Below are positions 1-64,000 of a stretch of 64,000 bases of DNA, one piece after another. The translations under genes and the position numbers were made by a program. How positions within the stretch are numbered: the first letter of the stretch is position 1; every line of letters starts with the position of its first letter. The DNA lies in NCBI GenBank assembly GCA_025061115.1, contig JANZKC010000001.1:640001-704000 (forward strand), read 5' to 3'. Under the pieces are notes generated by a model. The model was not told the DNA's origin, did not search any database, and saw only the letters and a list, made by a program, of their open reading frames with translations. Source of the DNA: Candidatus Culexmicrobium cathedralense (lineage in GTDB: Archaea; Thermoproteota; Methanomethylicia; Culexarchaeales; Culexmicrobiaceae).

Positions 1-63
1 ATGAAAATAAAGAGGATATTCGACCCAAATAACATCCTAAACCCCGAAACCAAAATAGCGTAA
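1..63 (+). CDS. C-terminal end of FAD-linked oxidase (GlcD/D-lactate dehydrogenase-like), partial at window edge
   Basis: Reads MKIKRIFDPNNILNPETKIA*, matching the K..FDP..ILNP C-terminal motif of FAD-linked oxidases. Confidence 0.7.
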   Translation: MKIKRIFDPNNILNPETKIA

Positions 64-285
64 TCAAAGTAGTATCAAAGAAAAATTAAAAGCAATCTCA
101 ACAACATCACCGCCAACTATACAGTAGACACTCCCCTTCTAACTCGGCTTCCCACCGCTCAACAACGAAGCCAATCGTATTCTTACGAGAATAAACGAAG
201 TCTACGTTGCAGATCAAGCCAATTGCATTACAGCTACTCCCAATATTAAATGCAAAGCGGTTAAAGGCATGCAGCAACATATAAT

Positions 286-816
286 ATGAAGGTGATTGGC
301 GTGGAGAGCCTAGATCCAATTTATGCTTTAAATCAAATCCCACACCCGGTAGTGATAGTAACTGTTGGAGAGTATGGAGTTAAGGGCAAGTATAATGGAA
401 TGACAGCTGCCTGGGTTTCAAGAGTCTCGTGGGACCCTCCACTAGTAATGGTTTCCATAAGCCCCAAGAGATTTACTTGGAAGCTAATCAACGAGTATAA
501 GGAATTCGCAGTGAACATCGTGCCGAAAAGTTTGATTAAGCAAGCAGTGGACGTTTTCGGAAGCATGTCGGGAAGGGAAGTCGATAAATTTGAAGTTAGC
601 GGAGTGAAGGTTGAGAAGGGGAGAAAAATCAAGGCGCCGGTAATCCTCAATGCAAGCGTAGTGATAGAGTGCACTGTGGAGAACATAGTTGAAGCTGGAG
701 ACCACTACATAGTCATCGGAAGAGCGGTTGAAGCCTACAAAATCAGCGATGAAAAGCCAACGATATGGCACATGAGAAAGCCGTACAGCTTAGGAGAAGA
801 AATTGAGTTGAAGTGA
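286..816 (+). CDS. Flavin reductase-like FMN-binding protein
   Basis: NGMTAAWVSRVSWDPPLV, FAVN, GSMSGREVDKF and GDHYIVIG motifs. Confidence 0.9.
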   Translation: MKVIGVESLDPIYALNQIPHPVVIVTVGEYGVKGKYNGMTAAWVSRVSWDPPLVMVSISPKRFTWKLINEYKEFAVNIVPKSLIKQAVDVFGSMSGREVDKFEVSGVKVEKGRKIKAPVILNASVVIECTVENIVEAGDHYIVIGRAVEAYKISDEKPTIWHMRKPYSLGEEIELK

Positions 817-842
817 ATATCGGAGCAAGCAACACTAATAAC

Positions 843-1235
843 TTAATTTTCCTCATCCTTTTCCTCCTTAATTAAAACACCTCGCCTTCCACCTAGAACC
901 TCATCCAAAATACTTCTTCTCCCACTTAGCTCAGATTTTGGAGGCTCCTCCACCCTTTCCGAGGCAACCTCCCTAATTAATGGCTTACCACCCTCAATCT
1001 CTATGATAGCGCCGGGGTAGCGCTCCTCCAATTCACGCCTTAGCTTAGCTACATCCACATCTGGGCCAGCCTTAACGCGAACCCTAGTTCCCTCAGGAGT
1101 ACTTACAACTGAAATGGAATAGCCTTCACCTAAATTGCTAATTTCCCTCTCCAACCTCCTGAAAAGCTCATCGAAATCCCCGAAAATGGAGTTGCTGAAA
1201 AACTCATCGAGCAAGCTCCTACGCTTACGCTTCAA
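843..1235 (-). CDS. Hypothetical protein with small-HSP-like N-terminus
   Basis: 130 aa ORF with GAGGGG RBS. N-term FFSNSIFGDFDELFRRLERE...GYSISV resembles archaeal Hsp20 N-termini; no alpha-crystallin domain recognised. Confidence 0.6.
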   Translation of the reverse strand: MKRKRRSLLDEFFSNSIFGDFDELFRRLEREISNLGEGYSISVVSTPEGTRVRVKAGPDVDVAKLRRELEERYPGAIIEIEGGKPLIREVASERVEEPPKSELSGRRSILDEVLGGRRGVLIKEEKDEEN

Positions 1236-1476
1236 TTAGCCCCCTCAAAATAATATATTCGCAGAAAACTATTAACTTAACTCTCAATCAGACGCAAAAT
1301 CTTCCGTGACGTGAATTCAGCCAGCAAGATAAATCAAGCCAATAGCATCGAATTATTTTCCAACAGCATGCCGCTTAGCTTTAATAAAGTGGACATGTAA
1401 TGGCAAGGATAAATCGCTGTGCCAATAGATGAGAAGCTTTATTTAAAAAAGAGAGGATGTTCAAATGGTGAACTAG

Positions 1477-2988
1477 TTGGAGAAGCAGGAAGTTTTCACC
1501 AATAGTGTTGTTAAGGAAATTCTAAAGAAAACAAGAGTTATATGGGCATTAAATCACGCATCCAGCTTAATGGGCTGGGACTTAAGAGTCAACATGCCTA
1601 GGGAGGGCGTAACCGAGAGAAGCATAGCATCTTCAGAAATAGCAGTTTTAACTCAAAAACTCACACTCGACCCCGAACTCATAAAACTCGTTGAGAAAGC
1701 TGAAGAAATAAGTGATGAGCTAAACGACTACGAGCGCGGAGTAGTCAGAGTTCTTAAGAGGGAAATAAAAATTGCCAAAGCACTTCCGCCAAAGCTAGTG
1801 GAGGAATACACTCGCATAACAGGTGAAGCGAGAGTCAGGTGGAGGGAAGCTAGAAGCAGGGACAACTACGAAATATTCAAGCCATACCTAGCGAAAATCA
1901 TAGAGCTAAGCAGGAAAATTGCAGAGCATCTAGGATATGAGGAGCACCCATACGACGCACTTCTAGATATGAGAGAGGAAGGATTGAGAACGAAGGATGT
2001 AGACAGCATATTCAAAGTACTTGAGCCAGGAATAAGGAAGGTTCTAGATAAAATAGCGACCCGTGGATCATATCCATCCAAGCACGAGCTAGAAGACGTG
2101 AGGTACGACGTAGAAGCAATGACAAAGCTAAACAGGGAAGTGCTAGAAGTCCTAGAATACCCACTTGGAGTTAGAGGTAGACTGGACGTTTCAACCCACC
2201 CATTCACCTCAAGCATGGGAATAAAAGACGTAAGAATAACCACGAGGTATGAGGGGTACGACTTCAAGAGAAGCTTATTCGCAGTAATCCACGAATTTGG
2301 ACACGCACTATACGCACTGCAAATAGATGAAAGATTAATGACAACCCCGATAGCTAGAGGAGCAAGCGGAGGAGTTCATGAAAGCCAGTCCAGATTCTGG
2401 GAAAACATAATTGGAAGATCAAAAACGTTCGTAGAAGCAATATACCCAATACTCGCCAAGCACTTGGAATTCGTAAAGAACTACACTCCAAGCGACATAT
2501 ACCTATACTTCAACACAGTAAAGCCAAGCCTAATAAGAGTAGATGCAGACGAAGTAACCTACAACCTACACATCCTACTGAGATTCAAGCTTGAAAAGCT
2601 AATGATAACTGGAGAAGTAAAAGTGGACGAGCTGCCGGAACTATGGAACAGCGAAATGGAGAGACTGCTAGGAGTAAAGCCGAAAACCTACAGGGAAGGG
2701 CTACTCCAAGACGTTCACTGGAGCAGCGGCCTAGCAGGATTCCCAGCATACACCCTAGGAAACATCATAGCAGCCCAAATAAAGTACCACGCAGAGAGGG
2801 AGCTAAAGGAAATCCACGACTACATCGCAGAGTTAAACCTAAAGCCAATAAGGGAGTACTTGAGAGAAAAAGTTCACAGGTGGGGAGCAACCTACCCGCC
2901 AAAAGAGCTCATCAAAAGAAACTTCAAAGAGGAAATAAACCCAACATACTTCCTAAAATACCTAGAAGAAAAATACCTACAAAAATAA
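1477..2988 (+). CDS. Carboxypeptidase, M32 family
   Basis: HPF, DVRITTRY, HEFGH zinc motif, HESQS, IRVDADE, QDVHW; GGTGA RBS. Confidence 0.95.
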   Translation: MEKQEVFTNSVVKEILKKTRVIWALNHASSLMGWDLRVNMPREGVTERSIASSEIAVLTQKLTLDPELIKLVEKAEEISDELNDYERGVVRVLKREIKIAKALPPKLVEEYTRITGEARVRWREARSRDNYEIFKPYLAKIIELSRKIAEHLGYEEHPYDALLDMREEGLRTKDVDSIFKVLEPGIRKVLDKIATRGSYPSKHELEDVRYDVEAMTKLNREVLEVLEYPLGVRGRLDVSTHPFTSSMGIKDVRITTRYEGYDFKRSLFAVIHEFGHALYALQIDERLMTTPIARGASGGVHESQSRFWENIIGRSKTFVEAIYPILAKHLEFVKNYTPSDIYLYFNTVKPSLIRVDADEVTYNLHILLRFKLEKLMITGEVKVDELPELWNSEMERLLGVKPKTYREGLLQDVHWSSGLAGFPAYTLGNIIAAQIKYHAERELKEIHDYIAELNLKPIREYLREKVHRWGATYPPKELIKRNFKEEINPTYFLKYLEEKYLQK

Positions 2989-3332
2989 GCATCACCTAAA
3001 ATCAAATTAACCTCCAATTTTTCTTTATTCAATCCAAAGCTTGGCAGCCCATAACATACCATTCGAAAACCACTTGAAATACAATATTTTAGTCCGTAAA
3101 CTGCACCTTCAAATAAACGCCCAACCCTTATAGGTGATAAGAGACAGCCTTCCAAAATAACCCTAACCTAAAATTAAGTTTGATCGAAAAATTCTCACAT
3201 AAGAATATTTCAGCAAGTCTAAGAGGTATGTCACGAGTAGATACCTATAGCCGAACATCATTCCAAGCACCGTGAAGCAATTTAACGTCAACAATTTTAA
3301 AATATGCAGCAATTAAATCAACGGTGGATTAA

Positions 3333-3857
3333 ATGCGATATCAAGCGAAAATGATAGCTGCAGATCCATCCAAATGCACGGGATGCAGATACTGCGAATT
3401 GTGGTGCTCCTTCACCCATGAAGGAGTCTTCAGTCCATCGCTATCAAGAATAATAGTCGTTAGGGACGACAGAATAGGTCTTGACATCCCCATCACATGC
3501 AGGATGTGCAGCCCAGCGCCGTGCGTTAATGCATGTCCAACAGGCGCATTAGTTAAAGGCGAAGAAGGCACCATAAGCATTATGGAGGAAAAATGCATTG
3601 GATGCGGCAGCTGCGCCAAAGCATGCCCATATGGAGCCATGAGAATACACCCATTAAAGGCAGTACCACTGATATGCGACCTATGCGGAGGAGGAAAACC
3701 CGCATGCATATCCAAATGCCCAACCAACGCCCTCAAACTCCAGCCCACGGGCCAAGTCAACTTGACCTGGATTGAAGAAATCTTCGATCAGGCCTACAGC
3801 TACGCACTTCAACAGCACAAAAAAGTGATGGAGAGGTGGGGAATTCATGCCAAGTAA
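3333..3857 (+). CDS. 4Fe-4S dicluster electron-transfer subunit
   Basis: Four cysteine clusters (CTGCRYCELWC, CRMCSPAPCVNACP, CIGCGSCAKACP, CDLC...CP); overlaps the AOR gene start. Confidence 0.92.
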   Translation: MRYQAKMIAADPSKCTGCRYCELWCSFTHEGVFSPSLSRIIVVRDDRIGLDIPITCRMCSPAPCVNACPTGALVKGEEGTISIMEEKCIGCGSCAKACPYGAMRIHPLKAVPLICDLCGGGKPACISKCPTNALKLQPTGQVNLTWIEEIFDQAYSYALQQHKKVMERWGIHAK

Positions 3858-5745
3858 GCTCTACGGATACGCCGGGCAAATTCTAAGAATAAACTTGACC
3901 AACCGCAAAGTGAGGAAGGAAGAGCTTAGCAAGGAATTGGCGATCCAATACATCGGCGGCAGGGGATTCAATGCAAGAAGACTATATAACGAAGTGCCGA
4001 AGGGCGTGGATCCACTTGGGCCGAAGAACAAGCTCATGATAGCAACAGGCCCTATCTCGGGCACGGGCTTCCCCATTGGAGCGAGATTAAACGTCACTGC
4101 CAAATCGCCCCAAACAGGAATTCTAGGCGACTCAAATGTTGGCGGGCACTTCCCAGCTGAAATGAAGTACGCAGGCTTCGACCAAATAATAATTGAAGGA
4201 GCAAGCGATAAGCCCATTTACATACTCATAAGCGATGGAGAAGTTGAGTTCAGGGATGCAAGCAGCATATGGGGCCTAACCATATCCAAGGCATACGATG
4301 AAATAAGGAGGGAAGTAAGGGATTGGAAAGCTCAAATAGCCCTAATAGGGCCTGCAGCTGAAAACCTAGTCAAGTTCTCAGGAATATTCTTCAACGTCCA
4401 CAGGCCAGCAGCGCGCACAGGCCTAGGAGCAGTAATGGCCGCTAAAAAGCTTAAAGCAATAGTGGTTAGAGGCGAAGGCTACATCGAGGTCGCTGAGCCC
4501 AAGGAGTTCGAGGCATTCGTGGAAGAAATTGAAGAGTCAGTCTACAGCCACCCCCAATATTGGCCCAGAAGAATCATAGGAACATCAAGAATCCTGCTAG
4601 CAGCCAACAGGCTAGGCTTCCTTCCGGGAAAGCACTTCACCGCGGGAGAAGTAGACTACGCCTATGAAGTTAGCGGGGAAAAGCTTGCACTCAAATACAA
4701 CGTTAAGAGCCGCGGATGCTTCTCATGCATACTGCCGTGCGGCAGGTTCTACGTAATAGGTGAAGGGGAATTTGCAGGAACATACGGCGAGGGGCCAGAA
4801 TATGAAGCCCTAGCAGGCCTCACAGTTAGAATTGGAAATAACGACCTCAACTCAGCTCTAAAAGCCATAAGCATGATAAACGACCTAGGCATGGACGTCA
4901 TATCAACAAGTGAAGTCATAGCATGGGCAATCGAGCTATACGAGAAGGGACAGCTAAGCAGAAACGAAACCAGCGGGCTCGAACTAAATTGGGGCAACAT
5001 GAATGCAGTCCTCCAACTCATAGAAATGATAGCTTACAGGAGAGGCTTCGGAGCAGTCCTGGCAGATGGAGTAGCCAAGGCAGCGGAAAAGCTTGGAAAA
5101 GGAGCTGAAATAGCCTTCCACGTCAAAGGATTAGAAATGATACAGGCAGACCCAAGAGGGCTAAAGGGCTATGGACTGGGATTCGCAGTTGCATCAAGAG
5201 GAGCAGACCACCTCCGATCAGAACCCTTCATAGAGCTAAGCGACAACCCCGAAATAGGGAGAAAGCTATTCGGAGAGCCCGAAGCAACATTAAGGCTGGG
5301 AACACGCGGCAAGGGAAAGCTCGTAGCATACTATGAAAATTGGTGTGCAGTAATAGACGCCCTCGAAGTATGCAAAAACATAGCGGAAAACATGGAAATA
5401 CTCCCATTCGACAAGGCGGCCAAGCTAATCAACATAGTCACAGGCCTAAATCTGAGCGCAAGCGACCTTGTCAAGGTTGGCGAAAGAATAGTCAACATAG
5501 AAAGAGCGTACATAGTGAGGGAAGGCATAAGAAGGATGGACGACACCCTACCCAAAAGATTCCTAGAAGAGCCTATTAGAAGTGGGCCCTCAGCAGGCAA
5601 CGTAATAGAGCTAGATGAAATGCTCGAAGAATACTATGAAACCCGCAATTGGAACCCCAAAACAGGCATACCCACCGAAGAAAAGCTGCTGGAACTCCAA
5701 CTACACGACGTCGTAAAAGACCTCAAAAGCCACGGCATCCTATAA
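3847..5745 (+). CDS. aor: Aldehyde:ferredoxin oxidoreductase family (tungsten/molybdopterin)
   Basis: GYAGQILRINL, KSPQTG, GLGAVM..KKLKAI, CFSCILPC, EGPEYE, GMDVIS, DDTLPKRF. Confidence 0.92.
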   Translation: MPSKLYGYAGQILRINLTNRKVRKEELSKELAIQYIGGRGFNARRLYNEVPKGVDPLGPKNKLMIATGPISGTGFPIGARLNVTAKSPQTGILGDSNVGGHFPAEMKYAGFDQIIIEGASDKPIYILISDGEVEFRDASSIWGLTISKAYDEIRREVRDWKAQIALIGPAAENLVKFSGIFFNVHRPAARTGLGAVMAAKKLKAIVVRGEGYIEVAEPKEFEAFVEEIEESVYSHPQYWPRRIIGTSRILLAANRLGFLPGKHFTAGEVDYAYEVSGEKLALKYNVKSRGCFSCILPCGRFYVIGEGEFAGTYGEGPEYEALAGLTVRIGNNDLNSALKAISMINDLGMDVISTSEVIAWAIELYEKGQLSRNETSGLELNWGNMNAVLQLIEMIAYRRGFGAVLADGVAKAAEKLGKGAEIAFHVKGLEMIQADPRGLKGYGLGFAVASRGADHLRSEPFIELSDNPEIGRKLFGEPEATLRLGTRGKGKLVAYYENWCAVIDALEVCKNIAENMEILPFDKAAKLINIVTGLNLSASDLVKVGERIVNIERAYIVREGIRRMDDTLPKRFLEEPIRSGPSAGNVIELDEMLEEYYETRNWNPKTGIPTEEKLLELQLHDVVKDLKSHGIL

Positions 5746-5882
5746 GGCGCAAAACCCGACACACCATATTGCCAGAAGTCAAGTCCATTCCAACATTACT
5801 AAGGAAACAAAATGCTTAACTTAAAAGCCTAAACCATTAAAACCTCAGCCAACATATCAAAGGACGAAAAGCAGGTGAAAAC

Positions 5883-7694
5883 ATGAAAGACGAAGTTTTT
5901 AAAATGCATGAAAATAGGCTGGAATGGCTTGAGGTCAAGCGCTTCCTAAGCATTAGGTCCTCAACAAGCCCAATCGCTTCAAAGCATGAAAAATTCATAG
6001 TTTACTTAAGCGACACAACGGGATTCAACATTCCCTGGATAACCTACGGCGATAAGGCAGACATCCTATTTCCCCATGACCATAGAGTAAACTCGATCAC
6101 GCTCAGCAGTAGAGGATTGCTCGCAACCGCTAGCGACATCAATGGAAATGAGAGGTGGCAAATCCACGTCTACGACATTAAAAGTGGAAGGCTAATTCAC
6201 GTAGCTGGAGACAACGTAAACATAAATCACCCAGGAGCTTGGAGCAGCAACGGATTAGCCATGGGCTACACCTCCAACACGAGAAACGGAGTGGACTTCG
6301 ACCCATACATTTACAGGCACGGCAAGGGAGTTCAGGGACCAATAATTGAAATGGAGGGGAGAAATCGAGTGGCAGAGTGGCTAACCGACGATCACATCAT
6401 AATAAATCATGACAACACAAACCTGGACAGCGACCTAATGCTCCTCGACTTGAAGAGAAGGAAAATAATCAACCTAACCAAGCATGAAGGAGAAGCACTA
6501 AACAGCTCGCCAATAAAGCTCGACGAAAAAACATTCATATACCTAACCAACCAAGACAGGGAGTACGTTGGAATAGCACTCTACCAAGTTGACAAGAAGT
6601 CTTGGAAGTACATATACACCGTCGAACACGACATTGAAGCAATGGACATTTCAAGCGACCGGAAGAGAGTAGCATTCACGGTGAACGTTGAGGGATTCTC
6701 AAAGCTCTACATAGCTCCAATAGACTTCTCAAAGGTAGAGGAAGTTGAAGTGCCGCCTGGAGTGATAAGCGAAGTTTCATGGGGCGAAATGGGACTGGCA
6801 TTCTCAATTTCAAGCCCAAAAATAGGAAATGAAATTTGGCTCTACAAGCTAAAGGAAAAGGCTGAGCAAATAACATACTCCCCCAAATACGGGCTAGACA
6901 TGCAGTCAATGATAATTCCAGAATGCATTAGATATGAAAGCTACGACGGAATGAAAATTCCAGCACTAATGTGGAAGCCCATTAAAGGCGAGCCGCCATA
7001 CCCAGCAGTAGTAATAATTCACGGAGGACCCGAAAGCCAGTTCAGGCCGAAGTTCCAGCCACTACCCCAAATACTAGCCAAGCTAGGATACCTAGTACTA
7101 GCGCCAAACTTCAGGGGATCAAGAGGATACGGGAAAACATTCATCCACCTAGACGACAGGGAGAGAAGGCTATCATCACTAAAGGACATTGGAAGCATAG
7201 TGGACTGGGCAGTAAGTCAAGGCTTGACGGAGTATGGAAGAGTTGCAGTTACAGGAGCATCCTACGGCGGATACGCCACTCTAATGAGCATGGCACTATA
7301 CCCAGACTACTGGAGCTGCGGAGTGGAAAGAGTCGGAATGACGAGCCTAGTAACATTCTTGAAAAACACTGGTCCATGGAGAAGAAAATATAGAATACCA
7401 GAGTATGGAGACCCGGAAAAGGACTATGAAATGCTAATTGAAATAAGCCCAATGACCCACGCAGAAAAAATAAAGGCGCCACTAATGATCATCCACGGAG
7501 AAAACGACCCAAGAGTACCAATAACGGAAGCACTCCAACTAGTGGAAAAGCTGAAGAAGCTTGGAAGAAAAGTCGAATTCATAAAGCTAGGCGACGAAGG
7601 CCACGGATTAGCCAAAATAAACAATAGAGTGAAAATACTGAGCAAAACAATAGAATTCATAATGAAGCACACCCCAACGGTGAATCGAGCATAG
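5883..7694 (+). CDS. S9 family peptidase (acylaminoacyl-peptidase-like)
   Basis: Beta-propeller N-term, HGGP, GASYGG nucleophile, HGENDPRV, DEGHG. Confidence 0.93.
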   Translation: MKDEVFKMHENRLEWLEVKRFLSIRSSTSPIASKHEKFIVYLSDTTGFNIPWITYGDKADILFPHDHRVNSITLSSRGLLATASDINGNERWQIHVYDIKSGRLIHVAGDNVNINHPGAWSSNGLAMGYTSNTRNGVDFDPYIYRHGKGVQGPIIEMEGRNRVAEWLTDDHIIINHDNTNLDSDLMLLDLKRRKIINLTKHEGEALNSSPIKLDEKTFIYLTNQDREYVGIALYQVDKKSWKYIYTVEHDIEAMDISSDRKRVAFTVNVEGFSKLYIAPIDFSKVEEVEVPPGVISEVSWGEMGLAFSISSPKIGNEIWLYKLKEKAEQITYSPKYGLDMQSMIIPECIRYESYDGMKIPALMWKPIKGEPPYPAVVIIHGGPESQFRPKFQPLPQILAKLGYLVLAPNFRGSRGYGKTFIHLDDRERRLSSLKDIGSIVDWAVSQGLTEYGRVAVTGASYGGYATLMSMALYPDYWSCGVERVGMTSLVTFLKNTGPWRRKYRIPEYGDPEKDYEMLIEISPMTHAEKIKAPLMIIHGENDPRVPITEALQLVEKLKKLGRKVEFIKLGDEGHGLAKINNRVKILSKTIEFIMKHTPTVNRA

Positions 7695-7808
7695 CTAAGG
7701 CCAACTCAACAACCATAATTTATGAAGTAGCATGATAGGAGTGTACTTTAAAGTATTAGATATTAACACAAAAGCAACCCGCCTAAAAGCTACCAATTAA
7801 ACTACATA

Positions 7809-7830
7809 CATAGTAATATCATAGTAATAT
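7809..7830 (+). promoter_or_regulatory. Tandem 11-bp direct repeat CATAGTAATAT x2 at the cdc6 promoter
   Basis: Exact repeat at 7809-7819 and 7820-7830, abutting a TATAAT-like element; function inferred. Confidence 0.45.
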
Positions 7831-7852
7831 AATAACTATAGATTGGTGATGA

Positions 7853-9028
7853 GCTATCTCATCAATATTCACCAATAGGGACAGTTTATCACCAGCATAC
7901 GTCCCCGAAGTTCTCCCGCATAGGGAAGAGCAACTGAACTTCCTAAAAAGCCTACTGCGCGACTCAGTTAAGCGTAGGAGCCATTTGAGGAGCCTCCAAC
8001 TAGTAGGCAGCGTAGGAACGGGAAAAACTGCAACGGCAAAGAGGTTCGCGGAAATATTAAGGGCTGAAGCTGAGAATTGGGGGAATGAGCTAAGAACTTC
8101 ATATATCAATTTACGCAAGCACGGCCCATCGCGCTTCCTCATATTCAATGCGTTAGCCGAGCAGATCACGCCTGAACTCTCGTTTAGGGGTTATGGGCCG
8201 GAGGAAATTCTAAACGCCATAGTGAAGTACTTAAATTCAACGGGCAAGCTCGCACTAATAATAGTTGATGAAGTGGACTACCACTGCAAGCAGCACCCGA
8301 AGGAGAAGATAATTTATGACCTGACAAGGCTCGATGAAACGGCGCCAAGCGGCTACAGCAACGTAGTAGGATGCATATTCATTGCCAGAAATCCAAATTG
8401 GACTCAAATGCTAGATGAAGCAGAATTATCAAGCCTAGGTAGAATCCAAATAAGATTTCCACCCTACTCCTCAATCCAACTGAGGGACATTCTAACTCAA
8501 AGATGCAAATTAGCCTTCAAGCCAGGGGCAGTGGCAGATGAAGTAATAGAATTCATAGCTGATGTGGCAAGCAGGCCGCCAGTCAATGGAGATGCAAGAT
8601 ACGCACTAGACCTACTATTATACGCCGGAACGCTTGCAGAGCATAGGGGGTCAAGCAAAGTAACGGCCGAGCACGTTAGGCACGTCCACTCAAACCTATG
8701 CCCAACCATATCAACCGAAGACATCCAAGAGCTCCCCCACGACCTACTATACGTTTTACTGGCAATTGCAAGAACACTGAAGAGCAGCCAAACCCCATAC
8801 GTCCACATCAACGAAATCAAAAGCACATACGAAGTGATATGCGAAGTAAACAGCATCAAGCCAGTCAAAGACCTATACGAAGCAATAGACGACCTGGCAG
8901 CCAGGGAACTAATCGTAATTAGAGGATTAACTAGAATTGGAATTGCAGGAGTGTCGGCCGAAGCACTACTCCACTACCTAGACGACGTAATCAAGAGAGT
9001 TGAGGAGGCAATCAAAAGTGAACATTAG
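7853..9028 (+). CDS. cdc6: Cdc6/Orc1 family AAA+ ATPase with C-terminal winged helix
   Basis: Frame open from 7853 reads AISSIFTNRDSLSPAYVPEVLPHREEQL (canonical N-term). Walker A GSVGTGKT, Walker B IIVDEVD, FPPY, GDARYAL. No in-frame ATG/GTG/TTG before 7985. Confidence 0.9.
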   Translation, partial: AISSIFTNRDSLSPAYVPEVLPHREEQLNFLKSLLRDSVKRRSHLRSLQLVGSVGTGKTATAKRFAEILRAEAENWGNELRTSYINLRKHGPSRFLIFNALAEQITPELSFRGYGPEEILNAIVKYLNSTGKLALIIVDEVDYHCKQHPKEKIIYDLTRLDETAPSGYSNVVGCIFIARNPNWTQMLDEAELSSLGRIQIRFPPYSSIQLRDILTQRCKLAFKPGAVADEVIEFIADVASRPPVNGDARYALDLLLYAGTLAEHRGSSKVTAEHVRHVHSNLCPTISTEDIQELPHDLLYVLLAIARTLKSSQTPYVHINEIKSTYEVICEVNSIKPVKDLYEAIDDLAARELIVIRGLTRIGIAGVSAEALLHYLDDVIKRVEEAIKSEH

Positions 9029-9299
9029 AGAGGAAATTGAAAAGGCAATTGGAAGCATAAGCACCCTAAGAGTCCTAGGAGAAATGGCAAAAAACCCAAC
9101 GAAAACCTACAGCAAATACGCCCTAGCAAAGGGAACAATGCTAAATGAACGAGACGTGGCAAATGCGCTCAAAAAGCTAATAGCAATAGGATGGATTGAA
9201 GAACTAAGCTATGGAAGAATCAAAGCATACAAACTAAACCTAAACAACGAGAAAGTAAAGGCAGCCATGAAGTTCCTAAGGGAAATAGGCTACATATAA
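9018..9299 (+). CDS. Winged helix-turn-helix (ArsR-like) protein
   Basis: GTG start after GAGGAGG, overlapping the cdc6 stop; SKYALAKGTML..DVANALKKLIAIGWIEE HTH-wing pattern. Confidence 0.8.
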   Translation: MNIREEIEKAIGSISTLRVLGEMAKNPTKTYSKYALAKGTMLNERDVANALKKLIAIGWIEELSYGRIKAYKLNLNNEKVKAAMKFLREIGYI

Positions 9300-9470
9300 G
9301 CAACAGGAAACCACATTTATAGCGAAATTAATTGGGTAAGCCCAACAAGAGAAATTCAACTCGAAATATGCTGAAACCTACTTTTCAAAGTTGAAGGCAA
9401 CCCACCCCCTCCCCCCAACCTGACATTCACACTATATAAGCTCCGCAGCCCCTTGATTTCACGGTGAATT

Positions 9471-10412
9471 ATGGCACATGCACTCGAACTCGTTAGAGGC
9501 ATTGGACCTGCAACTGCAAGCAAGCTTAGGGAAATAGGCATAACAAGCGCTGAAGCCCTAGCAGTAACCCCTCCAAGAACCATCAGCGAAGCCCTAGGCA
9601 TAAGCGAGAAAATGGCAATCCAAATATGCAAAAACGCGAGGGAACTGCTCAACATAACCTTCATCACAGCTGAAGAATACCTGGAAAATCGAATGAAAAT
9701 TGGGAAAATAACAACTGGATGCAACTCCCTCGACCAACTATTGGGAGGGGGAGTTGAAACCGGAGCAGTAACCGAGTTCGTGGGGGAGTTCGGGTCAGGC
9801 AAAACCCAATTAGCCCACCAACTCTCAATCACAGTTCAACTACCCCAAAGCGAAGGAGGACTTGAAGGAGCAACCCTATACATAGACACCGAAGGAACAT
9901 TCAGGCCCGAAAGAATTCTGCAAATAGCCCCCAGATTTGGAATTGATGGAAGGGAAGCCCTAAGGAAGATAGTGTTTGCAAGAGCGTACAACAGTGACCA
10001 CCAAATCCTAATCGTCGAGGAAGCGCCGAAAATCCTGGAAAAGCACAGCGTCAAGCTAATAGTCGTAGACAGCCTAATCAGCCACTTCAGAGGAGAATTC
10101 CCCGGCCGGGAAAACCTAGCCCTAAGGCAGCAGAAGTTGAATAGGCACATCCACCAGCTCCTAGCCCTAGCGGACGCCTACAACCTAGCAGTAATAGTAA
10201 CCAATCAAGTAATGTCGGATCCAGCAACATTCTATGGAAATCCAACCAAGCCAACTGGAGGACACGTGCTAGCCCACTCATGCACCTACAGAATATGGCT
10301 CAGAAAAGCGAAGGGAGGAAAGAGAATAGCAAGAATATTCGACAGCCCAATGCACCCCGAAGGAGAAGCGGTGTTCAAGATAAGCGATGAAGGAATAGTC
10401 GACGCAAAATAG
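9471..10412 (+). CDS. radA: DNA repair and recombination protein RadA
   Basis: HhH N-term ([10 protein letters not shown]), FITA polymerization motif, [38 protein letters not shown]. Confidence 0.95.
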
Positions 10413-10414
10413 CA

Positions 10415-10433
10415 AGCCTCCAACTTGGAGGCT
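10415..10433. promoter_or_regulatory. Perfect 9-bp inverted repeat AGCCTCCAA-C-TTGGAGGCT covering the RBS of the next gene
   Basis: Seen directly in the 26-bp radA/radA-like intergenic gap. Confidence 0.55.
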
Positions 10434-10438
10434 CCAAA

Positions 10439-11176
10439 ATGGCTGAAGCAAAATTCACCAATGCACTAAAGCTACTTGAAATGCAGGTGGGAGCAAAGGC
10501 TTCAACCGGAATAGATGGGCTTGACAATGCCATGGGGGGAATTGAAGCTGGAAAAAGCTACCTAATATACTCCTCCGCCGGAGAAATGGCGGACCTGCTG
10601 GCGCTCAAAATAGCAGTGAATATGCTCAAGCCAATAAGGCGCGGAGGGCTTGGCGGAGCATCAATAATAATTGCATGCAGCAACTACCGAACGGACAGAA
10701 CCATAGTGGACACCTACCTAGTAAGCGACCTAATGAAAGCTGCAGGCCTAGAGCCGGAAGAATACTTCAACAAAATAGCAATCTCAGGATGCTACAACCT
10801 AGAACAGCTGAAATTAACCGCAAAAATGCTTGAAAAGCAGATTAGGAGAATTAAAGCCAAACTAGTAGCACTGCTCCAGCCAATCAAGCTAATCAAAACC
10901 CTGGAAGACATCAAGAGGCTGAATGGAATTTCATGGAGAATAAAGTGCAGCTGCACCAAGCACAGCGCAATCCTCATAGCAACGGCAAAAGCCTCGAAAG
11001 GCAAGGCTGAAGCAGAAATTCCACTGCCAGCAGGATCATACCTAAAACACCTATTCAACGTAATCATATACCTAAAAAGGTCGAAGAAGCCCGAATACGC
11101 CTACGCCTACATCATAAAGCACCCGCTAAAGCCCAAGGTTAGACGGAGCTTCGAGGTGAAATTATGGGAAGACTAA
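10439..11176 (+). CDS. RadA/RecA-fold paralog with degenerate ATPase motifs
   Basis: STGIDGLDNAMGGIEAG entry into the RecA fold and RGGLGG; Walker A replaced by YSSAGEMA, Walker B lacks Asp. Confidence 0.8.
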   Translation: MAEAKFTNALKLLEMQVGAKASTGIDGLDNAMGGIEAGKSYLIYSSAGEMADLLALKIAVNMLKPIRRGGLGGASIIIACSNYRTDRTIVDTYLVSDLMKAAGLEPEEYFNKIAISGCYNLEQLKLTAKMLEKQIRRIKAKLVALLQPIKLIKTLEDIKRLNGISWRIKCSCTKHSAILIATAKASKGKAEAEIPLPAGSYLKHLFNVIIYLKRSKKPEYAYAYIIKHPLKPKVRRSFEVKLWED

Positions 11177-11469
11177 CAATTTCAATTAGAATGAAGCTTG
11201 AAGCAAAAATCATGGAGCTGGAAAATAAATTCAAAAATGCGCTGATCTCCCTAAAGAGGCGAAGAGCCTTTGACAAAATAGTTGAAGCGTGGAGCCGCGA
11301 ACTCCAAGCAATAAGCTACCTAAACTCGCCAACACTAATGGAGTCAATGCTACTGGTAGCAGCAGTAGATAATAGAAGTGAAATCGAAGAGCTGAAGGAG
11401 AAGGTAAAATGGATAGCCGGTAAAGTTGAGAAGCTTAAGGAAGGATTGAAAGGTGAAAAGCGAAGTTGA
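11164..11469 (+). CDS. Small alpha-helical PolB2-associated protein (arCOG07300-like)
   Basis: MGR.T.S.R...F..AL...RRAFD.....ESMLL...coiled coil; overlaps both neighbours. Confidence 0.75.
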   Translation: MGRLTISIRMKLEAKIMELENKFKNALISLKRRRAFDKIVEAWSRELQAISYLNSPTLMESMLLVAAVDNRSEIEELKEKVKWIAGKVEKLKEGLKGEKRS

Positions 11470-13589
11470 AAGGCTACATGATAACGGTGGGCATCCGCGA
11501 CGGCAGCGCATTCATCTGGCTGAAAACTTTAAGCGACAAAGTCGTGAAGATAACTAGAAGCTACAAGCCAGACCTATACGTCAAGCCGACCCGCATGAAT
11601 TTAAGCGAAATATGGAACCTACTTGAAAGAAGCCCCCACATCCACAAGCTAAATCTCGAACTTAAGAAGGTAAACTTCAACTCGAAAAGGAAAATCAAGG
11701 TGATTCACGCCCGCGCTGAAGGAGAGGAAAGCTACAGGATAATTTTAAGGAGGCTATCCGCCCACCCATGCAAACTCTACAACTACGATCTAGCCCACAG
11801 GCAGAAATTAATGTTCGAGCTAAAGGTTCCATGCCTAAACCCAATTGAATACGACAAGCCAAGTGGAGAGTTTAAGGCAATCAACGATGACCTAAACTTG
11901 GAGCCCCCTCCAATAAGCCACCTAAAGCTAGATCTTGAAGTAGCATGCGAGGGGTGGAATCCAAATCCAAAGCGCGATCCAATCAAGCGAATAATCCTAC
12001 AAGCCGAAAACGACCCAATTGTACTGGAGGGAAGTGAAAGTGAAATTCTAACTGAACTTGAAAAGGCAATCAATGAATTCGACCCAGACCTCATAATCAC
12101 ACCCAAAATTGCCGCCAAATACATTAACTGGAGAACCCAAATCAACCAGTTAAATTTAAATCTGGGCAGGGATTCGGCTGGCAGCAATTTGGGAGCAAGC
12201 TATGAGGGAAGAGCAATAATTAATCCAGCCCACTACGAGGAATACGGTCTAGCTGGAATAGCAGAGTTATGCAACTATTCCATGCTTCCACCAGATCTAG
12301 CAGTAAGCTGGCCAGTTGGAAAGCTCGTTGACTCAAGGCAGTGCTACGAAGCAATTAAGAGGAATATGCTGCTCCCACCAGCAAGAAACCCCAACACGGA
12401 CTTCAGATTGCTAAGCCAATTCCATCAAGCCGACCACGGGGGATTAACGCTGAATCCAAAGCCCGGAGTATATGAAAACGTATGCCAACTCGACTTCGAC
12501 TCCCAATACCCCAACATAATAGTCAACTACAACATAAGCTACGAAACAGTGCTCGACACGGGAAAAGTTCTAAGCAAACCAAGGGGATTCCTAGCTGAAA
12601 TAACCGAATACTGGCTAAAGAGAAGACTGCACTTCAAAAGGCAGGCGAAGATGCTTCCGCCGGGAAAACTGAAAACCTATGCAGAGCAGAGGCAGAAGGC
12701 ACTAAAGTCAGTTCTAGTCGTAGTATACGGCTATTCAGGATGCCCATGGAACAGATTCGGCAACGTAAAGTGCTTCGAAGAAATAAACAGAATTTCACGC
12801 AAAATACTAGTGAAGGCACTCAACATCGCTGAGGAATTGGGATTCGAAGTAATCTACGCGGATGTAGACTCAATATACGTGCACAAGCCCAACGCAAACC
12901 TAAGCGACTACGAGCATTTGAGGAGTGAAATTGCAAGCCAAACTGGACTCCCAATATCAATTGAAAACTGGTTTAAATTCATAGCATTCCCACCGCAAAA
13001 ATCAAATCCGAGTCTACCGGCGGTTAAGCGGTACTTCGGCAAACTAATGAACGGCGAAATAGTATTCAAGGGAATTGAAGCCAAACGCTACGACCAGCCA
13101 AAACTCATCAGAGAAGTTCAATTAAAAATGATTGAAGAGTTATTCAAAGCCCAAAGCATACGCGAAGTCAAAGGCAATATCGAGAGGGCTATGAAGGTGC
13201 TGGCAAATGCAGTTAAAGCCCTAAGCGAAGGAAAAATCTCGGCAGAAAAGCTGGTAATCAACAGAATGCTCCACAAACACCCGTTAAAGTACAGGTCGAA
13301 ATTCCCCCACGTAATAGCGGCACTCCAACTAATCCAGCGTGGAGCAAGCATCAAGCCAAGAATGCCAGTAAGCTACATAATCACCAAAGCCAAAAGCAAA
13401 AACCCCTACCTGAAAGTAAATGCAGTAGATCCAGCCAAAGGCAAGTACGACCCGGAAAAATACATTGAAATACTGATAAGCGCAGCAGAAACAATACTCT
13501 CACCCCTAAAAATAAGTAAGGTGCAAATAATCAACTACCTCCAACAGCTCACCCCATTAATTAAGACGCGTAATTACGCGTTAGCCTAA
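11466..13589 (+). CDS. polB2: Family B DNA polymerase, PolB2-type, exonuclease degenerate
   Basis: Motif A LDFDSQYPNII, motif B RQKALKSVLVVVYGYSG, motif C YADVDS, KRYFG, KGIEAKR; gene context typical of PolB2. Confidence 0.88.
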   Translation: MKGYMITVGIRDGSAFIWLKTLSDKVVKITRSYKPDLYVKPTRMNLSEIWNLLERSPHIHKLNLELKKVNFNSKRKIKVIHARAEGEESYRIILRRLSAHPCKLYNYDLAHRQKLMFELKVPCLNPIEYDKPSGEFKAINDDLNLEPPPISHLKLDLEVACEGWNPNPKRDPIKRIILQAENDPIVLEGSESEILTELEKAINEFDPDLIITPKIAAKYINWRTQINQLNLNLGRDSAGSNLGASYEGRAIINPAHYEEYGLAGIAELCNYSMLPPDLAVSWPVGKLVDSRQCYEAIKRNMLLPPARNPNTDFRLLSQFHQADHGGLTLNPKPGVYENVCQLDFDSQYPNIIVNYNISYETVLDTGKVLSKPRGFLAEITEYWLKRRLHFKRQAKMLPPGKLKTYAEQRQKALKSVLVVVYGYSGCPWNRFGNVKCFEEINRISRKILVKALNIAEELGFEVIYADVDSIYVHKPNANLSDYEHLRSEIASQTGLPISIENWFKFIAFPPQKSNPSLPAVKRYFGKLMNGEIVFKGIEAKRYDQPKLIREVQLKMIEELFKAQSIREVKGNIERAMKVLANAVKALSEGKISAEKLVINRMLHKHPLKYRSKFPHVIAALQLIQRGASIKPRMPVSYIITKAKSKNPYLKVNAVDPAKGKYDPEKYIEILISAAETILSPLKISKVQIINYLQQLTPLIKTRNYALA

Positions 13590-13735
13590 ACATGAATCGA
13601 AGAGCACAACCCACTAGGCTGCAAATACAAATATTTGGGAAGAAAGTATCGCCCAAAAACTTACAAGCTTTGCAATCATTAAGCGCTTTATAGAGTTCAC
13701 CGCCATAGCTGAGGTAAACTACAAATGCAGATAAA

Positions 13736-13948
13736 TTGGAAGGTAATAAGGTGAAATATTTGGTTAGCAATGAAGGGTCTTTCACGATATTAGTCGAAAA
13801 AGATGAAGACGGATACTATGTAGCTGAGGTGGCTGAATTACCAGGCTGCCACACCCAAGCAAAAAGCATGAAAGAATTAATGAAAAGAATACGTGAAGCA
13901 ATACAGCTCTACATTGAAGAGCAGACTTCTGAGGATAATTCAAAATAG
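13736..13948 (+). CDS. hicB: HicB family antitoxin (orphan)
   Basis: FTILVEKDEDGYYVAEVAELPGCHTQAK...IREAIQLYIE. Confidence 0.85.
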   Translation: MEGNKVKYLVSNEGSFTILVEKDEDGYYVAEVAELPGCHTQAKSMKELMKRIREAIQLYIEEQTSEDNSK

Positions 13949-13996
13949 GCTCCTAGTAGGCAGCCTTAAGTCTTGAACAATTAATATCTACTTCTG

Positions 13997-14779
13997 GTGA
14001 AGCGCATGGACATGCTGGATGCGATCATGAATAGGCGCACAATCCGCAAATTCAAGTCTAAGCCGGTTCCGGAAGAATTAGTGTTGAAGATAGTTGAGGC
14101 TGGGCAGAGAGCTCCAACAGCATGCTCCCTCCAAACCTACACCATAATCTGGGTTAAAGACGAGGAGAAGAGGAAAGCCCTATGTGAAGCCTGTGGAAAG
14201 CAGCAATTCATCCTGGAGGCGCCTGTAACCCTAACCATATGCGCAGACGTGAGGAAGCTAATTGACATCGCCAAAATAGGTGGAAATGTAACTTCACTTG
14301 AAAGAGGCTATGGATATGCAGTAAAGCTATTCGCAATAATAGATGCAGCATTAGCAGCCGAAAACATGGTCATAGCTGCAGAAGCCCTAGGACTAGGCTC
14401 AGTATTCATTGGAGGGGCACTAGCAAACCCAAAGGTCGTGGAAATACTAAACCTACCAAAAGGAGTGCTGCCCATAAGCCTACTATGCATAGGATATCCG
14501 GATGAAAAGCCGCCCGTAAGGCCGAGGCTCCCATTAGAAGCAGCCCTATTCATAGACGAATACAGGCGGCTAAGCAAAGAACAGCTGGAAAAAGCCGTAA
14601 AAATCATGAATGAAAAACTGGCTGAGGAAGGCTACTACACTAAATACTCGAGAAGACCGCCAGAATTCAGATGGATAGACAACGTGAAGAGAAAATTAGC
14701 TATAAACTTGGAGAGGGAGAAAATCATAGTCGAAACCATGAAGAGACAGGGATACCACCCATACGAGCCAATAGAATGA
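13997..14779 (+). CDS. Nitroreductase family (NfsA-like)
   Basis: RRTIRKF, APTACSLQ, DAALAAENM..AAEALGLGSVFIG, LCIGYP, RPRLP. Confidence 0.92.
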   Translation: MKRMDMLDAIMNRRTIRKFKSKPVPEELVLKIVEAGQRAPTACSLQTYTIIWVKDEEKRKALCEACGKQQFILEAPVTLTICADVRKLIDIAKIGGNVTSLERGYGYAVKLFAIIDAALAAENMVIAAEALGLGSVFIGGALANPKVVEILNLPKGVLPISLLCIGYPDEKPPVRPRLPLEAALFIDEYRRLSKEQLEKAVKIMNEKLAEEGYYTKYSRRPPEFRWIDNVKRKLAINLEREKIIVETMKRQGYHPYEPIE

Positions 14780-14849
14780 AAACTTGAAAATTGCAGGAAA
14801 ATGCGCAATCAACTTCCACATAATTATTTTAGTAGTGGAATTCCACTAT

Positions 14850-15310
14850 TCACGCTCTAATTATAGGCCTTAACTCCGCATTCAGCCTTCTAGCCGCCTC
14901 CCAAGCATTCGAGTCTATTAGGCCGCCAATTATGAGGGGTTTAGGCTCTATGCCAGTCACCTTTTCGTAGGGCCTAGCCTTCCTAAAAAGCTCCGCTACA
15001 TCCCCTTTTAATACCCCCGACTTGACCTCGACAAGTATGTGCACCTCATCCCTCACGACAACACCCCATAAACCATTAATGGATATCCATAAACGAAACC
15101 ATCCTCATCCCTGTAAGCCCACCTCTCAACCTTCGCTACGCCCAATATCTCCTCAACAACATACTTCATAGCCTCCCTCAAGGCTTCCTCAGTGATCACA
15201 CCAAAGCGGTGAGCCACAACCAAAATAAGCCTCCCATCCTCCCTAAACTCCTCTTCTACTCTAGCAAACCTCTCTTCCAACCTTAACTGCCTTTTCTCCA
15301 GCCAACCCAT
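14850..15310 (-). pseudogene. DUF3782/PD-(D/E)XK coiled-coil nuclease, frameshifted
   Basis: Two adjoining frames carry AHRFGVITEEA..DEDGFVYGYP and HILVEVKS..KGDVAEL..YEKVTG. Confidence 0.7.
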
Positions 15311-15558
15311 GACAATAAATTCACCATAATAAATTATATAGCAGAAGCTTCTCTCAGCACCTCATTCAGGCTTGCTGCTTCACAGGAAACTGCATTACCC
15401 TAGATTCCTCCAGATGGCAATGACCAATGCATCGTTAAAAGCATCTTAGATTGAACAGCAGGAGAGAAGTAATGCTAGACTTTATGGATTATGCTGAAGC
15501 GAACCTTAGGTTTCAAACTTAAAATTTATATACAATTTCCAAATAACTGGACTAATCT

Positions 15559-16881
15559 TTGTTGGGGGTGTCTCCAATCGCTTCATTGAGCCGCAACGTC
15601 ATTATCTTGTGTCTCGTTAACTTTCTAGTTATTCTCGGCTTCGGAGCCTTCAACATCATTAGACCCTACCTCGTACTGGCTTTGAAGGGCGTTTTAACCG
15701 AGCTCCCCGAGGAGGTAGCGAGCATCGATGCTGGTGAAGCTGTTGTCGAAATGGGCTTAATGATGAGTGCTTTCATGGCAACCAGGAGCATCATGTCCAT
15801 TGTCGGCGGATGGATTGGCGATGTCATTGAGAGAAAGAAGCTCATAATTCTCGGCTTATCATTATACGTTGTTGTAGGCTTACTCTATGGCATCGTTCCA
15901 TCGATCAACATACTTATCCTTTTAAGGGCGCTACAGGGTGTGGCTTCAGGCCTCGTCTGGCCCGTTGCTGAAGCACTATTAGCCGACACCGTTCCAAGCG
16001 AGTTTAGGGCTAGAGCCATCTCGATATACGTAATGGCCAGCAATATTGCCAGGATAATAGGTCCAAGCATCGGAGTCGTAGCCTACACTTTTGCAGTCCA
16101 CTTCCTGGGATTCAAAGACCCATTAAACGCCTTCAGAACACCTACAGTTCTAATCTCGATTTTCAGCCTGCCAGCCCTAATCGCATCCCTCACGATCAAG
16201 GGCAATGGCGGAGGCAGAATTAGAAGCGGCGGAGGCCTAAGTCTTAGAGATTACTTTAAGGGTTTCAGCCAGCTGGCTGCTAAGGCTAGGAGAAGTTTAA
16301 TTGTAATCTTCATTAATGGCATTTCAAACGGCATTGCCATGGGCATATTCATGTCCATTGCAACTGTCTACGCGATAGAATACATCGTTAAGGATCCAGC
16401 TTTACTTGGAGGATTAATGACCATAGCTTCCATTGCAGGCTTAATCTCAGCCTACCCTGCAAGCTGGCTGAGCGACAAGATAGGTAGAAAGCCCGTGGTG
16501 ATAGCATCCATGATAATCTCCAGAACCTCGATAATCCTCTACCCATTCACCTGGGACTTCACAACTTTAACATTAATATATATTGCAAGGGTTGCAGCCT
16601 TCAACATTTCAAGGCCCGTCATGCAGGCACTTCAAGCAGACATCACGCCGAAAACGATAATGGGCAGAGTCTTCGGGCTTCAACAAGCCTTCTCAAACAT
16701 AGGAATGTTCGTAGGGCCAATAATTGGAAGCTACCTATACTACGAATACAGAAAAACAACGTTTCTCAACATGCCTGGACTAACATTACCATTCATAATA
16801 AGCGGGCTAATAGGATACATAACGCTAATCCTATTCGCCCTCTTCGTATCAGAGCCAGATAAGAAAAATGAAATTCATTAA
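15559..16881 (+). CDS. MFS transporter
   Basis: About 12 TM helices; GWIGDVIERK and WLSDKIGRKP motif A copies. Confidence 0.92.
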   Translation: MLGVSPIASLSRNVIILCLVNFLVILGFGAFNIIRPYLVLALKGVLTELPEEVASIDAGEAVVEMGLMMSAFMATRSIMSIVGGWIGDVIERKKLIILGLSLYVVVGLLYGIVPSINILILLRALQGVASGLVWPVAEALLADTVPSEFRARAISIYVMASNIARIIGPSIGVVAYTFAVHFLGFKDPLNAFRTPTVLISIFSLPALIASLTIKGNGGGRIRSGGGLSLRDYFKGFSQLAAKARRSLIVIFINGISNGIAMGIFMSIATVYAIEYIVKDPALLGGLMTIASIAGLISAYPASWLSDKIGRKPVVIASMIISRTSIILYPFTWDFTTLTLIYIARVAAFNISRPVMQALQADITPKTIMGRVFGLQQAFSNIGMFVGPIIGSYLYYEYRKTTFLNMPGLTLPFIISGLIGYITLILFALFVSEPDKKNEIH

Positions 16882-16912
16882 GCAGTGCACCCCACAATTA
16901 AGTTGAATACTG

Positions 16913-17782
16913 CTATGACTTGACGCTAGCTATGAGCATTGCAGCCACAATTAAGGACGCCCCAACTATTTGGCCGACAGTCATCAACTCCGAAATTAAG
17001 AGGCGCGCCAACATGGCGGCAAATACGGGCTCAAGCAGGAAGATTACAGCTGCGGCCGCAGCACTAACGTACCTCTGACCAATAACTTGCAGTGTGAAAG
17101 CCCCGTTACCGCACACAAGCGCAAGGTAAGTTATGAGCGCTATTAAATCAAGCCTAAAAGGCCCAAGAGACCCAGCCAACAAGTCAGGCACAATAAAGAA
17201 GGTGGCCGGCAGCATCTCGAATAACGTAAATATTATTGGGTCTTCACGGCAGTACCTACTCACCAAAACCAGCTGGGCAGCCCACATCACAGAGCCAAGC
17301 AGCACGAGCAAGTCGCCAAAATTGAACCCCGTGCTGGGCGCCGTAATCATGTACAGTCCAGCAACTGAAAGCGCCAGCGAGATTCCCAGGTAAGGGCTGT
17401 AGGACCTCCTAATGAGGGCTACGTATAGGTGAACGAAGACCACGCTCAACCCAGTAATGAATGCCGAATTAGATGCCATAGTATACCTCGTCCCCCACCC
17501 CTGAAGCCACAACCCAACCGCGTAAGCGACGCCGGCCATCAAGCCGCCCTTAACAGCCACCCAACTAGGCGGCCCACGCCTGCGGAGGTAGTATATGAGG
17601 TAGGGGGTGAGGCCGACAACGGCAATTAAGCTCCTCAGCCAAGTGTAAGTGTACTCGCTCATCTCGGCAATAACTACCTTAATAACTGGAAAGGATGAGC
17701 CCCACAGCAGAGATGTCAGCGCAATAGCCACTACGCCCTTGAACTTGTCAGTATCCATCCGCGCTCTCCCCAAACCAACCAA
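16913..17782 (-). CDS. DMT/EamA family transporter
   Basis: LWGSSFPVIK, SNSAFIT, LEPVFA; about 10 TM helices. Confidence 0.92.
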   Translation of the reverse strand: MVGLGRARMDTDKFKGVVAIALTSLLWGSSFPVIKVVIAEMSEYTYTWLRSLIAVVGLTPYLIYYLRRRGPPSWVAVKGGLMAGVAYAVGLWLQGWGTRYTMASNSAFITGLSVVFVHLYVALIRRSYSPYLGISLALSVAGLYMITAPSTGFNFGDLLVLLGSVMWAAQLVLVSRYCREDPIIFTLFEMLPATFFIVPDLLAGSLGPFRLDLIALITYLALVCGNGAFTLQVIGQRYVSAAAAAVIFLLEPVFAAMLARLLISELMTVGQIVGASLIVAAMLIASVKS

Positions 17783-17987
17783 TTAAGCAATTCCATAATC
17801 CCTAAAAACGTTTACCTGCAACTATTTTGCAGCCGACGCAGTGCATGATGCCCCCAAATTCTCCGCACCTCCAAGCCTTACGTTGCAAACTTCATTGAAG
17901 CGCATTTTAGAAGCATTACAAAATCGGCAGCATTGAGAATTTATTGATGCATAAGGCTTAACTACAATTGGAGCTCAATTCATTTCG

Positions 17988-19043
17988 GTGTTCAAAGTGG
18001 AGGATGAAGTTAAGCTTTTGGCTTCACTCTCAAATGCCTTTGGACCTCCTGGAAGTGAGGATGAAGTACGTGAAATCCTGAGGAGAGAACTTGAAGAGCA
18101 TGCTGATGAGGTTAAGGTGGATAAGCTTGGAAACATATTCTTCCACCACCATGGAAGGGAGGAGTATCCGAGAATAATGATTACGGCGCACATGGATGAA
18201 GTAGCCTACTTGATAACAAACATAGATGAAAACGGATTCCTACGCTTCCACACGCTTGGAGGAATAGTGAGCGGAATAATGCCGGGACAAAGAATACTGC
18301 TGAGAGGAGATAAGGGCTATGTCAGAGGAATTATTGGGACGAAGCCGCCGCACCTCATGAAGCCGGAGGAGAGGGAGAAGGTAATACCGATGGAAGACCT
18401 ATTCATAGACATTGGAGCTGGAAGCAGAAAAGAAGTTGAGGAAAAGGGGATAACCATCGGAAGCACGGGCGTATTTGACGTAGAATTCACGGAGCTAGGA
18501 GGAGGATACCTAATGGGGAAAGCCTTCGACGACAGAGCCGGGTGCACGGTGCTAGTAAAAGTATTCAAGGCATTAAAGGATACGCCATACAACCTAATTG
18601 CCGTAGGAACGGTCCAGGAGGAAGTGGGTTTAAGAGGAGCAAGAACAGCGGCATGGCAGGCATATCCCGACTACGCACTAGCACTGGAAGGAACCTTCGC
18701 CAACGACATACCCGGCGTAAGGGAGGATAGAGTAGCTGCCAAGCTGAAAAGCGGGCCAGTAATAACCATAGTAGATAGAGCAACCATAACACACCCCAAA
18801 ATCCTAAAAACCCTAGTAAGCGTAGCAAAGCAGAAGAACATTCCATTCCAATTCAAGAAGATACCAGCAGGAGGAACAGATGCAGGAGCAATACACCTAA
18901 CAAAGGCAGGAGTGCCAAGCGGAACAGTAGCAGTGCCATGCAGATACATACATGGCCCAGCAGCAATAACCCACATCCAAGACCTAAAGAACACGATTAA
19001 GCTGGTAGAGGAATTCATAAAGGCAATGTCGCAGCAAAAGTAG
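17988..19043 (+). CDS. M42 family aminopeptidase (TET-like)
   Basis: AHMDEV, GKAFDDRAG, QEEVGLRGA, GGTDAG, RYIH. Confidence 0.95.
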   Translation: MFKVEDEVKLLASLSNAFGPPGSEDEVREILRRELEEHADEVKVDKLGNIFFHHHGREEYPRIMITAHMDEVAYLITNIDENGFLRFHTLGGIVSGIMPGQRILLRGDKGYVRGIIGTKPPHLMKPEEREKVIPMEDLFIDIGAGSRKEVEEKGITIGSTGVFDVEFTELGGGYLMGKAFDDRAGCTVLVKVFKALKDTPYNLIAVGTVQEEVGLRGARTAAWQAYPDYALALEGTFANDIPGVREDRVAAKLKSGPVITIVDRATITHPKILKTLVSVAKQKNIPFQFKKIPAGGTDAGAIHLTKAGVPSGTVAVPCRYIHGPAAITHIQDLKNTIKLVEEFIKAMSQQK

Positions 19044-19171
19044 CATAAACGACATTTCGACCACCAACTTTAGATGCAAATGGCAGCAGGAATGTAAATT
19101 GAGGTCAAAGCTCAGCAGCTACAGCACAGTTAATTTGGATGGACGGCAACTTCAATTTAATGGTGAGGCGC

Positions 19172-19891
19172 ATGCCAACCAAGCTCCTCTACATGTATGA
19201 CAGCTATTTGAAGAAATTTAATGCCAAAGTTATAGGAGTTTATGAAAATAAAGTTGTACTTGATCAAACAGCATTCCACCCACTAGCTGGAGGAGTAGCC
19301 AATGACACTGGATACATAATTAAGGAAGGCGAGAAGCACAGAGTAGTTGACGTCCAATTAGATAAGGAGACCGGCGACGTATATCACGTAATTGATGGGG
19401 AAGTGAAGTTAAGCGAAGGAGACGCAGTTGAAGGATTAATTGACTGGGACAGAAGATATAGACTAATGAAATTGCACACCGCAGCCCACCTAATAGCAGC
19501 AGTCCTGTACAACGACTACGGAGCACTAATAACTGGAGGACACGTAGATGTCGAGTATGCCAAAGAAGACTTCAACTTGGAAAAGCCCGATAGGAGGATA
19601 TTTGAAGAAGCAGTCAGGAAAGTTAATGACCTAATTGAAAGGCAATTGCCAGTAAAAATCTACTTCCTAAGCAGGGAAGAAGCAATGAAAATACCGGGGA
19701 TAGTCAAGTTAGCCGAGAGAACGCCGCCGGAAGTAAAGGAACTAAGGATAGTCGAAATATCAGGAGTAGACATTCAAGCCGATGGAGGTCCACACGTAAG
19801 CAACACCAGCGAAATAGGAGAAGTAGTATTACTAAAAGTTCAAAATAAAGGCAAAACCAAGAGAAGAATATACTTTACAGTTAAAGACTAA
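19172..19891 (+). CDS. alaXM: Alanyl-tRNA editing protein AlaX-M
   Basis: LDQTAFHPLAGG, HTAAH, QADGGPHV; ATG at 19172 after GGTGAGG. Confidence 0.92.
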   Translation: MPTKLLYMYDSYLKKFNAKVIGVYENKVVLDQTAFHPLAGGVANDTGYIIKEGEKHRVVDVQLDKETGDVYHVIDGEVKLSEGDAVEGLIDWDRRYRLMKLHTAAHLIAAVLYNDYGALITGGHVDVEYAKEDFNLEKPDRRIFEEAVRKVNDLIERQLPVKIYFLSREEAMKIPGIVKLAERTPPEVKELRIVEISGVDIQADGGPHVSNTSEIGEVVLLKVQNKGKTKRRIYFTVKD

Positions 19892-19934
19892 AATTCACCG
19901 CCAAAACGCTAAGCTCACCTTAATCCCAACACGA

Positions 19935-20207
19935 GCTCCTTGAATTATCCAGAGTCTTAGCAGCCTCAATAATTTCACGTTCAATAGGTCCTAAATTTTC
20001 TTCAGCAACCATTAGGAGCCTTGAAAGACTAGGCCCAAACGAAGGTAACCCCAAACCTAGAAGCAGAAACTTAATTGCAAAATCAGCAGCTTGCTAACAC
20101 TTTAAACATGCCCAATTAAAATCCACTCTATCGGCATCAGCCATAGCTGAAGAAAATTCTCCTTAAATGAATTCCACTCATCCAAAGTATTCTTTTTCAT
20201 CAAGCAT
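19935..20207 (-). pseudogene. HEPN-domain protein remnant
   Basis: Manual translation MLDEKEYFG*VEFI*...DFNWACLKC*QAADFAIK...IIEAAKTLD with three in-frame stops; 3' boundary approximate. Confidence 0.7.
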
Positions 20208-20313
20208 CCAACTTACATCCAAACTTTAATCACCACTTCAAAAATTAATTAACTTTACCCGAACTGCGATAAGGCAACCTAATCCTAAAGGTCACGGAAG
20301 AATTGCCGCACAG

Positions 20314-20748
20314 TCATGGCGAAACTCGAAAGCGCCTAATGTGCCTAACCCTCTCAGGATCATCAATCTTCCCAATCAGCTTCTCATCAGCAGTGTAGAG
20401 CACGGCGTTCAACTCGTAAGCTAATGCTGCGTAGGATGCATCATAAAGAGTTAAGCCCTTCCTCATGGCAATTTCAACGGCTTTCAAAGCAACTCCACCC
20501 TTCAAGCTAAACTCGGTGAATTGACAGTCCTCCAATATCCTGGCAACCTCCTTCAACTCATCCTCACCAAACTCGCCAGAATACTTCAAAGCATTAAGAA
20601 CTTCATAGTACACTAGGCTGGGGACAACTACGTCAATCAAACCACTTGCATAAGCATCCCTCAGCAGGCCAGCCTCCCTAGAATAATCCTCCTCAACAAA
20701 CCACTTACAAATAACAGATGCATCAACAACTACCTTCGCTCTCTCCAC
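20314..20748 (-). CDS. vapC: VapC PIN-domain toxin
   Basis: VVDASVICKWF, YEVLNAL, YDASY, TAD. Confidence 0.9.
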   Translation of the reverse strand: MERAKVVVDASVICKWFVEEDYSREAGLLRDAYASGLIDVVVPSLVYYEVLNALKYSGEFGEDELKEVARILEDCQFTEFSLKGGVALKAVEIAMRKGLTLYDASYAALAYELNAVLYTADEKLIGKIDDPERVRHIRRFRVSP

Positions 20749-20978
20749 CGCCTAATCTCCTCCACACTACTCCAACCCTCAACCCTACGCACCAACTTTT
20801 TAGAGCGCAAAACCGCCCTCCTAATCCTAGCGAAATCCTTCTCCTCCCTTCGAGCCAACTCCCTAGCAACGACCTCGGCGATAGCTCGCCTCACAACCTC
20901 GCTCCAATTAATATGCCTAAGCTCATCCATCCTACGCTTCAACTCCCTATCAATCCTAAAACTAACAACAACACTCAA
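20730..20978 (-). CDS. vapB: RHH-type VapB antitoxin
   Basis: VVSFRIDRELKRRM..INWSEVVR...SVEEIRRWR; overlaps vapC. Confidence 0.85.
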   Translation of the reverse strand: MSVVVSFRIDRELKRRMDELRHINWSEVVRRAIAEVVARELARREEKDFARIRRAVLRSKKLVRRVEGWSSVEEIRRWRERR

Positions 20979-21257
20979 CCCAACCACCAAAACGTAATAC
21001 AATTATCGTAATATAAATATTACTCACCTAGAATAGGAAAATGCGACGCCAACAAGAATGCATCTAAAGATCACCCACCACAATCCCGCAAGCCCAAACC
21101 ATCATTAGACAAAGCAAAACACTTAGGAAAACAGCCGCAACATTCATGGCATTCGCACCATACGCACTTGGATTGACAGCAATTATAGTAGGAGCGCCTG
21201 GGCAAACTATAACATTAAAATATGCTTAAATGCAGGTATTGGAGGGAGTGATTAAAC

Positions 21258-21947
21258 TTGAAAAACATTGGGATCATAGGTGGATTAAGCCCTGAATCGA
21301 CAATTCTATACTACAAGACGATAATTGAGGAGTATAGGAGGAAATTTAAAGATGAAAACTACCCAAACATAATAATTTATAGCGTAAACTTCGGCAAATT
21401 CACGAAGCTAATCAGCGAAGGTAAAGATGAAGCGGCAGCAGAAATGTTAGTTGAAGCAGCAAAATCACTTGAAAAGGCAGGTGCAAGCTGCATTTTAATA
21501 GCTGCAAACACGCCGCACATGCTCCTAAACTACATAAAAGCGCGAGCGAAAGCACCAATAATAAGCATTATAGATGCCTTAGCGGAAGAACTCAAAAAGG
21601 ACAACGTAAAAACAGTAGGGCTGCTGGGAACAAAGTTCACATTAACAAAGCCATTCTACATTGAAGGCTTGAGAAAACACGGCATAAATGCATTAACGCC
21701 CCAGCCAGAAGACATAGAGCTAGTAAACAAAATAATCTACCAAGAACTAGTAAAAGGAATAGTGAGAAACGAGTCGAAAAAACAGCTAATCAAAGTAATC
21801 GAGAAACTAATCGATAATGGAGCGCAAGGAATAGCGCTTGCATGCACAGAACTACCACTACTAATAACAGGAAAAGTAAACAACATAAAACTCTACAACA
21901 CAGCAAAAATCCACGCAATAAAAGCACTTGAATACGCAACCAAATAA
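21258..21947 (+). CDS. Aspartate/glutamate racemase family protein
   Basis: IGIIGGLSPEST, AANTPH, GLLGTKFT, ACTELP. Confidence 0.9.
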   Translation: MKNIGIIGGLSPESTILYYKTIIEEYRRKFKDENYPNIIIYSVNFGKFTKLISEGKDEAAAEMLVEAAKSLEKAGASCILIAANTPHMLLNYIKARAKAPIISIIDALAEELKKDNVKTVGLLGTKFTLTKPFYIEGLRKHGINALTPQPEDIELVNKIIYQELVKGIVRNESKKQLIKVIEKLIDNGAQGIALACTELPLLITGKVNNIKLYNTAKIHAIKALEYATK

Positions 21948-22205
21948 ATTTCAACTCACAATTCCAATACCGCCACCAGAATAAGCTTAATCTCATGCCT
22001 TAAAGTTAGAACCCCACCAATTCACACACCTTATTTAAGCCCATCCTCCTAACCTCCTCAGCAAGCCTCCTCCAAGCTCCAAGATCGATCCCCCCACTCG
22101 ATGCTATGGAATCCAAATCCAGTGAGCTTGACTCCCCCAAACCAGCCCCGATAAACATGAATTTACATATAAAATACCCACAAACCATGGAATAGGCGTC
22201 AAGCA

Positions 22206-22358
22206 TTGGGTAAAGTCATCATGGTTTCTGATGAAGTTTATGAAAGACTTAAAAGCATGAAGAAACCCGGAAAGCCCTTTTCCGACGTAGTTAAGCATCT
22301 ACTAGAATACAAACTTAGACTATTCGCTTATTTGAGTACTAAGCTCCAACTCATATGA
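22206..22358 (+). CDS. DUF217-type VapB antitoxin (short, possibly truncated)
   Basis: Not in ORF track; MGKVIMVSDEVYERLKSMKKPGKPFSDVVKHLL (50 aa). Confidence 0.65.
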   Translation: MGKVIMVSDEVYERLKSMKKPGKPFSDVVKHLLEYKLRLFAYLSTKLQLI

Positions 22359-22370
22359 AATTTAGGCTTG

Positions 22371-22793
22371 CTAAAATATTCTCTTCAAAGGCGTGTTATC
22401 GAAATCCGCATCATTTGTTACTATTTCCTTGGCACCTGCCTTCAGCGCCGCTGCAAGGTGTAATAAGTCTTCATAATCAAGGCCATATTCTTTCATCAGT
22501 TCAGCCGCCCGAACATAATCCTCAGGCTCTAGCCTAACGATTACTAAACCCTTGAGATGCGTTATCGCATTAACAATGCTTTCCACCAGCTGTTTATCCC
22601 TCAGGTTCCTGCCCGTTAAGCCCGCCATGATTACAAGTATCTCATATATGGTCAGACTTGACGTTACGTATTTCCCTCGGGAGCTTCTTTCAATTAACCT
22701 TACCCACCTATATGCCGTTTCACCGTAGGTTGGATGATCACCCAACCAATATATGAAGACATTGACATCTACATATCTTTTGACATCCACCAC
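22371..22793 (-). CDS. vapC: VapC PIN-domain toxin
   Basis: YVDVNVFIY, YEI, DYEDLLHLA, TNDADFD. Confidence 0.9.
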   Translation of the reverse strand: MVDVKRYVDVNVFIYWLGDHPTYGETAYRWVRLIERSSRGKYVTSSLTIYEILVIMAGLTGRNLRDKQLVESIVNAITHLKGLVIVRLEPEDYVRAAELMKEYGLDYEDLLHLAAALKAGAKEIVTNDADFDNTPLKRIF

Positions 22794-23014
22794 TCCCTAA
22801 TCACCCTAACCATAAATTCATCCAGATCCTCCGGCCACCTAGCAATCTTGAAAGCCCCAAAAAATTTTTCAGCAACAGGCTCTACGGGCTGAATAACCAC
22901 ACTTCTCCCCTCCACCTTAACAGAAACATAACCCCCCTCCTTCACATTAATCCTCTCCCTAATCTTTTTGGGAATGAGAATGCGGCCTCTCTCATCAACT
23001 CTAACTATCTCCAC
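22769..23014 (-). CDS. AbrB/MazE family antitoxin
   Basis: VRVDERGRILIPKKIRE. Confidence 0.9.
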   Translation of the reverse strand: MEIVRVDERGRILIPKKIRERINVKEGGYVSVKVEGRSVVIQPVEPVAEKFFGAFKIARWPEDLDEFMVRVIREWWMSKDM

Positions 23015-23308
23015 CCCTCACACACCCACCAAAAATAACATTCCCACATATTTAAAATTTCCCACAAAACACCAAAATATTTCCCCCTTTTAAAACTCTT
23101 AAACTTCTACCAATTGTTCAACCTAACACTTCTATATTCAAATATTTGAAGATATGGTTAACGTTTAAGCAAACTTATACTGCACAATTCTTTTTAAATA
23201 TAAATCACATAAAAATATTATAATTTAATCAAAATAAATTATTATAAGTGATAATATTGTTCAACTTAAGGTCAGCAATTAACAAATTTAAAAATGTTTG
23301 AGCAAACA

Positions 23309-24544
23309 TCACATAAATTCGGTGAGTTTCTTCAATTTATAGCGGGACAACATTTCCCTATATCGCGATACTAATCTAATACATTTTTCAACTCTTTCAC
23401 GAACAATTCTGTCGGTCTTAATCTTAGGCTTTTTTAAAAGATAATTTTTAGGGTCAATACCTACTTCAGAAAAGATTTTTCTAATTCTAGCTACTTCTAA
23501 TGCTGATTTTTCTGCATTATATAGTCTAACTTCTTCTTCAAATCTACTTTTCCCACTTCTCCTATTAGCCATAATGGAGTCAATTGTTATTCTACCAGAG
23601 TTTAGCTCTGGCAGGTAATCCCTTAAAGCAATTGCTTTTTCAATATTTAAATATGAATAGTTGGTGGTGCTTAAAATCTTCTTTTCAATATCCCTTTGCC
23701 TTAACATGTCAGCTATTTCCTCGGATATAACTGGTCTTCTATGATTAGGTCCGATTACATCAATTCCTATAAATGGAGAGACAAGATCACGCGCAGTAAT
23801 CTCGTCATATTTATGAGGAGTTTTACTGAACTTAACGTTAACACCATAAATAACAACAGGTTCATCAAGACTCCGCTCTAGTTCCTTAGACAGCTTAAGA
23901 GCAAAAACATGCTTTGAATATCTTGTGACAGGATTAGAGCCATCATAATCAACACAGATAAAATTTGTAAGTAGGTTATTGTTTCTATTAGCCATATCAA
24001 AGTACATCTTAACAATTCTATCACGCAAACCTCTTGACACTTCCGGAATTGAAAGAGCTATTGACTTATTAACACTAGAAGCGGCCTCTAAAAAACCCTG
24101 AATTATAGGAAGAACATATCGCTCATTAACACGATTAAAAATAGGAGTACATAAAACATCAACTTCAACTGCTCCAAAAAGCTCCAAAATATACTCTCCA
24201 ATTTTAGCTGGATATCTAAACCTAAGAGTAGGTTTAGCCTCAATTTCAGGTACAGCTACAACAAGCTCATAGTCTTGAGCTTTCCTTGCAGCTCTTCGAA
24301 TCTTATAAGTGAAAAGATACTCCTCATCTAAATTCGACCATAAGCGCTTAAGTTTATCAGGAGTTATCCTAGCATAAATCTCCACTACTCCTCTGCAATC
24401 CCTAAGTGTAATTACTCTATCCTCCCTAGCGTTGCCAAACAAAACTCTCACTGGAGTATAAAAGGTGCCTCTAAAGTGCTTTACCTCCAAAACCCTACCA
24501 GCAATACTCTCCACATCTTCAACGTACTTTGCCTTAATGGTCAT
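23309..24544 (-). CDS. Hypothetical 411 aa protein, putative highly divergent TGT-like TIM barrel
   Basis: N-term GRVLEVKHFRGTFYTPVR recalls the TGT R.G.....G...TP motif; alternating beta/alpha pattern; GIDVIG late in the barrel. ORF solid, fold inferred. Confidence 0.55.
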   Translation of the reverse strand: MTIKAKYVEDVESIAGRVLEVKHFRGTFYTPVRVLFGNAREDRVITLRDCRGVVEIYARITPDKLKRLWSNLDEEYLFTYKIRRAARKAQDYELVVAVPEIEAKPTLRFRYPAKIGEYILELFGAVEVDVLCTPIFNRVNERYVLPIIQGFLEAASSVNKSIALSIPEVSRGLRDRIVKMYFDMANRNNNLLTNFICVDYDGSNPVTRYSKHVFALKLSKELERSLDEPVVIYGVNVKFSKTPHKYDEITARDLVSPFIGIDVIGPNHRRPVISEEIADMLRQRDIEKKILSTTNYSYLNIEKAIALRDYLPELNSGRITIDSIMANRRSGKSRFEEEVRLYNAEKSALEVARIRKIFSEVGIDPKNYLLKKPKIKTDRIVRERVEKCIRLVSRYREMLSRYKLKKLTEFM

Positions 24545-24608
24545 TTTATAGTCCTCAAATTAAAAAGCAATAATCTAATATACAAACTTTATTTTACAGT
24601 TAAATGCA

Positions 24609-25250
24609 ATGGCAAACCAAGCGAAAAAGATAGAGATCAACAAAATACTAAGCAAAATAAGTGAAGAAAGGGGTGCTGAAGAGTGGACTTTATCAATATT
24701 ATATGCCTCAAAACAAAAAGCCCTAAAAAGCAAAGTACATATACAAAAAGCATTATTCCTAGCCTCAAAATACATAAATGAATTGAAAGAAGAATTAGAG
24801 TTTAAAGCCTATAGACTAGGACCTTACAGCGAAGAAGTAGAAGACATTATTGAAGTGCTAGAATCCAGCAACTACACCATAAAAAATGAGAAAAGAATAG
24901 TCCTAACAAGTAGGGGCTTAACAAAAGCCAAAGAAATCTGGAAAAAACTAGAAGAAGACAAGAAAATCATACTTAAAAACATTGTAGAATTAATAAACAA
25001 TCTAGATGAAGATGAACTACTCTTATACATCTACACAAAATATGGTTTTAAAGAAAAATCAGATATCATAGACAAGTTACTGCGAAAAAGAAAACTCATA
25101 GCCTTAAATATGCTGAGAAAAGGCGTAGTATCAACATCACTAGCAGCAAAAATTGCGGGAATGACGCTAAGAGAATTCATAAAATACGCCAAAAGAAAGG
25201 GGGTAAAAATCTATACTGCAGAGGATGACGACCTTGTCGTCACAAAGTAA
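24609..25250 (+). CDS. Panacea(DUF4065)/YwgA-like wHTH fused to UPF0175 antitoxin domain
   Basis: HIQKALFL...FKAYRLGPYSEEV N-domain; C-term LRKGVVSTSLAAKIAGMTLREF. Confidence 0.75.
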   Translation: MANQAKKIEINKILSKISEERGAEEWTLSILYASKQKALKSKVHIQKALFLASKYINELKEELEFKAYRLGPYSEEVEDIIEVLESSNYTIKNEKRIVLTSRGLTKAKEIWKKLEEDKKIILKNIVELINNLDEDELLLYIYTKYGFKEKSDIIDKLLRKRKLIALNMLRKGVVSTSLAAKIAGMTLREFIKYAKRKGVKIYTAEDDDLVVTK

Positions 25251-25749
25251 TGAAAAGTACTGCTTAATCATAAACTCATCAACAATAATAACCCTAAACG
25301 AACTCGATCAAATCAACCTAATCAACAAGGCAAAAGAAATAGCAGAAATATACATTCCAAACGCAGTAAAAATGGAAGTAGGAAACAACATTCCAATCAA
25401 AGCAAAAGCAATACAAATAAAAAACAACGCCATACCACCCCTCATAAAATCATACCTAGAAGGATTAGGAGAAGGGGAAAAAGAAGTAATAATAACAGCA
25501 TTAACACTGAGCCAAAAAACAGACAAAACAAAAGTAATAGCAATAACAGACGACAAACAAGCAAGAAGAAAATGTAAACAACTAAAAATAAGAGTAAAAG
25601 GAACATTAGGTCTAATAAAAATACTAGAAGAAAACAACATCATAACAAAAAGAGAAGCGATAGAAATCATAGAAAAACTACCAAAAACAAGTCTATACAT
25701 AACCAAAGAACTAGTAGAAAAAGCAAAAGAGCAAATATTAACCAAGTAA
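25225..25749 (+). CDS. DUF3368 PIN-like toxin
   Basis: IINSSTII, IPNAVKME, LGEGEKEVI, TDDKQARR, KGTLGLI. Confidence 0.85.
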   Translation: MTTLSSQSNEKYCLIINSSTIITLNELDQINLINKAKEIAEIYIPNAVKMEVGNNIPIKAKAIQIKNNAIPPLIKSYLEGLGEGEKEVIITALTLSQKTDKTKVIAITDDKQARRKCKQLKIRVKGTLGLIKILEENNIITKREAIEIIEKLPKTSLYITKELVEKAKEQILTK

Positions 25750-26146
25750 AATAAGCGAAAACTCAAAATTTGGAATTATCAAAATCACCTCAATGTTAAC
25801 AAGCCACACAATTGCATATACAATTTAGATGCAAAGCACTAAGTGATGGAGAACCAACAATTTGCCTCACTGTCTTTCTAGCTCTCTTTAAAATGTCATC
25901 TGATCGTACAAGACCCTTAGCTTCACTTAAAATTATACATGGCAGACAGAGAACTAATCAAAAAATTCCCAAACACAGCAACCCACATAAAACAATACAC
26001 ATAACCAATTTAAGCCGAAAAAGTACAGCTCCATCCTATTTAAAATTGTAGTAAGTTGCATCGCGGTTAGGTATCCCACATCGCCATAGGGACTAATTTT
26101 GCTTCTTCCTCGCTTACTAGTGCTCCTCCATACTGTTACATTATGT

Positions 26147-26980
26147 CTAAAAATTCTTCGGCTTCTTTTGTTGCGAAGATGGCGGCTGTAATGGTGGAGT
26201 TATAACTGCTTCTTGAATTAGTTCGCCAAATCTAGTTCCAATTAGAAGTGCTCTAATACCTCGGTTTCGTTCAAATAGAAATGCTTTCTGAACTCTACTA
26301 TAATACTCTGAAATTAATTCCAATAATTTTACATATTTAGGATTACTATCTAACAAAATTACATCTAAACCAAGTTCCTTAAGTACGAAGAGATTCAACG
26401 GCTTACCATGAGTCTCTACTTCTAAGACAAACTTCTTTAGGAGATCCTCATATTTCTCCTTATTCTCATTAAACTTACATTTTACATAGGTGTCCAATAC
26501 ATGTTGAACATAACTTAAACTTCTCAAAGATTCTTGGTAAAGATACATGTCTTGAGCTACGTAGAGTCTTGTAAGACCCTCTGCTCCAAGCTTTTGATTT
26601 ACAGCTAGATTGGGCAGAGTTTCTTCAATAAGTCTCTTATATGCAATAGCTAAAATGACTCTGAGACCACGTGGAGATTGAACTATTAACTGAGGATCTA
26701 TGGGTCCCAAAGATGTAGATGAGGGGCCGAGAACACGATCAGCAAGTAAAGCTAATAATGTTCCCGCAGACATAGCAATACTAGGGATAATAACATTAAC
26801 ATCATTAAAACCTAAACCCTTAACTTTACTAATAAACATCTCTGGAAAGTGAATGTCCCCCCCGAGAGTCGACAAAATAACATATAGATGACCATGATTC
26901 TCTAAGCGAAAACGTATAAGCGCCTGCTCAATCACCTGTATGGCATGAACATTCAACATACTTCCAATAGGCAATGCCAA
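26147..26980 (-). CDS. SDH_sah/ClpP-class serine protease (possibly 5'-truncated)
   Basis: LSTLGGD, IPSIAMSAGTLLAL, SLGPIDPQ, THG. Confidence 0.82.
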   Translation of the reverse strand: MALPIGSMLNVHAIQVIEQALIRFRLENHGHLYVILSTLGGDIHFPEMFISKVKGLGFNDVNVIIPSIAMSAGTLLALLADRVLGPSSTSLGPIDPQLIVQSPRGLRVILAIAYKRLIEETLPNLAVNQKLGAEGLTRLYVAQDMYLYQESLRSLSYVQHVLDTYVKCKFNENKEKYEDLLKKFVLEVETHGKPLNLFVLKELGLDVILLDSNPKYVKLLELISEYYSRVQKAFLFERNRGIRALLIGTRFGELIQEAVITPPLQPPSSQQKKPKNF

Positions 26981-27095
26981 CTAGGAAATTTAAAAGTAAG
27001 TCGACTCAAGGTAAGGATTAAGAGGGAGCTTCAAAACAAGCAGAATATGTTAATACGGCAGTAACACATTTATATAGCATCAATATTCAATTTTA

Positions 27096-27335
27096 ATGGT
27101 GGCCAATTTGTCCACGATCACGATCAGAATAGATCCTGAGATTAAGAGGCTTATGAAGAAGTACAGCTACATCAACTGGAGTGAAGTCGCTAGGAAAGCA
27201 ATCATCAAGAAGCTAAGGGAAGAGGAAGAGAAGAACATTGCTGAAGCACTACTCATAAACGAGGAACTCAGGAGAAAAGCTCCAAAAGATTGGGACTCAA
27301 CGGAGGCCATCAAAAAATGGAGAAGACAAAGATAG
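27096..27335 (+). CDS. vapB: RHH-type VapB antitoxin
   Basis: TITIRIDPEIK..INWSEVAR..STEAIKKWR; paralog of 20730-20978. Confidence 0.88.
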   Translation: MVANLSTITIRIDPEIKRLMKKYSYINWSEVARKAIIKKLREEEEKNIAEALLINEELRRKAPKDWDSTEAIKKWRRQR

Positions 27336-27736
27336 TCGTAGACGCAAGCATCATTGCAAAGTGGTTCCTAATAGAAAAGTACAGCGACGAAGCGCTGAAA
27401 GTAAGGAACGATTACATCAAAGGGCTGATAGAGATAGCAGTTCCCTCCCTCCTAGAATATGAAGTGCTAAACGCGCTTAAGTACAGCGGCGTCTACACCA
27501 CAGAAGAACTCAAGAAAATAGGACGGGCACTAAACAACTACAACTTCACCACCCACGAACTACAAGGAGAACTAAAGCAACGCACAATCCAAATCGCAGA
27601 GGAAAACAACATCACAATATACGACGCAAGCTACATAGCACTAGCAAAAACACTCAAAACAAAACTATACACAGCAGACGAAGAACTAATCACAAAATTC
27701 CCAAACACAGCAACCCACATAAAACAATATACATAA
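27290..27736 (+). CDS. vapC: VapC PIN-domain toxin
   Basis: VVDASIIAKWF, YEVLNALKYSG, YDASY, TAD; paralog of 20314-20748. Confidence 0.9.
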   Translation: MGLNGGHQKMEKTKIVVDASIIAKWFLIEKYSDEALKVRNDYIKGLIEIAVPSLLEYEVLNALKYSGVYTTEELKKIGRALNNYNFTTHELQGELKQRTIQIAEENNITIYDASYIALAKTLKTKLYTADEELITKFPNTATHIKQYT

Positions 27737-28334
27737 CCAAACCGACAACCTAAGACAATTAAAAGAGGAAAGCCCACCAAGCATCAACCTCTATTTTAGG
27801 AACAATCCCAACAGCAACTCTAAAATTACAGGTATGCCGATAACCAAAACTAAAATTAATGCCGAGAAAAGAACAGCAACTGAAACATTGAAAGTTATTA
27901 ATAAGCTAATTGAACTTAGCATCCCCAACACTCAAACCCCTCTCAACAAGAGAAACATATAGTAAACTATCGTTTACCCTACAAAACTTTCGTTTACTAG
28001 AATACCTCAATCAACATGAAATCACACTCAGAAATTCATCGGCAAAACATTTAAACTTCACATGTCAATCACACTAATTATCCTTTTTAACGCTAAGAAG
28101 TTTAAGAATATTAATGAAACTTAACTATTGCTAATCCGCTTAGACTTAGGAGTTAGATTGATGGTGTTAGAGTTAGGCTGATTAGCATTAAGGTTAAATT
28201 TATGATCAAAATGTTCTCGCCCTATCTTAGACTAGGAGTAGCCCACTGAAGGCTGGAAGAAACAGATTATGGTGGTTTAAAAAATAGGAAAATACAAATA
28301 TTACCAATTAAATATTATTGGTACGAAATCTAAA

Positions 28335-28565
28335 ATGGAAATTAAACTTATAGACGATCAAGGAAGATTAGTACTGCCAAAAGAATGGAGACAGAAGCAT
28401 GCTAAGAATAGAAGAATCATATTGAGAATAGAAGGTGAAAGGATAATAATAGAACCCCTCAAACTCCCAGACCTAACCAAGTTCTTCGACTCCATTGAAG
28501 CTGAAATTAAATCAGACCTCTCCAACTGGAAGTCTGTGAGGAGGGAACTACTTGAGATTCGTTGA
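28335..28565 (+). CDS. AbrB/MazE family antitoxin
   Basis: IDDQGRLVLPKEWR. Confidence 0.88.
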   Translation: MEIKLIDDQGRLVLPKEWRQKHAKNRRIILRIEGERIIIEPLKLPDLTKFFDSIEAEIKSDLSNWKSVRRELLEIR

Positions 28566-28975
28566 TGCAAGCGTCTTCGTCCATGCATTCATAAAACCCA
28601 AAAGAAAACTTAAACCACATGAAATAAAAATAAAGGAATCAGCTAAAGCAATAGTGAAGAAGATAAATGAAAGCGAGAAAGTTGGCTTAACCGTAATACA
28701 GCTAGCTGAAATCGCCAACATACTAGAAAACTACATGCCATTAGAAGATGCATTACAAGTTGAAGAATTCCTCCTATATGCTCCAAACGTAAAGATATAT
28801 GGAGTCACAAAGAAAAAACTGCATAAAAGCCCTGAAAGCAGCTAAAAACAAGATAGTAGCATTAAACGATGCAATAGCATACATAGTAATGCTGGAAAAC
28901 AAGGTAAAGGAAATATATTCCTTCGACAAGACTTCGACAAACTAGAAGGAATAAAAAGAAAAACCCAAATAAATG
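28552..28975 (+). pseudogene. vapC: VapC PIN toxin, frameshifted
   Basis: MRFVDASVFVH; C-terminal LNDAIAYIVM..EIYSFD..DFD continues in other frames after about 28815. Confidence 0.78.
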
Positions 28976-29634
28976 AGCAATCAAACATAAAATAACCAAG
29001 CAATCTGAAACTCCAATTGTAAGATCAACCCATACAACTCTCTCACACATAGCAACCAATTACATTAAACTTAAAATAACTTCTGTTGGTGTGGAGACCA
29101 TCTCTACACCAATTAATGATTCCTTTCTAATGATAATTACATAGTCCATATTTGCCACAAGCTCTACTGTAACTGATCCCTTCTTATCAGCATATGCCTC
29201 GAAAATCAGTGTGTCATAAATCTTCTATTACTAGGAAGATATGTTAAGACTTCAACACCACTTACTGGCTTTTCATCACCCTGGTGCGGTGTCATGTATC
29301 GCACCGATAATAAGTGTGACTTTCTGAAAAACATGCTCAGATGCTAAATCAACATGCGTCATAACGTCAACAAGCCTACGCTAATGCATTATAAAGTCAA
29401 GCTATATTCCTATTTATTTTATAGTGTTGGATATGGAAATTTGTTATCTATAATTACAGCTTAACGTGCAGTTTCTCTTTATATATTTATAGTTGCTACA
29501 ATTCATTTTATCAGAACTTTTCCGAATTATTGACTACTTTTCAATAAAAAGAAACATTTTATAAAAATGGTGCTTCAAACCTTCGTTACACGTCTTCTAA
29601 AACAAAATAAGAGATTAACATAGCTACTATGAAG

Positions 29635-29838
29635 CTATGGTGATTTCGTCTCTTTAAATTTCTCGCTTGCCTGCTCTCCCCCGATACCCCAGTTTTCCTT
29701 GGATACCTCAAGTATTACTACTTCAACTGCTCGTGACGGTATTCCAAGTTCCTCGAATACCTTGGTGACTCTCCTGATTATCTTGACTTTAGCCTCCCTT
29801 GAAACTCCACTCCACATGTAAACGTGTACTATTGGCAT
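29635..29838 (-). CDS. 4-oxalocrotonate tautomerase family
   Basis: Catalytic Pro1 (MPIVHV), VEVVILEV..ENWGIGG. Confidence 0.9.
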   Translation of the reverse strand: MPIVHVYMWSGVSREAKVKIIRRVTKVFEELGIPSRAVEVVILEVSKENWGIGGEQASEKFKETKSP

Positions 29839-30097
29839 AAAGACCACACCACCACATTATGCCATGTAATTAAAATAAGCATTTTGCACTTACATCCTCG
29901 AGGAGTTGCCTCTTCAGTAAAGAGAGCTCAAATCCCCTATATGAATATTGTATAATAACCCTAGCCCACTCCTACCTCACCATTTTGACTGCATCATCAT
30001 ATAATGAATCTTTTCAAACTTAAATGACAACTAAAAATAAGAATAAATTTAAAAGAATATATCATAGATTAAAGACCAGTAGGGGTAAGGTGACTTC

Positions 30098-30355
30098 ATG
30101 GGCATAATAGGTTGGAGCATCTTAATCTTCCTCTTCGGCCTATTATTCTTCGTATTTGGAGGACTTATCGGAGCTTTTATTGGATTAGGATTAATCGCTC
30201 TTGGAGCGGTAACACTCATAGTAGGAGGATTATTCAAAGGAATAAGAGGGATCTATAAATCCACCAAATATACTCGATGCCCATACTGCAAAGAAATAAT
30301 CCGTAAAGACGCAACAATATGCCCCCACTGCCACAGAACAATAAGAGGAAAGTAA
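30098..30355 (+). CDS. Small membrane protein with C-terminal zinc ribbon
   Basis: Two TM helices then CPYC...CPHC; GGTGA RBS. Confidence 0.8.
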   Translation: MGIIGWSILIFLFGLLFFVFGGLIGAFIGLGLIALGAVTLIVGGLFKGIRGIYKSTKYTRCPYCKEIIRKDATICPHCHRTIRGK

Positions 30356-30446
30356 TGAAAGAGGTAACATCACTAAAAGACTCCAATATTATTATTTATA
30401 TTAATGTTATTCAGTATTAAATAATGAATTCTACGAGGAGAAACCT

Positions 30447-30650
30447 ATGACAAAAATAGAGAAAATATACCTAAGATATTTTAGAGGTATCATTAAGGGA
30501 GAAGTGGAATTATCACCACTAACAATTCTAATAGGGTCAAACAACACTGGAAAAACAAGCATACTAGAAGCAATACTATTGGCACACGGTCTTACCAATT
30601 ATCTATATGAAAACCTAACACCCCTAGAAATAATATCTAGAAGATCATAA
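30447..30650 (+). pseudogene. N-terminal fragment of ABC/AAA ATPase
   Basis: IEKIYLRYFRGI..LTILIGSNNTGKTSILEAI then stop at 67 aa. Confidence 0.75.
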
Positions 30651-31009
30651 TCTTTCAGATTCCCCAGTTTCAAGGAAGTATTAAAGGCTAGCTCTCTTAG
30701 GAAGGAATTTCTGACCACCAAGTGTTATTATATTCTTCTCTAAAAGCTTCTTCAACTCTTTATTTAATTGCTCATCGATAAGAGCGTCATCAATTAATTC
30801 TACCAGCCAATCCTTTTCCACTGGCACTTGGATGAACATGAGTATAGATAGGAAAGATACTCAACTATCTTGTCAAATAAATCTCTATCCAGCAATTCCT
30901 TACGACTACCATGAACAAATGCACTTCTAATCCCATACGCTCTCTTAACTGTGAGACTAACTAAACAATACAGTATTCTCCTTAAGAGTAGATATCTCCA
31001 TAATCTCAA
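30650..31009 (-). pseudogene. ApeA-like HEPN fragment
   Basis: VKRAYGIRSAFVHGS RxxxxH motif in a broken frame; boundaries approximate. Confidence 0.5.
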
Positions 31010-31624
31010 ATACCTATCTCATATCATACTGAATATAAATCATTTTTACAACGCAGCTACAAGCACTTGAAAATGGCTACATAATAAACTCTCTTACAAA
31101 CAACATAACTGAAAATCGTAAAACTAAGCCACCATAAAAGACTGAAAAACTCGACTATGACCAATTCATACTAGTAATGGGCGACCCAGATAAATCCGCA
31201 CTACTAAACCGAGCAACCCCACCAACTATGGGCTATGAAGAATACTGGTATTGGTATAAACTAAATGAACTAGGACAAGCAATTCTAAAGAGAAAAATAA
31301 CACACTTAGAGGTACACGATGGCTCGATCACAATGCAACCAAACTACTAGCAGAAAAATTGTCGAAAAGAATCCTGAAATTGAAAGTAAACTAGAACATC
31401 TCCTAAAATAATACAAACAACTCTACAACATCAATCCTTTCTCTATAATCAACTCAATAGTGCAACTATAAACGAAGGGGTGCCTAGATAAACAAACTAG
31501 ATGAAAATAAGGGTAAGTACAAAAATCTTGCCTGAACCGTAACTTCGCATCCATGTAGTTTTCTTTATATACTTGAAAGAGTTATAAGTTCAAATGAGAG
31601 TTATAAGCAGAAAAGGTGAAGTGA

Positions 31625-31858
31625 TTGATTACTGAAGAAAAATCTTTTACAATATTGATTGAAAGGGATGAGGATGGATATTATGTGGCTGAAGTAGCTG
31701 AGTTACCAGGCTGCCATACACAGGCCAAGAATATGAGGGAGTTAATGAAGAGAATACGAGAAGCAATACAACTCTACATAGAAGTTGGAGGTAAAATAAA
31801 AGATTTAGACGTAAAAAGAATAACTATAAAGGTTCCAGTTAAGGATCCTTCTTTATAA
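31625..31858 (+). CDS. hicB: HicB family antitoxin
   Basis: FTILIERDEDGYYVAEVAELPGCHTQAK. Confidence 0.9.
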   Translation: MITEEKSFTILIERDEDGYYVAEVAELPGCHTQAKNMRELMKRIREAIQLYIEVGGKIKDLDVKRITIKVPVKDPSL

Positions 31859-32075
31859 ACATGAAAAATTCTTGAAGAGATAAGCCCACATCATAAGCTA
31901 TCTTCCTCAGCAAACCCCTCCCAATATCCTCTCCAGGATGAACCGGAACAACAGTAACCCTTCCATCATTATGTTTTAAAATAACATGACTTCCTCTTCT
32001 TCGCACTACTTTAAATCCAAGCTTCCCTAAAGCCTTCAATGCCCTCCGAGGAGATACAGGATGTATGCGCGACAC
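31839..32075 (-). CDS. hicA: HicA family toxin
   Basis: LGFKVVRRRGSHVIL..DGRVTVVPVHPGEDIGRGLL. Confidence 0.92.
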   Translation of the reverse strand: MSRIHPVSPRRALKALGKLGFKVVRRRGSHVILKHNDGRVTVVPVHPGEDIGRGLLRKIAYDVGLSLQEFFMFIKKDP

Positions 32076-32103
32076 ATCAATCTCCTCACATTATTCATCC
32101 ATG

Positions 32104-33162
32104 CTAATTTAAATGCCCCCTAAGGTTTGAAAAGTCAGAAAATAGTTGAGGCAATAGCTTTCTTTTTGCAGCGGGAGTTAACTTGTAAACCCAGCGAGGA
32201 GGCATTGAAGATCTTTTCCCTGCTCTACGCCTATATGGCCAATAATCAATTAAAACAATACCCTTCTTTATAAGCTCTGTTAAAACTTCATTAAATGACC
32301 TTTTACCATCAAATTCTCTTTTAACTTTATCATCTTCATATTCAACTACAGCTCTAAATTCAAGGCCATATCCTTTACTAAGCCATTTAAGAAAAGCCAT
32401 AAAGTCAGATCGCTCTGACCCAGTTAAATAGCTAGAAACAAAATAATCTCCTTTTAAGAAGGAATTTTTGAATATGGGATATGCATAATCTGCACCCACT
32501 ATCATTTCATGATAATAAGCCCTACTACTATAGAGATCAATGAAGACTAAGCCCATCCTAATAAGTCTCTCAATTAAATCTGACACATCATTCCTATCAA
32601 GCATTATTCTCAACGTACGGGCAAAGCCGTTAGGTACAATATATCTTGTAAAGCCATGCTCTGAAAAGGGGTCACTAACAAAATATTGTGAAAGTAGCCA
32701 AACTGCCTTTTTTACCTCTAAACACTCGTCTTCCAATTTCTCTTTTATATCTTCCTCAAACTTATCATAAACTCCATACATAAGGAGCCCATCTTTAACA
32801 ATATCTCTAAGAAAAAGCCCATCAGAATATCCACTTAAACGTGGATCCACACCCATATCGCTCAATAAAGAATTAAGTCTGTCAACTATCTCAGTAGCTC
32901 TTCCAGGATAAATTGTCTCCAGATTTCTTAGAATGTATCTTTCATTAAGTAAATCAGCCTTAAGATAAAGACAGAGCAACGCCTCCCAATCATCAGACTT
33001 GTAAAGAGAATGTATCAAATCTTCAATAGCCTTGGGTAAAACAGGTTCATTAAGTACTCTGCGAATTACTTCCCTAAAAATTTGAGCCCAATTAATATCC
33101 CTTCTCTCCTTCATTCTTTTCAAAAGCTCCTTAGGCAATCTAAAGGTGAACGTAGCAGACAT
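32104..33162 (-). CDS. Hypothetical protein with N-terminal RHH antitoxin-like domain
   Basis: SATFTFRLPKELLKRMKERRDINWAQIFR followed by about 310 aa with wHTH-like segments (LIRMGLV, LIKKGIV..YKLT). Confidence 0.7.
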   Translation of the reverse strand: MSATFTFRLPKELLKRMKERRDINWAQIFREVIRRVLNEPVLPKAIEDLIHSLYKSDDWEALLCLYLKADLLNERYILRNLETIYPGRATEIVDRLNSLLSDMGVDPRLSGYSDGLFLRDIVKDGLLMYGVYDKFEEDIKEKLEDECLEVKKAVWLLSQYFVSDPFSEHGFTRYIVPNGFARTLRIMLDRNDVSDLIERLIRMGLVFIDLYSSRAYYHEMIVGADYAYPIFKNSFLKGDYFVSSYLTGSERSDFMAFLKWLSKGYGLEFRAVVEYEDDKVKREFDGKRSFNEVLTELIKKGIVLIDYWPYRRRAGKRSSMPPRWVYKLTPAAKRKLLPQLFSDFSNLRGHLN

Positions 33163-33171
33163 ACATATCAC

Positions 33172-33190
33172 TACATGTATTTACATGTAA
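33172..33190. promoter_or_regulatory. Tandem TACATGTA palindromes, probable RHH operator
   Basis: TACATGTA at 33172-33179 and TTACATGTAA at 33181-33190, between a TTTATAG box (minus strand) and the start codon. Confidence 0.55.
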
Positions 33191-33296
33191 GACAACTATA
33201 AACCTTTCGCTTAAAATATTGAATAAGCCGTGAATTAAATTCAAAATACTCATCAAACGCAAAGGTATAGTCTATAAGAGGGCACTCAGCAACACA

Positions 33297-34985
33297 CTAT
33301 GCCAACAACATAAAGAGGGGAGCTGGAATTGCTATAAAATCTTTATTTCTATAAAATTCCATACCTGCATAGACCAGTATTCCTCTAACCTTTAGCTGTT
33401 TACTTAATCGAACAAGTTTCTTTATATGATCACTATCAACTTTATTACCGGAATAGACTTCTATTGGAATAAGTCTTCCCTTAACATCTATTAGAAAATC
33501 TATTTCTCTACCAGGCTTCGACTTAAAATAGAACATTTTCCTTTTCAATAATCTAATATCCTGAATAATCTCTAAGGAAAAAATCATGTGAGCAATATTG
33601 CTTGCAACAACCATCTCTACAATAACGCCTCTCCACTCACTCAATCTACTCAAGACCAGAGAATATGGATCGCTACTTCCAGCACTTATAGCCTTGAAAG
33701 CATAGAACATCAGGGGATCCCAAAAGTAGAATTTTCTAGGACTCCTCAAAGGAGATTTACGCTTGCTAAAATCCTTTAATTTTCCTACTTCAATTAAAAC
33801 AAAGGCGTCTACAAGGTAATTCAAATATTGTCTGACTGTATTATGTGAAATTCCAAGCTTATTAGCCAATTTATTATCACTAATTTCCTTAACTGGAACG
33901 GCTTCAAAGGGTCCTCTTGGAGCCTCCAAAAGTTGATAGAGAATATCATATAGTGTATTTTCATTTAACCTCCACTTCATTGCATCCTTCACTGCAAGAT
34001 CTACAAAATCCAAATAAACACTAGGATGTATCCTCCCAAGAGTTAAGAACTGTCGAACTGCAAGAGGAAAACCTCCAGTTAGAAGGTAATCTTCAAAGTA
34101 TGCATAAAGCTCATTTAAGTAAGTTTCAGCCATCTCTAAAAAAGGCGGTATTCCACCATCCAGCCTAGTAAGCTCATTAAAGGCATCCAATCGCCTCTCA
34201 ACCTTCAAAAACTCTTTACTAATAAATAAACTTCTAATATCACGCTTACCAGCCAACATTTCCCTATAATATGCATATTCAGAAAACTTCATTGGAAGGA
34301 GTAATTTATCATTACCCCCCTCCAACATCACACCTTTCCTTAAGCCAAGAGTCTCAGCACCCTTCCTAACATCTAAGCTATGACTCCCAGTAACCAGCAA
34401 TTTAACATGGTTCCTAGTTAGAAGGCCAGAATCATATAAATCCTTAACAGCAAGTTGCCAATTCTTCAAACTACTAACCTCATCAAGAAAGATAAAAGTA
34501 TCACCAGGGCGATCCCTCCGCCTAATAATGAAATCTCGAATCACGTTAGCCAAGCCATTAACCCCACCCAATCCAGCCCTATCACAACGTATATAAGCTA
34601 TCTTCAAAGGATCAATTCGATTTAACAAAAGCTCTCTAATCAAAAGCTTAATCAAAGTAGTCTTTCCCACACGCCTAGGACCCCTCAAACTTACAAGAAC
34701 ATATTTCCCCTCAGCCTCAAGAAAATTCTTCCTTAAAAGATAGAGAAGACGCGGCGTCCAAATCTCACTAATCCTCAAAACCTTACCCGGACTCTTAAGC
34801 TCACTAATATGAGGATCACGCTCACCCATCACCTCAGTCAACGGAATCCTCAAACGCCTCACAATATCATCTCTAGAAAGACTCTCCGCCTCAACAGTTT
34901 TCATTAAATCCTCTAGAAGGCTTAGGAAATCAGGCCTCCACCACCAATTATCTTCAACTAGAAATGAGATTGACAAGTTTATCAT
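33297..34985 (-). CDS. AAA_14 ATPase with DUF4143 PD-(D/E)XK C-terminus
   Basis: GPRRVGKT, FIFLDEV, VTGS, YLLTGGFP, RKFYFWDP, EIDF..PIEV. Confidence 0.9.
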   Translation of the reverse strand: MINLSISFLVEDNWWWRPDFLSLLEDLMKTVEAESLSRDDIVRRLRIPLTEVMGERDPHISELKSPGKVLRISEIWTPRLLYLLRKNFLEAEGKYVLVSLRGPRRVGKTTLIKLLIRELLLNRIDPLKIAYIRCDRAGLGGVNGLANVIRDFIIRRRDRPGDTFIFLDEVSSLKNWQLAVKDLYDSGLLTRNHVKLLVTGSHSLDVRKGAETLGLRKGVMLEGGNDKLLLPMKFSEYAYYREMLAGKRDIRSLFISKEFLKVERRLDAFNELTRLDGGIPPFLEMAETYLNELYAYFEDYLLTGGFPLAVRQFLTLGRIHPSVYLDFVDLAVKDAMKWRLNENTLYDILYQLLEAPRGPFEAVPVKEISDNKLANKLGISHNTVRQYLNYLVDAFVLIEVGKLKDFSKRKSPLRSPRKFYFWDPLMFYAFKAISAGSSDPYSLVLSRLSEWRGVIVEMVVASNIAHMIFSLEIIQDIRLLKRKMFYFKSKPGREIDFLIDVKGRLIPIEVYSGNKVDSDHIKKLVRLSKQLKVRGILVYAGMEFYRNKDFIAIPAPLFMLLA

Positions 34986-35304
34986 CCAATCTTGTCAATA
35001 AACTGACAAGATATATAAATCTTACTCAACAACTCACAATTACAACACCACAAACCAAGCCAGTTTATCAATAAGCTCTTCCAATAGCTTATCAACTCTC
35101 TCAACCATCTCTTTAATATCTCTAAGCCCCCTCAAAAGCTCTAACAAACATAAGTAAAACACCGTCAATCAAGCATATATAGCTCAAACTTTTGAAACAA
35201 TCTGAAAGATTAAAATAAAAAATAAAATATTATATCTCAAATGAAATCATTATTCACAAGAAAAAGAATGCCAAAATATAAAAATAAATTAATAATTAAA
35301 TTTT

Positions 35305-35988
35305 ATGGGACTAAATATGAGCTCAGGAGCACGCCATGTAGTTATAGAGATGATTTCAGATAAACTTGGCTTTCCCTTCAATGAAGAAGAACTTTCTCCT
35401 AAAACTCGCAGGCAAATTGGAATAACATCCAAAAAAGTAGAGGAACTGACACATTTATTAGAGTTAAAAACTTCTTATGAAAGTAATTCGACGTCCTACT
35501 TCCTATACAGTTTCATAGCTGGGTTTTTCGGAGCAATACTCCTAATACCAGCGGCCTACAATCCACCCGAGCTTTCTTACCCTTTTACTATAATGAGCTG
35601 GCCATGCTTAGGAGCCTCATTCATTCTCTTTTGGAAAGCAATTGCAGACCATAATAGATCGAATGAAATTAAATCTAAGATCAATGCCCTAGAGGACACA
35701 ATCCTTGAAGAAGTCTCACATTTAGCTGATCTAGTTAACGCTGAAATCTCACTACTATACGAGTCTCGTATAAGGCCTACAATTAGACATGTCAGCATAG
35801 ATTTTGCAAAGATAATGGAGGTCGCCAAAAATCTAGGAATAACGCTTGAGACCATCGAATGCCCACATTGCGGCGGATCCCTAAAGCTACCGAAAACAGG
35901 CGACTACCTTAAATGCCCGTATTGCGGCAAAACAATAAAAGTCATAGATGTCTTTGATAAATTAAAAGAAATTTTAAGCAGCATCTGA
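35305..35988 (+). CDS. Membrane protein with C-terminal zinc ribbon
   Basis: Two TM helices, coiled coil, CPHCGG...CPYCG. Confidence 0.78.
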   Translation: MGLNMSSGARHVVIEMISDKLGFPFNEEELSPKTRRQIGITSKKVEELTHLLELKTSYESNSTSYFLYSFIAGFFGAILLIPAAYNPPELSYPFTIMSWPCLGASFILFWKAIADHNRSNEIKSKINALEDTILEEVSHLADLVNAEISLLYESRIRPTIRHVSIDFAKIMEVAKNLGITLETIECPHCGGSLKLPKTGDYLKCPYCGKTIKVIDVFDKLKEILSSI

Positions 35989-36051
35989 ACGTTCGATCGA
36001 TAATAAAACATTGCAATCTCAAAATAGCAAGAAACACTTGGAAGATCAAAA

Positions 36052-36264
36052 ATGACCTACGGTAAAGCAATAATTAGATATAAAGGAGCACACCCCATAC
36101 TCTTCACATTCACAGCACTATCCGCAGGAATAGGAGCAATACGAGGATATAAAACAAAAGGTATTACAGGTGCGATAATAGAAGGCGCCTTAGGAGGAAT
36201 AGTTGGAGCCATCCTTGGCGGCATACTAGAAACACTACCAAAAGCAGTAGTTATTAAATACTAA
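36052..36264 (+). CDS. Small glycine-zipper membrane protein
   Basis: GITGAIIEGALGGIVGAILGG GxxxG repeats. Confidence 0.6.
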   Translation: MTYGKAIIRYKGAHPILFTFTALSAGIGAIRGYKTKGITGAIIEGALGGIVGAILGGILETLPKAVVIKY

Positions 36265-36525
36265 GAAAACTCTATAAACTGTAAAAATTAAAATAGCATC
36301 GAAGATTTACCACAGTCAATTACGTGGAATAGTAAAAGAGGGTGATTGGGAGAATGAGCTAAATAGGCTTAATGAATTCTTAGTTAAGATAGCTAAAGTG
36401 ACGCAGAAGCGAGGTATGTCTAGAAAGCTTCACATAATATGACTATTGCTTGACTTAACTGGATAATTTAACGAACTTAACTTATATAACGCATTGCTAC
36501 ACTACTACATATAGGTGTAATTGAC

Positions 36526-36840
36526 ATGGAAGCAATTTCACAGCACTTCCTACTAAGATATATGACAAGTACTCTAGGTGAAAGAAAGACGTTCGACAGG
36601 TCATATGTAGTTGATAGTGCACGAGGCACTACTGACACCTTACACTTCACTCAAATATCACTAGATGAAGAGGCAGGAGCGCTATATATAAAGCTGAAAA
36701 ATGGAAAAATAGCAAAAACATTGGAAAGTGAAGATCTAATGCTAATAGACTTAGATGATGAAGGCAAAGTTATTGGAATAGAAGTTTTAACAAGCAATAA
36801 AGAAATATTGAGAGCACTATCAAGAACTCTTAGGCCATAA
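36526..36840 (+). CDS. DUF2283 family putative antitoxin
   Basis: DEEAGALYIKL...LIDLDDEGKVIGIEVL. Confidence 0.85.
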   Translation: MEAISQHFLLRYMTSTLGERKTFDRSYVVDSARGTTDTLHFTQISLDEEAGALYIKLKNGKIAKTLESEDLMLIDLDDEGKVIGIEVLTSNKEILRALSRTLRP

Positions 36841-37113
36841 AGTTATAAGCTTGAAACAACGAGCAGTCTTTTCTAAAACAACCTTCAACACCACCTTCTC
36901 ACTAACTTCAATTATGGCGTGATATCTAGGACCTTCAACACCCTTATGCTTAACATCTTCAACAAGCTTACCTTGACTAAGCTGGGACTTTAAAACTTCA
37001 AGAAGATCTTCAAAGTTTAAGTATTGGGAAATATAACGATTTTCAAACCTGTAAATGAAATGATCAGTCCACTGCAAAGTTTCACAAGTCATCGGATCAT
37101 CCTTACTTAGCAA
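36820..37113 (-). CDS. DUF4258/RelE-like putative toxin
   Basis: WTDHFIYRFENR...LKVVLE...LITLW. Confidence 0.65.
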   Translation of the reverse strand: MLSKDDPMTCETLQWTDHFIYRFENRYISQYLNFEDLLEVLKSQLSQGKLVEDVKHKGVEGPRYHAIIEVSEKVVLKVVLEKTARCFKLITLWPKSS

Positions 37114-37552
37114 TCTTTACCAGTACGAGTGGAGACCAGCGAACATTGTACACTGGGTTGCCGTCATTGTCCCGATATTCAAGAGTTCTACTCACAATGG
37201 TTGGCTCTATCTCAACAATTACCCTATACTTTAAGCCATCACTCCCAAAATACAAAACTTCTTCAACAGCCTTTTCAGCTTCAACTATATCGACAAACTC
37301 CCATATCTCCAAGTTTTTCAAATGCTCACCGCCTCTTGGAACAGGCTTATTTGAAACTCTCACCCGCAACTCCCTTGGAGCAGAAGCCGCTATAACAACA
37401 TTAAAACCCACACCCAACGACAAACCTGTGGGCGACTTCTCCAACTCATCTATCTTCGTAATAGTAACTCTGACAGTCAATACAGACTTATCGGACAAGA
37501 CAACATAACCAGGCTTGTTCCTTAAAACTTCAAACTTAGCAATATTGCTCAA
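37103..37552 (-). CDS. Hypothetical beta-rich protein with internal duplication
   Basis: TTG start after GGTGA (track extends to 37618); two L.D..L.V..I...G.P-like halves. Confidence 0.65.
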   Translation of the reverse strand: MSNIAKFEVLRNKPGYVVLSDKSVLTVRVTITKIDELEKSPTGLSLGVGFNVVIAASAPRELRVRVSNKPVPRGGEHLKNLEIWEFVDIVEAEKAVEEVLYFGSDGLKYRVIVEIEPTIVSRTLEYRDNDGNPVYNVRWSPLVLVKIAK

Positions 37553-38040
37553 AACATTCACCACTGAAATAATCGAAGAGAATACATATATAAAGTAAGC
37601 GAACAAAAGCTCTAACATCTAAATAAACAAACATAAATTGTATCTTAGGTTAATATCCAGCGAAATAAACCGAAAGCAATCACTAAGCATCACCACTTCA
37701 AACCGTCACTTCAATTATGACCGATATAAAATGAAGTTAGGGTTACGCATTAATTACCGTTCTAAAGAACATGCTGTACAAAGAGAATATAGTTTCAATA
37801 AGGCGAAAGAACTGAACCACCCTCAAGTTTAACATCAAATTTTGTCAATAAACTTACAAGATAAAGTTACTGATATATCCACGCAAAATCAAGGCTCAAC
37901 GCTATTATAAGTCAAAGCCTGTAATAACCAGTACTTAAGAAACAATTATCAAAGAGTGCCCAGCGATATACTCGTAGAGTATAGTGAAAACCTCTGTAAA
38001 GAAGCCCACCTGAATTCAGCCTACAAGCCGGTGAGGCTGC

Positions 38041-39050
38041 TTGAAAAAGAAAGCTGCTGTAATCGGCTTAGATGGGCTGTCGTGGAATTATCTTGACAAG
38101 CTCATCAACAATGGCATTATGCCCTATACGAAAACACTTCTAAACAAGGCATTCAAGACGGAGCTGGAGTGCATACCGCCAGTCACACTACCATCTTGGA
38201 CGAGCATAATGACTGGAGTAAATCCAGGCAAGCACGGAATTTTCGGCTTCTTCACATACGATAAATCAACTTGGAAGCAGATCTTAACATCAGCCTATCA
38301 CGTAGAATACCCTAGAATTCACGAAATGCTTTCAATGAACGGTGCAAAGAGCATAATCTTCAACCCAATGCCCGACTACCCCATCATACCCGCAAGAAAC
38401 ACAATACAAATAAGCAACCTATTCTTCACACCGAAACCCGTCTCCTACCCAGCTGAAGCCTACAAGAAATTCTTTGGAGAAGAAAACCCTAAGGAGGTCA
38501 AGAAAGATGCGACGTGCAACTACTTGAACAAATACATACACGTTATCGAGCTGCATGAAGAGGCTGTCGATAAAGCCATAAATGAAGACCACACCCTCCT
38601 ATGGATTAACCTAAACATCCCCGACAGCCTATTCCACAGATGCCCAAAATAATAGAAACCGACGAACTACTCCCAAGCGAGAGAAGAATATTCAGAGAAG
38701 TAGACAAGCTAATCAAATCACTAAGAGAAACCCACGAAAACCTAGTCATAGTCTCCGACCACGGCTACGCAACATACAACAAGCTAATATCCGTCAACGA
38801 CATCCTCATAAAACACAAACTAGCAAACGCAACCAAAATAAACAAAATAAGCGAGATAAGCGACTACAAAAAACCTAAAAGACATGCAAAGCCAAAGTCC
38901 ACTAAGATAATAGATGTCAACCCAAAAATTTACAGTCTAATCAGAAAACTACACCTATCACGCATCACCCGCTCAACCCTAAACATAATCTCCACAATAG
39001 TAGGACGAAAAATAAGGGTCAAAACGTCAAGATGGGTACGAGGTGTGTAA
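38041..39050 (+). pseudogene. Alkaline phosphatase superfamily (nucleotide pyrophosphatase/phosphodiesterase), frameshifted and truncated
   Basis: IGLDGL, PPVTLPSWTSIMTGVNPGKHG; VSDHG in the second frame after about 38645. Confidence 0.8.
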
Positions 39051-39444
39051 AGTGAGAGTTCTTATTTGCCACCGTAGTCTAAATAGTGCAGGTGGCGGTG
39101 AGAGGGTAGCGCTTCACATCATTAAGTTAGCTCAGGACATGGGCTTCGACGTCGAGCTAGCAACGACTGAGCCAACAGATTGGGATCACGTTCAGAACAT
39201 CATAGGGATTCAGCTTGATAGGATCCCTAAGGAGCATAGCTTACTGCCATTTAGGTTGAGGGCCTTCGGGATCTACCAGCGCTTCCTAACTGGGGTTCAC
39301 GCTAGCAGGCTTAGAAGGAGGTCCAACTTGACAGTTAATACTCACGGGGATGTCATGGCGCTTCCAGCAGACATGACCTACCTCCACTTCCCCGTCTTAG
39401 CTTACTGGAGGAGGGGGGAGCTTAAGCTATACAGCTCCTTCTAG
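39043..39444 (+). pseudogene. GT4 glycosyltransferase N-terminal fragment
   Basis: HRSLNSAGGGERVA, NTHGD, YLHFP; stops at 133 aa. Confidence 0.75.
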
Positions 39445-39541
39445 ACTTATAGGCTCCTTAACATGACATGTAGCATGAACGCTATAACCATGTTCACTTA
39501 CCTAACGCTGCAATTCAATCCTATTAACAAACTCACAATTT

Positions 39542-39967
39542 TCACTTGCATTTCTGAATTAATTCCCCTAAATCTACCACCTTTACCAGTTTTTCAGCCT
39601 TTTCCCTAAGTTTTCTATCCTCTGTTACCAGTATTAAGTTATTCTTTTGAGCCAAGACTATGTATGAGGCATCATAAGTAGTTATCCCCAGCTCTAAGGC
39701 TTTTACTAAAACATCAGCTTCGCATGGATGGACATCTAGTATTTCCAAATATTCCAATGCACTTTTAAACACCTCTATAAATTCCATAGCTTCTTCATAA
39801 GTCAAATTCTTAGTTAAATATGCTTCCTTCCATATAGCGTTTAAAACTTCATAAATCGCCAATTGCTGAGTATAACTACCATAAATAAGAGCCACACGCT
39901 TAAGCTTTAACACATAAACCAAGGAAGATGCATCAAACAAGTATTTATCAGCCAATCTTGAAATCAC
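39542..39967 (-). CDS. vapC: VapC PIN-domain toxin
   Basis: YLFDASS, YEVLNAIWK, YDASY, LVTEDRKL. Confidence 0.9.
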   Translation of the reverse strand: MISRLADKYLFDASSLVYVLKLKRVALIYGSYTQQLAIYEVLNAIWKEAYLTKNLTYEEAMEFIEVFKSALEYLEILDVHPCEADVLVKALELGITTYDASYIVLAQKNNLILVTEDRKLREKAEKLVKVVDLGELIQKCK

Positions 39968-40191
39968 CTACCCCTATCCTCCCTAATACTATCAACAATC
40001 CTATGAATGTCAATCTTATCTAGAACCCTCGCCATCTCATCAAGCCTCCTACGCAGTTCATCCAATTCACGCTTCCTAACCTCCTCCTCCAATGCCCTCC
40101 TCAAAACTTCTGAAATCCTTATCCCCAGCCTCTCAGCCCTCTCCTTCAATTCCCTCCTCACCTTAGTTGAAATAGTAACATACCTACCCAT
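39964..40191 (-). CDS. vapB: VapB/CcdA-like antitoxin
   Basis: YVTISTKVRRELKERAERLGIRISEVLRRALEEEV. Confidence 0.88.
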   Translation of the reverse strand: MGRYVTISTKVRRELKERAERLGIRISEVLRRALEEEVRKRELDELRRRLDEMARVLDKIDIHRIVDSIREDRGR

Positions 40192-40202
40192 AATTACCAC
40201 CA

Positions 40203-40233
40203 TAAAAGTAGTAAATAAAAGTAGTAAATAAAA
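40203..40233. repeat. 13-bp tandem repeat TAAAAGTAGTAAA x2 (plus partial) upstream of the antitoxin, probable operator
   Basis: Exact repeat at 40203-40215 and 40216-40228. Confidence 0.55.
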
Positions 40234-40412
40234 CTTTCACCAAAATACCAAATCAACAATCATACAAGCAGCCATAAACTCGCCTACCCATCTCCACAAA
40301 AACCAATAAAAGGTAACAAAATGAAAATCATAGTTGATGACTTAAAAAACAACTCATACCCATAATAATCACCATACAGGCAATATTAGCGGTTATTCTA
40401 TCGTTAAGTGCA

Positions 40413-41198
40413 TTGAATGTTAAGCATTACCAGAAGATATACAGAACAACTGTTAAAGTTGCATTCAGAATAAAGTACGACTTCACCATATCGATAATAG
40501 CGTTAGCATTACTCACTGCAATCTACTTAGCTTGGAAAAGAGAATTTCACGTGCTACTTTTAACAGCTTTGATATCGATTTTAGCCTACTTCATGAGAAG
40601 CTTTAGAGATTCAGTGATAGTAGCAACATTAATGCTCTCGGCATTCACAGCAGTAAGAATGAAGAAGAATGAAGACTGCGCATTCTGGGCATTAGCTTTT
40701 TGGACTAGCTTGGAGATGGTTACATTATTGCACTGGGGAATATTAAAGCCAATGTTGAATGTGGATGTACTTCAGACTTTAGCCAACTTCGAGCACAAAA
40801 TTTTCAGCGTAACAGCAATCCTAACACTCCCAACTCCACTAACCATACTGTTCATGTGGATTCTAAAGCCAATAGCAAAACAGTACGTACAGTCAATAAA
40901 AGATGTTGTTCAGCTAATTAGAGGAGAAACTGAAGAGCAGGTAAGAAGTTCAGCCCCACTAAAAATTGGCTGGATGCCGATACTCGCAGTCGCGGCAATA
41001 TTTTCGATAGTGACGGCAATCTACCCATACTGCTTGAGCAATGCTACAACAGTAAAGCACATGCCTCTTTTAATACATTCAATCCTAACAGTATCAGCAT
41101 TCATTCTGGTTTTGAAGGCAGTTGGAGATAAGGAGTGGGCCACCCTCTCAGCCCAACTAACAGCAGGAATCATGACGGTATCAGACATGTACGCTTAA
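40413..41198 (+). CDS. Multi-pass membrane protein, probably a degraded GT-C-like fragment
   Basis: 261 aa hydrophobic ORF; no clear motif. Confidence 0.5.
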   Translation: MNVKHYQKIYRTTVKVAFRIKYDFTISIIALALLTAIYLAWKREFHVLLLTALISILAYFMRSFRDSVIVATLMLSAFTAVRMKKNEDCAFWALAFWTSLEMVTLLHWGILKPMLNVDVLQTLANFEHKIFSVTAILTLPTPLTILFMWILKPIAKQYVQSIKDVVQLIRGETEEQVRSSAPLKIGWMPILAVAAIFSIVTAIYPYCLSNATTVKHMPLLIHSILTVSAFILVLKAVGDKEWATLSAQLTAGIMTVSDMYA

Positions 41199-41359
41199 AA
41201 TACTGGCAAACACTTTTAATGTAATATCTTAACTAGAGAAGATAGACTAAATATGAAGAAAATAGTTCAATAGTACCTTATTATTGTCAAATATTTATAA
41301 TTATTAAAATAGTTAACCTTAAGTATTTGTTTTCAAAAATATCATGGTGTTACTAAATC

Positions 41360-42175
41360 ATGAGAAGATTGAGACATCTATATACACTAAAAGTTCCTGA
41401 AAAAACGTTAGAAATCAATGTCTCACATGAGCTACTTACGTCAATAAGATATAGATTAAATGCTAGGAGAAGTTATGTATATGGATTTTCTATGAGGCAA
41501 GAAGCCACTGCAGGACTTGATGTGACCATAAATGTGCCTCAATTTAGGATTATATTGGGTTTGCAGTTTAAGGCACCTCGCTCTAAAAAATTTATTCTAT
41601 ATTATTTCCGCATAGCTGATAAGGCTAGAAGGGGATGTAGTTCTTTAACCTATAGTGATAAAATCCGTCATAAATGTTTAAATCAGCACATCGCCATGCT
41701 AATATCAGCAATAGCATTAAAAATAGCTTACCGCTATGATCCGCCACCAATATTCTATGCACTTCCATTAATCTATGACGCTCAAGAACTCGAAACAAAT
41801 GCAACAAACCTACTCGATAGAACAAAGTTCATAAATATAACAGCTTTTCCTCCAATGACATTTATAGACTGCCAAACACACGAGATAACAATAAATGAGA
41901 GAACAGGTAAAACACTAGTACACTCAACTTCAACTGAAATAAAAGCAATTAACGCAAAAGAGCTCATAGAAATACTTAGAAAGCTTTTAGAAGAACATGA
42001 AACCATTAAGAAGCAAAAAACAATCATAATACCAATAAAAGAACTTAAGAAAAATCTAGAAGAGCAAATACTAGAAAAACTACCAAAAGAAAAACAAGAA
42101 TATGCTGAAAAAACTATTGACGAAATATTAAAAACAAACTATAAATTCCGCATACCAATAATAGTCATACCATAA
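41360..42175 (+). CDS. Putative PD-(D/E)XK restriction-endonuclease-like protein
   Basis: PEKTLE helix, QEATAGLDV...LGLQFKAP (E..D..QxK), FYALP. Confidence 0.65.
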   Translation: MRRLRHLYTLKVPEKTLEINVSHELLTSIRYRLNARRSYVYGFSMRQEATAGLDVTINVPQFRIILGLQFKAPRSKKFILYYFRIADKARRGCSSLTYSDKIRHKCLNQHIAMLISAIALKIAYRYDPPPIFYALPLIYDAQELETNATNLLDRTKFINITAFPPMTFIDCQTHEITINERTGKTLVHSTSTEIKAINAKELIEILRKLLEEHETIKKQKTIIIPIKELKKNLEEQILEKLPKEKQEYAEKTIDEILKTNYKFRIPIIVIP

Positions 42176-42500
42176 ACTACAACTCTAACCTTAATTTCAT
42201 TCTACATTTAAAACCACATTCCAAACTACACTGTCACAACCATAATCCTCTCCCTACTAGGCCAACCACTACCAAAATCAAGAGACAAAGTCATGTACGT
42301 GGAAAAGCTGTTTACTAAAGGATTTCCGGAAAAAGAGTACCTAACCATTTGGTTAGGTAGAAGGAAAATATTGAGGATAACCAGCGCTAAGGCATCCAAA
42401 GCACCCTAGCCTATTACCCACAATACCTGATATACCTAAACCTACACAAAAGAGCATGAACTTCGCCGAACACATTTATTCAAAAATCATGACAACCTAA

Positions 42501-42803
42501 GTGAAGAATGTAACAGCACATCATGCGGCGACGAAAATGAAGCTAAAAGTAGACATACACATTCACACAGCATACTCAGATGGAACAGGAACGATAAGAG
42601 AGATATTAGTTGCAGCTAAAAAAGCAGGGTTAGATGCAATAGCCATAACAGACCACAATACGTCTAAAGGCTACTTCACAACTAGAAGAATAGCTGACGA
42701 CTTGATAGTTATACCAGGATTTGAGGCAACCACAAATGCTGAACATGTAATTGTGCTAGGAATTGTAAAGAAGAGCAGCCGCAGAATAATGCTGCCGTAT
42801 TAG
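42501..42803 (+). pseudogene. PHP-domain phosphoesterase, truncated
   Basis: DIHIHTAYSDG, AITDHN, IPGFE; ends after 100 aa. Confidence 0.78.
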
Positions 42804-43039
42804 AATTTAATTAGGAAGTTGAGGAGCTGGAAGGAGGAAGCTGGAGATTTGATAAGATTAGTGTTCGCATTACTCTTACCGGTGAACATGGCCCTATTCT
42901 TTTTCCCGAACTCGTATTGAGGCTAATAAACCCGGAATACCGAGCGGCAGTCAATCCTTTAAGAATATATTCTAGCAAACATGGTCTTATTAATGGTGGG
43001 TCTAATAGCAACATACATCTATGCATCAGGTAATTACAG

Positions 43040-43411
43040 GTACACCTTACTGATAAACACTCGGTAAGTACAACTAGGGTAGCACTTTACACCATACTTA
43101 CACCCACATACGGGGCAACAGGTGCTGCAACAGCACATCTAGCAGGGACGCTTACAGCAATGACGCTAATAGTGTCTAAGACCCATGGAGTGAAAGTACC
43201 TTGGAATAGGATGATCTTATCGCTAGTCATAGCAGTATTCTTATGCATAACGTTAAAACACTTGGTCGGAGAATCAGCCCTAGCTACAATCATAGCATTA
43301 ATAGTATACTTGTTACTAGTGTACCTAGTACAAATAGCGTTAAAGCTCTTGAGGAAAACAGAGCTAGCAAGGCTATTAGGAATGCTTGGGTTCATAGCTA
43401 GGGTAAGATAG
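43040..43411 (+). pseudogene. Flippase/polysaccharide biosynthesis protein C-terminal fragment
   Basis: LTPTYGATGAATAHLAG motif followed by TM helices; 5' boundary approximate. Confidence 0.6.
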
Positions 43412-43502
43412 GTAGGTGAGACCCTTGGAAAAACTCATGCTATTACCAACTAATTTATCAAAGCTAGATACAATAGGTATGTAGGGAAGAGGTAGTAGAG
43501 TT

Positions 43503-43702
43503 ATGGCTAGAGCTATCCGTGCTAAGTATGAGAACGGTGTTTTGAAACCATTAGAGAAGCTAGATCTTGAGGAGGGAGAGGAGGTTATCGTTAGGGTTGA
43601 GAAAAAATAGCGTATGGTCTTGTAGAGCTCGTAGAGGAGCTTAGGAAGGAAGCTCCTAAGGTTGATAACCCAGTCGAGGTTCTTGAGGAGATGAGGAAGT
43701 GA
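43503..43702 (+). pseudogene. DUF104/AF2212-like antitoxin, frameshifted at A7
   Basis: MARAIRAKYENGVLKPLEKLDLEEGEEV then frame change at GAAAAAAATAG. Confidence 0.75.
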
Positions 43703-44147
43703 TTATTGTTGATGCGAGCATCTTGATGGACGCGCTATTTAGTGGAAATCTCGAGAGATACGAGAGAGCAATGAACTTCCTCAAATGCATAGAAGGTTTA
43801 CCACTCTATGCGCCAAGGATAATCGAGGTAGAGCTTATAGCCGTAGCACGTAAGCTTGGCTACAAAGCGGAACGTGAAAACTGCTTCGCTTAACGAGGAA
43901 AATCAATCTATTGAAAGAGGAAGAAAACTTTAACCTAGCTCTATATGTAGCTGATAGAATCCACCCTAGAGCCATCGATGCCTACTACATAGCTACCGCA
44001 ATACTAACCAAGAGCATCATAATAGCTAACGATAAACTACTTGTTAGAAACTCCAGACAAGCCGGAACAGAGGCTTACTACCTAACAGAGGAACACGATA
44101 CAGTTATGAAGAAAGTAGAAGAACTAAGGCGACATCAAGGATCATGA
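43699..44147 (+). pseudogene. vapC: VapC PIN toxin, frameshifted
   Basis: IIVDASILMD in frame 1; RAIDAYYIATA..AND in frame 2. Confidence 0.78.
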
Positions 44148-44329
44148 GACCCTCTGAAAAATACCGATGAGTATTCCGCGGCTCAAAACCTAGCACTGAA
44201 ACCTAGCCGTGTAAGATACAGAGACGCTACCACAAAGATTGAGGTTACCGATGAACTGAGGCATTTGCTCGATAAGATGAAATTCCTTAGATGTGATGAA
44301 GAGGCCTTCAGACCTCTTCGTATTCTCAA

Positions 44330-44840
44330 TACAGCTACTATCAATGCTGAGCATATACATCTTCACGTATATAGCGAGCGAAGCCATCTCCGCGGGGACA
44401 CTCTACATATCGATGATGATAGCTTGGCGATACTAGCAATACCGAGCCCACTCCTAAATGCAGCACTGCCCATAGGAGCACGGAGAAACGTAGATCCATT
44501 CAGCGATAGCCTCAGGATAGGGCTAGCACCAGCGACACTGATCATAGTAGCCGTAGTAGCGGGCGCTAAGAGCGCTTCTTCAAGCAGCAAGCCTGGGGCT
44601 CATAGATGGGGCAAATGTGTTGAGAAGCCTACTACTATCCTTAACACCGCTAGCAGTTCTAACCGCTACGGTAACAAAACTAAACAAAGAAAGGAGGACA
44701 AGCATGCTCGTAGCGATGGGCGCACTACTACTATCCCTACTAGCAGCGTTAATGATACCACTAACAAAGCTCTTCAAAACCGAAGGAGCAGCCCTAGCAT
44801 TCCTCACAGCAAACACCACACTATAAGACACCGCCCCCTT
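44330..44840 (+). pseudogene. Flippase-like membrane protein remnant
   Basis: Hydrophobic segments across shifting frames (AGTLYISMMIA / LAIPSPLLNAALP / LTPLAVLTATVTKLN). Confidence 0.5.
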
Positions 44841-47800
44841 AACTACGAACAAGAACCCTCCCAACATACTTCCTCAAAGCTAAAGCCCATCTATCACCCC
44901 TAGACCTACGCCAGTCCCACACTAAGTAAAAGATGCATAAAGCAAAAGTAGTAGCAGAAATCTTAAGACCAAGCTCAAACCAGTCCTGAGGAACATACCT
45001 GATAACAATAGTGAGGTCACCGGTCTCATTAATCCAGAAGCCGTTGATAACACCGTAGACAGGGATAGACCTAACCCCCTCAAGAAGCTCACCGTCCCTA
45101 TAGACCATAGCCTCCCATAGAGGATCATAAGCCTCAGCAAAAACAAGCATAAACGGCTTCTTAGCAATAACCTTAACCTTCCACATTGTTGGGTCTATAC
45201 GCTCATAGCGAATTACCTTAGCAAGCTCTTCTTTAACTTTGAAGAGATCTTCAATTGTTGTTCTAGAGGTGGGTGATTCAACGGAGTAAATCCATATAAC
45301 ATCGAGATACAGAGATTTCTTAGAAGCTTCCACACGAATTGTATGGTTACCTTTCTCAAGGTGTATAGGCCCTATATAGTGGAAGTCGATAGCGTTTGAG
45401 GATACCTCATAGCTCTTCTCATCTATGACAACTTTTGCATCTCCTCTCAGCTTTATGGCTACCATGTAATAGCCATCTTTAACAACTTCGAAGCTCTGCC
45501 ATGCATAGCCTCCAGGTTCTATAGATAGTGCTTCGCCGTTGCTAGCGTTGATATTCTTAACAATCTTAGCTTCTGCTCTAAACATATCTGACTCAGCTTC
45601 GAAGATGTAGATGACTGTTTTGTTCTCTAAGAGCCTCTCAAACTCCTTAACAAGCTTGCTGTATTCATCAACAGGTATCAGAACAAACACATTGAAAGCG
45701 TTAAAGCCCTCAACATTCTCTAGCATCAGCACATGTCTACCAGCTTCGAGCTTAAACGTACCCAGGTCTCTCCACACAAACCTATTCAGCTGGCTAATAG
45801 TGCTGATCTCGGCGATAAGCCTACCATCGAGATAGACCCTTATAGCACCACCCTTCTGATTTTCAAAGTAACGAGCAAAGAGTTTGTACTTGCCCGATCT
45901 AGACACATCGAAAGGCATGTCCAGAGTAACACGCCTAACATTTTTTGTGACATCATAGACCTTAACATAGTCAATCATAATGATATTAGGCAAAGGCTTA
46001 ACCGTTAAATGACCATGCCAAATCTGAAGCTGAACATAACGAACCCTACTACTGCTAGGAACATAGTTAAACACGACCTCCTTCCAATCAAAAGTACCAT
46101 CACCAACATTCTTAACGTGCTCAACATCAATTTTTTTCTTGTTAGAATCAAACTCAGCGATCTTAATATGGATCTTATGAGCGTTAACACCGCGAATCTT
46201 AACAACAAATTGATAGGCATGCTGAGGATCAACCAGTATCAATGGTGTGTTAATAGTCTTCCAACCCCAAGTAGAATTGTAAAGTTCGACTTCGAGAATA
46301 CCATCGACGCAAATTAACTTTTGTAATGCATTAAACTGTTTAGATGGTGTATTCTCTATCCACGGAAGACAGTCATCTTGTGAGTTGTATTCCCAAGACT
46401 TAATGAGATCCCTATTAGAGAGCTTGAGATTTGATGGAATATTATGTTTAGCCCGTGTAAAGGCTAAACCATAGCCGTAATCAAAGTCCCAAGCCCATTC
46501 ATTAATGCCTAATTTTTTCAGAGTACTTTGAAAGCTGTAACTCGACGTGGAATAGCCATAACTCCACATTCTTTCAGGTGTCACAATCCTCTTAACAAAA
46601 GCAGCAGGTTGTATTACTATTTTCTTGTCTAGCTTTGCCAAGATAAGAGGTACTATAGAACTATTACCTACTATAATAGTGTGATCAAAAATATGATGAA
46701 AGTCTTTAATACTTTTTATATCTAAGCTATTTAGAAAGATTATAGAAACTCTAACATTTGATTCACTAGTATATATAACGTTTACTAAAGAAGCATAGGC
46801 TGGTAGGCCACCTACAACTATGCTCGTAGTATTGGGAATGAAAATACGTTGAAACACGTTCTGTATTTGGAAAACGGTTAAATACTCTCCTTCGTAAATA
46901 ACCTTTAGGGTTCTATCGTTTCTAAGTTTATTAACGATGGATTTTATATACAAATTCGTGTAATTAATCTTTTCTTCATATTCGTTCCATGTTAAATCAT
47001 AGTGGATAATCAAGTACTTGATATTTAAGGGTCCGAAAATATTACCCCACCTAAGGTCTTTGTAACCGTCTAAAGGTCGGTAAAATGGTCTCCAACCAAT
47101 AGGATTATAATAATCGAAGAAGTAGAATTTTGTGTACAAGTATGTTGGTAGGGATGAGGATTTTAGATCGAATCTACCTGTTGGTGGACCACTATAAGGG
47201 GAAGAACCGTTTATCCAAACAGCTTTTCTACCCCCGAAGATGGGCAACCATAAAGCATGAAAGAAAGGATTTTCAGCTTTGATTAATTTGTTTACATATG
47301 TGTAATCTTTTGGTACTGTTGTAGGACTCCAATAACAATTTAGATTACCCGTTAGTAAAGGCCAGCTTGAGACCAGCGCAGAAAATAAGATTATAAAACA
47401 TAATATTCCCAGCACTATTTGCATTATTTTCTTTTTATTTTTACCGTTATATATTTTTTCGTATACTAACACAATTAAAGATGCAAGAAGTACCTCATAG
47501 TATAAAGGTAGAAACATAGCATTATGATAGCTTTGTCTAATTAACCTTCCAAGAGAAGGAAAGTTTCCCATCAGATTTATCAAATAATTTGAAAGTGGAG
47601 CCTCCTTAAGCATTGATAAATACAGAGTTATTGGGATAAGTACTGGAAAACTGATAATTACCCATGAACTCGGTCTCATCATCCTAATTATTGAATTCAT
47701 AAAGATTATGGAAGACAATGCTAGGATAGTAATGGAAAGGGACAGAAATGGTCTTTTGTCAGATGGAGGATAAGGATTGGAGAAATGAGAACCAAGGTAA

Positions 47801-48624
47801 TTCGTGAAGAATAATGAGAACGCATTTATTGGTCTTTCACCAGATATATTACTGACAGTAAAGGCTTGAATGACTGTTGGTTGGTTGGTAAGACTTGTAA
47901 GTAGTAGTGGAAGATACACGGGCAATAGCATACTTCCAAGAAATGCCGTTGTCATTAATAACCTTTTTACAACGATTTTTACCTTTCTGTTAAAGATGAT
48001 ATAAAAGATTGCGAGAAGAGATGCTGGAAGGAGAAACTTAAATATATACCGTGAAGTTTCAACCAATGAGAAAAATATTGCAAATACAAAAGAGTAACGA
48101 AGATATCTTTTATCTTCTAAAATCTTTATCCACAAGTAGAATAACAGAGGCGATAAAGCGTATTGCCACCGTAATACTAAGTTTCTGCTTCGATGAGTTA
48201 TCCAAGGATTGAAAGTATAAACTAAGGAAATTAATATGAGGAGAAAAACAATCAAAGTAGTTACCCTGTTTTTCTCCAATAAAGTTTTCTTTAAAAAATA
48301 ATAGCTAGTTAAGAAACTTACAGGATGAATGAGGATCAGAAAAAGCTTTATTGCCACCTCAAAACCCATGGCTTTAGAAAGGAAGTAGATTATGTGATAC
48401 AAATAGTATTTCGGTACATCAGCAATCGATGTTATACCTATCTGATCATCCCAAACCTGAGTAGCTTTTAGGAAGTGTTCTTCGTCGTAGACTTCTACTT
48501 GTTCAGCCAATATGGGTATACCAGGACTTAAAATAACCTTAGATCCCACAGCAAATGCGATGGTTATAGCTACGCATATCAGTATGAGTTTTTCCATCAA
48601 GTTACCATACATAAATCCTTGCAT
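44839..48624 (-). CDS. Large membrane protein: multi-TM GT-C-like N-terminus, extracellular carbohydrate-binding-like domains, C-terminal TM
   Basis: About 12 TMs with YTFNPW; NIKYLIIH; beta-sandwich repeats; LVFAEAYDPLW..INGFWI YfhO-like C-term. Confidence 0.75.
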   Translation of the reverse strand: MQGFMYGNLMEKLILICVAITIAFAVGSKVILSPGIPILAEQVEVYDEEHFLKATQVWDDQIGITSIADVPKYYLYHIIYFLSKAMGFEVAIKLFLILIHPVSFLTSYYFLKKTLLEKNRVTTLIVFLLILISLVYTFNPWITHRSRNLVLRWQYALSPLLFYLWIKILEDKRYLRYSFVFAIFFSLVETSRYIFKFLLPASLLAIFYIIFNRKVKIVVKRLLMTTAFLGSMLLPVYLPLLLTSLTNQPTVIQAFTVSNISGERPINAFSLFFTNYLGSHFSNPYPPSDKRPFLSLSITILALSSIIFMNSIIRMMRPSSWVIISFPVLIPITLYLSMLKEAPLSNYLINLMGNFPSLGRLIRQSYHNAMFLPLYYEVLLASLIVLVYEKIYNGKNKKKIMQIVLGILCFIILFSALVSSWPLLTGNLNCYWSPTTVPKDYTYVNKLIKAENPFFHALWLPIFGGRKAVWINGSSPYSGPPTGRFDLKSSSLPTYLYTKFYFFDYYNPIGWRPFYRPLDGYKDLRWGNIFGPLNIKYLIIHYDLTWNEYEEKINYTNLYIKSIVNKLRNDRTLKVIYEGEYLTVFQIQNVFQRIFIPNTTSIVVGGLPAYASLVNVIYTSESNVRVSIIFLNSLDIKSIKDFHHIFDHTIIVGNSSIVPLILAKLDKKIVIQPAAFVKRIVTPERMWSYGYSTSSYSFQSTLKKLGINEWAWDFDYGYGLAFTRAKHNIPSNLKLSNRDLIKSWEYNSQDDCLPWIENTPSKQFNALQKLICVDGILEVELYNSTWGWKTINTPLILVDPQHAYQFVVKIRGVNAHKIHIKIAEFDSNKKKIDVEHVKNVGDGTFDWKEVVFNYVPSSSRVRYVQLQIWHGHLTVKPLPNIIMIDYVKVYDVTKNVRRVTLDMPFDVSRSGKYKLFARYFENQKGGAIRVYLDGRLIAEISTISQLNRFVWRDLGTFKLEAGRHVLMLENVEGFNAFNVFVLIPVDEYSKLVKEFERLLENKTVIYIFEAESDMFRAEAKIVKNINASNGEALSIEPGGYAWQSFEVVKDGYYMVAIKLRGDAKVVIDEKSYEVSSNAIDFHYIGPIHLEKGNHTIRVEASKKSLYLDVIWIYSVESPTSRTTIEDLFKVKEELAKVIRYERIDPTMWKVKVIAKKPFMLVFAEAYDPLWEAMVYRDGELLEGVRSIPVYGVINGFWINETGDLTIVIRYVPQDWFELGLKISATTFALCIFYLVWDWRRSRGDRWALALRKYVGRVLVRS

Positions 48625-48630
48625 GATAAA

Positions 48631-49692
48631 TTACCTTACCTTCCTTTTTATTATATCCAAGTACTCATATGGAGAATTAGCTCTGATTTTGACGACATCA
48701 ACCTTCCTAATTAATTTATTAAATTTCTCCTTTTCAATCGATTCTAAATCAAGCTTTTGATGATACAAGATAGCATTAATGACCAAATTTGATCTAAGGT
48801 TAAACTCATTTCTAGTCAAATTCAAAATCTCTACTAATGCGCTATTTTCATCAACCCTATCAAAGACTGATTGTTGACCGTACTCCAAAATGAATATTTT
48901 CTTCAACTTTGCTTTGGGGATTATTTTGCCTTCAAAAAGTTCCCCTAACACCTTTCTCCTTATTGGAATATAGTAGTTTAATGGTGCTATATATTTTAAT
49001 TTTGATGTTTCATGATAGAATGTTGCTGTGTACGGAACAGCATGGATGCATAGATCCCGCAAATTCACGACAGACAGATCTTCCGAAAGAAGCTTAAATC
49101 CGTCCTCTGCTAACTTCGTAACTACAAAGGATTTTCCAGTATTTGGGGGAGCCAATACAAGATATCCTTCATCTTCACTTGTAGCAAAAGCTGATGCATG
49201 TAAGGTCAGGAAATCGTTAAGTAACAACTTCAAATAGGTTACATCTCTTAGGTGAAGCCCGGGAGGTACAACGTTCTCTATTCTTAGCTTAAATAAGGAG
49301 TAGTAATGCTTATTGACATAAAGTTCTATTCTATCTTGAGAAATCTTAGTAAGCATGAACAGATCTACAAAACCTGCTTTTTTCATGTAGATGGTACTTA
49401 ACGAATTGGTATCGATTCTTCTTAAAAATACAGAGTCTGAATATCCTGTGCACTTCTCATCGTTATACTCATTAAGTAAATCGATGAAATATTTTCTGGG
49501 TCTAAAGTCAAAGAATATTTTGATACGGCAATTGGTGTATGGGAATAAGTCTTCATAAAAGAATTCTCCGAAGGAGAAGTAGTGTATTTTTGGCGTATTA
49601 GAGTGTATAGAGATAACTTCGGGTACTAACATCCTTTGGTACTTAAAATTGAAGTGATAGTTAGCATCTTTAACCTTGTTCACGTTTTTCAT
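48631..49692 (-). CDS. HPr kinase-like P-loop protein
   Basis: LHASA...LVLAPPNTGKS, LSED. Confidence 0.72.
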   Translation of the reverse strand: MKNVNKVKDANYHFNFKYQRMLVPEVISIHSNTPKIHYFSFGEFFYEDLFPYTNCRIKIFFDFRPRKYFIDLLNEYNDEKCTGYSDSVFLRRIDTNSLSTIYMKKAGFVDLFMLTKISQDRIELYVNKHYYSLFKLRIENVVPPGLHLRDVTYLKLLLNDFLTLHASAFATSEDEGYLVLAPPNTGKSFVVTKLAEDGFKLLSEDLSVVNLRDLCIHAVPYTATFYHETSKLKYIAPLNYYIPIRRKVLGELFEGKIIPKAKLKKIFILEYGQQSVFDRVDENSALVEILNLTRNEFNLRSNLVINAILYHQKLDLESIEKEKFNKLIRKVDVVKIRANSPYEYLDIIKRKVR

Positions 49693-49698
49693 AACTAA

Positions 49699-50200
49699 TC
49701 ACCTACTTAGATTAGCTTCCGCTTGATGTTCTATGTTTCCCGAATCTACTAATATCCCTGTTCCACGATCCTCTTTCCCTAATTTAAACCAGGTTGTGGC
49801 ATATCCCAGACCCGGAGCGAGATATTCTAATATTTTCAATACTATGACTCCTATTGCTAGATATGGTTTTCTCCAAAACCGTTTATTTAGTAGGAATATC
49901 TTGAATCTATAGATTGGATCAACTTGTTTCTTAACGTATTCTTCATATAAACTTTTGTACTTGTTTATGTAGAACCTGGCCGTCTTACCAAAGTAATGTT
50001 TCTTCTTAAGCCACTTTAATAGCGAAAAATCCTCTTCGTGATGCAGTATACATGAGTTTATTCTTGCCCTTACGTTATAACCCATCTTCTCTATTTTGTA
50101 TGGTAGTGTTGCTTCTTCGTAGAATACTACGTCCTCATCGAACCCTCCTACTTTCAATGCTACATCCCTCCTGAAGAATCCCGGCGATTCTATTACAGCT
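49699..50200 (-). pseudogene. GT2 glycosyltransferase C-terminal fragment
   Basis: KVGGFDEDVVFYEE, ILHHE; N-terminal catalytic half absent. Confidence 0.7.
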
Positions 50201-50293
50201 TTATATGAAGACTCCTTATGACGCTACCAAGACCATCTTTAGCTGTATCTTTACCCAACAATCACTACTATATAATGTACTCATGTTTAGATC

Positions 50294-51133
50294 TTAACTT
50301 CTTGTATAAGGATGGGTTTTCAATGCTAAAAGCATTCCCATGGAGACTGCTGTGGCTTGCAGTGTCTTGAACATTGGTACGAGAAATAGCCCGGGCAACC
50401 ATTTTCGTCCGAAATATGCTATGTATTCTCTTTTAAAGAACGATGGTCTTACTGGTGTGATGTGTGCTATGTTCGGATTCTTCCTTACGTAATACTTTAT
50501 GTTCGAGCCATAGTATATGCTTTTTATTATGAACTCTCTCACGCTTTTCGGTTCGCCTATATGTATTTCGAAGCTATGTCTCGTTCTAGCAATTTTGGCT
50601 CCTACTTTAATTAGTCTTTGATGTAGGTCGTAGTCTTCGTTGGCGTAAAGCCTTGTGTCGAAACCTCCTACCTTAGTAAAGAGGCTTTTCCTCATGAATC
50701 TAGCAGCCTCGTATACACCACTGCCATAGTATGACAGTCTTTCGTAGAATCTCACCTTTGCTATGAGGCTAGGTTTAGGATAACTAATATTCAGAACAAT
50801 TACCGCGTCATAGCCTCGTTTCATCAGCTGAACACATTCTTCTACTACTCTTGGGTGAAGAACGAAATCCGAATCGATAAAATACACAAATTCCCCTCTT
50901 GCTTTAAGTGCTCCATAATTCTTTTGGGCTGATCTCTCTGGGCCTTTAATATAGACCTTTGCCCTATATTTTTCCGCAATCTCTACTGTTCGATCCTTAC
51001 TAAAGTTATCCACTACGATAACCTCTATGTTTCTGTATGTCTGCCTCTTTATCGATTCTAGGCATAGTGGTAGTGTTTTCTCAGAGTTGTACGTAGGTAT
51101 TATTACCGATACTAAAGGTGCCTCACTAAGCAT
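50294..51133 (-). CDS. GT2 glycosyltransferase
   Basis: VSVIIPTYN, VVDNFSKD, FIDSD, GGFD..ANED. Confidence 0.93.
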   Translation of the reverse strand: MLSEAPLVSVIIPTYNSEKTLPLCLESIKRQTYRNIEVIVVDNFSKDRTVEIAEKYRAKVYIKGPERSAQKNYGALKARGEFVYFIDSDFVLHPRVVEECVQLMKRGYDAVIVLNISYPKPSLIAKVRFYERLSYYGSGVYEAARFMRKSLFTKVGGFDTRLYANEDYDLHQRLIKVGAKIARTRHSFEIHIGEPKSVREFIIKSIYYGSNIKYYVRKNPNIAHITPVRPSFFKREYIAYFGRKWLPGLFLVPMFKTLQATAVSMGMLLALKTHPYTRS

Positions 51134-52055
51134 AGATTTTCTTTCGACTTAAATCTTTACGTAACTTATTTATTTTGTACCTTATCCTTATTCTTGTAAG
51201 ATCTTCATGCTTATATTTATACCTTCTTTTAGACTTGATAACAAACCAAGGAACTTCTACTAAAGCGGGTATGTAAACTCCTGTGGGATGCCCATATATT
51301 GGAAAAATTCCTAATGCTTTTTCTCCACATGCATTTCCATGATCAGAAGTTACGACGGTTACCCCATCTAGTTTGTTTAGTAAGTACCTAATATAGGGTA
51401 AGACTAGCCTTAGGTTGCTTTCATAGGCCATCATGACTACTTTTCTACCATACTTTAATGCGACCTCTACAAAAGAGCCTTTAACTCTATATTCTCCTAT
51501 AAAGGGGGAGTGAGGTTGCATATAATGTACTATGAGCCTTTTTTCTGGATAAAGAGCTTTGATTTCTAGTGCTACTTTAGTTACTGGTTCTGGGGGGACG
51601 GTGCCTAATTCATAATCCCAGTAATCACGCCATACATCAATTACTTTATAAAATACACCCTTTAGCATTATACTAACATAGGGGTTGGCTGTTACGTAAA
51701 TGGTATCCATAAATTTCTTACCCGAGAAGTTTTCCTTTAAAAATTCTGTTGTAGAACTTCCTCTTGACATTACCTTTCTAAGCTCTCCCTTTATACCTAA
51801 GTGATTCACGTACTTCTCGAATATGTCATAGCGGCAAGCATCAAGTATTATTAGGTTATCCCACTCCTGCTTCATTATGTATAAGCCTTGATTTTTCTTA
51901 TGTTTGTAGAGGATCGAGAGGATATGGTTTTCGAATTGGAAGTAGTACCATGTCCAATCTTTCCAGTGGGCTTTAAGTTGTGAGAGGTAATATTTTAATT
52001 TACTAATGCCTCTCTTTCTAGGTGCTTCAAATATATCCCAAATATCTCTTGACAT
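51126..52055 (-). CDS. Sulfatase/alkaline phosphatase superfamily protein
   Basis: LIILDACRYD, SRGSST, HYMQPHSP, TSDHG, YGHP. Confidence 0.85.
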   Translation of the reverse strand: MSRDIWDIFEAPRKRGISKLKYYLSQLKAHWKDWTWYYFQFENHILSILYKHKKNQGLYIMKQEWDNLIILDACRYDIFEKYVNHLGIKGELRKVMSRGSSTTEFLKENFSGKKFMDTIYVTANPYVSIMLKGVFYKVIDVWRDYWDYELGTVPPEPVTKVALEIKALYPEKRLIVHYMQPHSPFIGEYRVKGSFVEVALKYGRKVVMMAYESNLRLVLPYIRYLLNKLDGVTVVTSDHGNACGEKALGIFPIYGHPTGVYIPALVEVPWFVIKSKRRYKYKHEDLTRIRIRYKINKLRKDLSRKKIYA

Positions 52056-52069
52056 ACTCTATGGCTCCC

Positions 52070-53000
52070 TTAAGAGAGCTCTAGATAGTATTTTCTCGAA
52101 TTCCTCTGTGCTTTTGTCCCATGAGAATTGTTTTTGTCATTTTTCGCAAAAAGTATTTTAAGATCTTTATCTTTCAACTTGCCTATTGATGCGCATGCAT
52201 AGATTATAGTTCTTAAGAACTTTAACCTTGTCAATCCCTCTACTCTTACGCGTGGTTTGGTGTGTTTTGTGATAAGTGGAGGATGATAACAATATACCTT
52301 AAAACCAGCAGTCTTAAGTTTCTTGGCGATGTCATTTATATCTCCGTGCTTCAGATGAATTTCGCCGACTATTGCCTCTATGCACCTCAGATTATTGATA
52401 TTAATGCTGTTAAAAAACCTCAAATTCCGCACCCTCTATATCTATTTTAAGTAATACAGCGTCACCCTGCCTTACATGCTCTTTAAGAATTTTGTCTAGG
52501 GTTATAGTCGGGACTTCGTAGTATTTTGAAGAGGTTTTACTCACTATAGTGGCAGCTCCACTATGAGAAGCTTCATATATCTTGACTGTACCGCTGTTCT
52601 TGCCGACGAGGGCTGCGTTTATTGGGACTATGTTAGAAGCATTGTTCATGAGGATGTTGATTTCGAGAAGCCTATAGTTTACTGGGTGAGGCTCTATAGC
52701 GATTACCTTCCTAGCGTATGTTGATGCTACTAGGAAGTAGAGACCTACGTGGGCTCTAGCATAGATAACCACTTTATCTTTAAGGTTGCTTAGCTCGAAC
52801 CCCAGTAGGTATTCGTATTCTCTGCTAAGCAATATGTCTTTAATACTCCCCCAGTATTCATCGTCGGGGACGTAAGCTTTGAAAGACCTATTCCCTACCT
52901 TGAATTTTACCTTAATCACATTACCTTTAACGCCGAGAACTTTATTGATAAACCTATAGACAAGCTTGTAGGCACTATCAACCATTCGTAATGCTCTCAA
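52070..53000 (-). pseudogene. FkbM family methyltransferase, frameshifted
   Basis: AIEPHP, LKIDIEGAEF; one extra T in a T6 run near 52415; SAM motif degenerate (YARAHVG). Confidence 0.78.
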
Positions 53001-54081
53001 TAACCTTTATGAACCTCTCTGCTGATTTGTCCCAGTTGAATTGTTTTGCCCAGTTTAAGGCGTTCTCTGCTAGTCTTCTCCATAGTTCTTGATCCTCTGT
53101 CAGCATTATCATCGCCTTCGCCATCGCTTTTATGTTTCCGTATGGTACTAGTATGCCTGTTTTCATGTGTTTTATTGAGTCTCTTAGCCCAGGTACGTTA
53201 TACCCTATCGCTGGTGTTCCGTGGGCGTTAGCTTCTAGTACTGTTAATCCGTAGCCTTCTTTTTTAGATGTATGTATGAGTGCCCATGCCTGCTGCATTA
53301 ATTCTGCTTTTGTTTTTTCGCTAACTTCACCTAGGATTTCTATGTTTTTGAGTTTTAGTTTTTTGGCTATTTCTCTTAGGGTTTCTGTTCCTTTTCCTGC
53401 TATGATTAGTTTTGTGTTTGGTATTTGTTTTGATGCTAGGAGGAAGGCTGTGATTGCGTGGTGTGGTTGTTTGTATTTTTTGTATCTTGAGAACCATAAT
53501 ATTATTGGTTGTGAGGCTTTGTGCTTTATTGTGTTTGGGTTGTGGTCTATTGCGTTTGGTACTATGTGGATTTTTTGTGGTTTGGCACCTAGTTTGATTA
53601 GTTCTTGTTTTGTGCTGTTTGAGACTGCTATTAGGTGTGTGTTTGGTAGTGTTGTGTAGAGTTTGGGCATGATTGTTTCTAGTGTGTAGGCTATTATTGC
53701 CTTATATGGTGGAAGTTCTTGGAGGTATATGTCTCGGTTTAGGTGGTGTACTATTGCTATTATTGGCGTGATTTTGTTTGGTCGTAGGATTGGTGTGAGG
53801 AGGGGGATCTTGCTTGTGTCTTCTATTATGATGTTTGCCCAGTTTTTGTAGGTTTTGAGTATTTTGGGCATATGTAGGATGTAGTTGTCGTGGTTTCCTA
53901 TTCTTTGGATTGTGTAGCCGTCTATTGTTTCTTTGTGTTTTAGTTTTGGGTGCCAGCTTGTTACTGCGTGTATTTTGTGTCCTTTTTGTGCTAGTCTTTT
54001 GCAGATTTGGTGCATGTAGACTTCTGCTCCTCCTGACCATGGGTGTTTTATGTCTCTCCATTGTAGCCAGAGTATGTTCAA
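52978..54081 (-). CDS. GT4 glycosyltransferase
   Basis: HPWSGGAE, AVSNST, EGYGLTVLEANAHGTP. Confidence 0.92.
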   Translation of the reverse strand: MNILWLQWRDIKHPWSGGAEVYMHQICKRLAQKGHKIHAVTSWHPKLKHKETIDGYTIQRIGNHDNYILHMPKILKTYKNWANIIIEDTSKIPLLTPILRPNKITPIIAIVHHLNRDIYLQELPPYKAIIAYTLETIMPKLYTTLPNTHLIAVSNSTKQELIKLGAKPQKIHIVPNAIDHNPNTIKHKASQPIILWFSRYKKYKQPHHAITAFLLASKQIPNTKLIIAGKGTETLREIAKKLKLKNIEILGEVSEKTKAELMQQAWALIHTSKKEGYGLTVLEANAHGTPAIGYNVPGLRDSIKHMKTGILVPYGNIKAMAKAMIMLTEDQELWRRLAENALNWAKQFNWDKSAERFIKVIESITNG

Positions 54082-54090
54082 GGTTTTTGT

Positions 54091-54798
54091 CTACCTTTTG
54101 AGTGTTAGTTTTGTTAGGTGTTTTATGTAGTGGGCTATCTCCTTCATGCTTAGTTTGCTTTTTCCTTTTGTTCTTGGTTTGAATGTGTATGGTATTTCTG
54201 CTATTTTCTTTGGTTTTGTTTTGGCTACTATTTCTAGGAGGATTTTGTAGCCTGTTGGGTTTAGTTCTATGCCTTGAAGTAGTTCTTTTTTGAGTGTGAA
54301 GTATCCGCTCATGGGGTCTTTTATTTTTCTTGTTTGTGGCAGGAATAGGTGCGCTAGGGCTATTGCTCCTTTTGATATTATTTTTCTTTTTAGGCTCCAG
54401 CCTTCTATTTTTCCGCCTTTTGTGTATCTTGAGGCTATGGCTATGTCGTTTCCTTTGAGCATTGCTTGGTGGAGTTTTGGTAGTAGTTCTGGTGGGTGTT
54501 GTAGGTCTGCGTCCATTACTGCTATTATGTCGCCTTCTGCGTGTTTTATTCCGGTTAGGATTGCTGTTGCTAGTCCCATTTTTGCGAATCTATGTATGAC
54601 TTTTATGTTTCCGTATTGTTTTGCGAGTTGTTCTGCTAGTTGTCCTGTTCCGTCTGGGCTGTTGTCGTCTACGATTATTATTTCGTGGTCTTGATTGTTC
54701 ATGGCTGTTTCTATTCTTTGTATGAGTTGTGGTAGGTTTTCTCGTTCGTTGTATGTTGGTATTATTATTGATATTTCTGGTGTATGGTTTTTGTTCAT
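54091..54798 (-). CDS. Polyprenol/dolichol-phosphate mannose synthase (GT2)
   Basis: IIPTYNEREN, VDDNSPDGT, MDADLQHPPE, ASRY, DPMSG. Confidence 0.92.
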   Translation of the reverse strand: MNKNHTPEISIIIPTYNERENLPQLIQRIETAMNNQDHEIIIVDDNSPDGTGQLAEQLAKQYGNIKVIHRFAKMGLATAILTGIKHAEGDIIAVMDADLQHPPELLPKLHQAMLKGNDIAIASRYTKGGKIEGWSLKRKIISKGAIALAHLFLPQTRKIKDPMSGYFTLKKELLQGIELNPTGYKILLEIVAKTKPKKIAEIPYTFKPRTKGKSKLSMKEIAHYIKHLTKLTLKR

Positions 54799-55235
54799 GT
54801 TGTTTGTTTTTTGTTTTTGTTTGTGTGGTTTTGTTGTTGTGTTAGTTGTTTTAGTTTGTTGATTATTTGTTTGTTTCCTGCGAGTATTTTTCCGTGTGTG
54901 ATTATTTCTTTGATGATTTTTCTTTTTTGTTTTGCCATTTTTGTGATTTCTTGTGTTGTGTATACTATGAGTTGTATGTCTATGGGTAGTGTTGGGTCTA
55001 TGTATTCTGTTATTCTGTCTATTGGTCTTTTTGGTACGTTGTCTGAGATTATGATTATGTCTGCGTCGGAGTAGGCTGTGTAGTCTCCTCTTGCTAGGGA
55101 TCTGATGAGTATTATGGTTTTGGCTTTCTTTTCTTTGATGTGTTTTTCTGCGTATTCTTTTAGTTTTTTGATTGTTTTTTGGTAGTTTAGTTTAAATGAT
55201 TTTATTTTTGTAGTATTTAATGATTTTTTCTTCAT
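54795..55235 (-). CDS. Minimal nucleotidyltransferase (MNT)
   Basis: LIRSLARGDYTAYSDAD (the usual GS is RS, possibly inactive). Confidence 0.8.
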   Translation of the reverse strand: MKKKSLNTTKIKSFKLNYQKTIKKLKEYAEKHIKEKKAKTIILIRSLARGDYTAYSDADIIIISDNVPKRPIDRITEYIDPTLPIDIQLIVYTTQEITKMAKQKRKIIKEIITHGKILAGNKQIINKLKQLTQQQNHTNKNKKQTT

Positions 55236-55270
55236 GTTCTATTGCTCTTTTTGCGTCTTCTTCTGGGTTA

Positions 55271-55624
55271 TTACATCTGGCATATTGGTGGTGTGTTTAG
55301 GTGTGAGAACCCCAAGTATAGTATATAATTCACGTCTTTTAACCAGGACTTAGCCTTCACATAACCGAGTGCGAGCGCCTGCTCTACACGCCTCTTAATA
55401 ATCTCAAGTCCAATCATAAATGCCCTAATTTTGAGCGTGAGTTTTGAGCTTATCTTATCGAATATCTTTAGGAGTACTTCCCTTAGGGTTTGGCTTTTTA
55501 CTAGGCTTACTATCCTAGCGGATATGGTTAGGATTGCCCTTTCATCGGGATGGAGCTTGAAGAATTTCCCAGTCCTCAATGCCATCCTATACGCGGTGCG
55601 AATAGTTTTCTGTGTTATGTCCAT
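55271..55624 (-). CDS. Conserved basic hypothetical protein
   Basis: ALRTG.FFKL..DER...WLKDVNYILYLG; homologous to 59603-59974. Confidence 0.75.
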   Translation of the reverse strand: MDITQKTIRTAYRMALRTGKFFKLHPDERAILTISARIVSLVKSQTLREVLLKIFDKISSKLTLKIRAFMIGLEIIKRRVEQALALGYVKAKSWLKDVNYILYLGFSHLNTPPICQM

Positions 55625-55719
55625 CCATGTTTGTATGAGGCTCCATCCCGACTAATGTGTAGTGTTCGAAGCTTTGTTTTTGAGTGTTATGTGCTAGTTT
55701 TGTGGTGGGCTCCCCGTGC

Positions 55720-56001
55720 TTAGCTCCGTCGTGGCTTTTCGTGCTTACGCTTTCGTTCTTCTCGTATAAAGTAGGCTAGCTGGAGTAGTACTCCTGCTAC
55801 TAGATTATAATAGGCGTATTCGGCTAGCTTGTTGGCCGTGAGCTCGTTTCCTAGTGCTAGGTAGGCGGCCGCGGTGATGAGTAGTATCATGAATGTTATT
55901 ATGAATGGTGCTCCCCAATTTTCTAGGAAGTAGGTTAGGTCTAATTTGTAGATTCTTTTGCTACTTAGTTTTATTTTTATGATTAGTTTTCTTTTGCTCA
56001 T
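55720..56001 (-). CDS. Small two-TM membrane protein
   Basis: ENWGAPFI...ANKLAEYAYY.LV.GV.LQL. Confidence 0.75.
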   Translation of the reverse strand: MSKRKLIIKIKLSSKRIYKLDLTYFLENWGAPFIITFMILLITAAAYLALGNELTANKLAEYAYYNLVAGVLLQLAYFIREERKRKHEKPRRS

Positions 56002-56010
56002 TTGACTTTT

Positions 56011-56949
56011 TTACTTTGTGTGATGTATGTATTTTAGTTTATTTATTGTTTGCCTTAATCCTTCTTTTAGTGTTGTTTTTGCTTTGAAGCCTAGTTCTTG
56101 TTGTGCTTTGGTTGTGTCTGCGTGGCTGTGTTTTATGTCTCCTTCTCTTGGTTTTGTATATATGATTGGTGAGTTGGTTTTTGTTAGTTGTTTTATTTGT
56201 TGTGCTAGTTGGTTTATTGTTGTTGGTTTTCCTGTTGCTATGTTGTAGGTTCCATTTCGTTTTGCTTCTAATGCTGCAATGAATGCTCTTGCTGCATCTT
56301 TTACGTATATGAAGTCTCGTGTTTGTTTTCCGTCTCCGTAGATTGTTAGTGGCTTCCCGGCGAGTGCGTTGTTTATGAATTTTGTTATTACTCCTGCGTA
56401 TTGGTTGTGGGTTTGTCTTGGTCCGTATGCGTTGAATATTCTTAGTGTTGTTGTGGTTATGTTGTGGAGGTGGTTGTATGTTTTTAGGTAGTTTTCTGCT
56501 GCTATTTTTGTTGCTGCGTATGGTGATAGTGGGTTTGGTGGGTGGCTTTCTTTTATTGGGAGTTCTTTTGGCTCGCCGTATACTGCTGCTGATGATGCGA
56601 ATATTATTTGTTTGACTTTGTTTTTGGCTGCTGTTTTTAGTAGTTTTAGTGTTCCTGTTGCGTTTACTTGGTGGTAGAGTAGTGGTTTCTTAATTGATTC
56701 TTCTACGCTTATTAGTGCGGCTAGGTGCATTACTGCGTCTGCGTTTTTTAGTGCTTTGTTGAGTGTTTTTGTGTTGCGTATGTCTCCTTTGATGAAGGTT
56801 ATTTTGTTTTTCTTGATGTGGTGGGCTATGTTTTCTAGTTTGCCTGTGGTTAGGTTGTCGAGGACTGTTACTTCATGACCTTTTTCTACTAGTGCGTCGA
56901 TTAGGTGGCTTCCGATGAATCCTGCTCCGCCGGTGACTATAATCTTCAT
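56011..56949 (-). CDS. galE: NAD-dependent epimerase/dehydratase (UDP-glucose 4-epimerase-like)
   Basis: TGGAGFIGSH, HLAA, SSAAVYG, YAATK, GDGKQTRDF. Confidence 0.9.
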   Translation of the reverse strand: MKIIVTGGAGFIGSHLIDALVEKGHEVTVLDNLTTGKLENIAHHIKKNKITFIKGDIRNTKTLNKALKNADAVMHLAALISVEESIKKPLLYHQVNATGTLKLLKTAAKNKVKQIIFASSAAVYGEPKELPIKESHPPNPLSPYAATKIAAENYLKTYNHLHNITTTTLRIFNAYGPRQTHNQYAGVITKFINNALAGKPLTIYGDGKQTRDFIYVKDAARAFIAALEAKRNGTYNIATGKPTTINQLAQQIKQLTKTNSPIIYTKPREGDIKHSHADTTKAQQELGFKAKTTLKEGLRQTINKLKYIHHTK

Positions 56950-57037
56950 TTTAATTTGGTATTGATCTGCTTTTCATGGTTATCTTCTTCATTGGGATTT
57001 GTTTATTTGTTGTGAGGATTTTGTTGTTGCTGGTGGT

Positions 57038-57535
57038 TTAGGGATCTTTTATTATTTTTATGAATTGGTTTAGTGTTTGGGATTGTTGTTGTGCGGTTTT
57101 TAGGTTTATGTTGTTTGTTAGTGTTTTTGCTGTTTTTAGGGATTTTACGTATTGTTTTCCTTTTCTTCTTAGTATGTTGTTTAGGTATGATTCTGGGTTT
57201 TCAAGGTTTTCTGGGTTTGGTATTCCCATTCCTGCTAGGATCCATGATTCTATCGATCTCTTAATTATAATTGTATGGATGTTTGTGTGATTTATGTTTT
57301 TGATGACTTTTGATAGGTTTTTCTTTATGGTTTTTTCGGGGTGTTTGTGGAGGTCTTTTAGTATTATTATTTTTGAGTATGGTTTTCTTGTTAGTGCTGC
57401 TTTGATTAGTCGTATGGCTTTATTTGGTCTATTTCCTCTCATTAGTAGAATTTTTGCTTTTACGTTTAGTTTTTCCGTGATTTTTTGGATGACGCCTTTA
57501 TCGCTTGGGCCTTCTACGAGTATGAGGATTGACAT
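57038..57535 (-). CDS. DUF4276-like TOPRIM-fold protein
   Basis: ILVEGPSD, IILKD, IESWILA. Confidence 0.78.
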   Translation of the reverse strand: MSILILVEGPSDKGVIQKITEKLNVKAKILLMRGNRPNKAIRLIKAALTRKPYSKIIILKDLHKHPEKTIKKNLSKVIKNINHTNIHTIIIKRSIESWILAGMGIPNPENLENPESYLNNILRRKGKQYVKSLKTAKTLTNNINLKTAQQQSQTLNQFIKIIKDP

Positions 57536-57537
57536 TG

Positions 57538-58686
57538 TTATTCGGCTTTTGGTATTCCGCCGATTAGACCTGAGTACCAGGCTTCTCCGAGGGTTCCGCC
57601 TTCTTCGAGCAGCTTCTTTACAGCGTGTATTTCCTCCATGCTTTCGAGCTTCTTAATAATTGTGGCTGTATTTGGCTTTTCAACTATGTAGACTTCTTCG
57701 GGTTTTACATGGTCCAGTAAGTATGGTGAGTGTGTGGTGATTATTACTTGGCATGGTGCTTTGCGGGTTAGATCGATTAGTGTTTCTAGGAGATGTGGGT
57801 GTATGCAGTTTTCGGGTTCCTCAAAAACAGCTAAACTTGGCTGTGAATACAGGGCTGTTATGTAGGCAAGCATTCTGAGAGTTCCATCAGAAATATTTGC
57901 AGGTCTTAATGGTTCGGATAGGCCTTTAACGCGTAGCCATAACTCAACAGATGTGCCTTCAATATGAGGAATAATCTCCTCAACTTCGGGTATGAAGCTT
58001 CGAAATGCATCTTCAATAGATGTGAAAGCTCTTCTATTCTCAAGATATAAGTGTAGAAGTATGCGGGCAAGATTATTTCCATAATAACCTAGAAAAGTGG
58101 GAGCTTCAATACTTGATCGACCCCGTATCTTCTCAGGAGAAAAGGAATGCACAGTGATATTACGTAGTAGACGAGCTAATTCATGTAATTCATTAACAGC
58201 ACTTAATGGTAAAAAGGACAATAAGCTTCTAAACAACCGTCTATTGTTGAAAAATGGAATATGTTGAGATGGAGGAGTTGCCTTCTCCATTTTCCCTTGA
58301 ACTGTGAGGAAAATACTTTTTGGGGGCATGGAATATGTGCCTTCTTGTTCGAGGGCTATTTCATCATTAATCCACGCTTTTTCGATGTACCCGTTGGCTG
58401 TGAGTGTTAATGTGTATTTGATGTTGCGGTTTTCTATTGTAGCTTCTATTTCTAACTCTGTCTTGGCTGCTTCGTCGAATCCGTATGCGAGGTCTTTGAA
58501 GCTTCGGTAGCCTGATAGTATGGGGAAACCGTTTTTTGCGTGGTTTTTGATGAGTTGTAATGCTTTGGCAATATTGCTTTTGCCGCTAGCGTTTGGTCCT
58601 ACTAGTATGTTTAGTTTGCCTAGTTTCATTTCTGCGTTTTTGAGGCTTAGGAAGTTTTTGATGTGTATTTTGGTTATTGATGGCAT
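57538..58686 (-). CDS. ABC-type (AAA_21/AAA_15) ATPase
   Basis: GPNASGKSN, ISDGT signature, FEEPENCIHP, TTHSP. Confidence 0.9.
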   Translation of the reverse strand: MPSITKIHIKNFLSLKNAEMKLGKLNILVGPNASGKSNIAKALQLIKNHAKNGFPILSGYRSFKDLAYGFDEAAKTELEIEATIENRNIKYTLTLTANGYIEKAWINDEIALEQEGTYSMPPKSIFLTVQGKMEKATPPSQHIPFFNNRRLFRSLLSFLPLSAVNELHELARLLRNITVHSFSPEKIRGRSSIEAPTFLGYYGNNLARILLHLYLENRRAFTSIEDAFRSFIPEVEEIIPHIEGTSVELWLRVKGLSEPLRPANISDGTLRMLAYITALYSQPSLAVFEEPENCIHPHLLETLIDLTRKAPCQVIITTHSPYLLDHVKPEEVYIVEKPNTATIIKKLESMEEIHAVKKLLEEGGTLGEAWYSGLIGGIPKAE

Positions 58687-58797
58687 TATTTGTTTATTTG
58701 ACGTTTTTAAATATAATGTTATCTCTATTTTCTGGGAGGAATTTCTTGTTCTTTTGAAGTTTGGGTTGTCTTGTTGGATTGTTTTTTGGTGTTTTGG

Positions 58798-59203
58798 TTA
58801 TAGCCATATTCTTGTTATTTCTTTGATTTTGTCGTATTCTTTGTCTTCTGATGCTATTTTGGTTATGTTGTTTGTTGTTATTGTTGCGATGTGGAGGGCG
58901 TCTGAGGGGTTGATGTTGTGTGTTTTGAGTATTTCTGCGGCTTTTTGGTATTCTTTTTCGTTGAGGGGTAGGATTTCTATGTATGGGAGTACTATGGATT
59001 CAATGAATTCTATGGTGATGTTGTATGGGGCGTTGTATCTTTTCTTAGAGATGTAGAGGAGTTCGTCTAGGACTAGTACGTCCGTGTATGCTTTTGTAGC
59101 TTAGTAGTAAGTCTAGGTAGAAGTTTTCGTATATTTTTCTCCATTCTGGGGTTTTTATGGTGTTTAGGTATATTAGTAGGTTTGAGTCTATGAAGATTTT
59201 CAT
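58798..59203 (-). pseudogene. vapC: VapC PIN toxin, frameshifted
   Basis: MKIFIDSNLLIY...VLDELLY...SDALHIAT..SEDKEYD; 406 bp start to stop, frameshift near 59100. Confidence 0.8.
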
Positions 59204-59466
59204 TGTTCGAATTCCTTTTCTAGGTAGGTTTTAGCTTGCTCGCCGGGTTTGGGCTCTATTGAGTTTGGTATGTTTTTTATTCGGTTTAGGTGTTTCTTTA
59301 ATGCGGTGCTTAGTTTTTCTTTGTCGATTTTTCTTACTGGTTTGAGGAGGATTCCGTCTTTGATTTCTACTGTTACTTCGTCTCCTTCGTTGATGCCGAC
59401 TGCGTCTCTGATGGCTTTTGGTATGATGATGTATCCTTTTTTGCCGACTTTTAGCTTTAGAGTCAA
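59200..59466 (-). CDS. AbrB/MazE family antitoxin
   Basis: KVGKKGYIIIPKAIRDAVGINEGDEV. Confidence 0.9.
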   Translation of the reverse strand: MTLKLKVGKKGYIIIPKAIRDAVGINEGDEVTVEIKDGILLKPVRKIDKEKLSTALKKHLNRIKNIPNSIEPKPGEQAKTYLEKEFEQ

Positions 59467-59602
59467 ACTTGGTCTGCCTCGAGCTAGACTTGGCTAACCT
59501 CTCATTTAAGTATTGCTGTGGCGTGTTTCTTGTTTGTTGTTGGTTGGAGTTGTGGTTTTGAGTATGTTGGAGGGTGTTGTGTGGGTGGGTTTGTTTAGTT
59601 TG

Positions 59603-59974
59603 TTATGGGGGGTTGGGGGTTAGGCGGTATATTCCTTCGGTTAGTCCTAGCCAGAATATGTATGTGGGGTCTTGGAGCCATTTTTTGAGTTGGGGGCACC
59701 ATTTGAAGGCTCCGCTTTTCTTAAATTGGGTGAGTATGTGGCGGGCTCTTTCGAGTCCCGCCTTTACTATTTTGAGGGTGGGGGTTAGGATGAGTTTATT
59801 CATTATTTCTGTTAGGTGTGAGATTACGTCTGGGTTTATTATTTTTCTTTTGATTTTTGCGTAGGTTAGGGCTGCTCGGTAGAATGCTTTTTCTAGTTTG
59901 GATAGTTTTTTCCAGTTTCCGTTTCTTAAGCCTTTTTTCAGGGTGTTTGCGAGCTCAGTGTAGTAGATGGGCAT
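59603..59974 (-). CDS. Conserved basic hypothetical protein
   Basis: GLRNGNWKKL..LEK...WLQDPTYIFWLG; paralog of 55271-55624. Confidence 0.75.
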   Translation of the reverse strand: MPIYYTELANTLKKGLRNGNWKKLSKLEKAFYRAALTYAKIKRKIINPDVISHLTEIMNKLILTPTLKIVKAGLERARHILTQFKKSGAFKWCPQLKKWLQDPTYIFWLGLTEGIYRLTPNPP

Positions 59975-60157
59975 ATTTTACCCTCTAATTATTATTAGTA
60001 TGTTTGTTGATTTAAAAGGGATTGGGTTGCATGATTTTATTAGTCAATGATTTTGCTGTTCGTATTTATGTTTCAGTTTTTATAATTGTGTTTGCTTGTT
60101 TTTTCTGTTTTTGTGTGTTATTATTGTGTGGTTGAGGTTTTGTTATAAAGAAGGTTG

Positions 60158-60499
60158 TTATTGTTTTGTTTCTTCTTTTGTTTTGGTTTCTTTCTTTTCT
60201 TCTTTGGGTTTTTCTTCTTTGGTTTCTTCCTCTTTTGTTTCTTCTTCTAGTTTTTTGAGTTCTTCTTCTATTTCTTTTTCTATTTCTTCTATTGGTTTTG
60301 GTGGTGGTGTTGTTGCTAGGGTGTATCCTATCCAGGCTATTATTGTGAGTACTCCTCCTACTGCTATTAGGGCTGTGAGCTTCATTACGATGAGGTCTAG
60401 TCCTGGCCAGGTTGGGAAGAATAGTAGCCATATGTATATGATTATTCCTATTATTGATCCTGCGAGTAGGCCTGCTCCTATTATGGCGTCTTTTTGCAT
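60158..60499 (-). CDS. Conserved two-TM protein with acidic tail
   Basis: WIGYTLATTPPPKPIEEIEKE. Confidence 0.8.
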   Translation of the reverse strand: MQKDAIIGAGLLAGSIIGIIIYIWLLFFPTWPGLDLIVMKLTALIAVGGVLTIIAWIGYTLATTPPPKPIEEIEKEIEEELKKLEEETKEEETKEEKPKEEKKETKTKEETKQ

Positions 60500-60589
60500 T
60501 TTTGTTCCTCCTTGATTTCGTTTTTTAGTTATTGTTGTTTTGTTATAAAACGTTTACTGGTTTGTTTTGTTGTTTGTTATTTTAAGTGG

Positions 60590-61921
60590 TTATTTTGGTT
60601 TGTGTTGAATTGTTTTTAGGTAGTATATTGCTGCTAGTGTTGCTGCTATTGCTATTACTGTTATGGTTATGATTATGGTTGTTGTTGGTGTGATTTCTGG
60701 TGGGGGTGGTTGTTTTACTGTTATTGTTATTGTGTTTGATGTTGTGTTGTCTGCTTTTGCTTGTATTTGGTATGTTCCTTTTTGTTGGAATGTTATTGTG
60801 AATGTTGTTTTTCCGTTTGGTTGGGTTGTTTTTGTTTGGGTTGGTGTGTTGTTTATGTATAGGGTTATTGGGGTGTTTTTCATGGGTGTTCCGTATTGGC
60901 TTATTGCTATTGCTGTGATTGTTATTGTTTGTTCTGTTTGGATTTCTAGTTTGTCTGCTCCTAGCATTAGTATTGTTACTTTTGGCGGGGGCAGTTTGAC
61001 TGTGATTGTTATGGTGTTGGATGTGTAGTTGTTTGTTTTGGCGTAGATGGTGTAGTTTCCTTGTGTGTAGAGGGTTATGGTGAAGGTTGTTTGTCCTTGG
61101 TTGTTGGTTGTTTTGGTTTGGTGTGGTGCGTTTTGGATGTATAGGGTTGTTTGGATGTTTGGTTGTGGGTTTCCGTTTTGGTCTGTTATTGTGGCTGTTA
61201 TGTTGATTGGTTCGGCTGGCTTTGCGATTGTTTTGTCGGCTTCTATTTTTATTGTGAGGATTTTTGGTGGTGGGGGTGGCTTGGTTACCGTGATCGTTAT
61301 TGTGTTTGATTTTATTGTGTCTGCCTGCGCGTATATGGTGTAGTTTCCTTCTATTTTGAATGTTATTTGGAAGGTTGCTTTTCCGGCTGTGTTTGTTTTT
61401 GTGGTTGTGTTTAGCTGTTGGTTGATGATTAGTTGGACTGTTACGTTTGGCATTGGCTTGTAGGTTTGGTCTAGTACTTGGGCTGTGAATGTTATTGTTT
61501 GTCCGGTTTTTATTGTTGTTGTGTTTGCTTGTAGGTTTATTTTTGTTATTTTTGGTGGTTGGGGTGGTGGGGGTGGTTTTGTTGTTATTGTGATTGTGCG
61601 GGTTGCTGTTGTTTTGGTTGTTACGTCTTTTGCGTATAGGGTGTATGTGCCTGTTGTCCAGTCGGTTGATGTTTTGAGTTTGATTGTTAGTTTGCCTTCG
61701 TTGTCTGTTGTGGCTTCCCATACCCATATTGGTCCTGTTGGGCTGTTTAGTTGGAGCATTACGTGTCCGTTTGGTGTTGCTCCTGTGATTGTTATGGTTA
61801 TGGTTTCTTCTAGGTAGTAGGTTGACTTGTCGGTTGTGAGTGTGAATGTTGTTTGGGCTTGTAGGGGGTTTAGGATTAGGGTTAGAATTATGAGGAGTGG
61901 GATTGCGTGTTTATTTTTCAC
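60590..61921 (-). CDS. Cell-surface protein with Ig-like (Big_1-type) repeats
   Basis: Signal peptide, three ~95 aa repeats (G.P..N...T...G..TF.IT....G.Y.I.A) with poly-Pro linkers, C-terminal TM anchor. Confidence 0.85.
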   Translation of the reverse strand: MKNKHAIPLLIILTLILNPLQAQTTFTLTTDKSTYYLEETITITITGATPNGHVMLQLNSPTGPIWVWEATTDNEGKLTIKLKTSTDWTTGTYTLYAKDVTTKTTATRTITITTKPPPPPQPPKITKINLQANTTTIKTGQTITFTAQVLDQTYKPMPNVTVQLIINQQLNTTTKTNTAGKATFQITFKIEGNYTIYAQADTIKSNTITITVTKPPPPPKILTIKIEADKTIAKPAEPINITATITDQNGNPQPNIQTTLYIQNAPHQTKTTNNQGQTTFTITLYTQGNYTIYAKTNNYTSNTITITVKLPPPKVTILMLGADKLEIQTEQTITITAIAISQYGTPMKNTPITLYINNTPTQTKTTQPNGKTTFTITFQQKGTYQIQAKADNTTSNTITITVKQPPPPEITPTTTIIITITVIAIAATLAAIYYLKTIQHKPK

Positions 61922-62040
61922 AATTTCACCGCATCAATTATATTTGAAGTTTTTTGGTTTGCGTGTTTTTATTAATGATGTTTCAGTGCTTTAAAATTTT
62001 TGGTATTTTAATTATAGCTTCATTGAATTTCTGCGCATAT

Positions 62041-63426
62041 TTATGGGTGGTATGCTTTTTTGCCGCTTATTGATATGTATATTGTTTTGTTTGGTATTTT
62101 TGCTTGGGTGTGTAGGTTTCTTGCGTCTATGATTATTGTTGGTTTTTTGGCGTTTGCGACTAGGTCTTTTAGGTTTAGGTTTTTGTATTGGTTGTGGTCG
62201 GTTGCTATTATGATTGCGTCTGCGTTGTGGGTTGCGTTTTGGAGTGTTGTTAGTGGTATGTTGAGTTTGTTTAGTGTTGGGTTGCTTTTTACGTGTGGGT
62301 CGTGGACTGCTATGGTTGCTCCTTTTGTTTTGAGTATTTTTGCTATTTCTATTGCTGGTGATAGTCTTGTATCCGAAACATTACCTCTGAATGCTGCTCC
62401 TAGGATGGCTATTTTTGTTTTTTCTATGGGTTTTCTGAGTTTTTTGAGTTCTTGGGTTAGTAGGTTGACTGTGTAGGTTGGCATGTTTTTGTTTATTTGT
62501 CTGGCTGTTTTGGTTAGTGGGGTTTGGATGCCTAGTTTTTTGGCTGTGTTGATTATGTATTGGGGGTAGATTGGTATGCATGCTCCTCCTACTCCGCATC
62601 CTGGTATGTGGAGGTGGCAGTATGGTTGGCTGTTGCTTGCTTTTCTTATTTCCATGAAGTCTAGGTTTAGGGCTGCGCATAGTTTTGCTAGTTCGTTTGC
62701 TAGTGCGATGTTTACGTCTCGGTAGACTCCTTCGAATAGTTTTGCTAGTTCTGCTGCTGTTGGGCTGCTTAGGGTTATTACTCCTTTTTTGGCGATGCAT
62801 TCGTATAGGGCTGCTGCAGCCTTAGCGCTTTTGGGGCCGATTCCGCCTATTATTTTGGGGTAGTTTTCTTCGATGTCTTGGAGTGCTCTTCCTACCATTA
62901 TTCTTTCTGGGCTGAATGCTAGTCCGAATTGTTGTTCAGCTTTTAGTCCGCTTTGCTGTTCTAGGATTGGTTTTGCAAGTTCTTCTGTTGTTTTGGGTGG
63001 TACGCTGGATTCGATTATTACTAGGTCTCCTTCTTTTAGGCCTTGGGCTATTGCTGTTAGTGCTGATTTTAGTGCTGATAGATCTGCTTCTCCTTCGGGG
63101 GTGGTTAGGGTTGGTACGGTTATTAGTTTGACGTTGGATTGTTTGGATGCTTCTGCTCCATCGGTTGTTGCTTTGAACCTTTCTTTTTCAATGTATTCTA
63201 AGAGAATTGGTTTGATTTGGGGTTCGTCTGTGAATTGGAAGTTTTTTGAGTTTAATGCGTTTACCCAGTCTTGTCGTATGTCTACTCCTATTACTTTTGC
63301 TCCTGCTCTTAGCCATGCTGCTGCTAGTGGTAGGCCGACTCTTCCTAGGCCGTAGATCGATGCCACGATTCTTCCGCTTTTTAGGTTTTGCTTTAATTGA
63401 TTGGGGGTTAGTTTTAGGAGGTTCAT
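62041..63426 (-). CDS. Nucleotide-sugar dehydrogenase (UDP-ManNAc/GlcNAc 6-dehydrogenase-like)
   Basis: YGLGRVGLP, VPT, ESSVPP, SPERI, RDVNIALANE, GVGGACIP, DTRLSP. Confidence 0.92.
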   Translation of the reverse strand: MNLLKLTPNQLKQNLKSGRIVASIYGLGRVGLPLAAAWLRAGAKVIGVDIRQDWVNALNSKNFQFTDEPQIKPILLEYIEKERFKATTDGAEASKQSNVKLITVPTLTTPEGEADLSALKSALTAIAQGLKEGDLVIIESSVPPKTTEELAKPILEQQSGLKAEQQFGLAFSPERIMVGRALQDIEENYPKIIGGIGPKSAKAAAALYECIAKKGVITLSSPTAAELAKLFEGVYRDVNIALANELAKLCAALNLDFMEIRKASNSQPYCHLHIPGCGVGGACIPIYPQYIINTAKKLGIQTPLTKTARQINKNMPTYTVNLLTQELKKLRKPIEKTKIAILGAAFRGNVSDTRLSPAIEIAKILKTKGATIAVHDPHVKSNPTLNKLNIPLTTLQNATHNADAIIIATDHNQYKNLNLKDLVANAKKPTIIIDARNLHTQAKIPNKTIYISISGKKAYHP

Positions 63427-63652
63427 GGGGTCACCTATTAACTTTTTTTATCGTAAAACGAGTTAAAAATTGAGTTATTTAAGTGTTGCGCCATGAAAAA
63501 CTTGTGAATTTACTTGGATGCCACCATGAATTGCCGGGGAGCTTTGATATTAAGTGAGTTAAGATTCATTGATTCTGCTTAAATTGCATTTCTTGCGGCA
63601 TGTCATTAAACTATATAATTTTGGTGTATTCATGTAATTTTGCGCCGGTGAA

Positions 63653-64000
63653 ATGATGCGTTGGATGCTTAAGCCGGTTCTCATTGTTGGTTTCGGCCCG
63701 TTATGTGTTTCCTTGACTGGTAAGTTGGCTGAGAATGGCGCTTACATTTATCTTTGGAATCCTTTTGGTGGGGATTTTAGTTTTAGTGCGCCTAACGTTC
63801 ATGTTGTTGAGAAGGATGTTTCAAGTGTTTCTGGTCGGGAGTCGTTTTTGAAGAGGCCTACTTCAATATTCATAGCTCTTCCTGGCAGCGTGTTGGGCGA
63901 TTTGAATTTGCTTGAGGAGGTTTTGGGTAAGGTTTTGGGTGCTGCAAGTGATAGGAAGACTAGGTTTGTTGTTGCATTTCACTTTAATGGTGGGAGCCTC
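63653..64000 (+). CDS. Partial ORF with Rossmann-like N-terminus
   Basis: GGTGA RBS, VLIVGFGPL; frame open to the window end. Confidence 0.6.
   Translation, partial: MMRWMLKPVLIVGFGPLCVSLTGKLAENGAYIYLWNPFGGDFSFSAPNVHVVEKDVSSVSGRESFLKRPTSIFIALPGSVLGDLNLLEEVLGKVLGAASDRKTRFVVAFHFNGGSL

Follow-up and report, generated by a model that had tools for sequence, protein, structure and literature searches.

The closest described counterpart of the locus analyzed here is the archaeal PolB2 mutasome operon. In the available text of Makarova 2014 and Timinskas 2025, its core is formed by an inactive RadA, the small protein PPB2, and the polymerase PolB2, often near orc1/cdc6, and section 3.1 of the latter places both orc1/cdc6 and DUF72 in PolB2 neighborhoods. 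The same portion of Timinskas 2025 sets out a mutasome model for PolB2, describes damage induction of the Sulfolobus genes, and draws a parallel between PolB2-iRadA-PPB2 and Pol V. It also ties an Orc1/Cdc6 paralog, the Orc1-2 of Sulfolobus/Saccharolobus, functionally to the damage-inducible PolB2 (Dpo2) operon. In Pyrococcus furiosus, cdc6/orc1-DP1-DP2-radB at oriC likewise brings Orc1/Cdc6, a polymerase, and a RadA-family gene into one transcription unit (PMC4148896, available text). Bacterial SOS modules (LexA-controlled recA, umuDC/Pol V, and imuA-imuB-dnaE2) follow a similar logic, with a recombinase, an inactive adaptor, and an error-prone polymerase near a DNA-binding regulator. However, our locus has a regulator, a polymerase family, and accessory proteins unrelated to theirs, no self-cleaving repressor is encoded in it, and the resemblance is an analogy only, not membership.

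The window, a stretch of 64,000 nucleotides from Candidatus Culexmicrobium cathedralense, an archaeon of hydrothermal origin that is uncultured, contains a real block of six co-oriented genes on the plus strand, and rereading of the sequence confirmed the layout given in the first-pass annotation. A cassette-type Orc1/Cdc6 AAA+ protein (7856..9028) is followed by an ArsR/SmtB-like winged-helix protein of 99 aa (wHTH; 9000..9299), a full-length RadA paralog of 313 aa with intact catalytic residues (9471..10412), the RadA-like iRadA of 245 aa (10439..11176), PPB2 of 101 aa (11164..11469), and a PolB2-type family B DNA polymerase of 707 aa (11466..13589). cdc6 and the wHTH gene overlap by 29 nt, radA and iRadA are 26 nt apart, and the last three genes overlap by 13 nt (iRadA-PPB2) and 4 nt (PPB2-polB2). 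In our preferred reading, with a probability of roughly 0.55, two modules that are each conserved on their own in TACK archaea have fused here to give a single regulated island for recombination and translesion synthesis. The first module would comprise the Orc1/Cdc6 paralog and its overlapping wHTH, then a C6TC6 and TATA promoter, and then a radA of a second lineage, termed lineage B; the second, directly 3' of radA, would be the published mutasome operon of iRadA, PPB2, and PolB2. The likeness to that operon extends to the nearby orc1/cdc6 and DUF72 genes and an intact DxD motif. In contrast to it, the window has a full-length active RadA as the first gene, a Cdc6 of a dedicated clade with an ArsR-like wHTH, and a conserved C6TC6 promoter box, and the RadA-first order, the cassette Cdc6 clade with its wHTH, and the box are absent from the PolB2 operon descriptions in the available text of Makarova 2014 and Timinskas 2025. 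The arrangement, of which the first-pass annotation knew no description, is therefore only partly undescribed, since the linkage of PolB2 to orc1/cdc6 is in print (Makarova 2014; Timinskas 2025, section 3.1), and it is the additional RadA, the wHTH, and the C-box that extend the published picture.

Gene order was surveyed at 80 PolB2 loci, with those having enough upstream DNA as denominators (50 for Cdc6). iRadA and PPB2 were each found at 63 of 68 loci, RadA lay directly upstream at 23/57 and no RadA was upstream at 34/57, and Cdc6 was encoded at 15 of 50, in 13 of the 50 together with RadA. The full co-oriented six-gene set recurred at 9/50 loci, in TACK archaea of several classes, which bears out the claim that the order is kept in relatives. 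Chance is a very poor account of the window's gene order, which many unrelated MAGs share, and the two modules, cdc6-wHTH-radA and iRadA-PPB2-PolB2, are separable. These conservation data rule out that housekeeping radA and cdc6 came to lie beside a PolB2 operon by accident. RadA (NF003301, 461 bits against a cut-off of 259; PF08423, 309 bits; HhH PF14520, 35.5 bits) and Cdc6 (TIGR02928, 243 bits against 181; PF22703, the Cdc6 lid, 85.7 bits and PF09079, the C-terminal winged helix, 37.1 bits, both above cut-off) do exceed the curated cut-offs of the ordinary families, so annotation pipelines would name them standard genes. Nevertheless, such a coincidence is barely credible against an order that several classes share, at 9-13 of 50 loci, Cdc6 and RadA clades that are cassette specific, a promoter box common to the loci, and the status of both genes as extra copies. 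A check for separate housekeeping genes found that the genome also holds an ordinary RadA (321 bits; 59% identity to the cassette RadA), an Orc1-1-type Cdc6 (453 bits to 2qby_A), and a third Cdc6, and the window genes are not sole copies.

The downstream module agrees with published accounts of PolB2 encoded with arCOG07300 and an inactivated RadA-like ATPase (Makarova 2014 and Timinskas 2025, available text), as had been proposed. PolB2 scored 127.8 bits to PF00136 and 278 bits to NF004416, the latter below its cut-off; motif A (DFDSQYP) and motif C (YADVDS, the intact DxD) are retained, a Pfam search returned no PF03104 match for an exonuclease domain, and two other PolB proteins are encoded in the genome, making this the third. 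An intact DxD is the state described for a TACK subgroup of PolB2 (Timinskas 2025, available text). Across loci, raw counts of intact DxD were 23/25 with RadA versus 15/34 without, but the link did not hold in an independent-pairs test, in which informative pairs were too few for a verdict. PPB2, which has a conserved N-terminal MGRxT arm, matched the same-position gene of other loci in jackhmmer and phmmer searches and is fused to iRadA in many of them; gene position points to arCOG07300 as its probable identity. iRadA is a RadA core devoid of the N-terminal domain and of ATPase residues (it lacks the Walker A Lys/Thr and the Walker B Asp), with no Pfam match and a TIGR02236 match at E 4e-7. 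An N-terminal FxxA motif (F-T-N-A) is retained, and the majority consensus built from 52 iRadAs also shows FxxA; through this motif, iRadA may dock on RadA. The AlphaFold score for PolB2 with active RadA in the available text of Timinskas 2025 is poor (0.28).

At the upstream end, the cdc6 frame is open from 7853, which had been given as the start, yet this codon merely follows an in-frame TGA and is no start codon, and the frame contains no ATG, GTG, or TTG before 7985. Translation likely begins at the noncanonical ATC at 7856, six nt past a GGTGA Shine-Dalgarno-like site (7845..7849, plus strand); the orthologous cdc6 of genome G296 has the identical layout (GGTGA, 6 nt, ATT), and Cdc6 homologs begin 1-3 residues ahead of S-[IV]-F. 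The protein carries Walker A (GSVGTGKT) and Walker B (IIVDEVD) motifs. Its wHTH partner fell below Pfam cut-offs on its own, and a profile of 18 homologs matched the HlyU, CzrA, ArsR, and SmtB structures (E 4e-6 to 1e-3). The wHTH family numbers 214 cluster representatives at E<=1e-10, a natural wHTH-Cdc6 fusion exists (P0235; n=1), a second Cdc6-wHTH pair lies elsewhere in the window genome, and the cassette Cdc6 proteins usually have an overlapping ArsR-like wHTH as partner. The cassette Cdc6 proteins (n=17) fall on one side of a branch with an SH-aLRT of 99 and, judged from this tree, constitute a single clade. Sulfolobus Dpo2 under Orc1-2 control had been cited as background for this locus. 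The cassette Cdc6 is not considered an Orc1-2 ortholog because the Orc1-1-type structures 2v1u (156 bits) and 2qby_A (151 bits) score higher than Aeropyrum pernix ORC2 (1w5s, 63 bits), which we take to group with Sulfolobus Orc1-2, and the precedent is therefore not transferable by orthology. Orc1-2 recognizes a hexanucleotide motif. The window differs in having a Cdc6 encoded beside the operon, closer to Orc1-1-type structures than to ORC2, and a C-rich box as candidate cis-element in place of that motif.

The region 5' of cdc6 also bears on whether Orc1/Cdc6 marks a chromosomal origin, with RadA and PolB2 acting in origin-linked or recombination-dependent initiation, as Makarova 2014 (available text) raised for arORC2-linked PolB2. 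The AT-rich cdc6 promoter region contains an 11-nt tandem repeat (CATAGTAATAT, twice; 7809..7830, plus strand) that would suit an origin, and the five-gene Cdc6/Orc1-DP1-DP2-RadB operon of P. furiosus adjoins oriC (PMC4148896, available text). The region varies in length between strains: run X2 lacks 15 nt at 7805, and run X3 has 12 extra nt after 7696. However, the space 5' of cdc6, 158 nt here and <150 nt in 10/15 other loci, leaves too little room for an ORB-DUE-ORB origin of the usual kind, an Orc1-1 ortholog is encoded separately in the genome, cumulative GC skew within the window does not change at 7.8 kb, and the block is missing from the nearest relative, unlike a chromosomal origin. 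The P. furiosus case itself involves the replicative family D polymerase, a short RadB, and a chromosomal origin, whereas the window has the accessory PolB2, a full-length RadA, and no origin-sized intergenic region, and we regard an origin as a very improbable explanation.

The cassette RadA has a Walker motif, Walker B (LIVVDS), and FxTA. It is 73% identical to the RadA of the G296 cdc6-wHTH-radA triad, with which it forms a clade (SH-aLRT 98-99), and the tree resolves lineage B, including triads from G296, G169, and G200 (SH-aLRT 98), from lineage A (100). The cassette RadA thus appears to belong to a second full-length RadA lineage linked to Cdc6-wHTH; a test against recent in-lineage duplication was marginal (p-AU 0.038), the group having been named after the tree was seen. 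A further full-length RadA was present in 11 of the 14 other genomes with a cassette RadA; G001, G006, and G013 yielded no full-length RadA besides the cassette one, which may do the housekeeping work there. In the relatives G169 and G200, the triad occurs without PolB2 downstream, and a query search (E<=1e-40) found no PolB2 in either genome. RadA is therefore not a mutasome-specific sensor, contrary to what had been claimed.

A C-box (ACCCCCTCCCCCC, consensus C6TC6; 9404..9416, plus strand) is a conserved upstream promoter element of the operon, and a TATA-like box, TATATAA (9433..9439, plus strand), lies 16 nt past it, with the radA ATG 31 nt further on. In TACK and Asgard loci alike, a C-box is found 14-20 nt 5' of the TATA box that serves the first gene of the operon. 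The window's 1.98-Mb genome has no other intergenic site with <=1 mismatch to the C-box, its exact match is unique genome-wide in G001, G003, and G012, and, among 2.28 M nt-strands, 12/15 matches with <=1 mismatch immediately precede the first operon gene. At this stringency the box precedes 10/23 RadA-first and 3/38 iRadA-first operons (0.0013 expected per region), and it also precedes triad radA genes. Given the 26-nt radA-iRadA gap and the gene overlaps after it, radA-iRadA-PPB2-polB2 are most likely transcribed together from one C-box promoter, and the cdc6-wHTH pair would form its own unit farther upstream, with a weak AUC as the start of translation. The locus had been described as self-regulating, for which there is no support, since the box lies upstream of radA and none was found upstream of cdc6 itself.

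In our preferred reading, the Orc1/Cdc6-wHTH pair would be the dedicated regulator that binds the C-box promoter. The promoter and operon could instead be real but bound by another factor, or act via DNA structure (i-motif/G-rich strand), with Cdc6-wHTH serving another purpose, for example the loading or recruitment of proteins where DNA is damaged. The lack of a box at cdc6 would fit this, as would the 3-4 C-runs in the L020 and L030 boxes, and the boxes at L012, L018, L034, and L003, where up to 10 kb of upstream sequence contains no Cdc6, imply that the binder may be another factor. We nonetheless judge this unlikely, as loci with Cdc6 nearly always have the box or a degenerate form, a Caldarchaeales-type clade (L054, L065, L069, and L080) has neither Cdc6 nor box, the cassette Cdc6 clade travels with the operon across phylum-level lineages, and G-rich "G-string" elements are part of haloarchaeal Orc1 binding sites (PMC4010727, available text).

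The whole block is an insertion or deletion relative to the nearest relative, G011, at whose syntenic site a 6.3-kb island (7673..14017) is missing. By blastn, window 5894-7672 matches G011 C2:130013-131791 (79.6%) and 14018-14772 matches 131938-132692 (82.5%); 146 bp separate the matching blocks in G011, where the S9 peptidase and nitroreductase orthologs are adjacent. Both junctions are bridged by contigs of other runs. This absence, together with a reduced PolB2 locus elsewhere on the G011 contig, is what might be seen if the island were the replication/recombination core of a mobile element, degraded or cryptic, and not a host repair system, with an Orc1/Cdc6-wHTH initiator, RadA and PolB as replication machinery, and a HicB addiction remnant. 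The blastn bounds of the island include, at its right edge and outside the conserved cassette, a passenger HicB-like antitoxin ORF (13736..13948, plus strand; PF15919, 37.1 bits against a cut-off of 27), PolB2 is 60% identical to that of G011 against 82-87% for flanking proteins, and frequent horizontal transfer of PolB2 is inferred in the available text of Timinskas 2025. Still, a mobile element is a distinctly doubtful source: the island contains no integrase, transposase, or casposase, its borders have no direct or inverted repeat >=11 nt and no tRNA gene was noticed there, the junctions are identical in strain variants from other samples, flanking genes vary between carrier loci with DUF72 the only recurrent neighbor (10/27), and the triads of G169 and G200 sit among ordinary genes.

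Overall, the first-pass interpretation is supported in part: the order is conserved, radA and cdc6 are not sole copies, and the core agrees with published accounts, but a mutasome-specific RadA sensor and self-regulation find no support, and the Cdc6 is not considered an Orc1-2 ortholog. In the two-module reading, Orc1/Cdc6-wHTH would induce an additional recombinase and, with it, an error-prone polymerase complex, presumably upon DNA damage; single-stranded gaps would be coated, or D-loops formed, by the RadA so induced, and the PolB2-iRadA-PPB2 complex would extend 3' ends at these sites in translesion or recombination-associated synthesis. What is new is that the window's radA and cdc6 are extra copies, that cassette Cdc6 proteins form one clade and usually have a wHTH partner, that the cassette RadA points to a second lineage, that a C6TC6 box precedes the operon, and that the island is absent from the nearest relative.

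The locus belongs to the known family of PolB2 mutasome operons and is an extended, widespread form of it, in which an Orc1/Cdc6-ArsR-like pair, a promoter carrying a C6TC6 element (the C-box) and a second, active RadA as first gene are joined to iRadA, PPB2 and PolB2. Judged from sequence, its function is most likely that of a co-regulated, probably stress-inducible unit for recombination and error-prone synthesis. The six genes lie on the + strand within 7853-13589 of the window (G000:C1:640001-704000), in a host genome of 1.98 Mb and 25 contigs (99.99% complete, 7.65% contamination), and the tight spacings described in the first-pass annotation hold: cdc6 and the wHTH gene overlap by 29 nt, radA is separated from the gene for iRadA, its inactive paralogue, by 26 nt, and overlaps of 13 and 4 nt follow.

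The Cdc6 protein scores 243 bits against TIGR02928 (cut-off 181.3), placing it in the Orc1/Cdc6 family; its lid (PF22703, 85.7 bits) and C-terminal winged helix (PF09079, 37.1 bits) are both over the Pfam cut-offs, and Walker A (GSVGTGKT) and Walker B (IIVDEVD) can be read in the sequence. RadA is identified as a RadA recombinase by NF003301 (461 bits, cut-off 259) and TIGR02236 (444 bits, cut-off 361), contains a Rad51 domain (309 bits) and an N-terminal HhH (PF14520, 35.5 bits), and in alignment retains Walker A, Walker B and the FxTA polymerisation motif. The 245-aa iRadA has no Pfam match and reaches TIGR02236 at E 4e-7 over profile positions 62-192, that is, the RadA core without its N-terminal domain; Walker A reads SSAGEMAD and Walker B LVALLQ, so that the Walker A Lys and Thr and the Walker B Asp are gone from the alignment. 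With this core, its replaced ATP-binding residues and its position adjoining PPB2 and PolB2, it is an iRadA of PolB2 operons. PPB2 (101 aa, no Pfam or NCBIfam match) sits between iRadA and PolB2 and is recognised by this position and by an MGRxT N-terminal arm which, like an AFDxxxxAW block, is kept across 19 aligned sequences; phmmer matches to it occur in 68 loci. PolB2 (707 aa, PF00136 127.8 bits) has intact motifs A (DFDSQYP) and C (YADVDS) and groups with other operon-linked PolBs, apart from the two further PolBs among the three in the genome. Its exonuclease activity has probably been lost, a reading taken from a single observation, the missing match to the exonuclease domain PF03104.

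The text of Makarova et al. 2014 describes predicted operons that combine PolB2 with arCOG07300 and inactivated homologues of RadA, and reports an arORC2-family gene nearby in many euryarchaea (PMC4104785). That of Timinskas et al. 2025 renames the partners PPB2 and iRadA, models a PolB2-iRadA-PPB2(trimer) complex in which iRadA binds PolB2 via a RadA-oligomerisation-like motif, reports an intact DxD in a TACK subgroup, a poor score for PolB2 with active RadA, and enrichment of orc1/cdc6, SRAP and DUF72 around polB2 (PMC11791011). The three downstream genes and the Orc1/Cdc6 link are therefore already known, and the statement in the first-pass annotation, which knew of no description of the full arrangement, falls for that published part. 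It stands for the remainder, as the text of the two papers mentions no intact RadA, small wHTH or promoter element, although their supplementary tables may list such neighbours. A search for literature on iRadA, or on Dpo2, Orc1-2 and RadA together, found nothing further.

For gene order, 26 PolB2 relatives were aligned and 80 loci, the best 80 of 156 confirmed, were fetched with up to 10 kb of flank, using search patterns that favour the PolB2 subgroup of the window and leave Sulfolobales-type PolB2 outside the sample. ORFs were classed by phmmer and jackhmmer with the six window proteins, and counts are restricted to loci with sufficient upstream DNA. Among these best 80 of 156 loci, iRadA is present in 63/68 and PPB2 also in 63/68, often fused to iRadA as a protein of ~350 aa, while a full-length RadA lies immediately upstream of the operon in 23/57. 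Cdc6 occurs in 15/50, Cdc6 together with RadA in 13/50, and the entire co-oriented Cdc6-wHTH-RadA-iRadA/PPB2-PolB2 set in 9/50 (L014, L017, L019, L022, L025, L030, L032, L040 and L076), so the order of the cassette is conserved in relatives, as the synteny check had been meant to establish. Chance juxtaposition of the genes is less likely. RadA is found without Cdc6 in six loci, Cdc6 without RadA in two, and Cdc6 in divergent orientation in four (L007, L013, L016 and L028). Carriers are labelled Bathyarchaeia, Nitrososphaeria, Geothermarchaeales, Brockarchaeota and Thermofilaceae, and full cassettes are scattered on several deep branches of a FastTree phylogeny of 75 PolB2 proteins (6/81 rows shorter than 600 aa were excluded). 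RadA linkage varies with an intact DxD at a raw Fisher p of 1e-4, but the independent-pairs test is powerless here and no association is claimed.

Several loci in this sample have peculiarities of their own. One Bathyarchaeota MAG (CALEIY01) holds two complete cassettes, L019 and L025, on different contigs and in different PolB2 clades, reflecting either two acquisitions or a mixed bin. Two bacterial-labelled contigs with iRadA-PPB2-PolB2, L068 (Krumholzibacteriaceae) and L070 (Patescibacteria), are nested among Bathyarchaeia in the PolB2 tree and are probably mis-binned archaeal contigs. DUF72-like genes, identified by eye from their motif, adjoin 10/27 RadA- or Cdc6-linked cassettes (L012, L014, L018, L019, L021, L022, L025, L026, L040 and L076), in agreement with the text of Timinskas et al. 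2025 (PMC11791011); the DUF72 homologues of the window genome lie away from its cassette, the best at C1:227707-228672.

The strongest new evidence that the operon truly begins with radA, and would be under specific regulation, is the C-box. This element, ACCCCCTCCCCCC, came to notice in the sequence ahead of cassette radA genes and lies at 9404-9416, 16 nt upstream of TATATAA (9433-9439) and 55 nt upstream of the radA ATG. Across the 80 loci, searched on both strands (2.28 million nt-strands), C6TC6 is matched 15 times with at most one mismatch; 12 of these matches are on the + strand and directly precede the operon's first gene. Between -200 and +20, such matches are found in 10/23 RadA-first and 3/38 iRadA-first operons, with 0.0013 expected per region, and at up to two mismatches in 13/23 and 7/38, with 0.009 expected. 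In anchored alignments, 14-20 nt separate the box from a TATA-like element downstream, and 43-62 nt separate it from the start codon. The window genome has three sites with at most one mismatch, the other two within ORFs; the exact box occurs once per genome, at the cassette, in G001, G003 and G012, while the C-rich G009 has three copies and G005 none. For these genome-wide counts of the exact box, a reversed-pattern control is uninformative because C6TC6 is identical when read backwards. Degenerate forms appear in Asgard (Jordarchaeia, Freyarchaeia) and additional Bathyarchaeia loci, and several loci carry a second box, ACGGTACGT, that is absent from the window. No C-box was found upstream of cdc6 in the cassette loci inspected, nor in four Caldarchaeales-type loci (L054, L065, L069 and L080), which likewise have no Cdc6. 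These four RadA-iRadA-PPB2-PolB2 operons share a different motif, cactttcgccgaggggtcttaa..., upstream of radA, which hints at a different regulator.

A location upstream of BRE/TATA would suit an activator. Haloarchaeal Orc1 binding sites include G-rich 'G-strings' (PMC4010727), and the adjacent Cdc6 is for this reason a reasonable candidate for the protein that binds the C-box. The Sulfolobus-type ANTTTC has no match by eye in the radA promoter, a comparison that is uninformative for a 6-mer with one free position.

The 99-aa wHTH protein gives only sub-threshold matches to Pfam winged-helix families, whereas its relative P0126 reaches 24.8 bits against HTH_5 (cut-off 22). Eighteen homologues align well, and the resulting profile, searched against 1.84 billion representatives, recovers 1945 proteins at E<=1e-3 and 214 at E<=1e-10, mostly of 90-105 aa. 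Over positions 9-96 the profile matches ArsR/SmtB structures at E values from 4e-6 to 1e-3 (HlyU at 4e-6, then CzrA, ArsR and SmtB). The longer profile matches scanned include P0235 (690 aa), in which a wHTH is joined to an entire Cdc6. This fusion, the overlap of the two genes in the window and a second such pair in the same genome argue that Cdc6 and the wHTH protein would function together. That second pair (G000:C2:285105-286572; L122, 1106-2573) consists of a Cdc6 gene nearest to 1fnn and an overlapping gene for a 90-aa wHTH paralogue; two RFC-like genes, recognised by eye, lie a few kb away.

The first-pass annotation had called for separate housekeeping genes to be sought, and the cassette radA and cdc6 prove to be extra copies in the genome and not the sole ones. 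Three Cdc6 genes are present, of which the copy on C4 is the Orc1-1 orthologue (453 bits to 2qby_A). The window Cdc6 scores 156 bits against 2v1u and 151 against 2qby_A, both Orc1-1-type, and 63 against 1w5s, the Aeropyrum pernix ORC2, which we take to group with Sulfolobus Orc1-2. Assignment as an Orc1-2/ORC2-type damage regulator was accordingly rejected, the Orc1-1-type structures scoring higher. In a quick tree of 25 rows, 17/17 cassette Cdc6 proteins fall on one side of a branch (SH-aLRT 99), apart from the Orc1-1-type, with the C2-type paralogue among their nearest outgroups. Of five genomes searched, three encode a clear Orc1-1-type Cdc6 (377-412 bits) beside the cassette copy (195-221 bits), and G009 has the cassette copy only.

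The second RadA of the genome (C1:566204-567181, 321 bits) is 59% identical to the cassette RadA, and shorter RadA paralogues are also present. At least one further full-length RadA was found in 11/14 other cassette-RadA genomes, the exceptions being G001, G006 and G013. Apart from the FastTree phylogeny of PolB2, tree statements here refer to quick trees with SH-aLRT. In one of 43 rows the cassette RadAs cluster, with 4 label changes where shuffles average 14.4, and the window RadA is not paired with the other RadA of its own genome; forcing the two together costs 20.9 log-likelihood units (p-AU 0.038, for a group named after seeing the tree). A PF08423 survey of 301 genomes of the phylum found at least 11 with two Rad51-domain matches of at least 302.8 bits among the 150 of 713 matches listed, and both RadA loci were fetched from five two-RadA genomes of the order and class of the window. 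Three of the five, G296 (C35), G169 (C1) and G200 (C2), have cdc6-wHTH-radA in the window's order, and the C-box is again upstream of radA. Ordinary genes follow radA in G169 and G200, and the G296 contig stops 432 nt past it; a PolB2 search with the window protein at E<=1e-40 found none in G296, G169, G182 or G200, and in G260 PolB2 is on another contig. A Bathyarchaeial genome also has the triad (L081).

In a 53-row tree, the window RadA, the triad RadAs (that of G296 being 73% identical to it), both G182 copies, G260 C8 and a Thermofilaceae cassette RadA form a clade with SH-aLRT 98, and the other RadA of the window genome groups with G011, G296 C70, G169 C4, G200 C1 and G260 C7 with SH-aLRT 100. 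The class therefore has two full-length RadA lineages, one of which goes with Cdc6-wHTH. Given this clade and the triads that lack PolB2, the six-gene cassette appears to combine two conserved modules. The window genome also encodes a third, divergent RadA-like protein (G000:C1:746443-747426), full-length at 327 aa with a Rad51 match of 185 bits, an intact Walker A and an HhH-like N-terminus; it is conserved in G011 (L121) and forms a long branch beyond both RadA lineages.

In G011 (= G278), the nearest relative and a member of the same family, the two flanking genes, for an S9 peptidase and a nitroreductase, have orthologues (82% and 87% identity, respectively) that sit side by side. DNA homology with the window covers 5894-7672 and begins again from 14018, with 146 bp between these blocks in G011, so that the six genes and a HicB-like antitoxin ORF (13736-13948, PF15919, 37 bits) between polB2 and the nitroreductase gene constitute a single 6.3-kb insertion/deletion. 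The PolB2 that G011 does encode is 60% identical and lies about 36 kb from the syntenic site; beside it PPB2 is kept, only the C-terminal third of iRadA is present, and there is no cdc6, wHTH or radA. Although the block is an insertion/deletion, no integrase or transposase was found among its seven ORFs and no repeat of at least 11 nt at its borders, and a mobile element is the less likely reading. Strain-variant contigs from three further hydrothermal vent/sediment metagenome runs bridge both junctions, and the block is therefore stable in the population, while being patchy among relatives; the sequencing runs that carry the locus are seven DNA metagenomes and no RNA run. A chromosomal replication origin (oriC) beside cdc6 is likewise less likely: the spacer is 158 nt here and below 150 nt in 10/15 loci, and one 11-nt tandem pair was the only repeat found upstream of cdc6.

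Further along the window, from ~22000 to 64000, G+C is 0.34-0.39, compared with 0.43-0.48 before, and strand skews are strong. Several large ORFs there have no Pfam match (for example, 44839-48624, 1261 aa), and the stretch also encodes an AAA_21/AbiEii-type ATPase (57538-58686), an AAA_14/DUF4143 ATPase (33297-34985), glycosyltransferases and a Big_1-repeat protein; possibly this is a variable region concerned with surface or defence functions. Small ORFs resembling PIN-domain (VapC-like) toxins were seen by eye at 20314-21002 and 22371-22793, one with an overlapping small partner gene.

The cdc6 reading frame raises a question of its own, as 7853 comes right after an in-frame TGA and the earliest ATG, GTG or TTG is at 7985. 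The 44 residues upstream of 7985 match the beginning of the Cdc6 family profile and the N-termini of 16 cassette homologues, which start 1-3 residues before a conserved S-[IV]-F. Strain-variant contigs from two other runs have no indel in this stretch, and its two substitutions (7900 and 7963) are both at third codon positions. In the window, GGTGA (7845-7849) is followed after 6 nt by ATC at 7856, and the G296 orthologue (L141; G296:C35, 3024-3040, - strand) has the same layout of a stop, no canonical start, GGTGA, 6 nt and ATT. From the profile and homologue N-termini, the strain variants and the G296 layout, we infer that translation of cdc6 starts at ATC 7856, and the two genes together suggest a conserved weak AUY start codon. 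The cdc6 promoter itself varies in length among strain variants, with a 12-nt insertion after 7696 in run X3 and, in run X2, a 15-nt deletion at 7805 touching the 11-nt tandem repeat CATAGTAATAT (7809-7830).

At its start the window iRadA reads MAEAKFTNALKLLE, in alignment with the polymerisation motif of RadA. Among 52 iRadAs (52/62 ORFs of 220-400 aa aligned), the majority consensus has an [F/M]xxA with a helix after it, and this feature is present both with and without a linked RadA. As a lead only, this suggests that iRadA could enter a RadA protomer's pocket, its own pocket being filled by PolB2 as in the Timinskas model. A complex prediction for RadA and iRadA, run without controls, scored 0.01 (mark 0.32) and speaks neither for nor against binding.

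Taken together, we would give odds of roughly one in four to an SOS-like regulon of TACK and some Asgard archaea, in which C6TC6 upstream of BRE/TATA would be read by Orc1/Cdc6 and its ArsR-like partner to induce a second RadA and the PolB2 mutasome, with the FxxA of iRadA docking the polymerase complex on the end of the RadA filament. Such docking on an inducible filament would resemble the activation of Pol V by RecA. To our knowledge, the control of the archaeal DNA damage response and of induced mutagenesis is largely unknown outside Sulfolobales, and the locus offers three handles on it: a promoter box that is near-unique in several genomes, a cassette Cdc6 clade with an ArsR-like partner, and a co-travelling second RadA lineage. 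The two 'RadA' and three 'Orc1/Cdc6' genes found in genomes of this kind are not redundant, which matters for annotation. Should the pair bind the box, the recruitment of origin-recognition-type proteins to transcription control would have a second, independent example, and the locus would constitute a minimal archaeal regulon linking recombination to error-prone synthesis.
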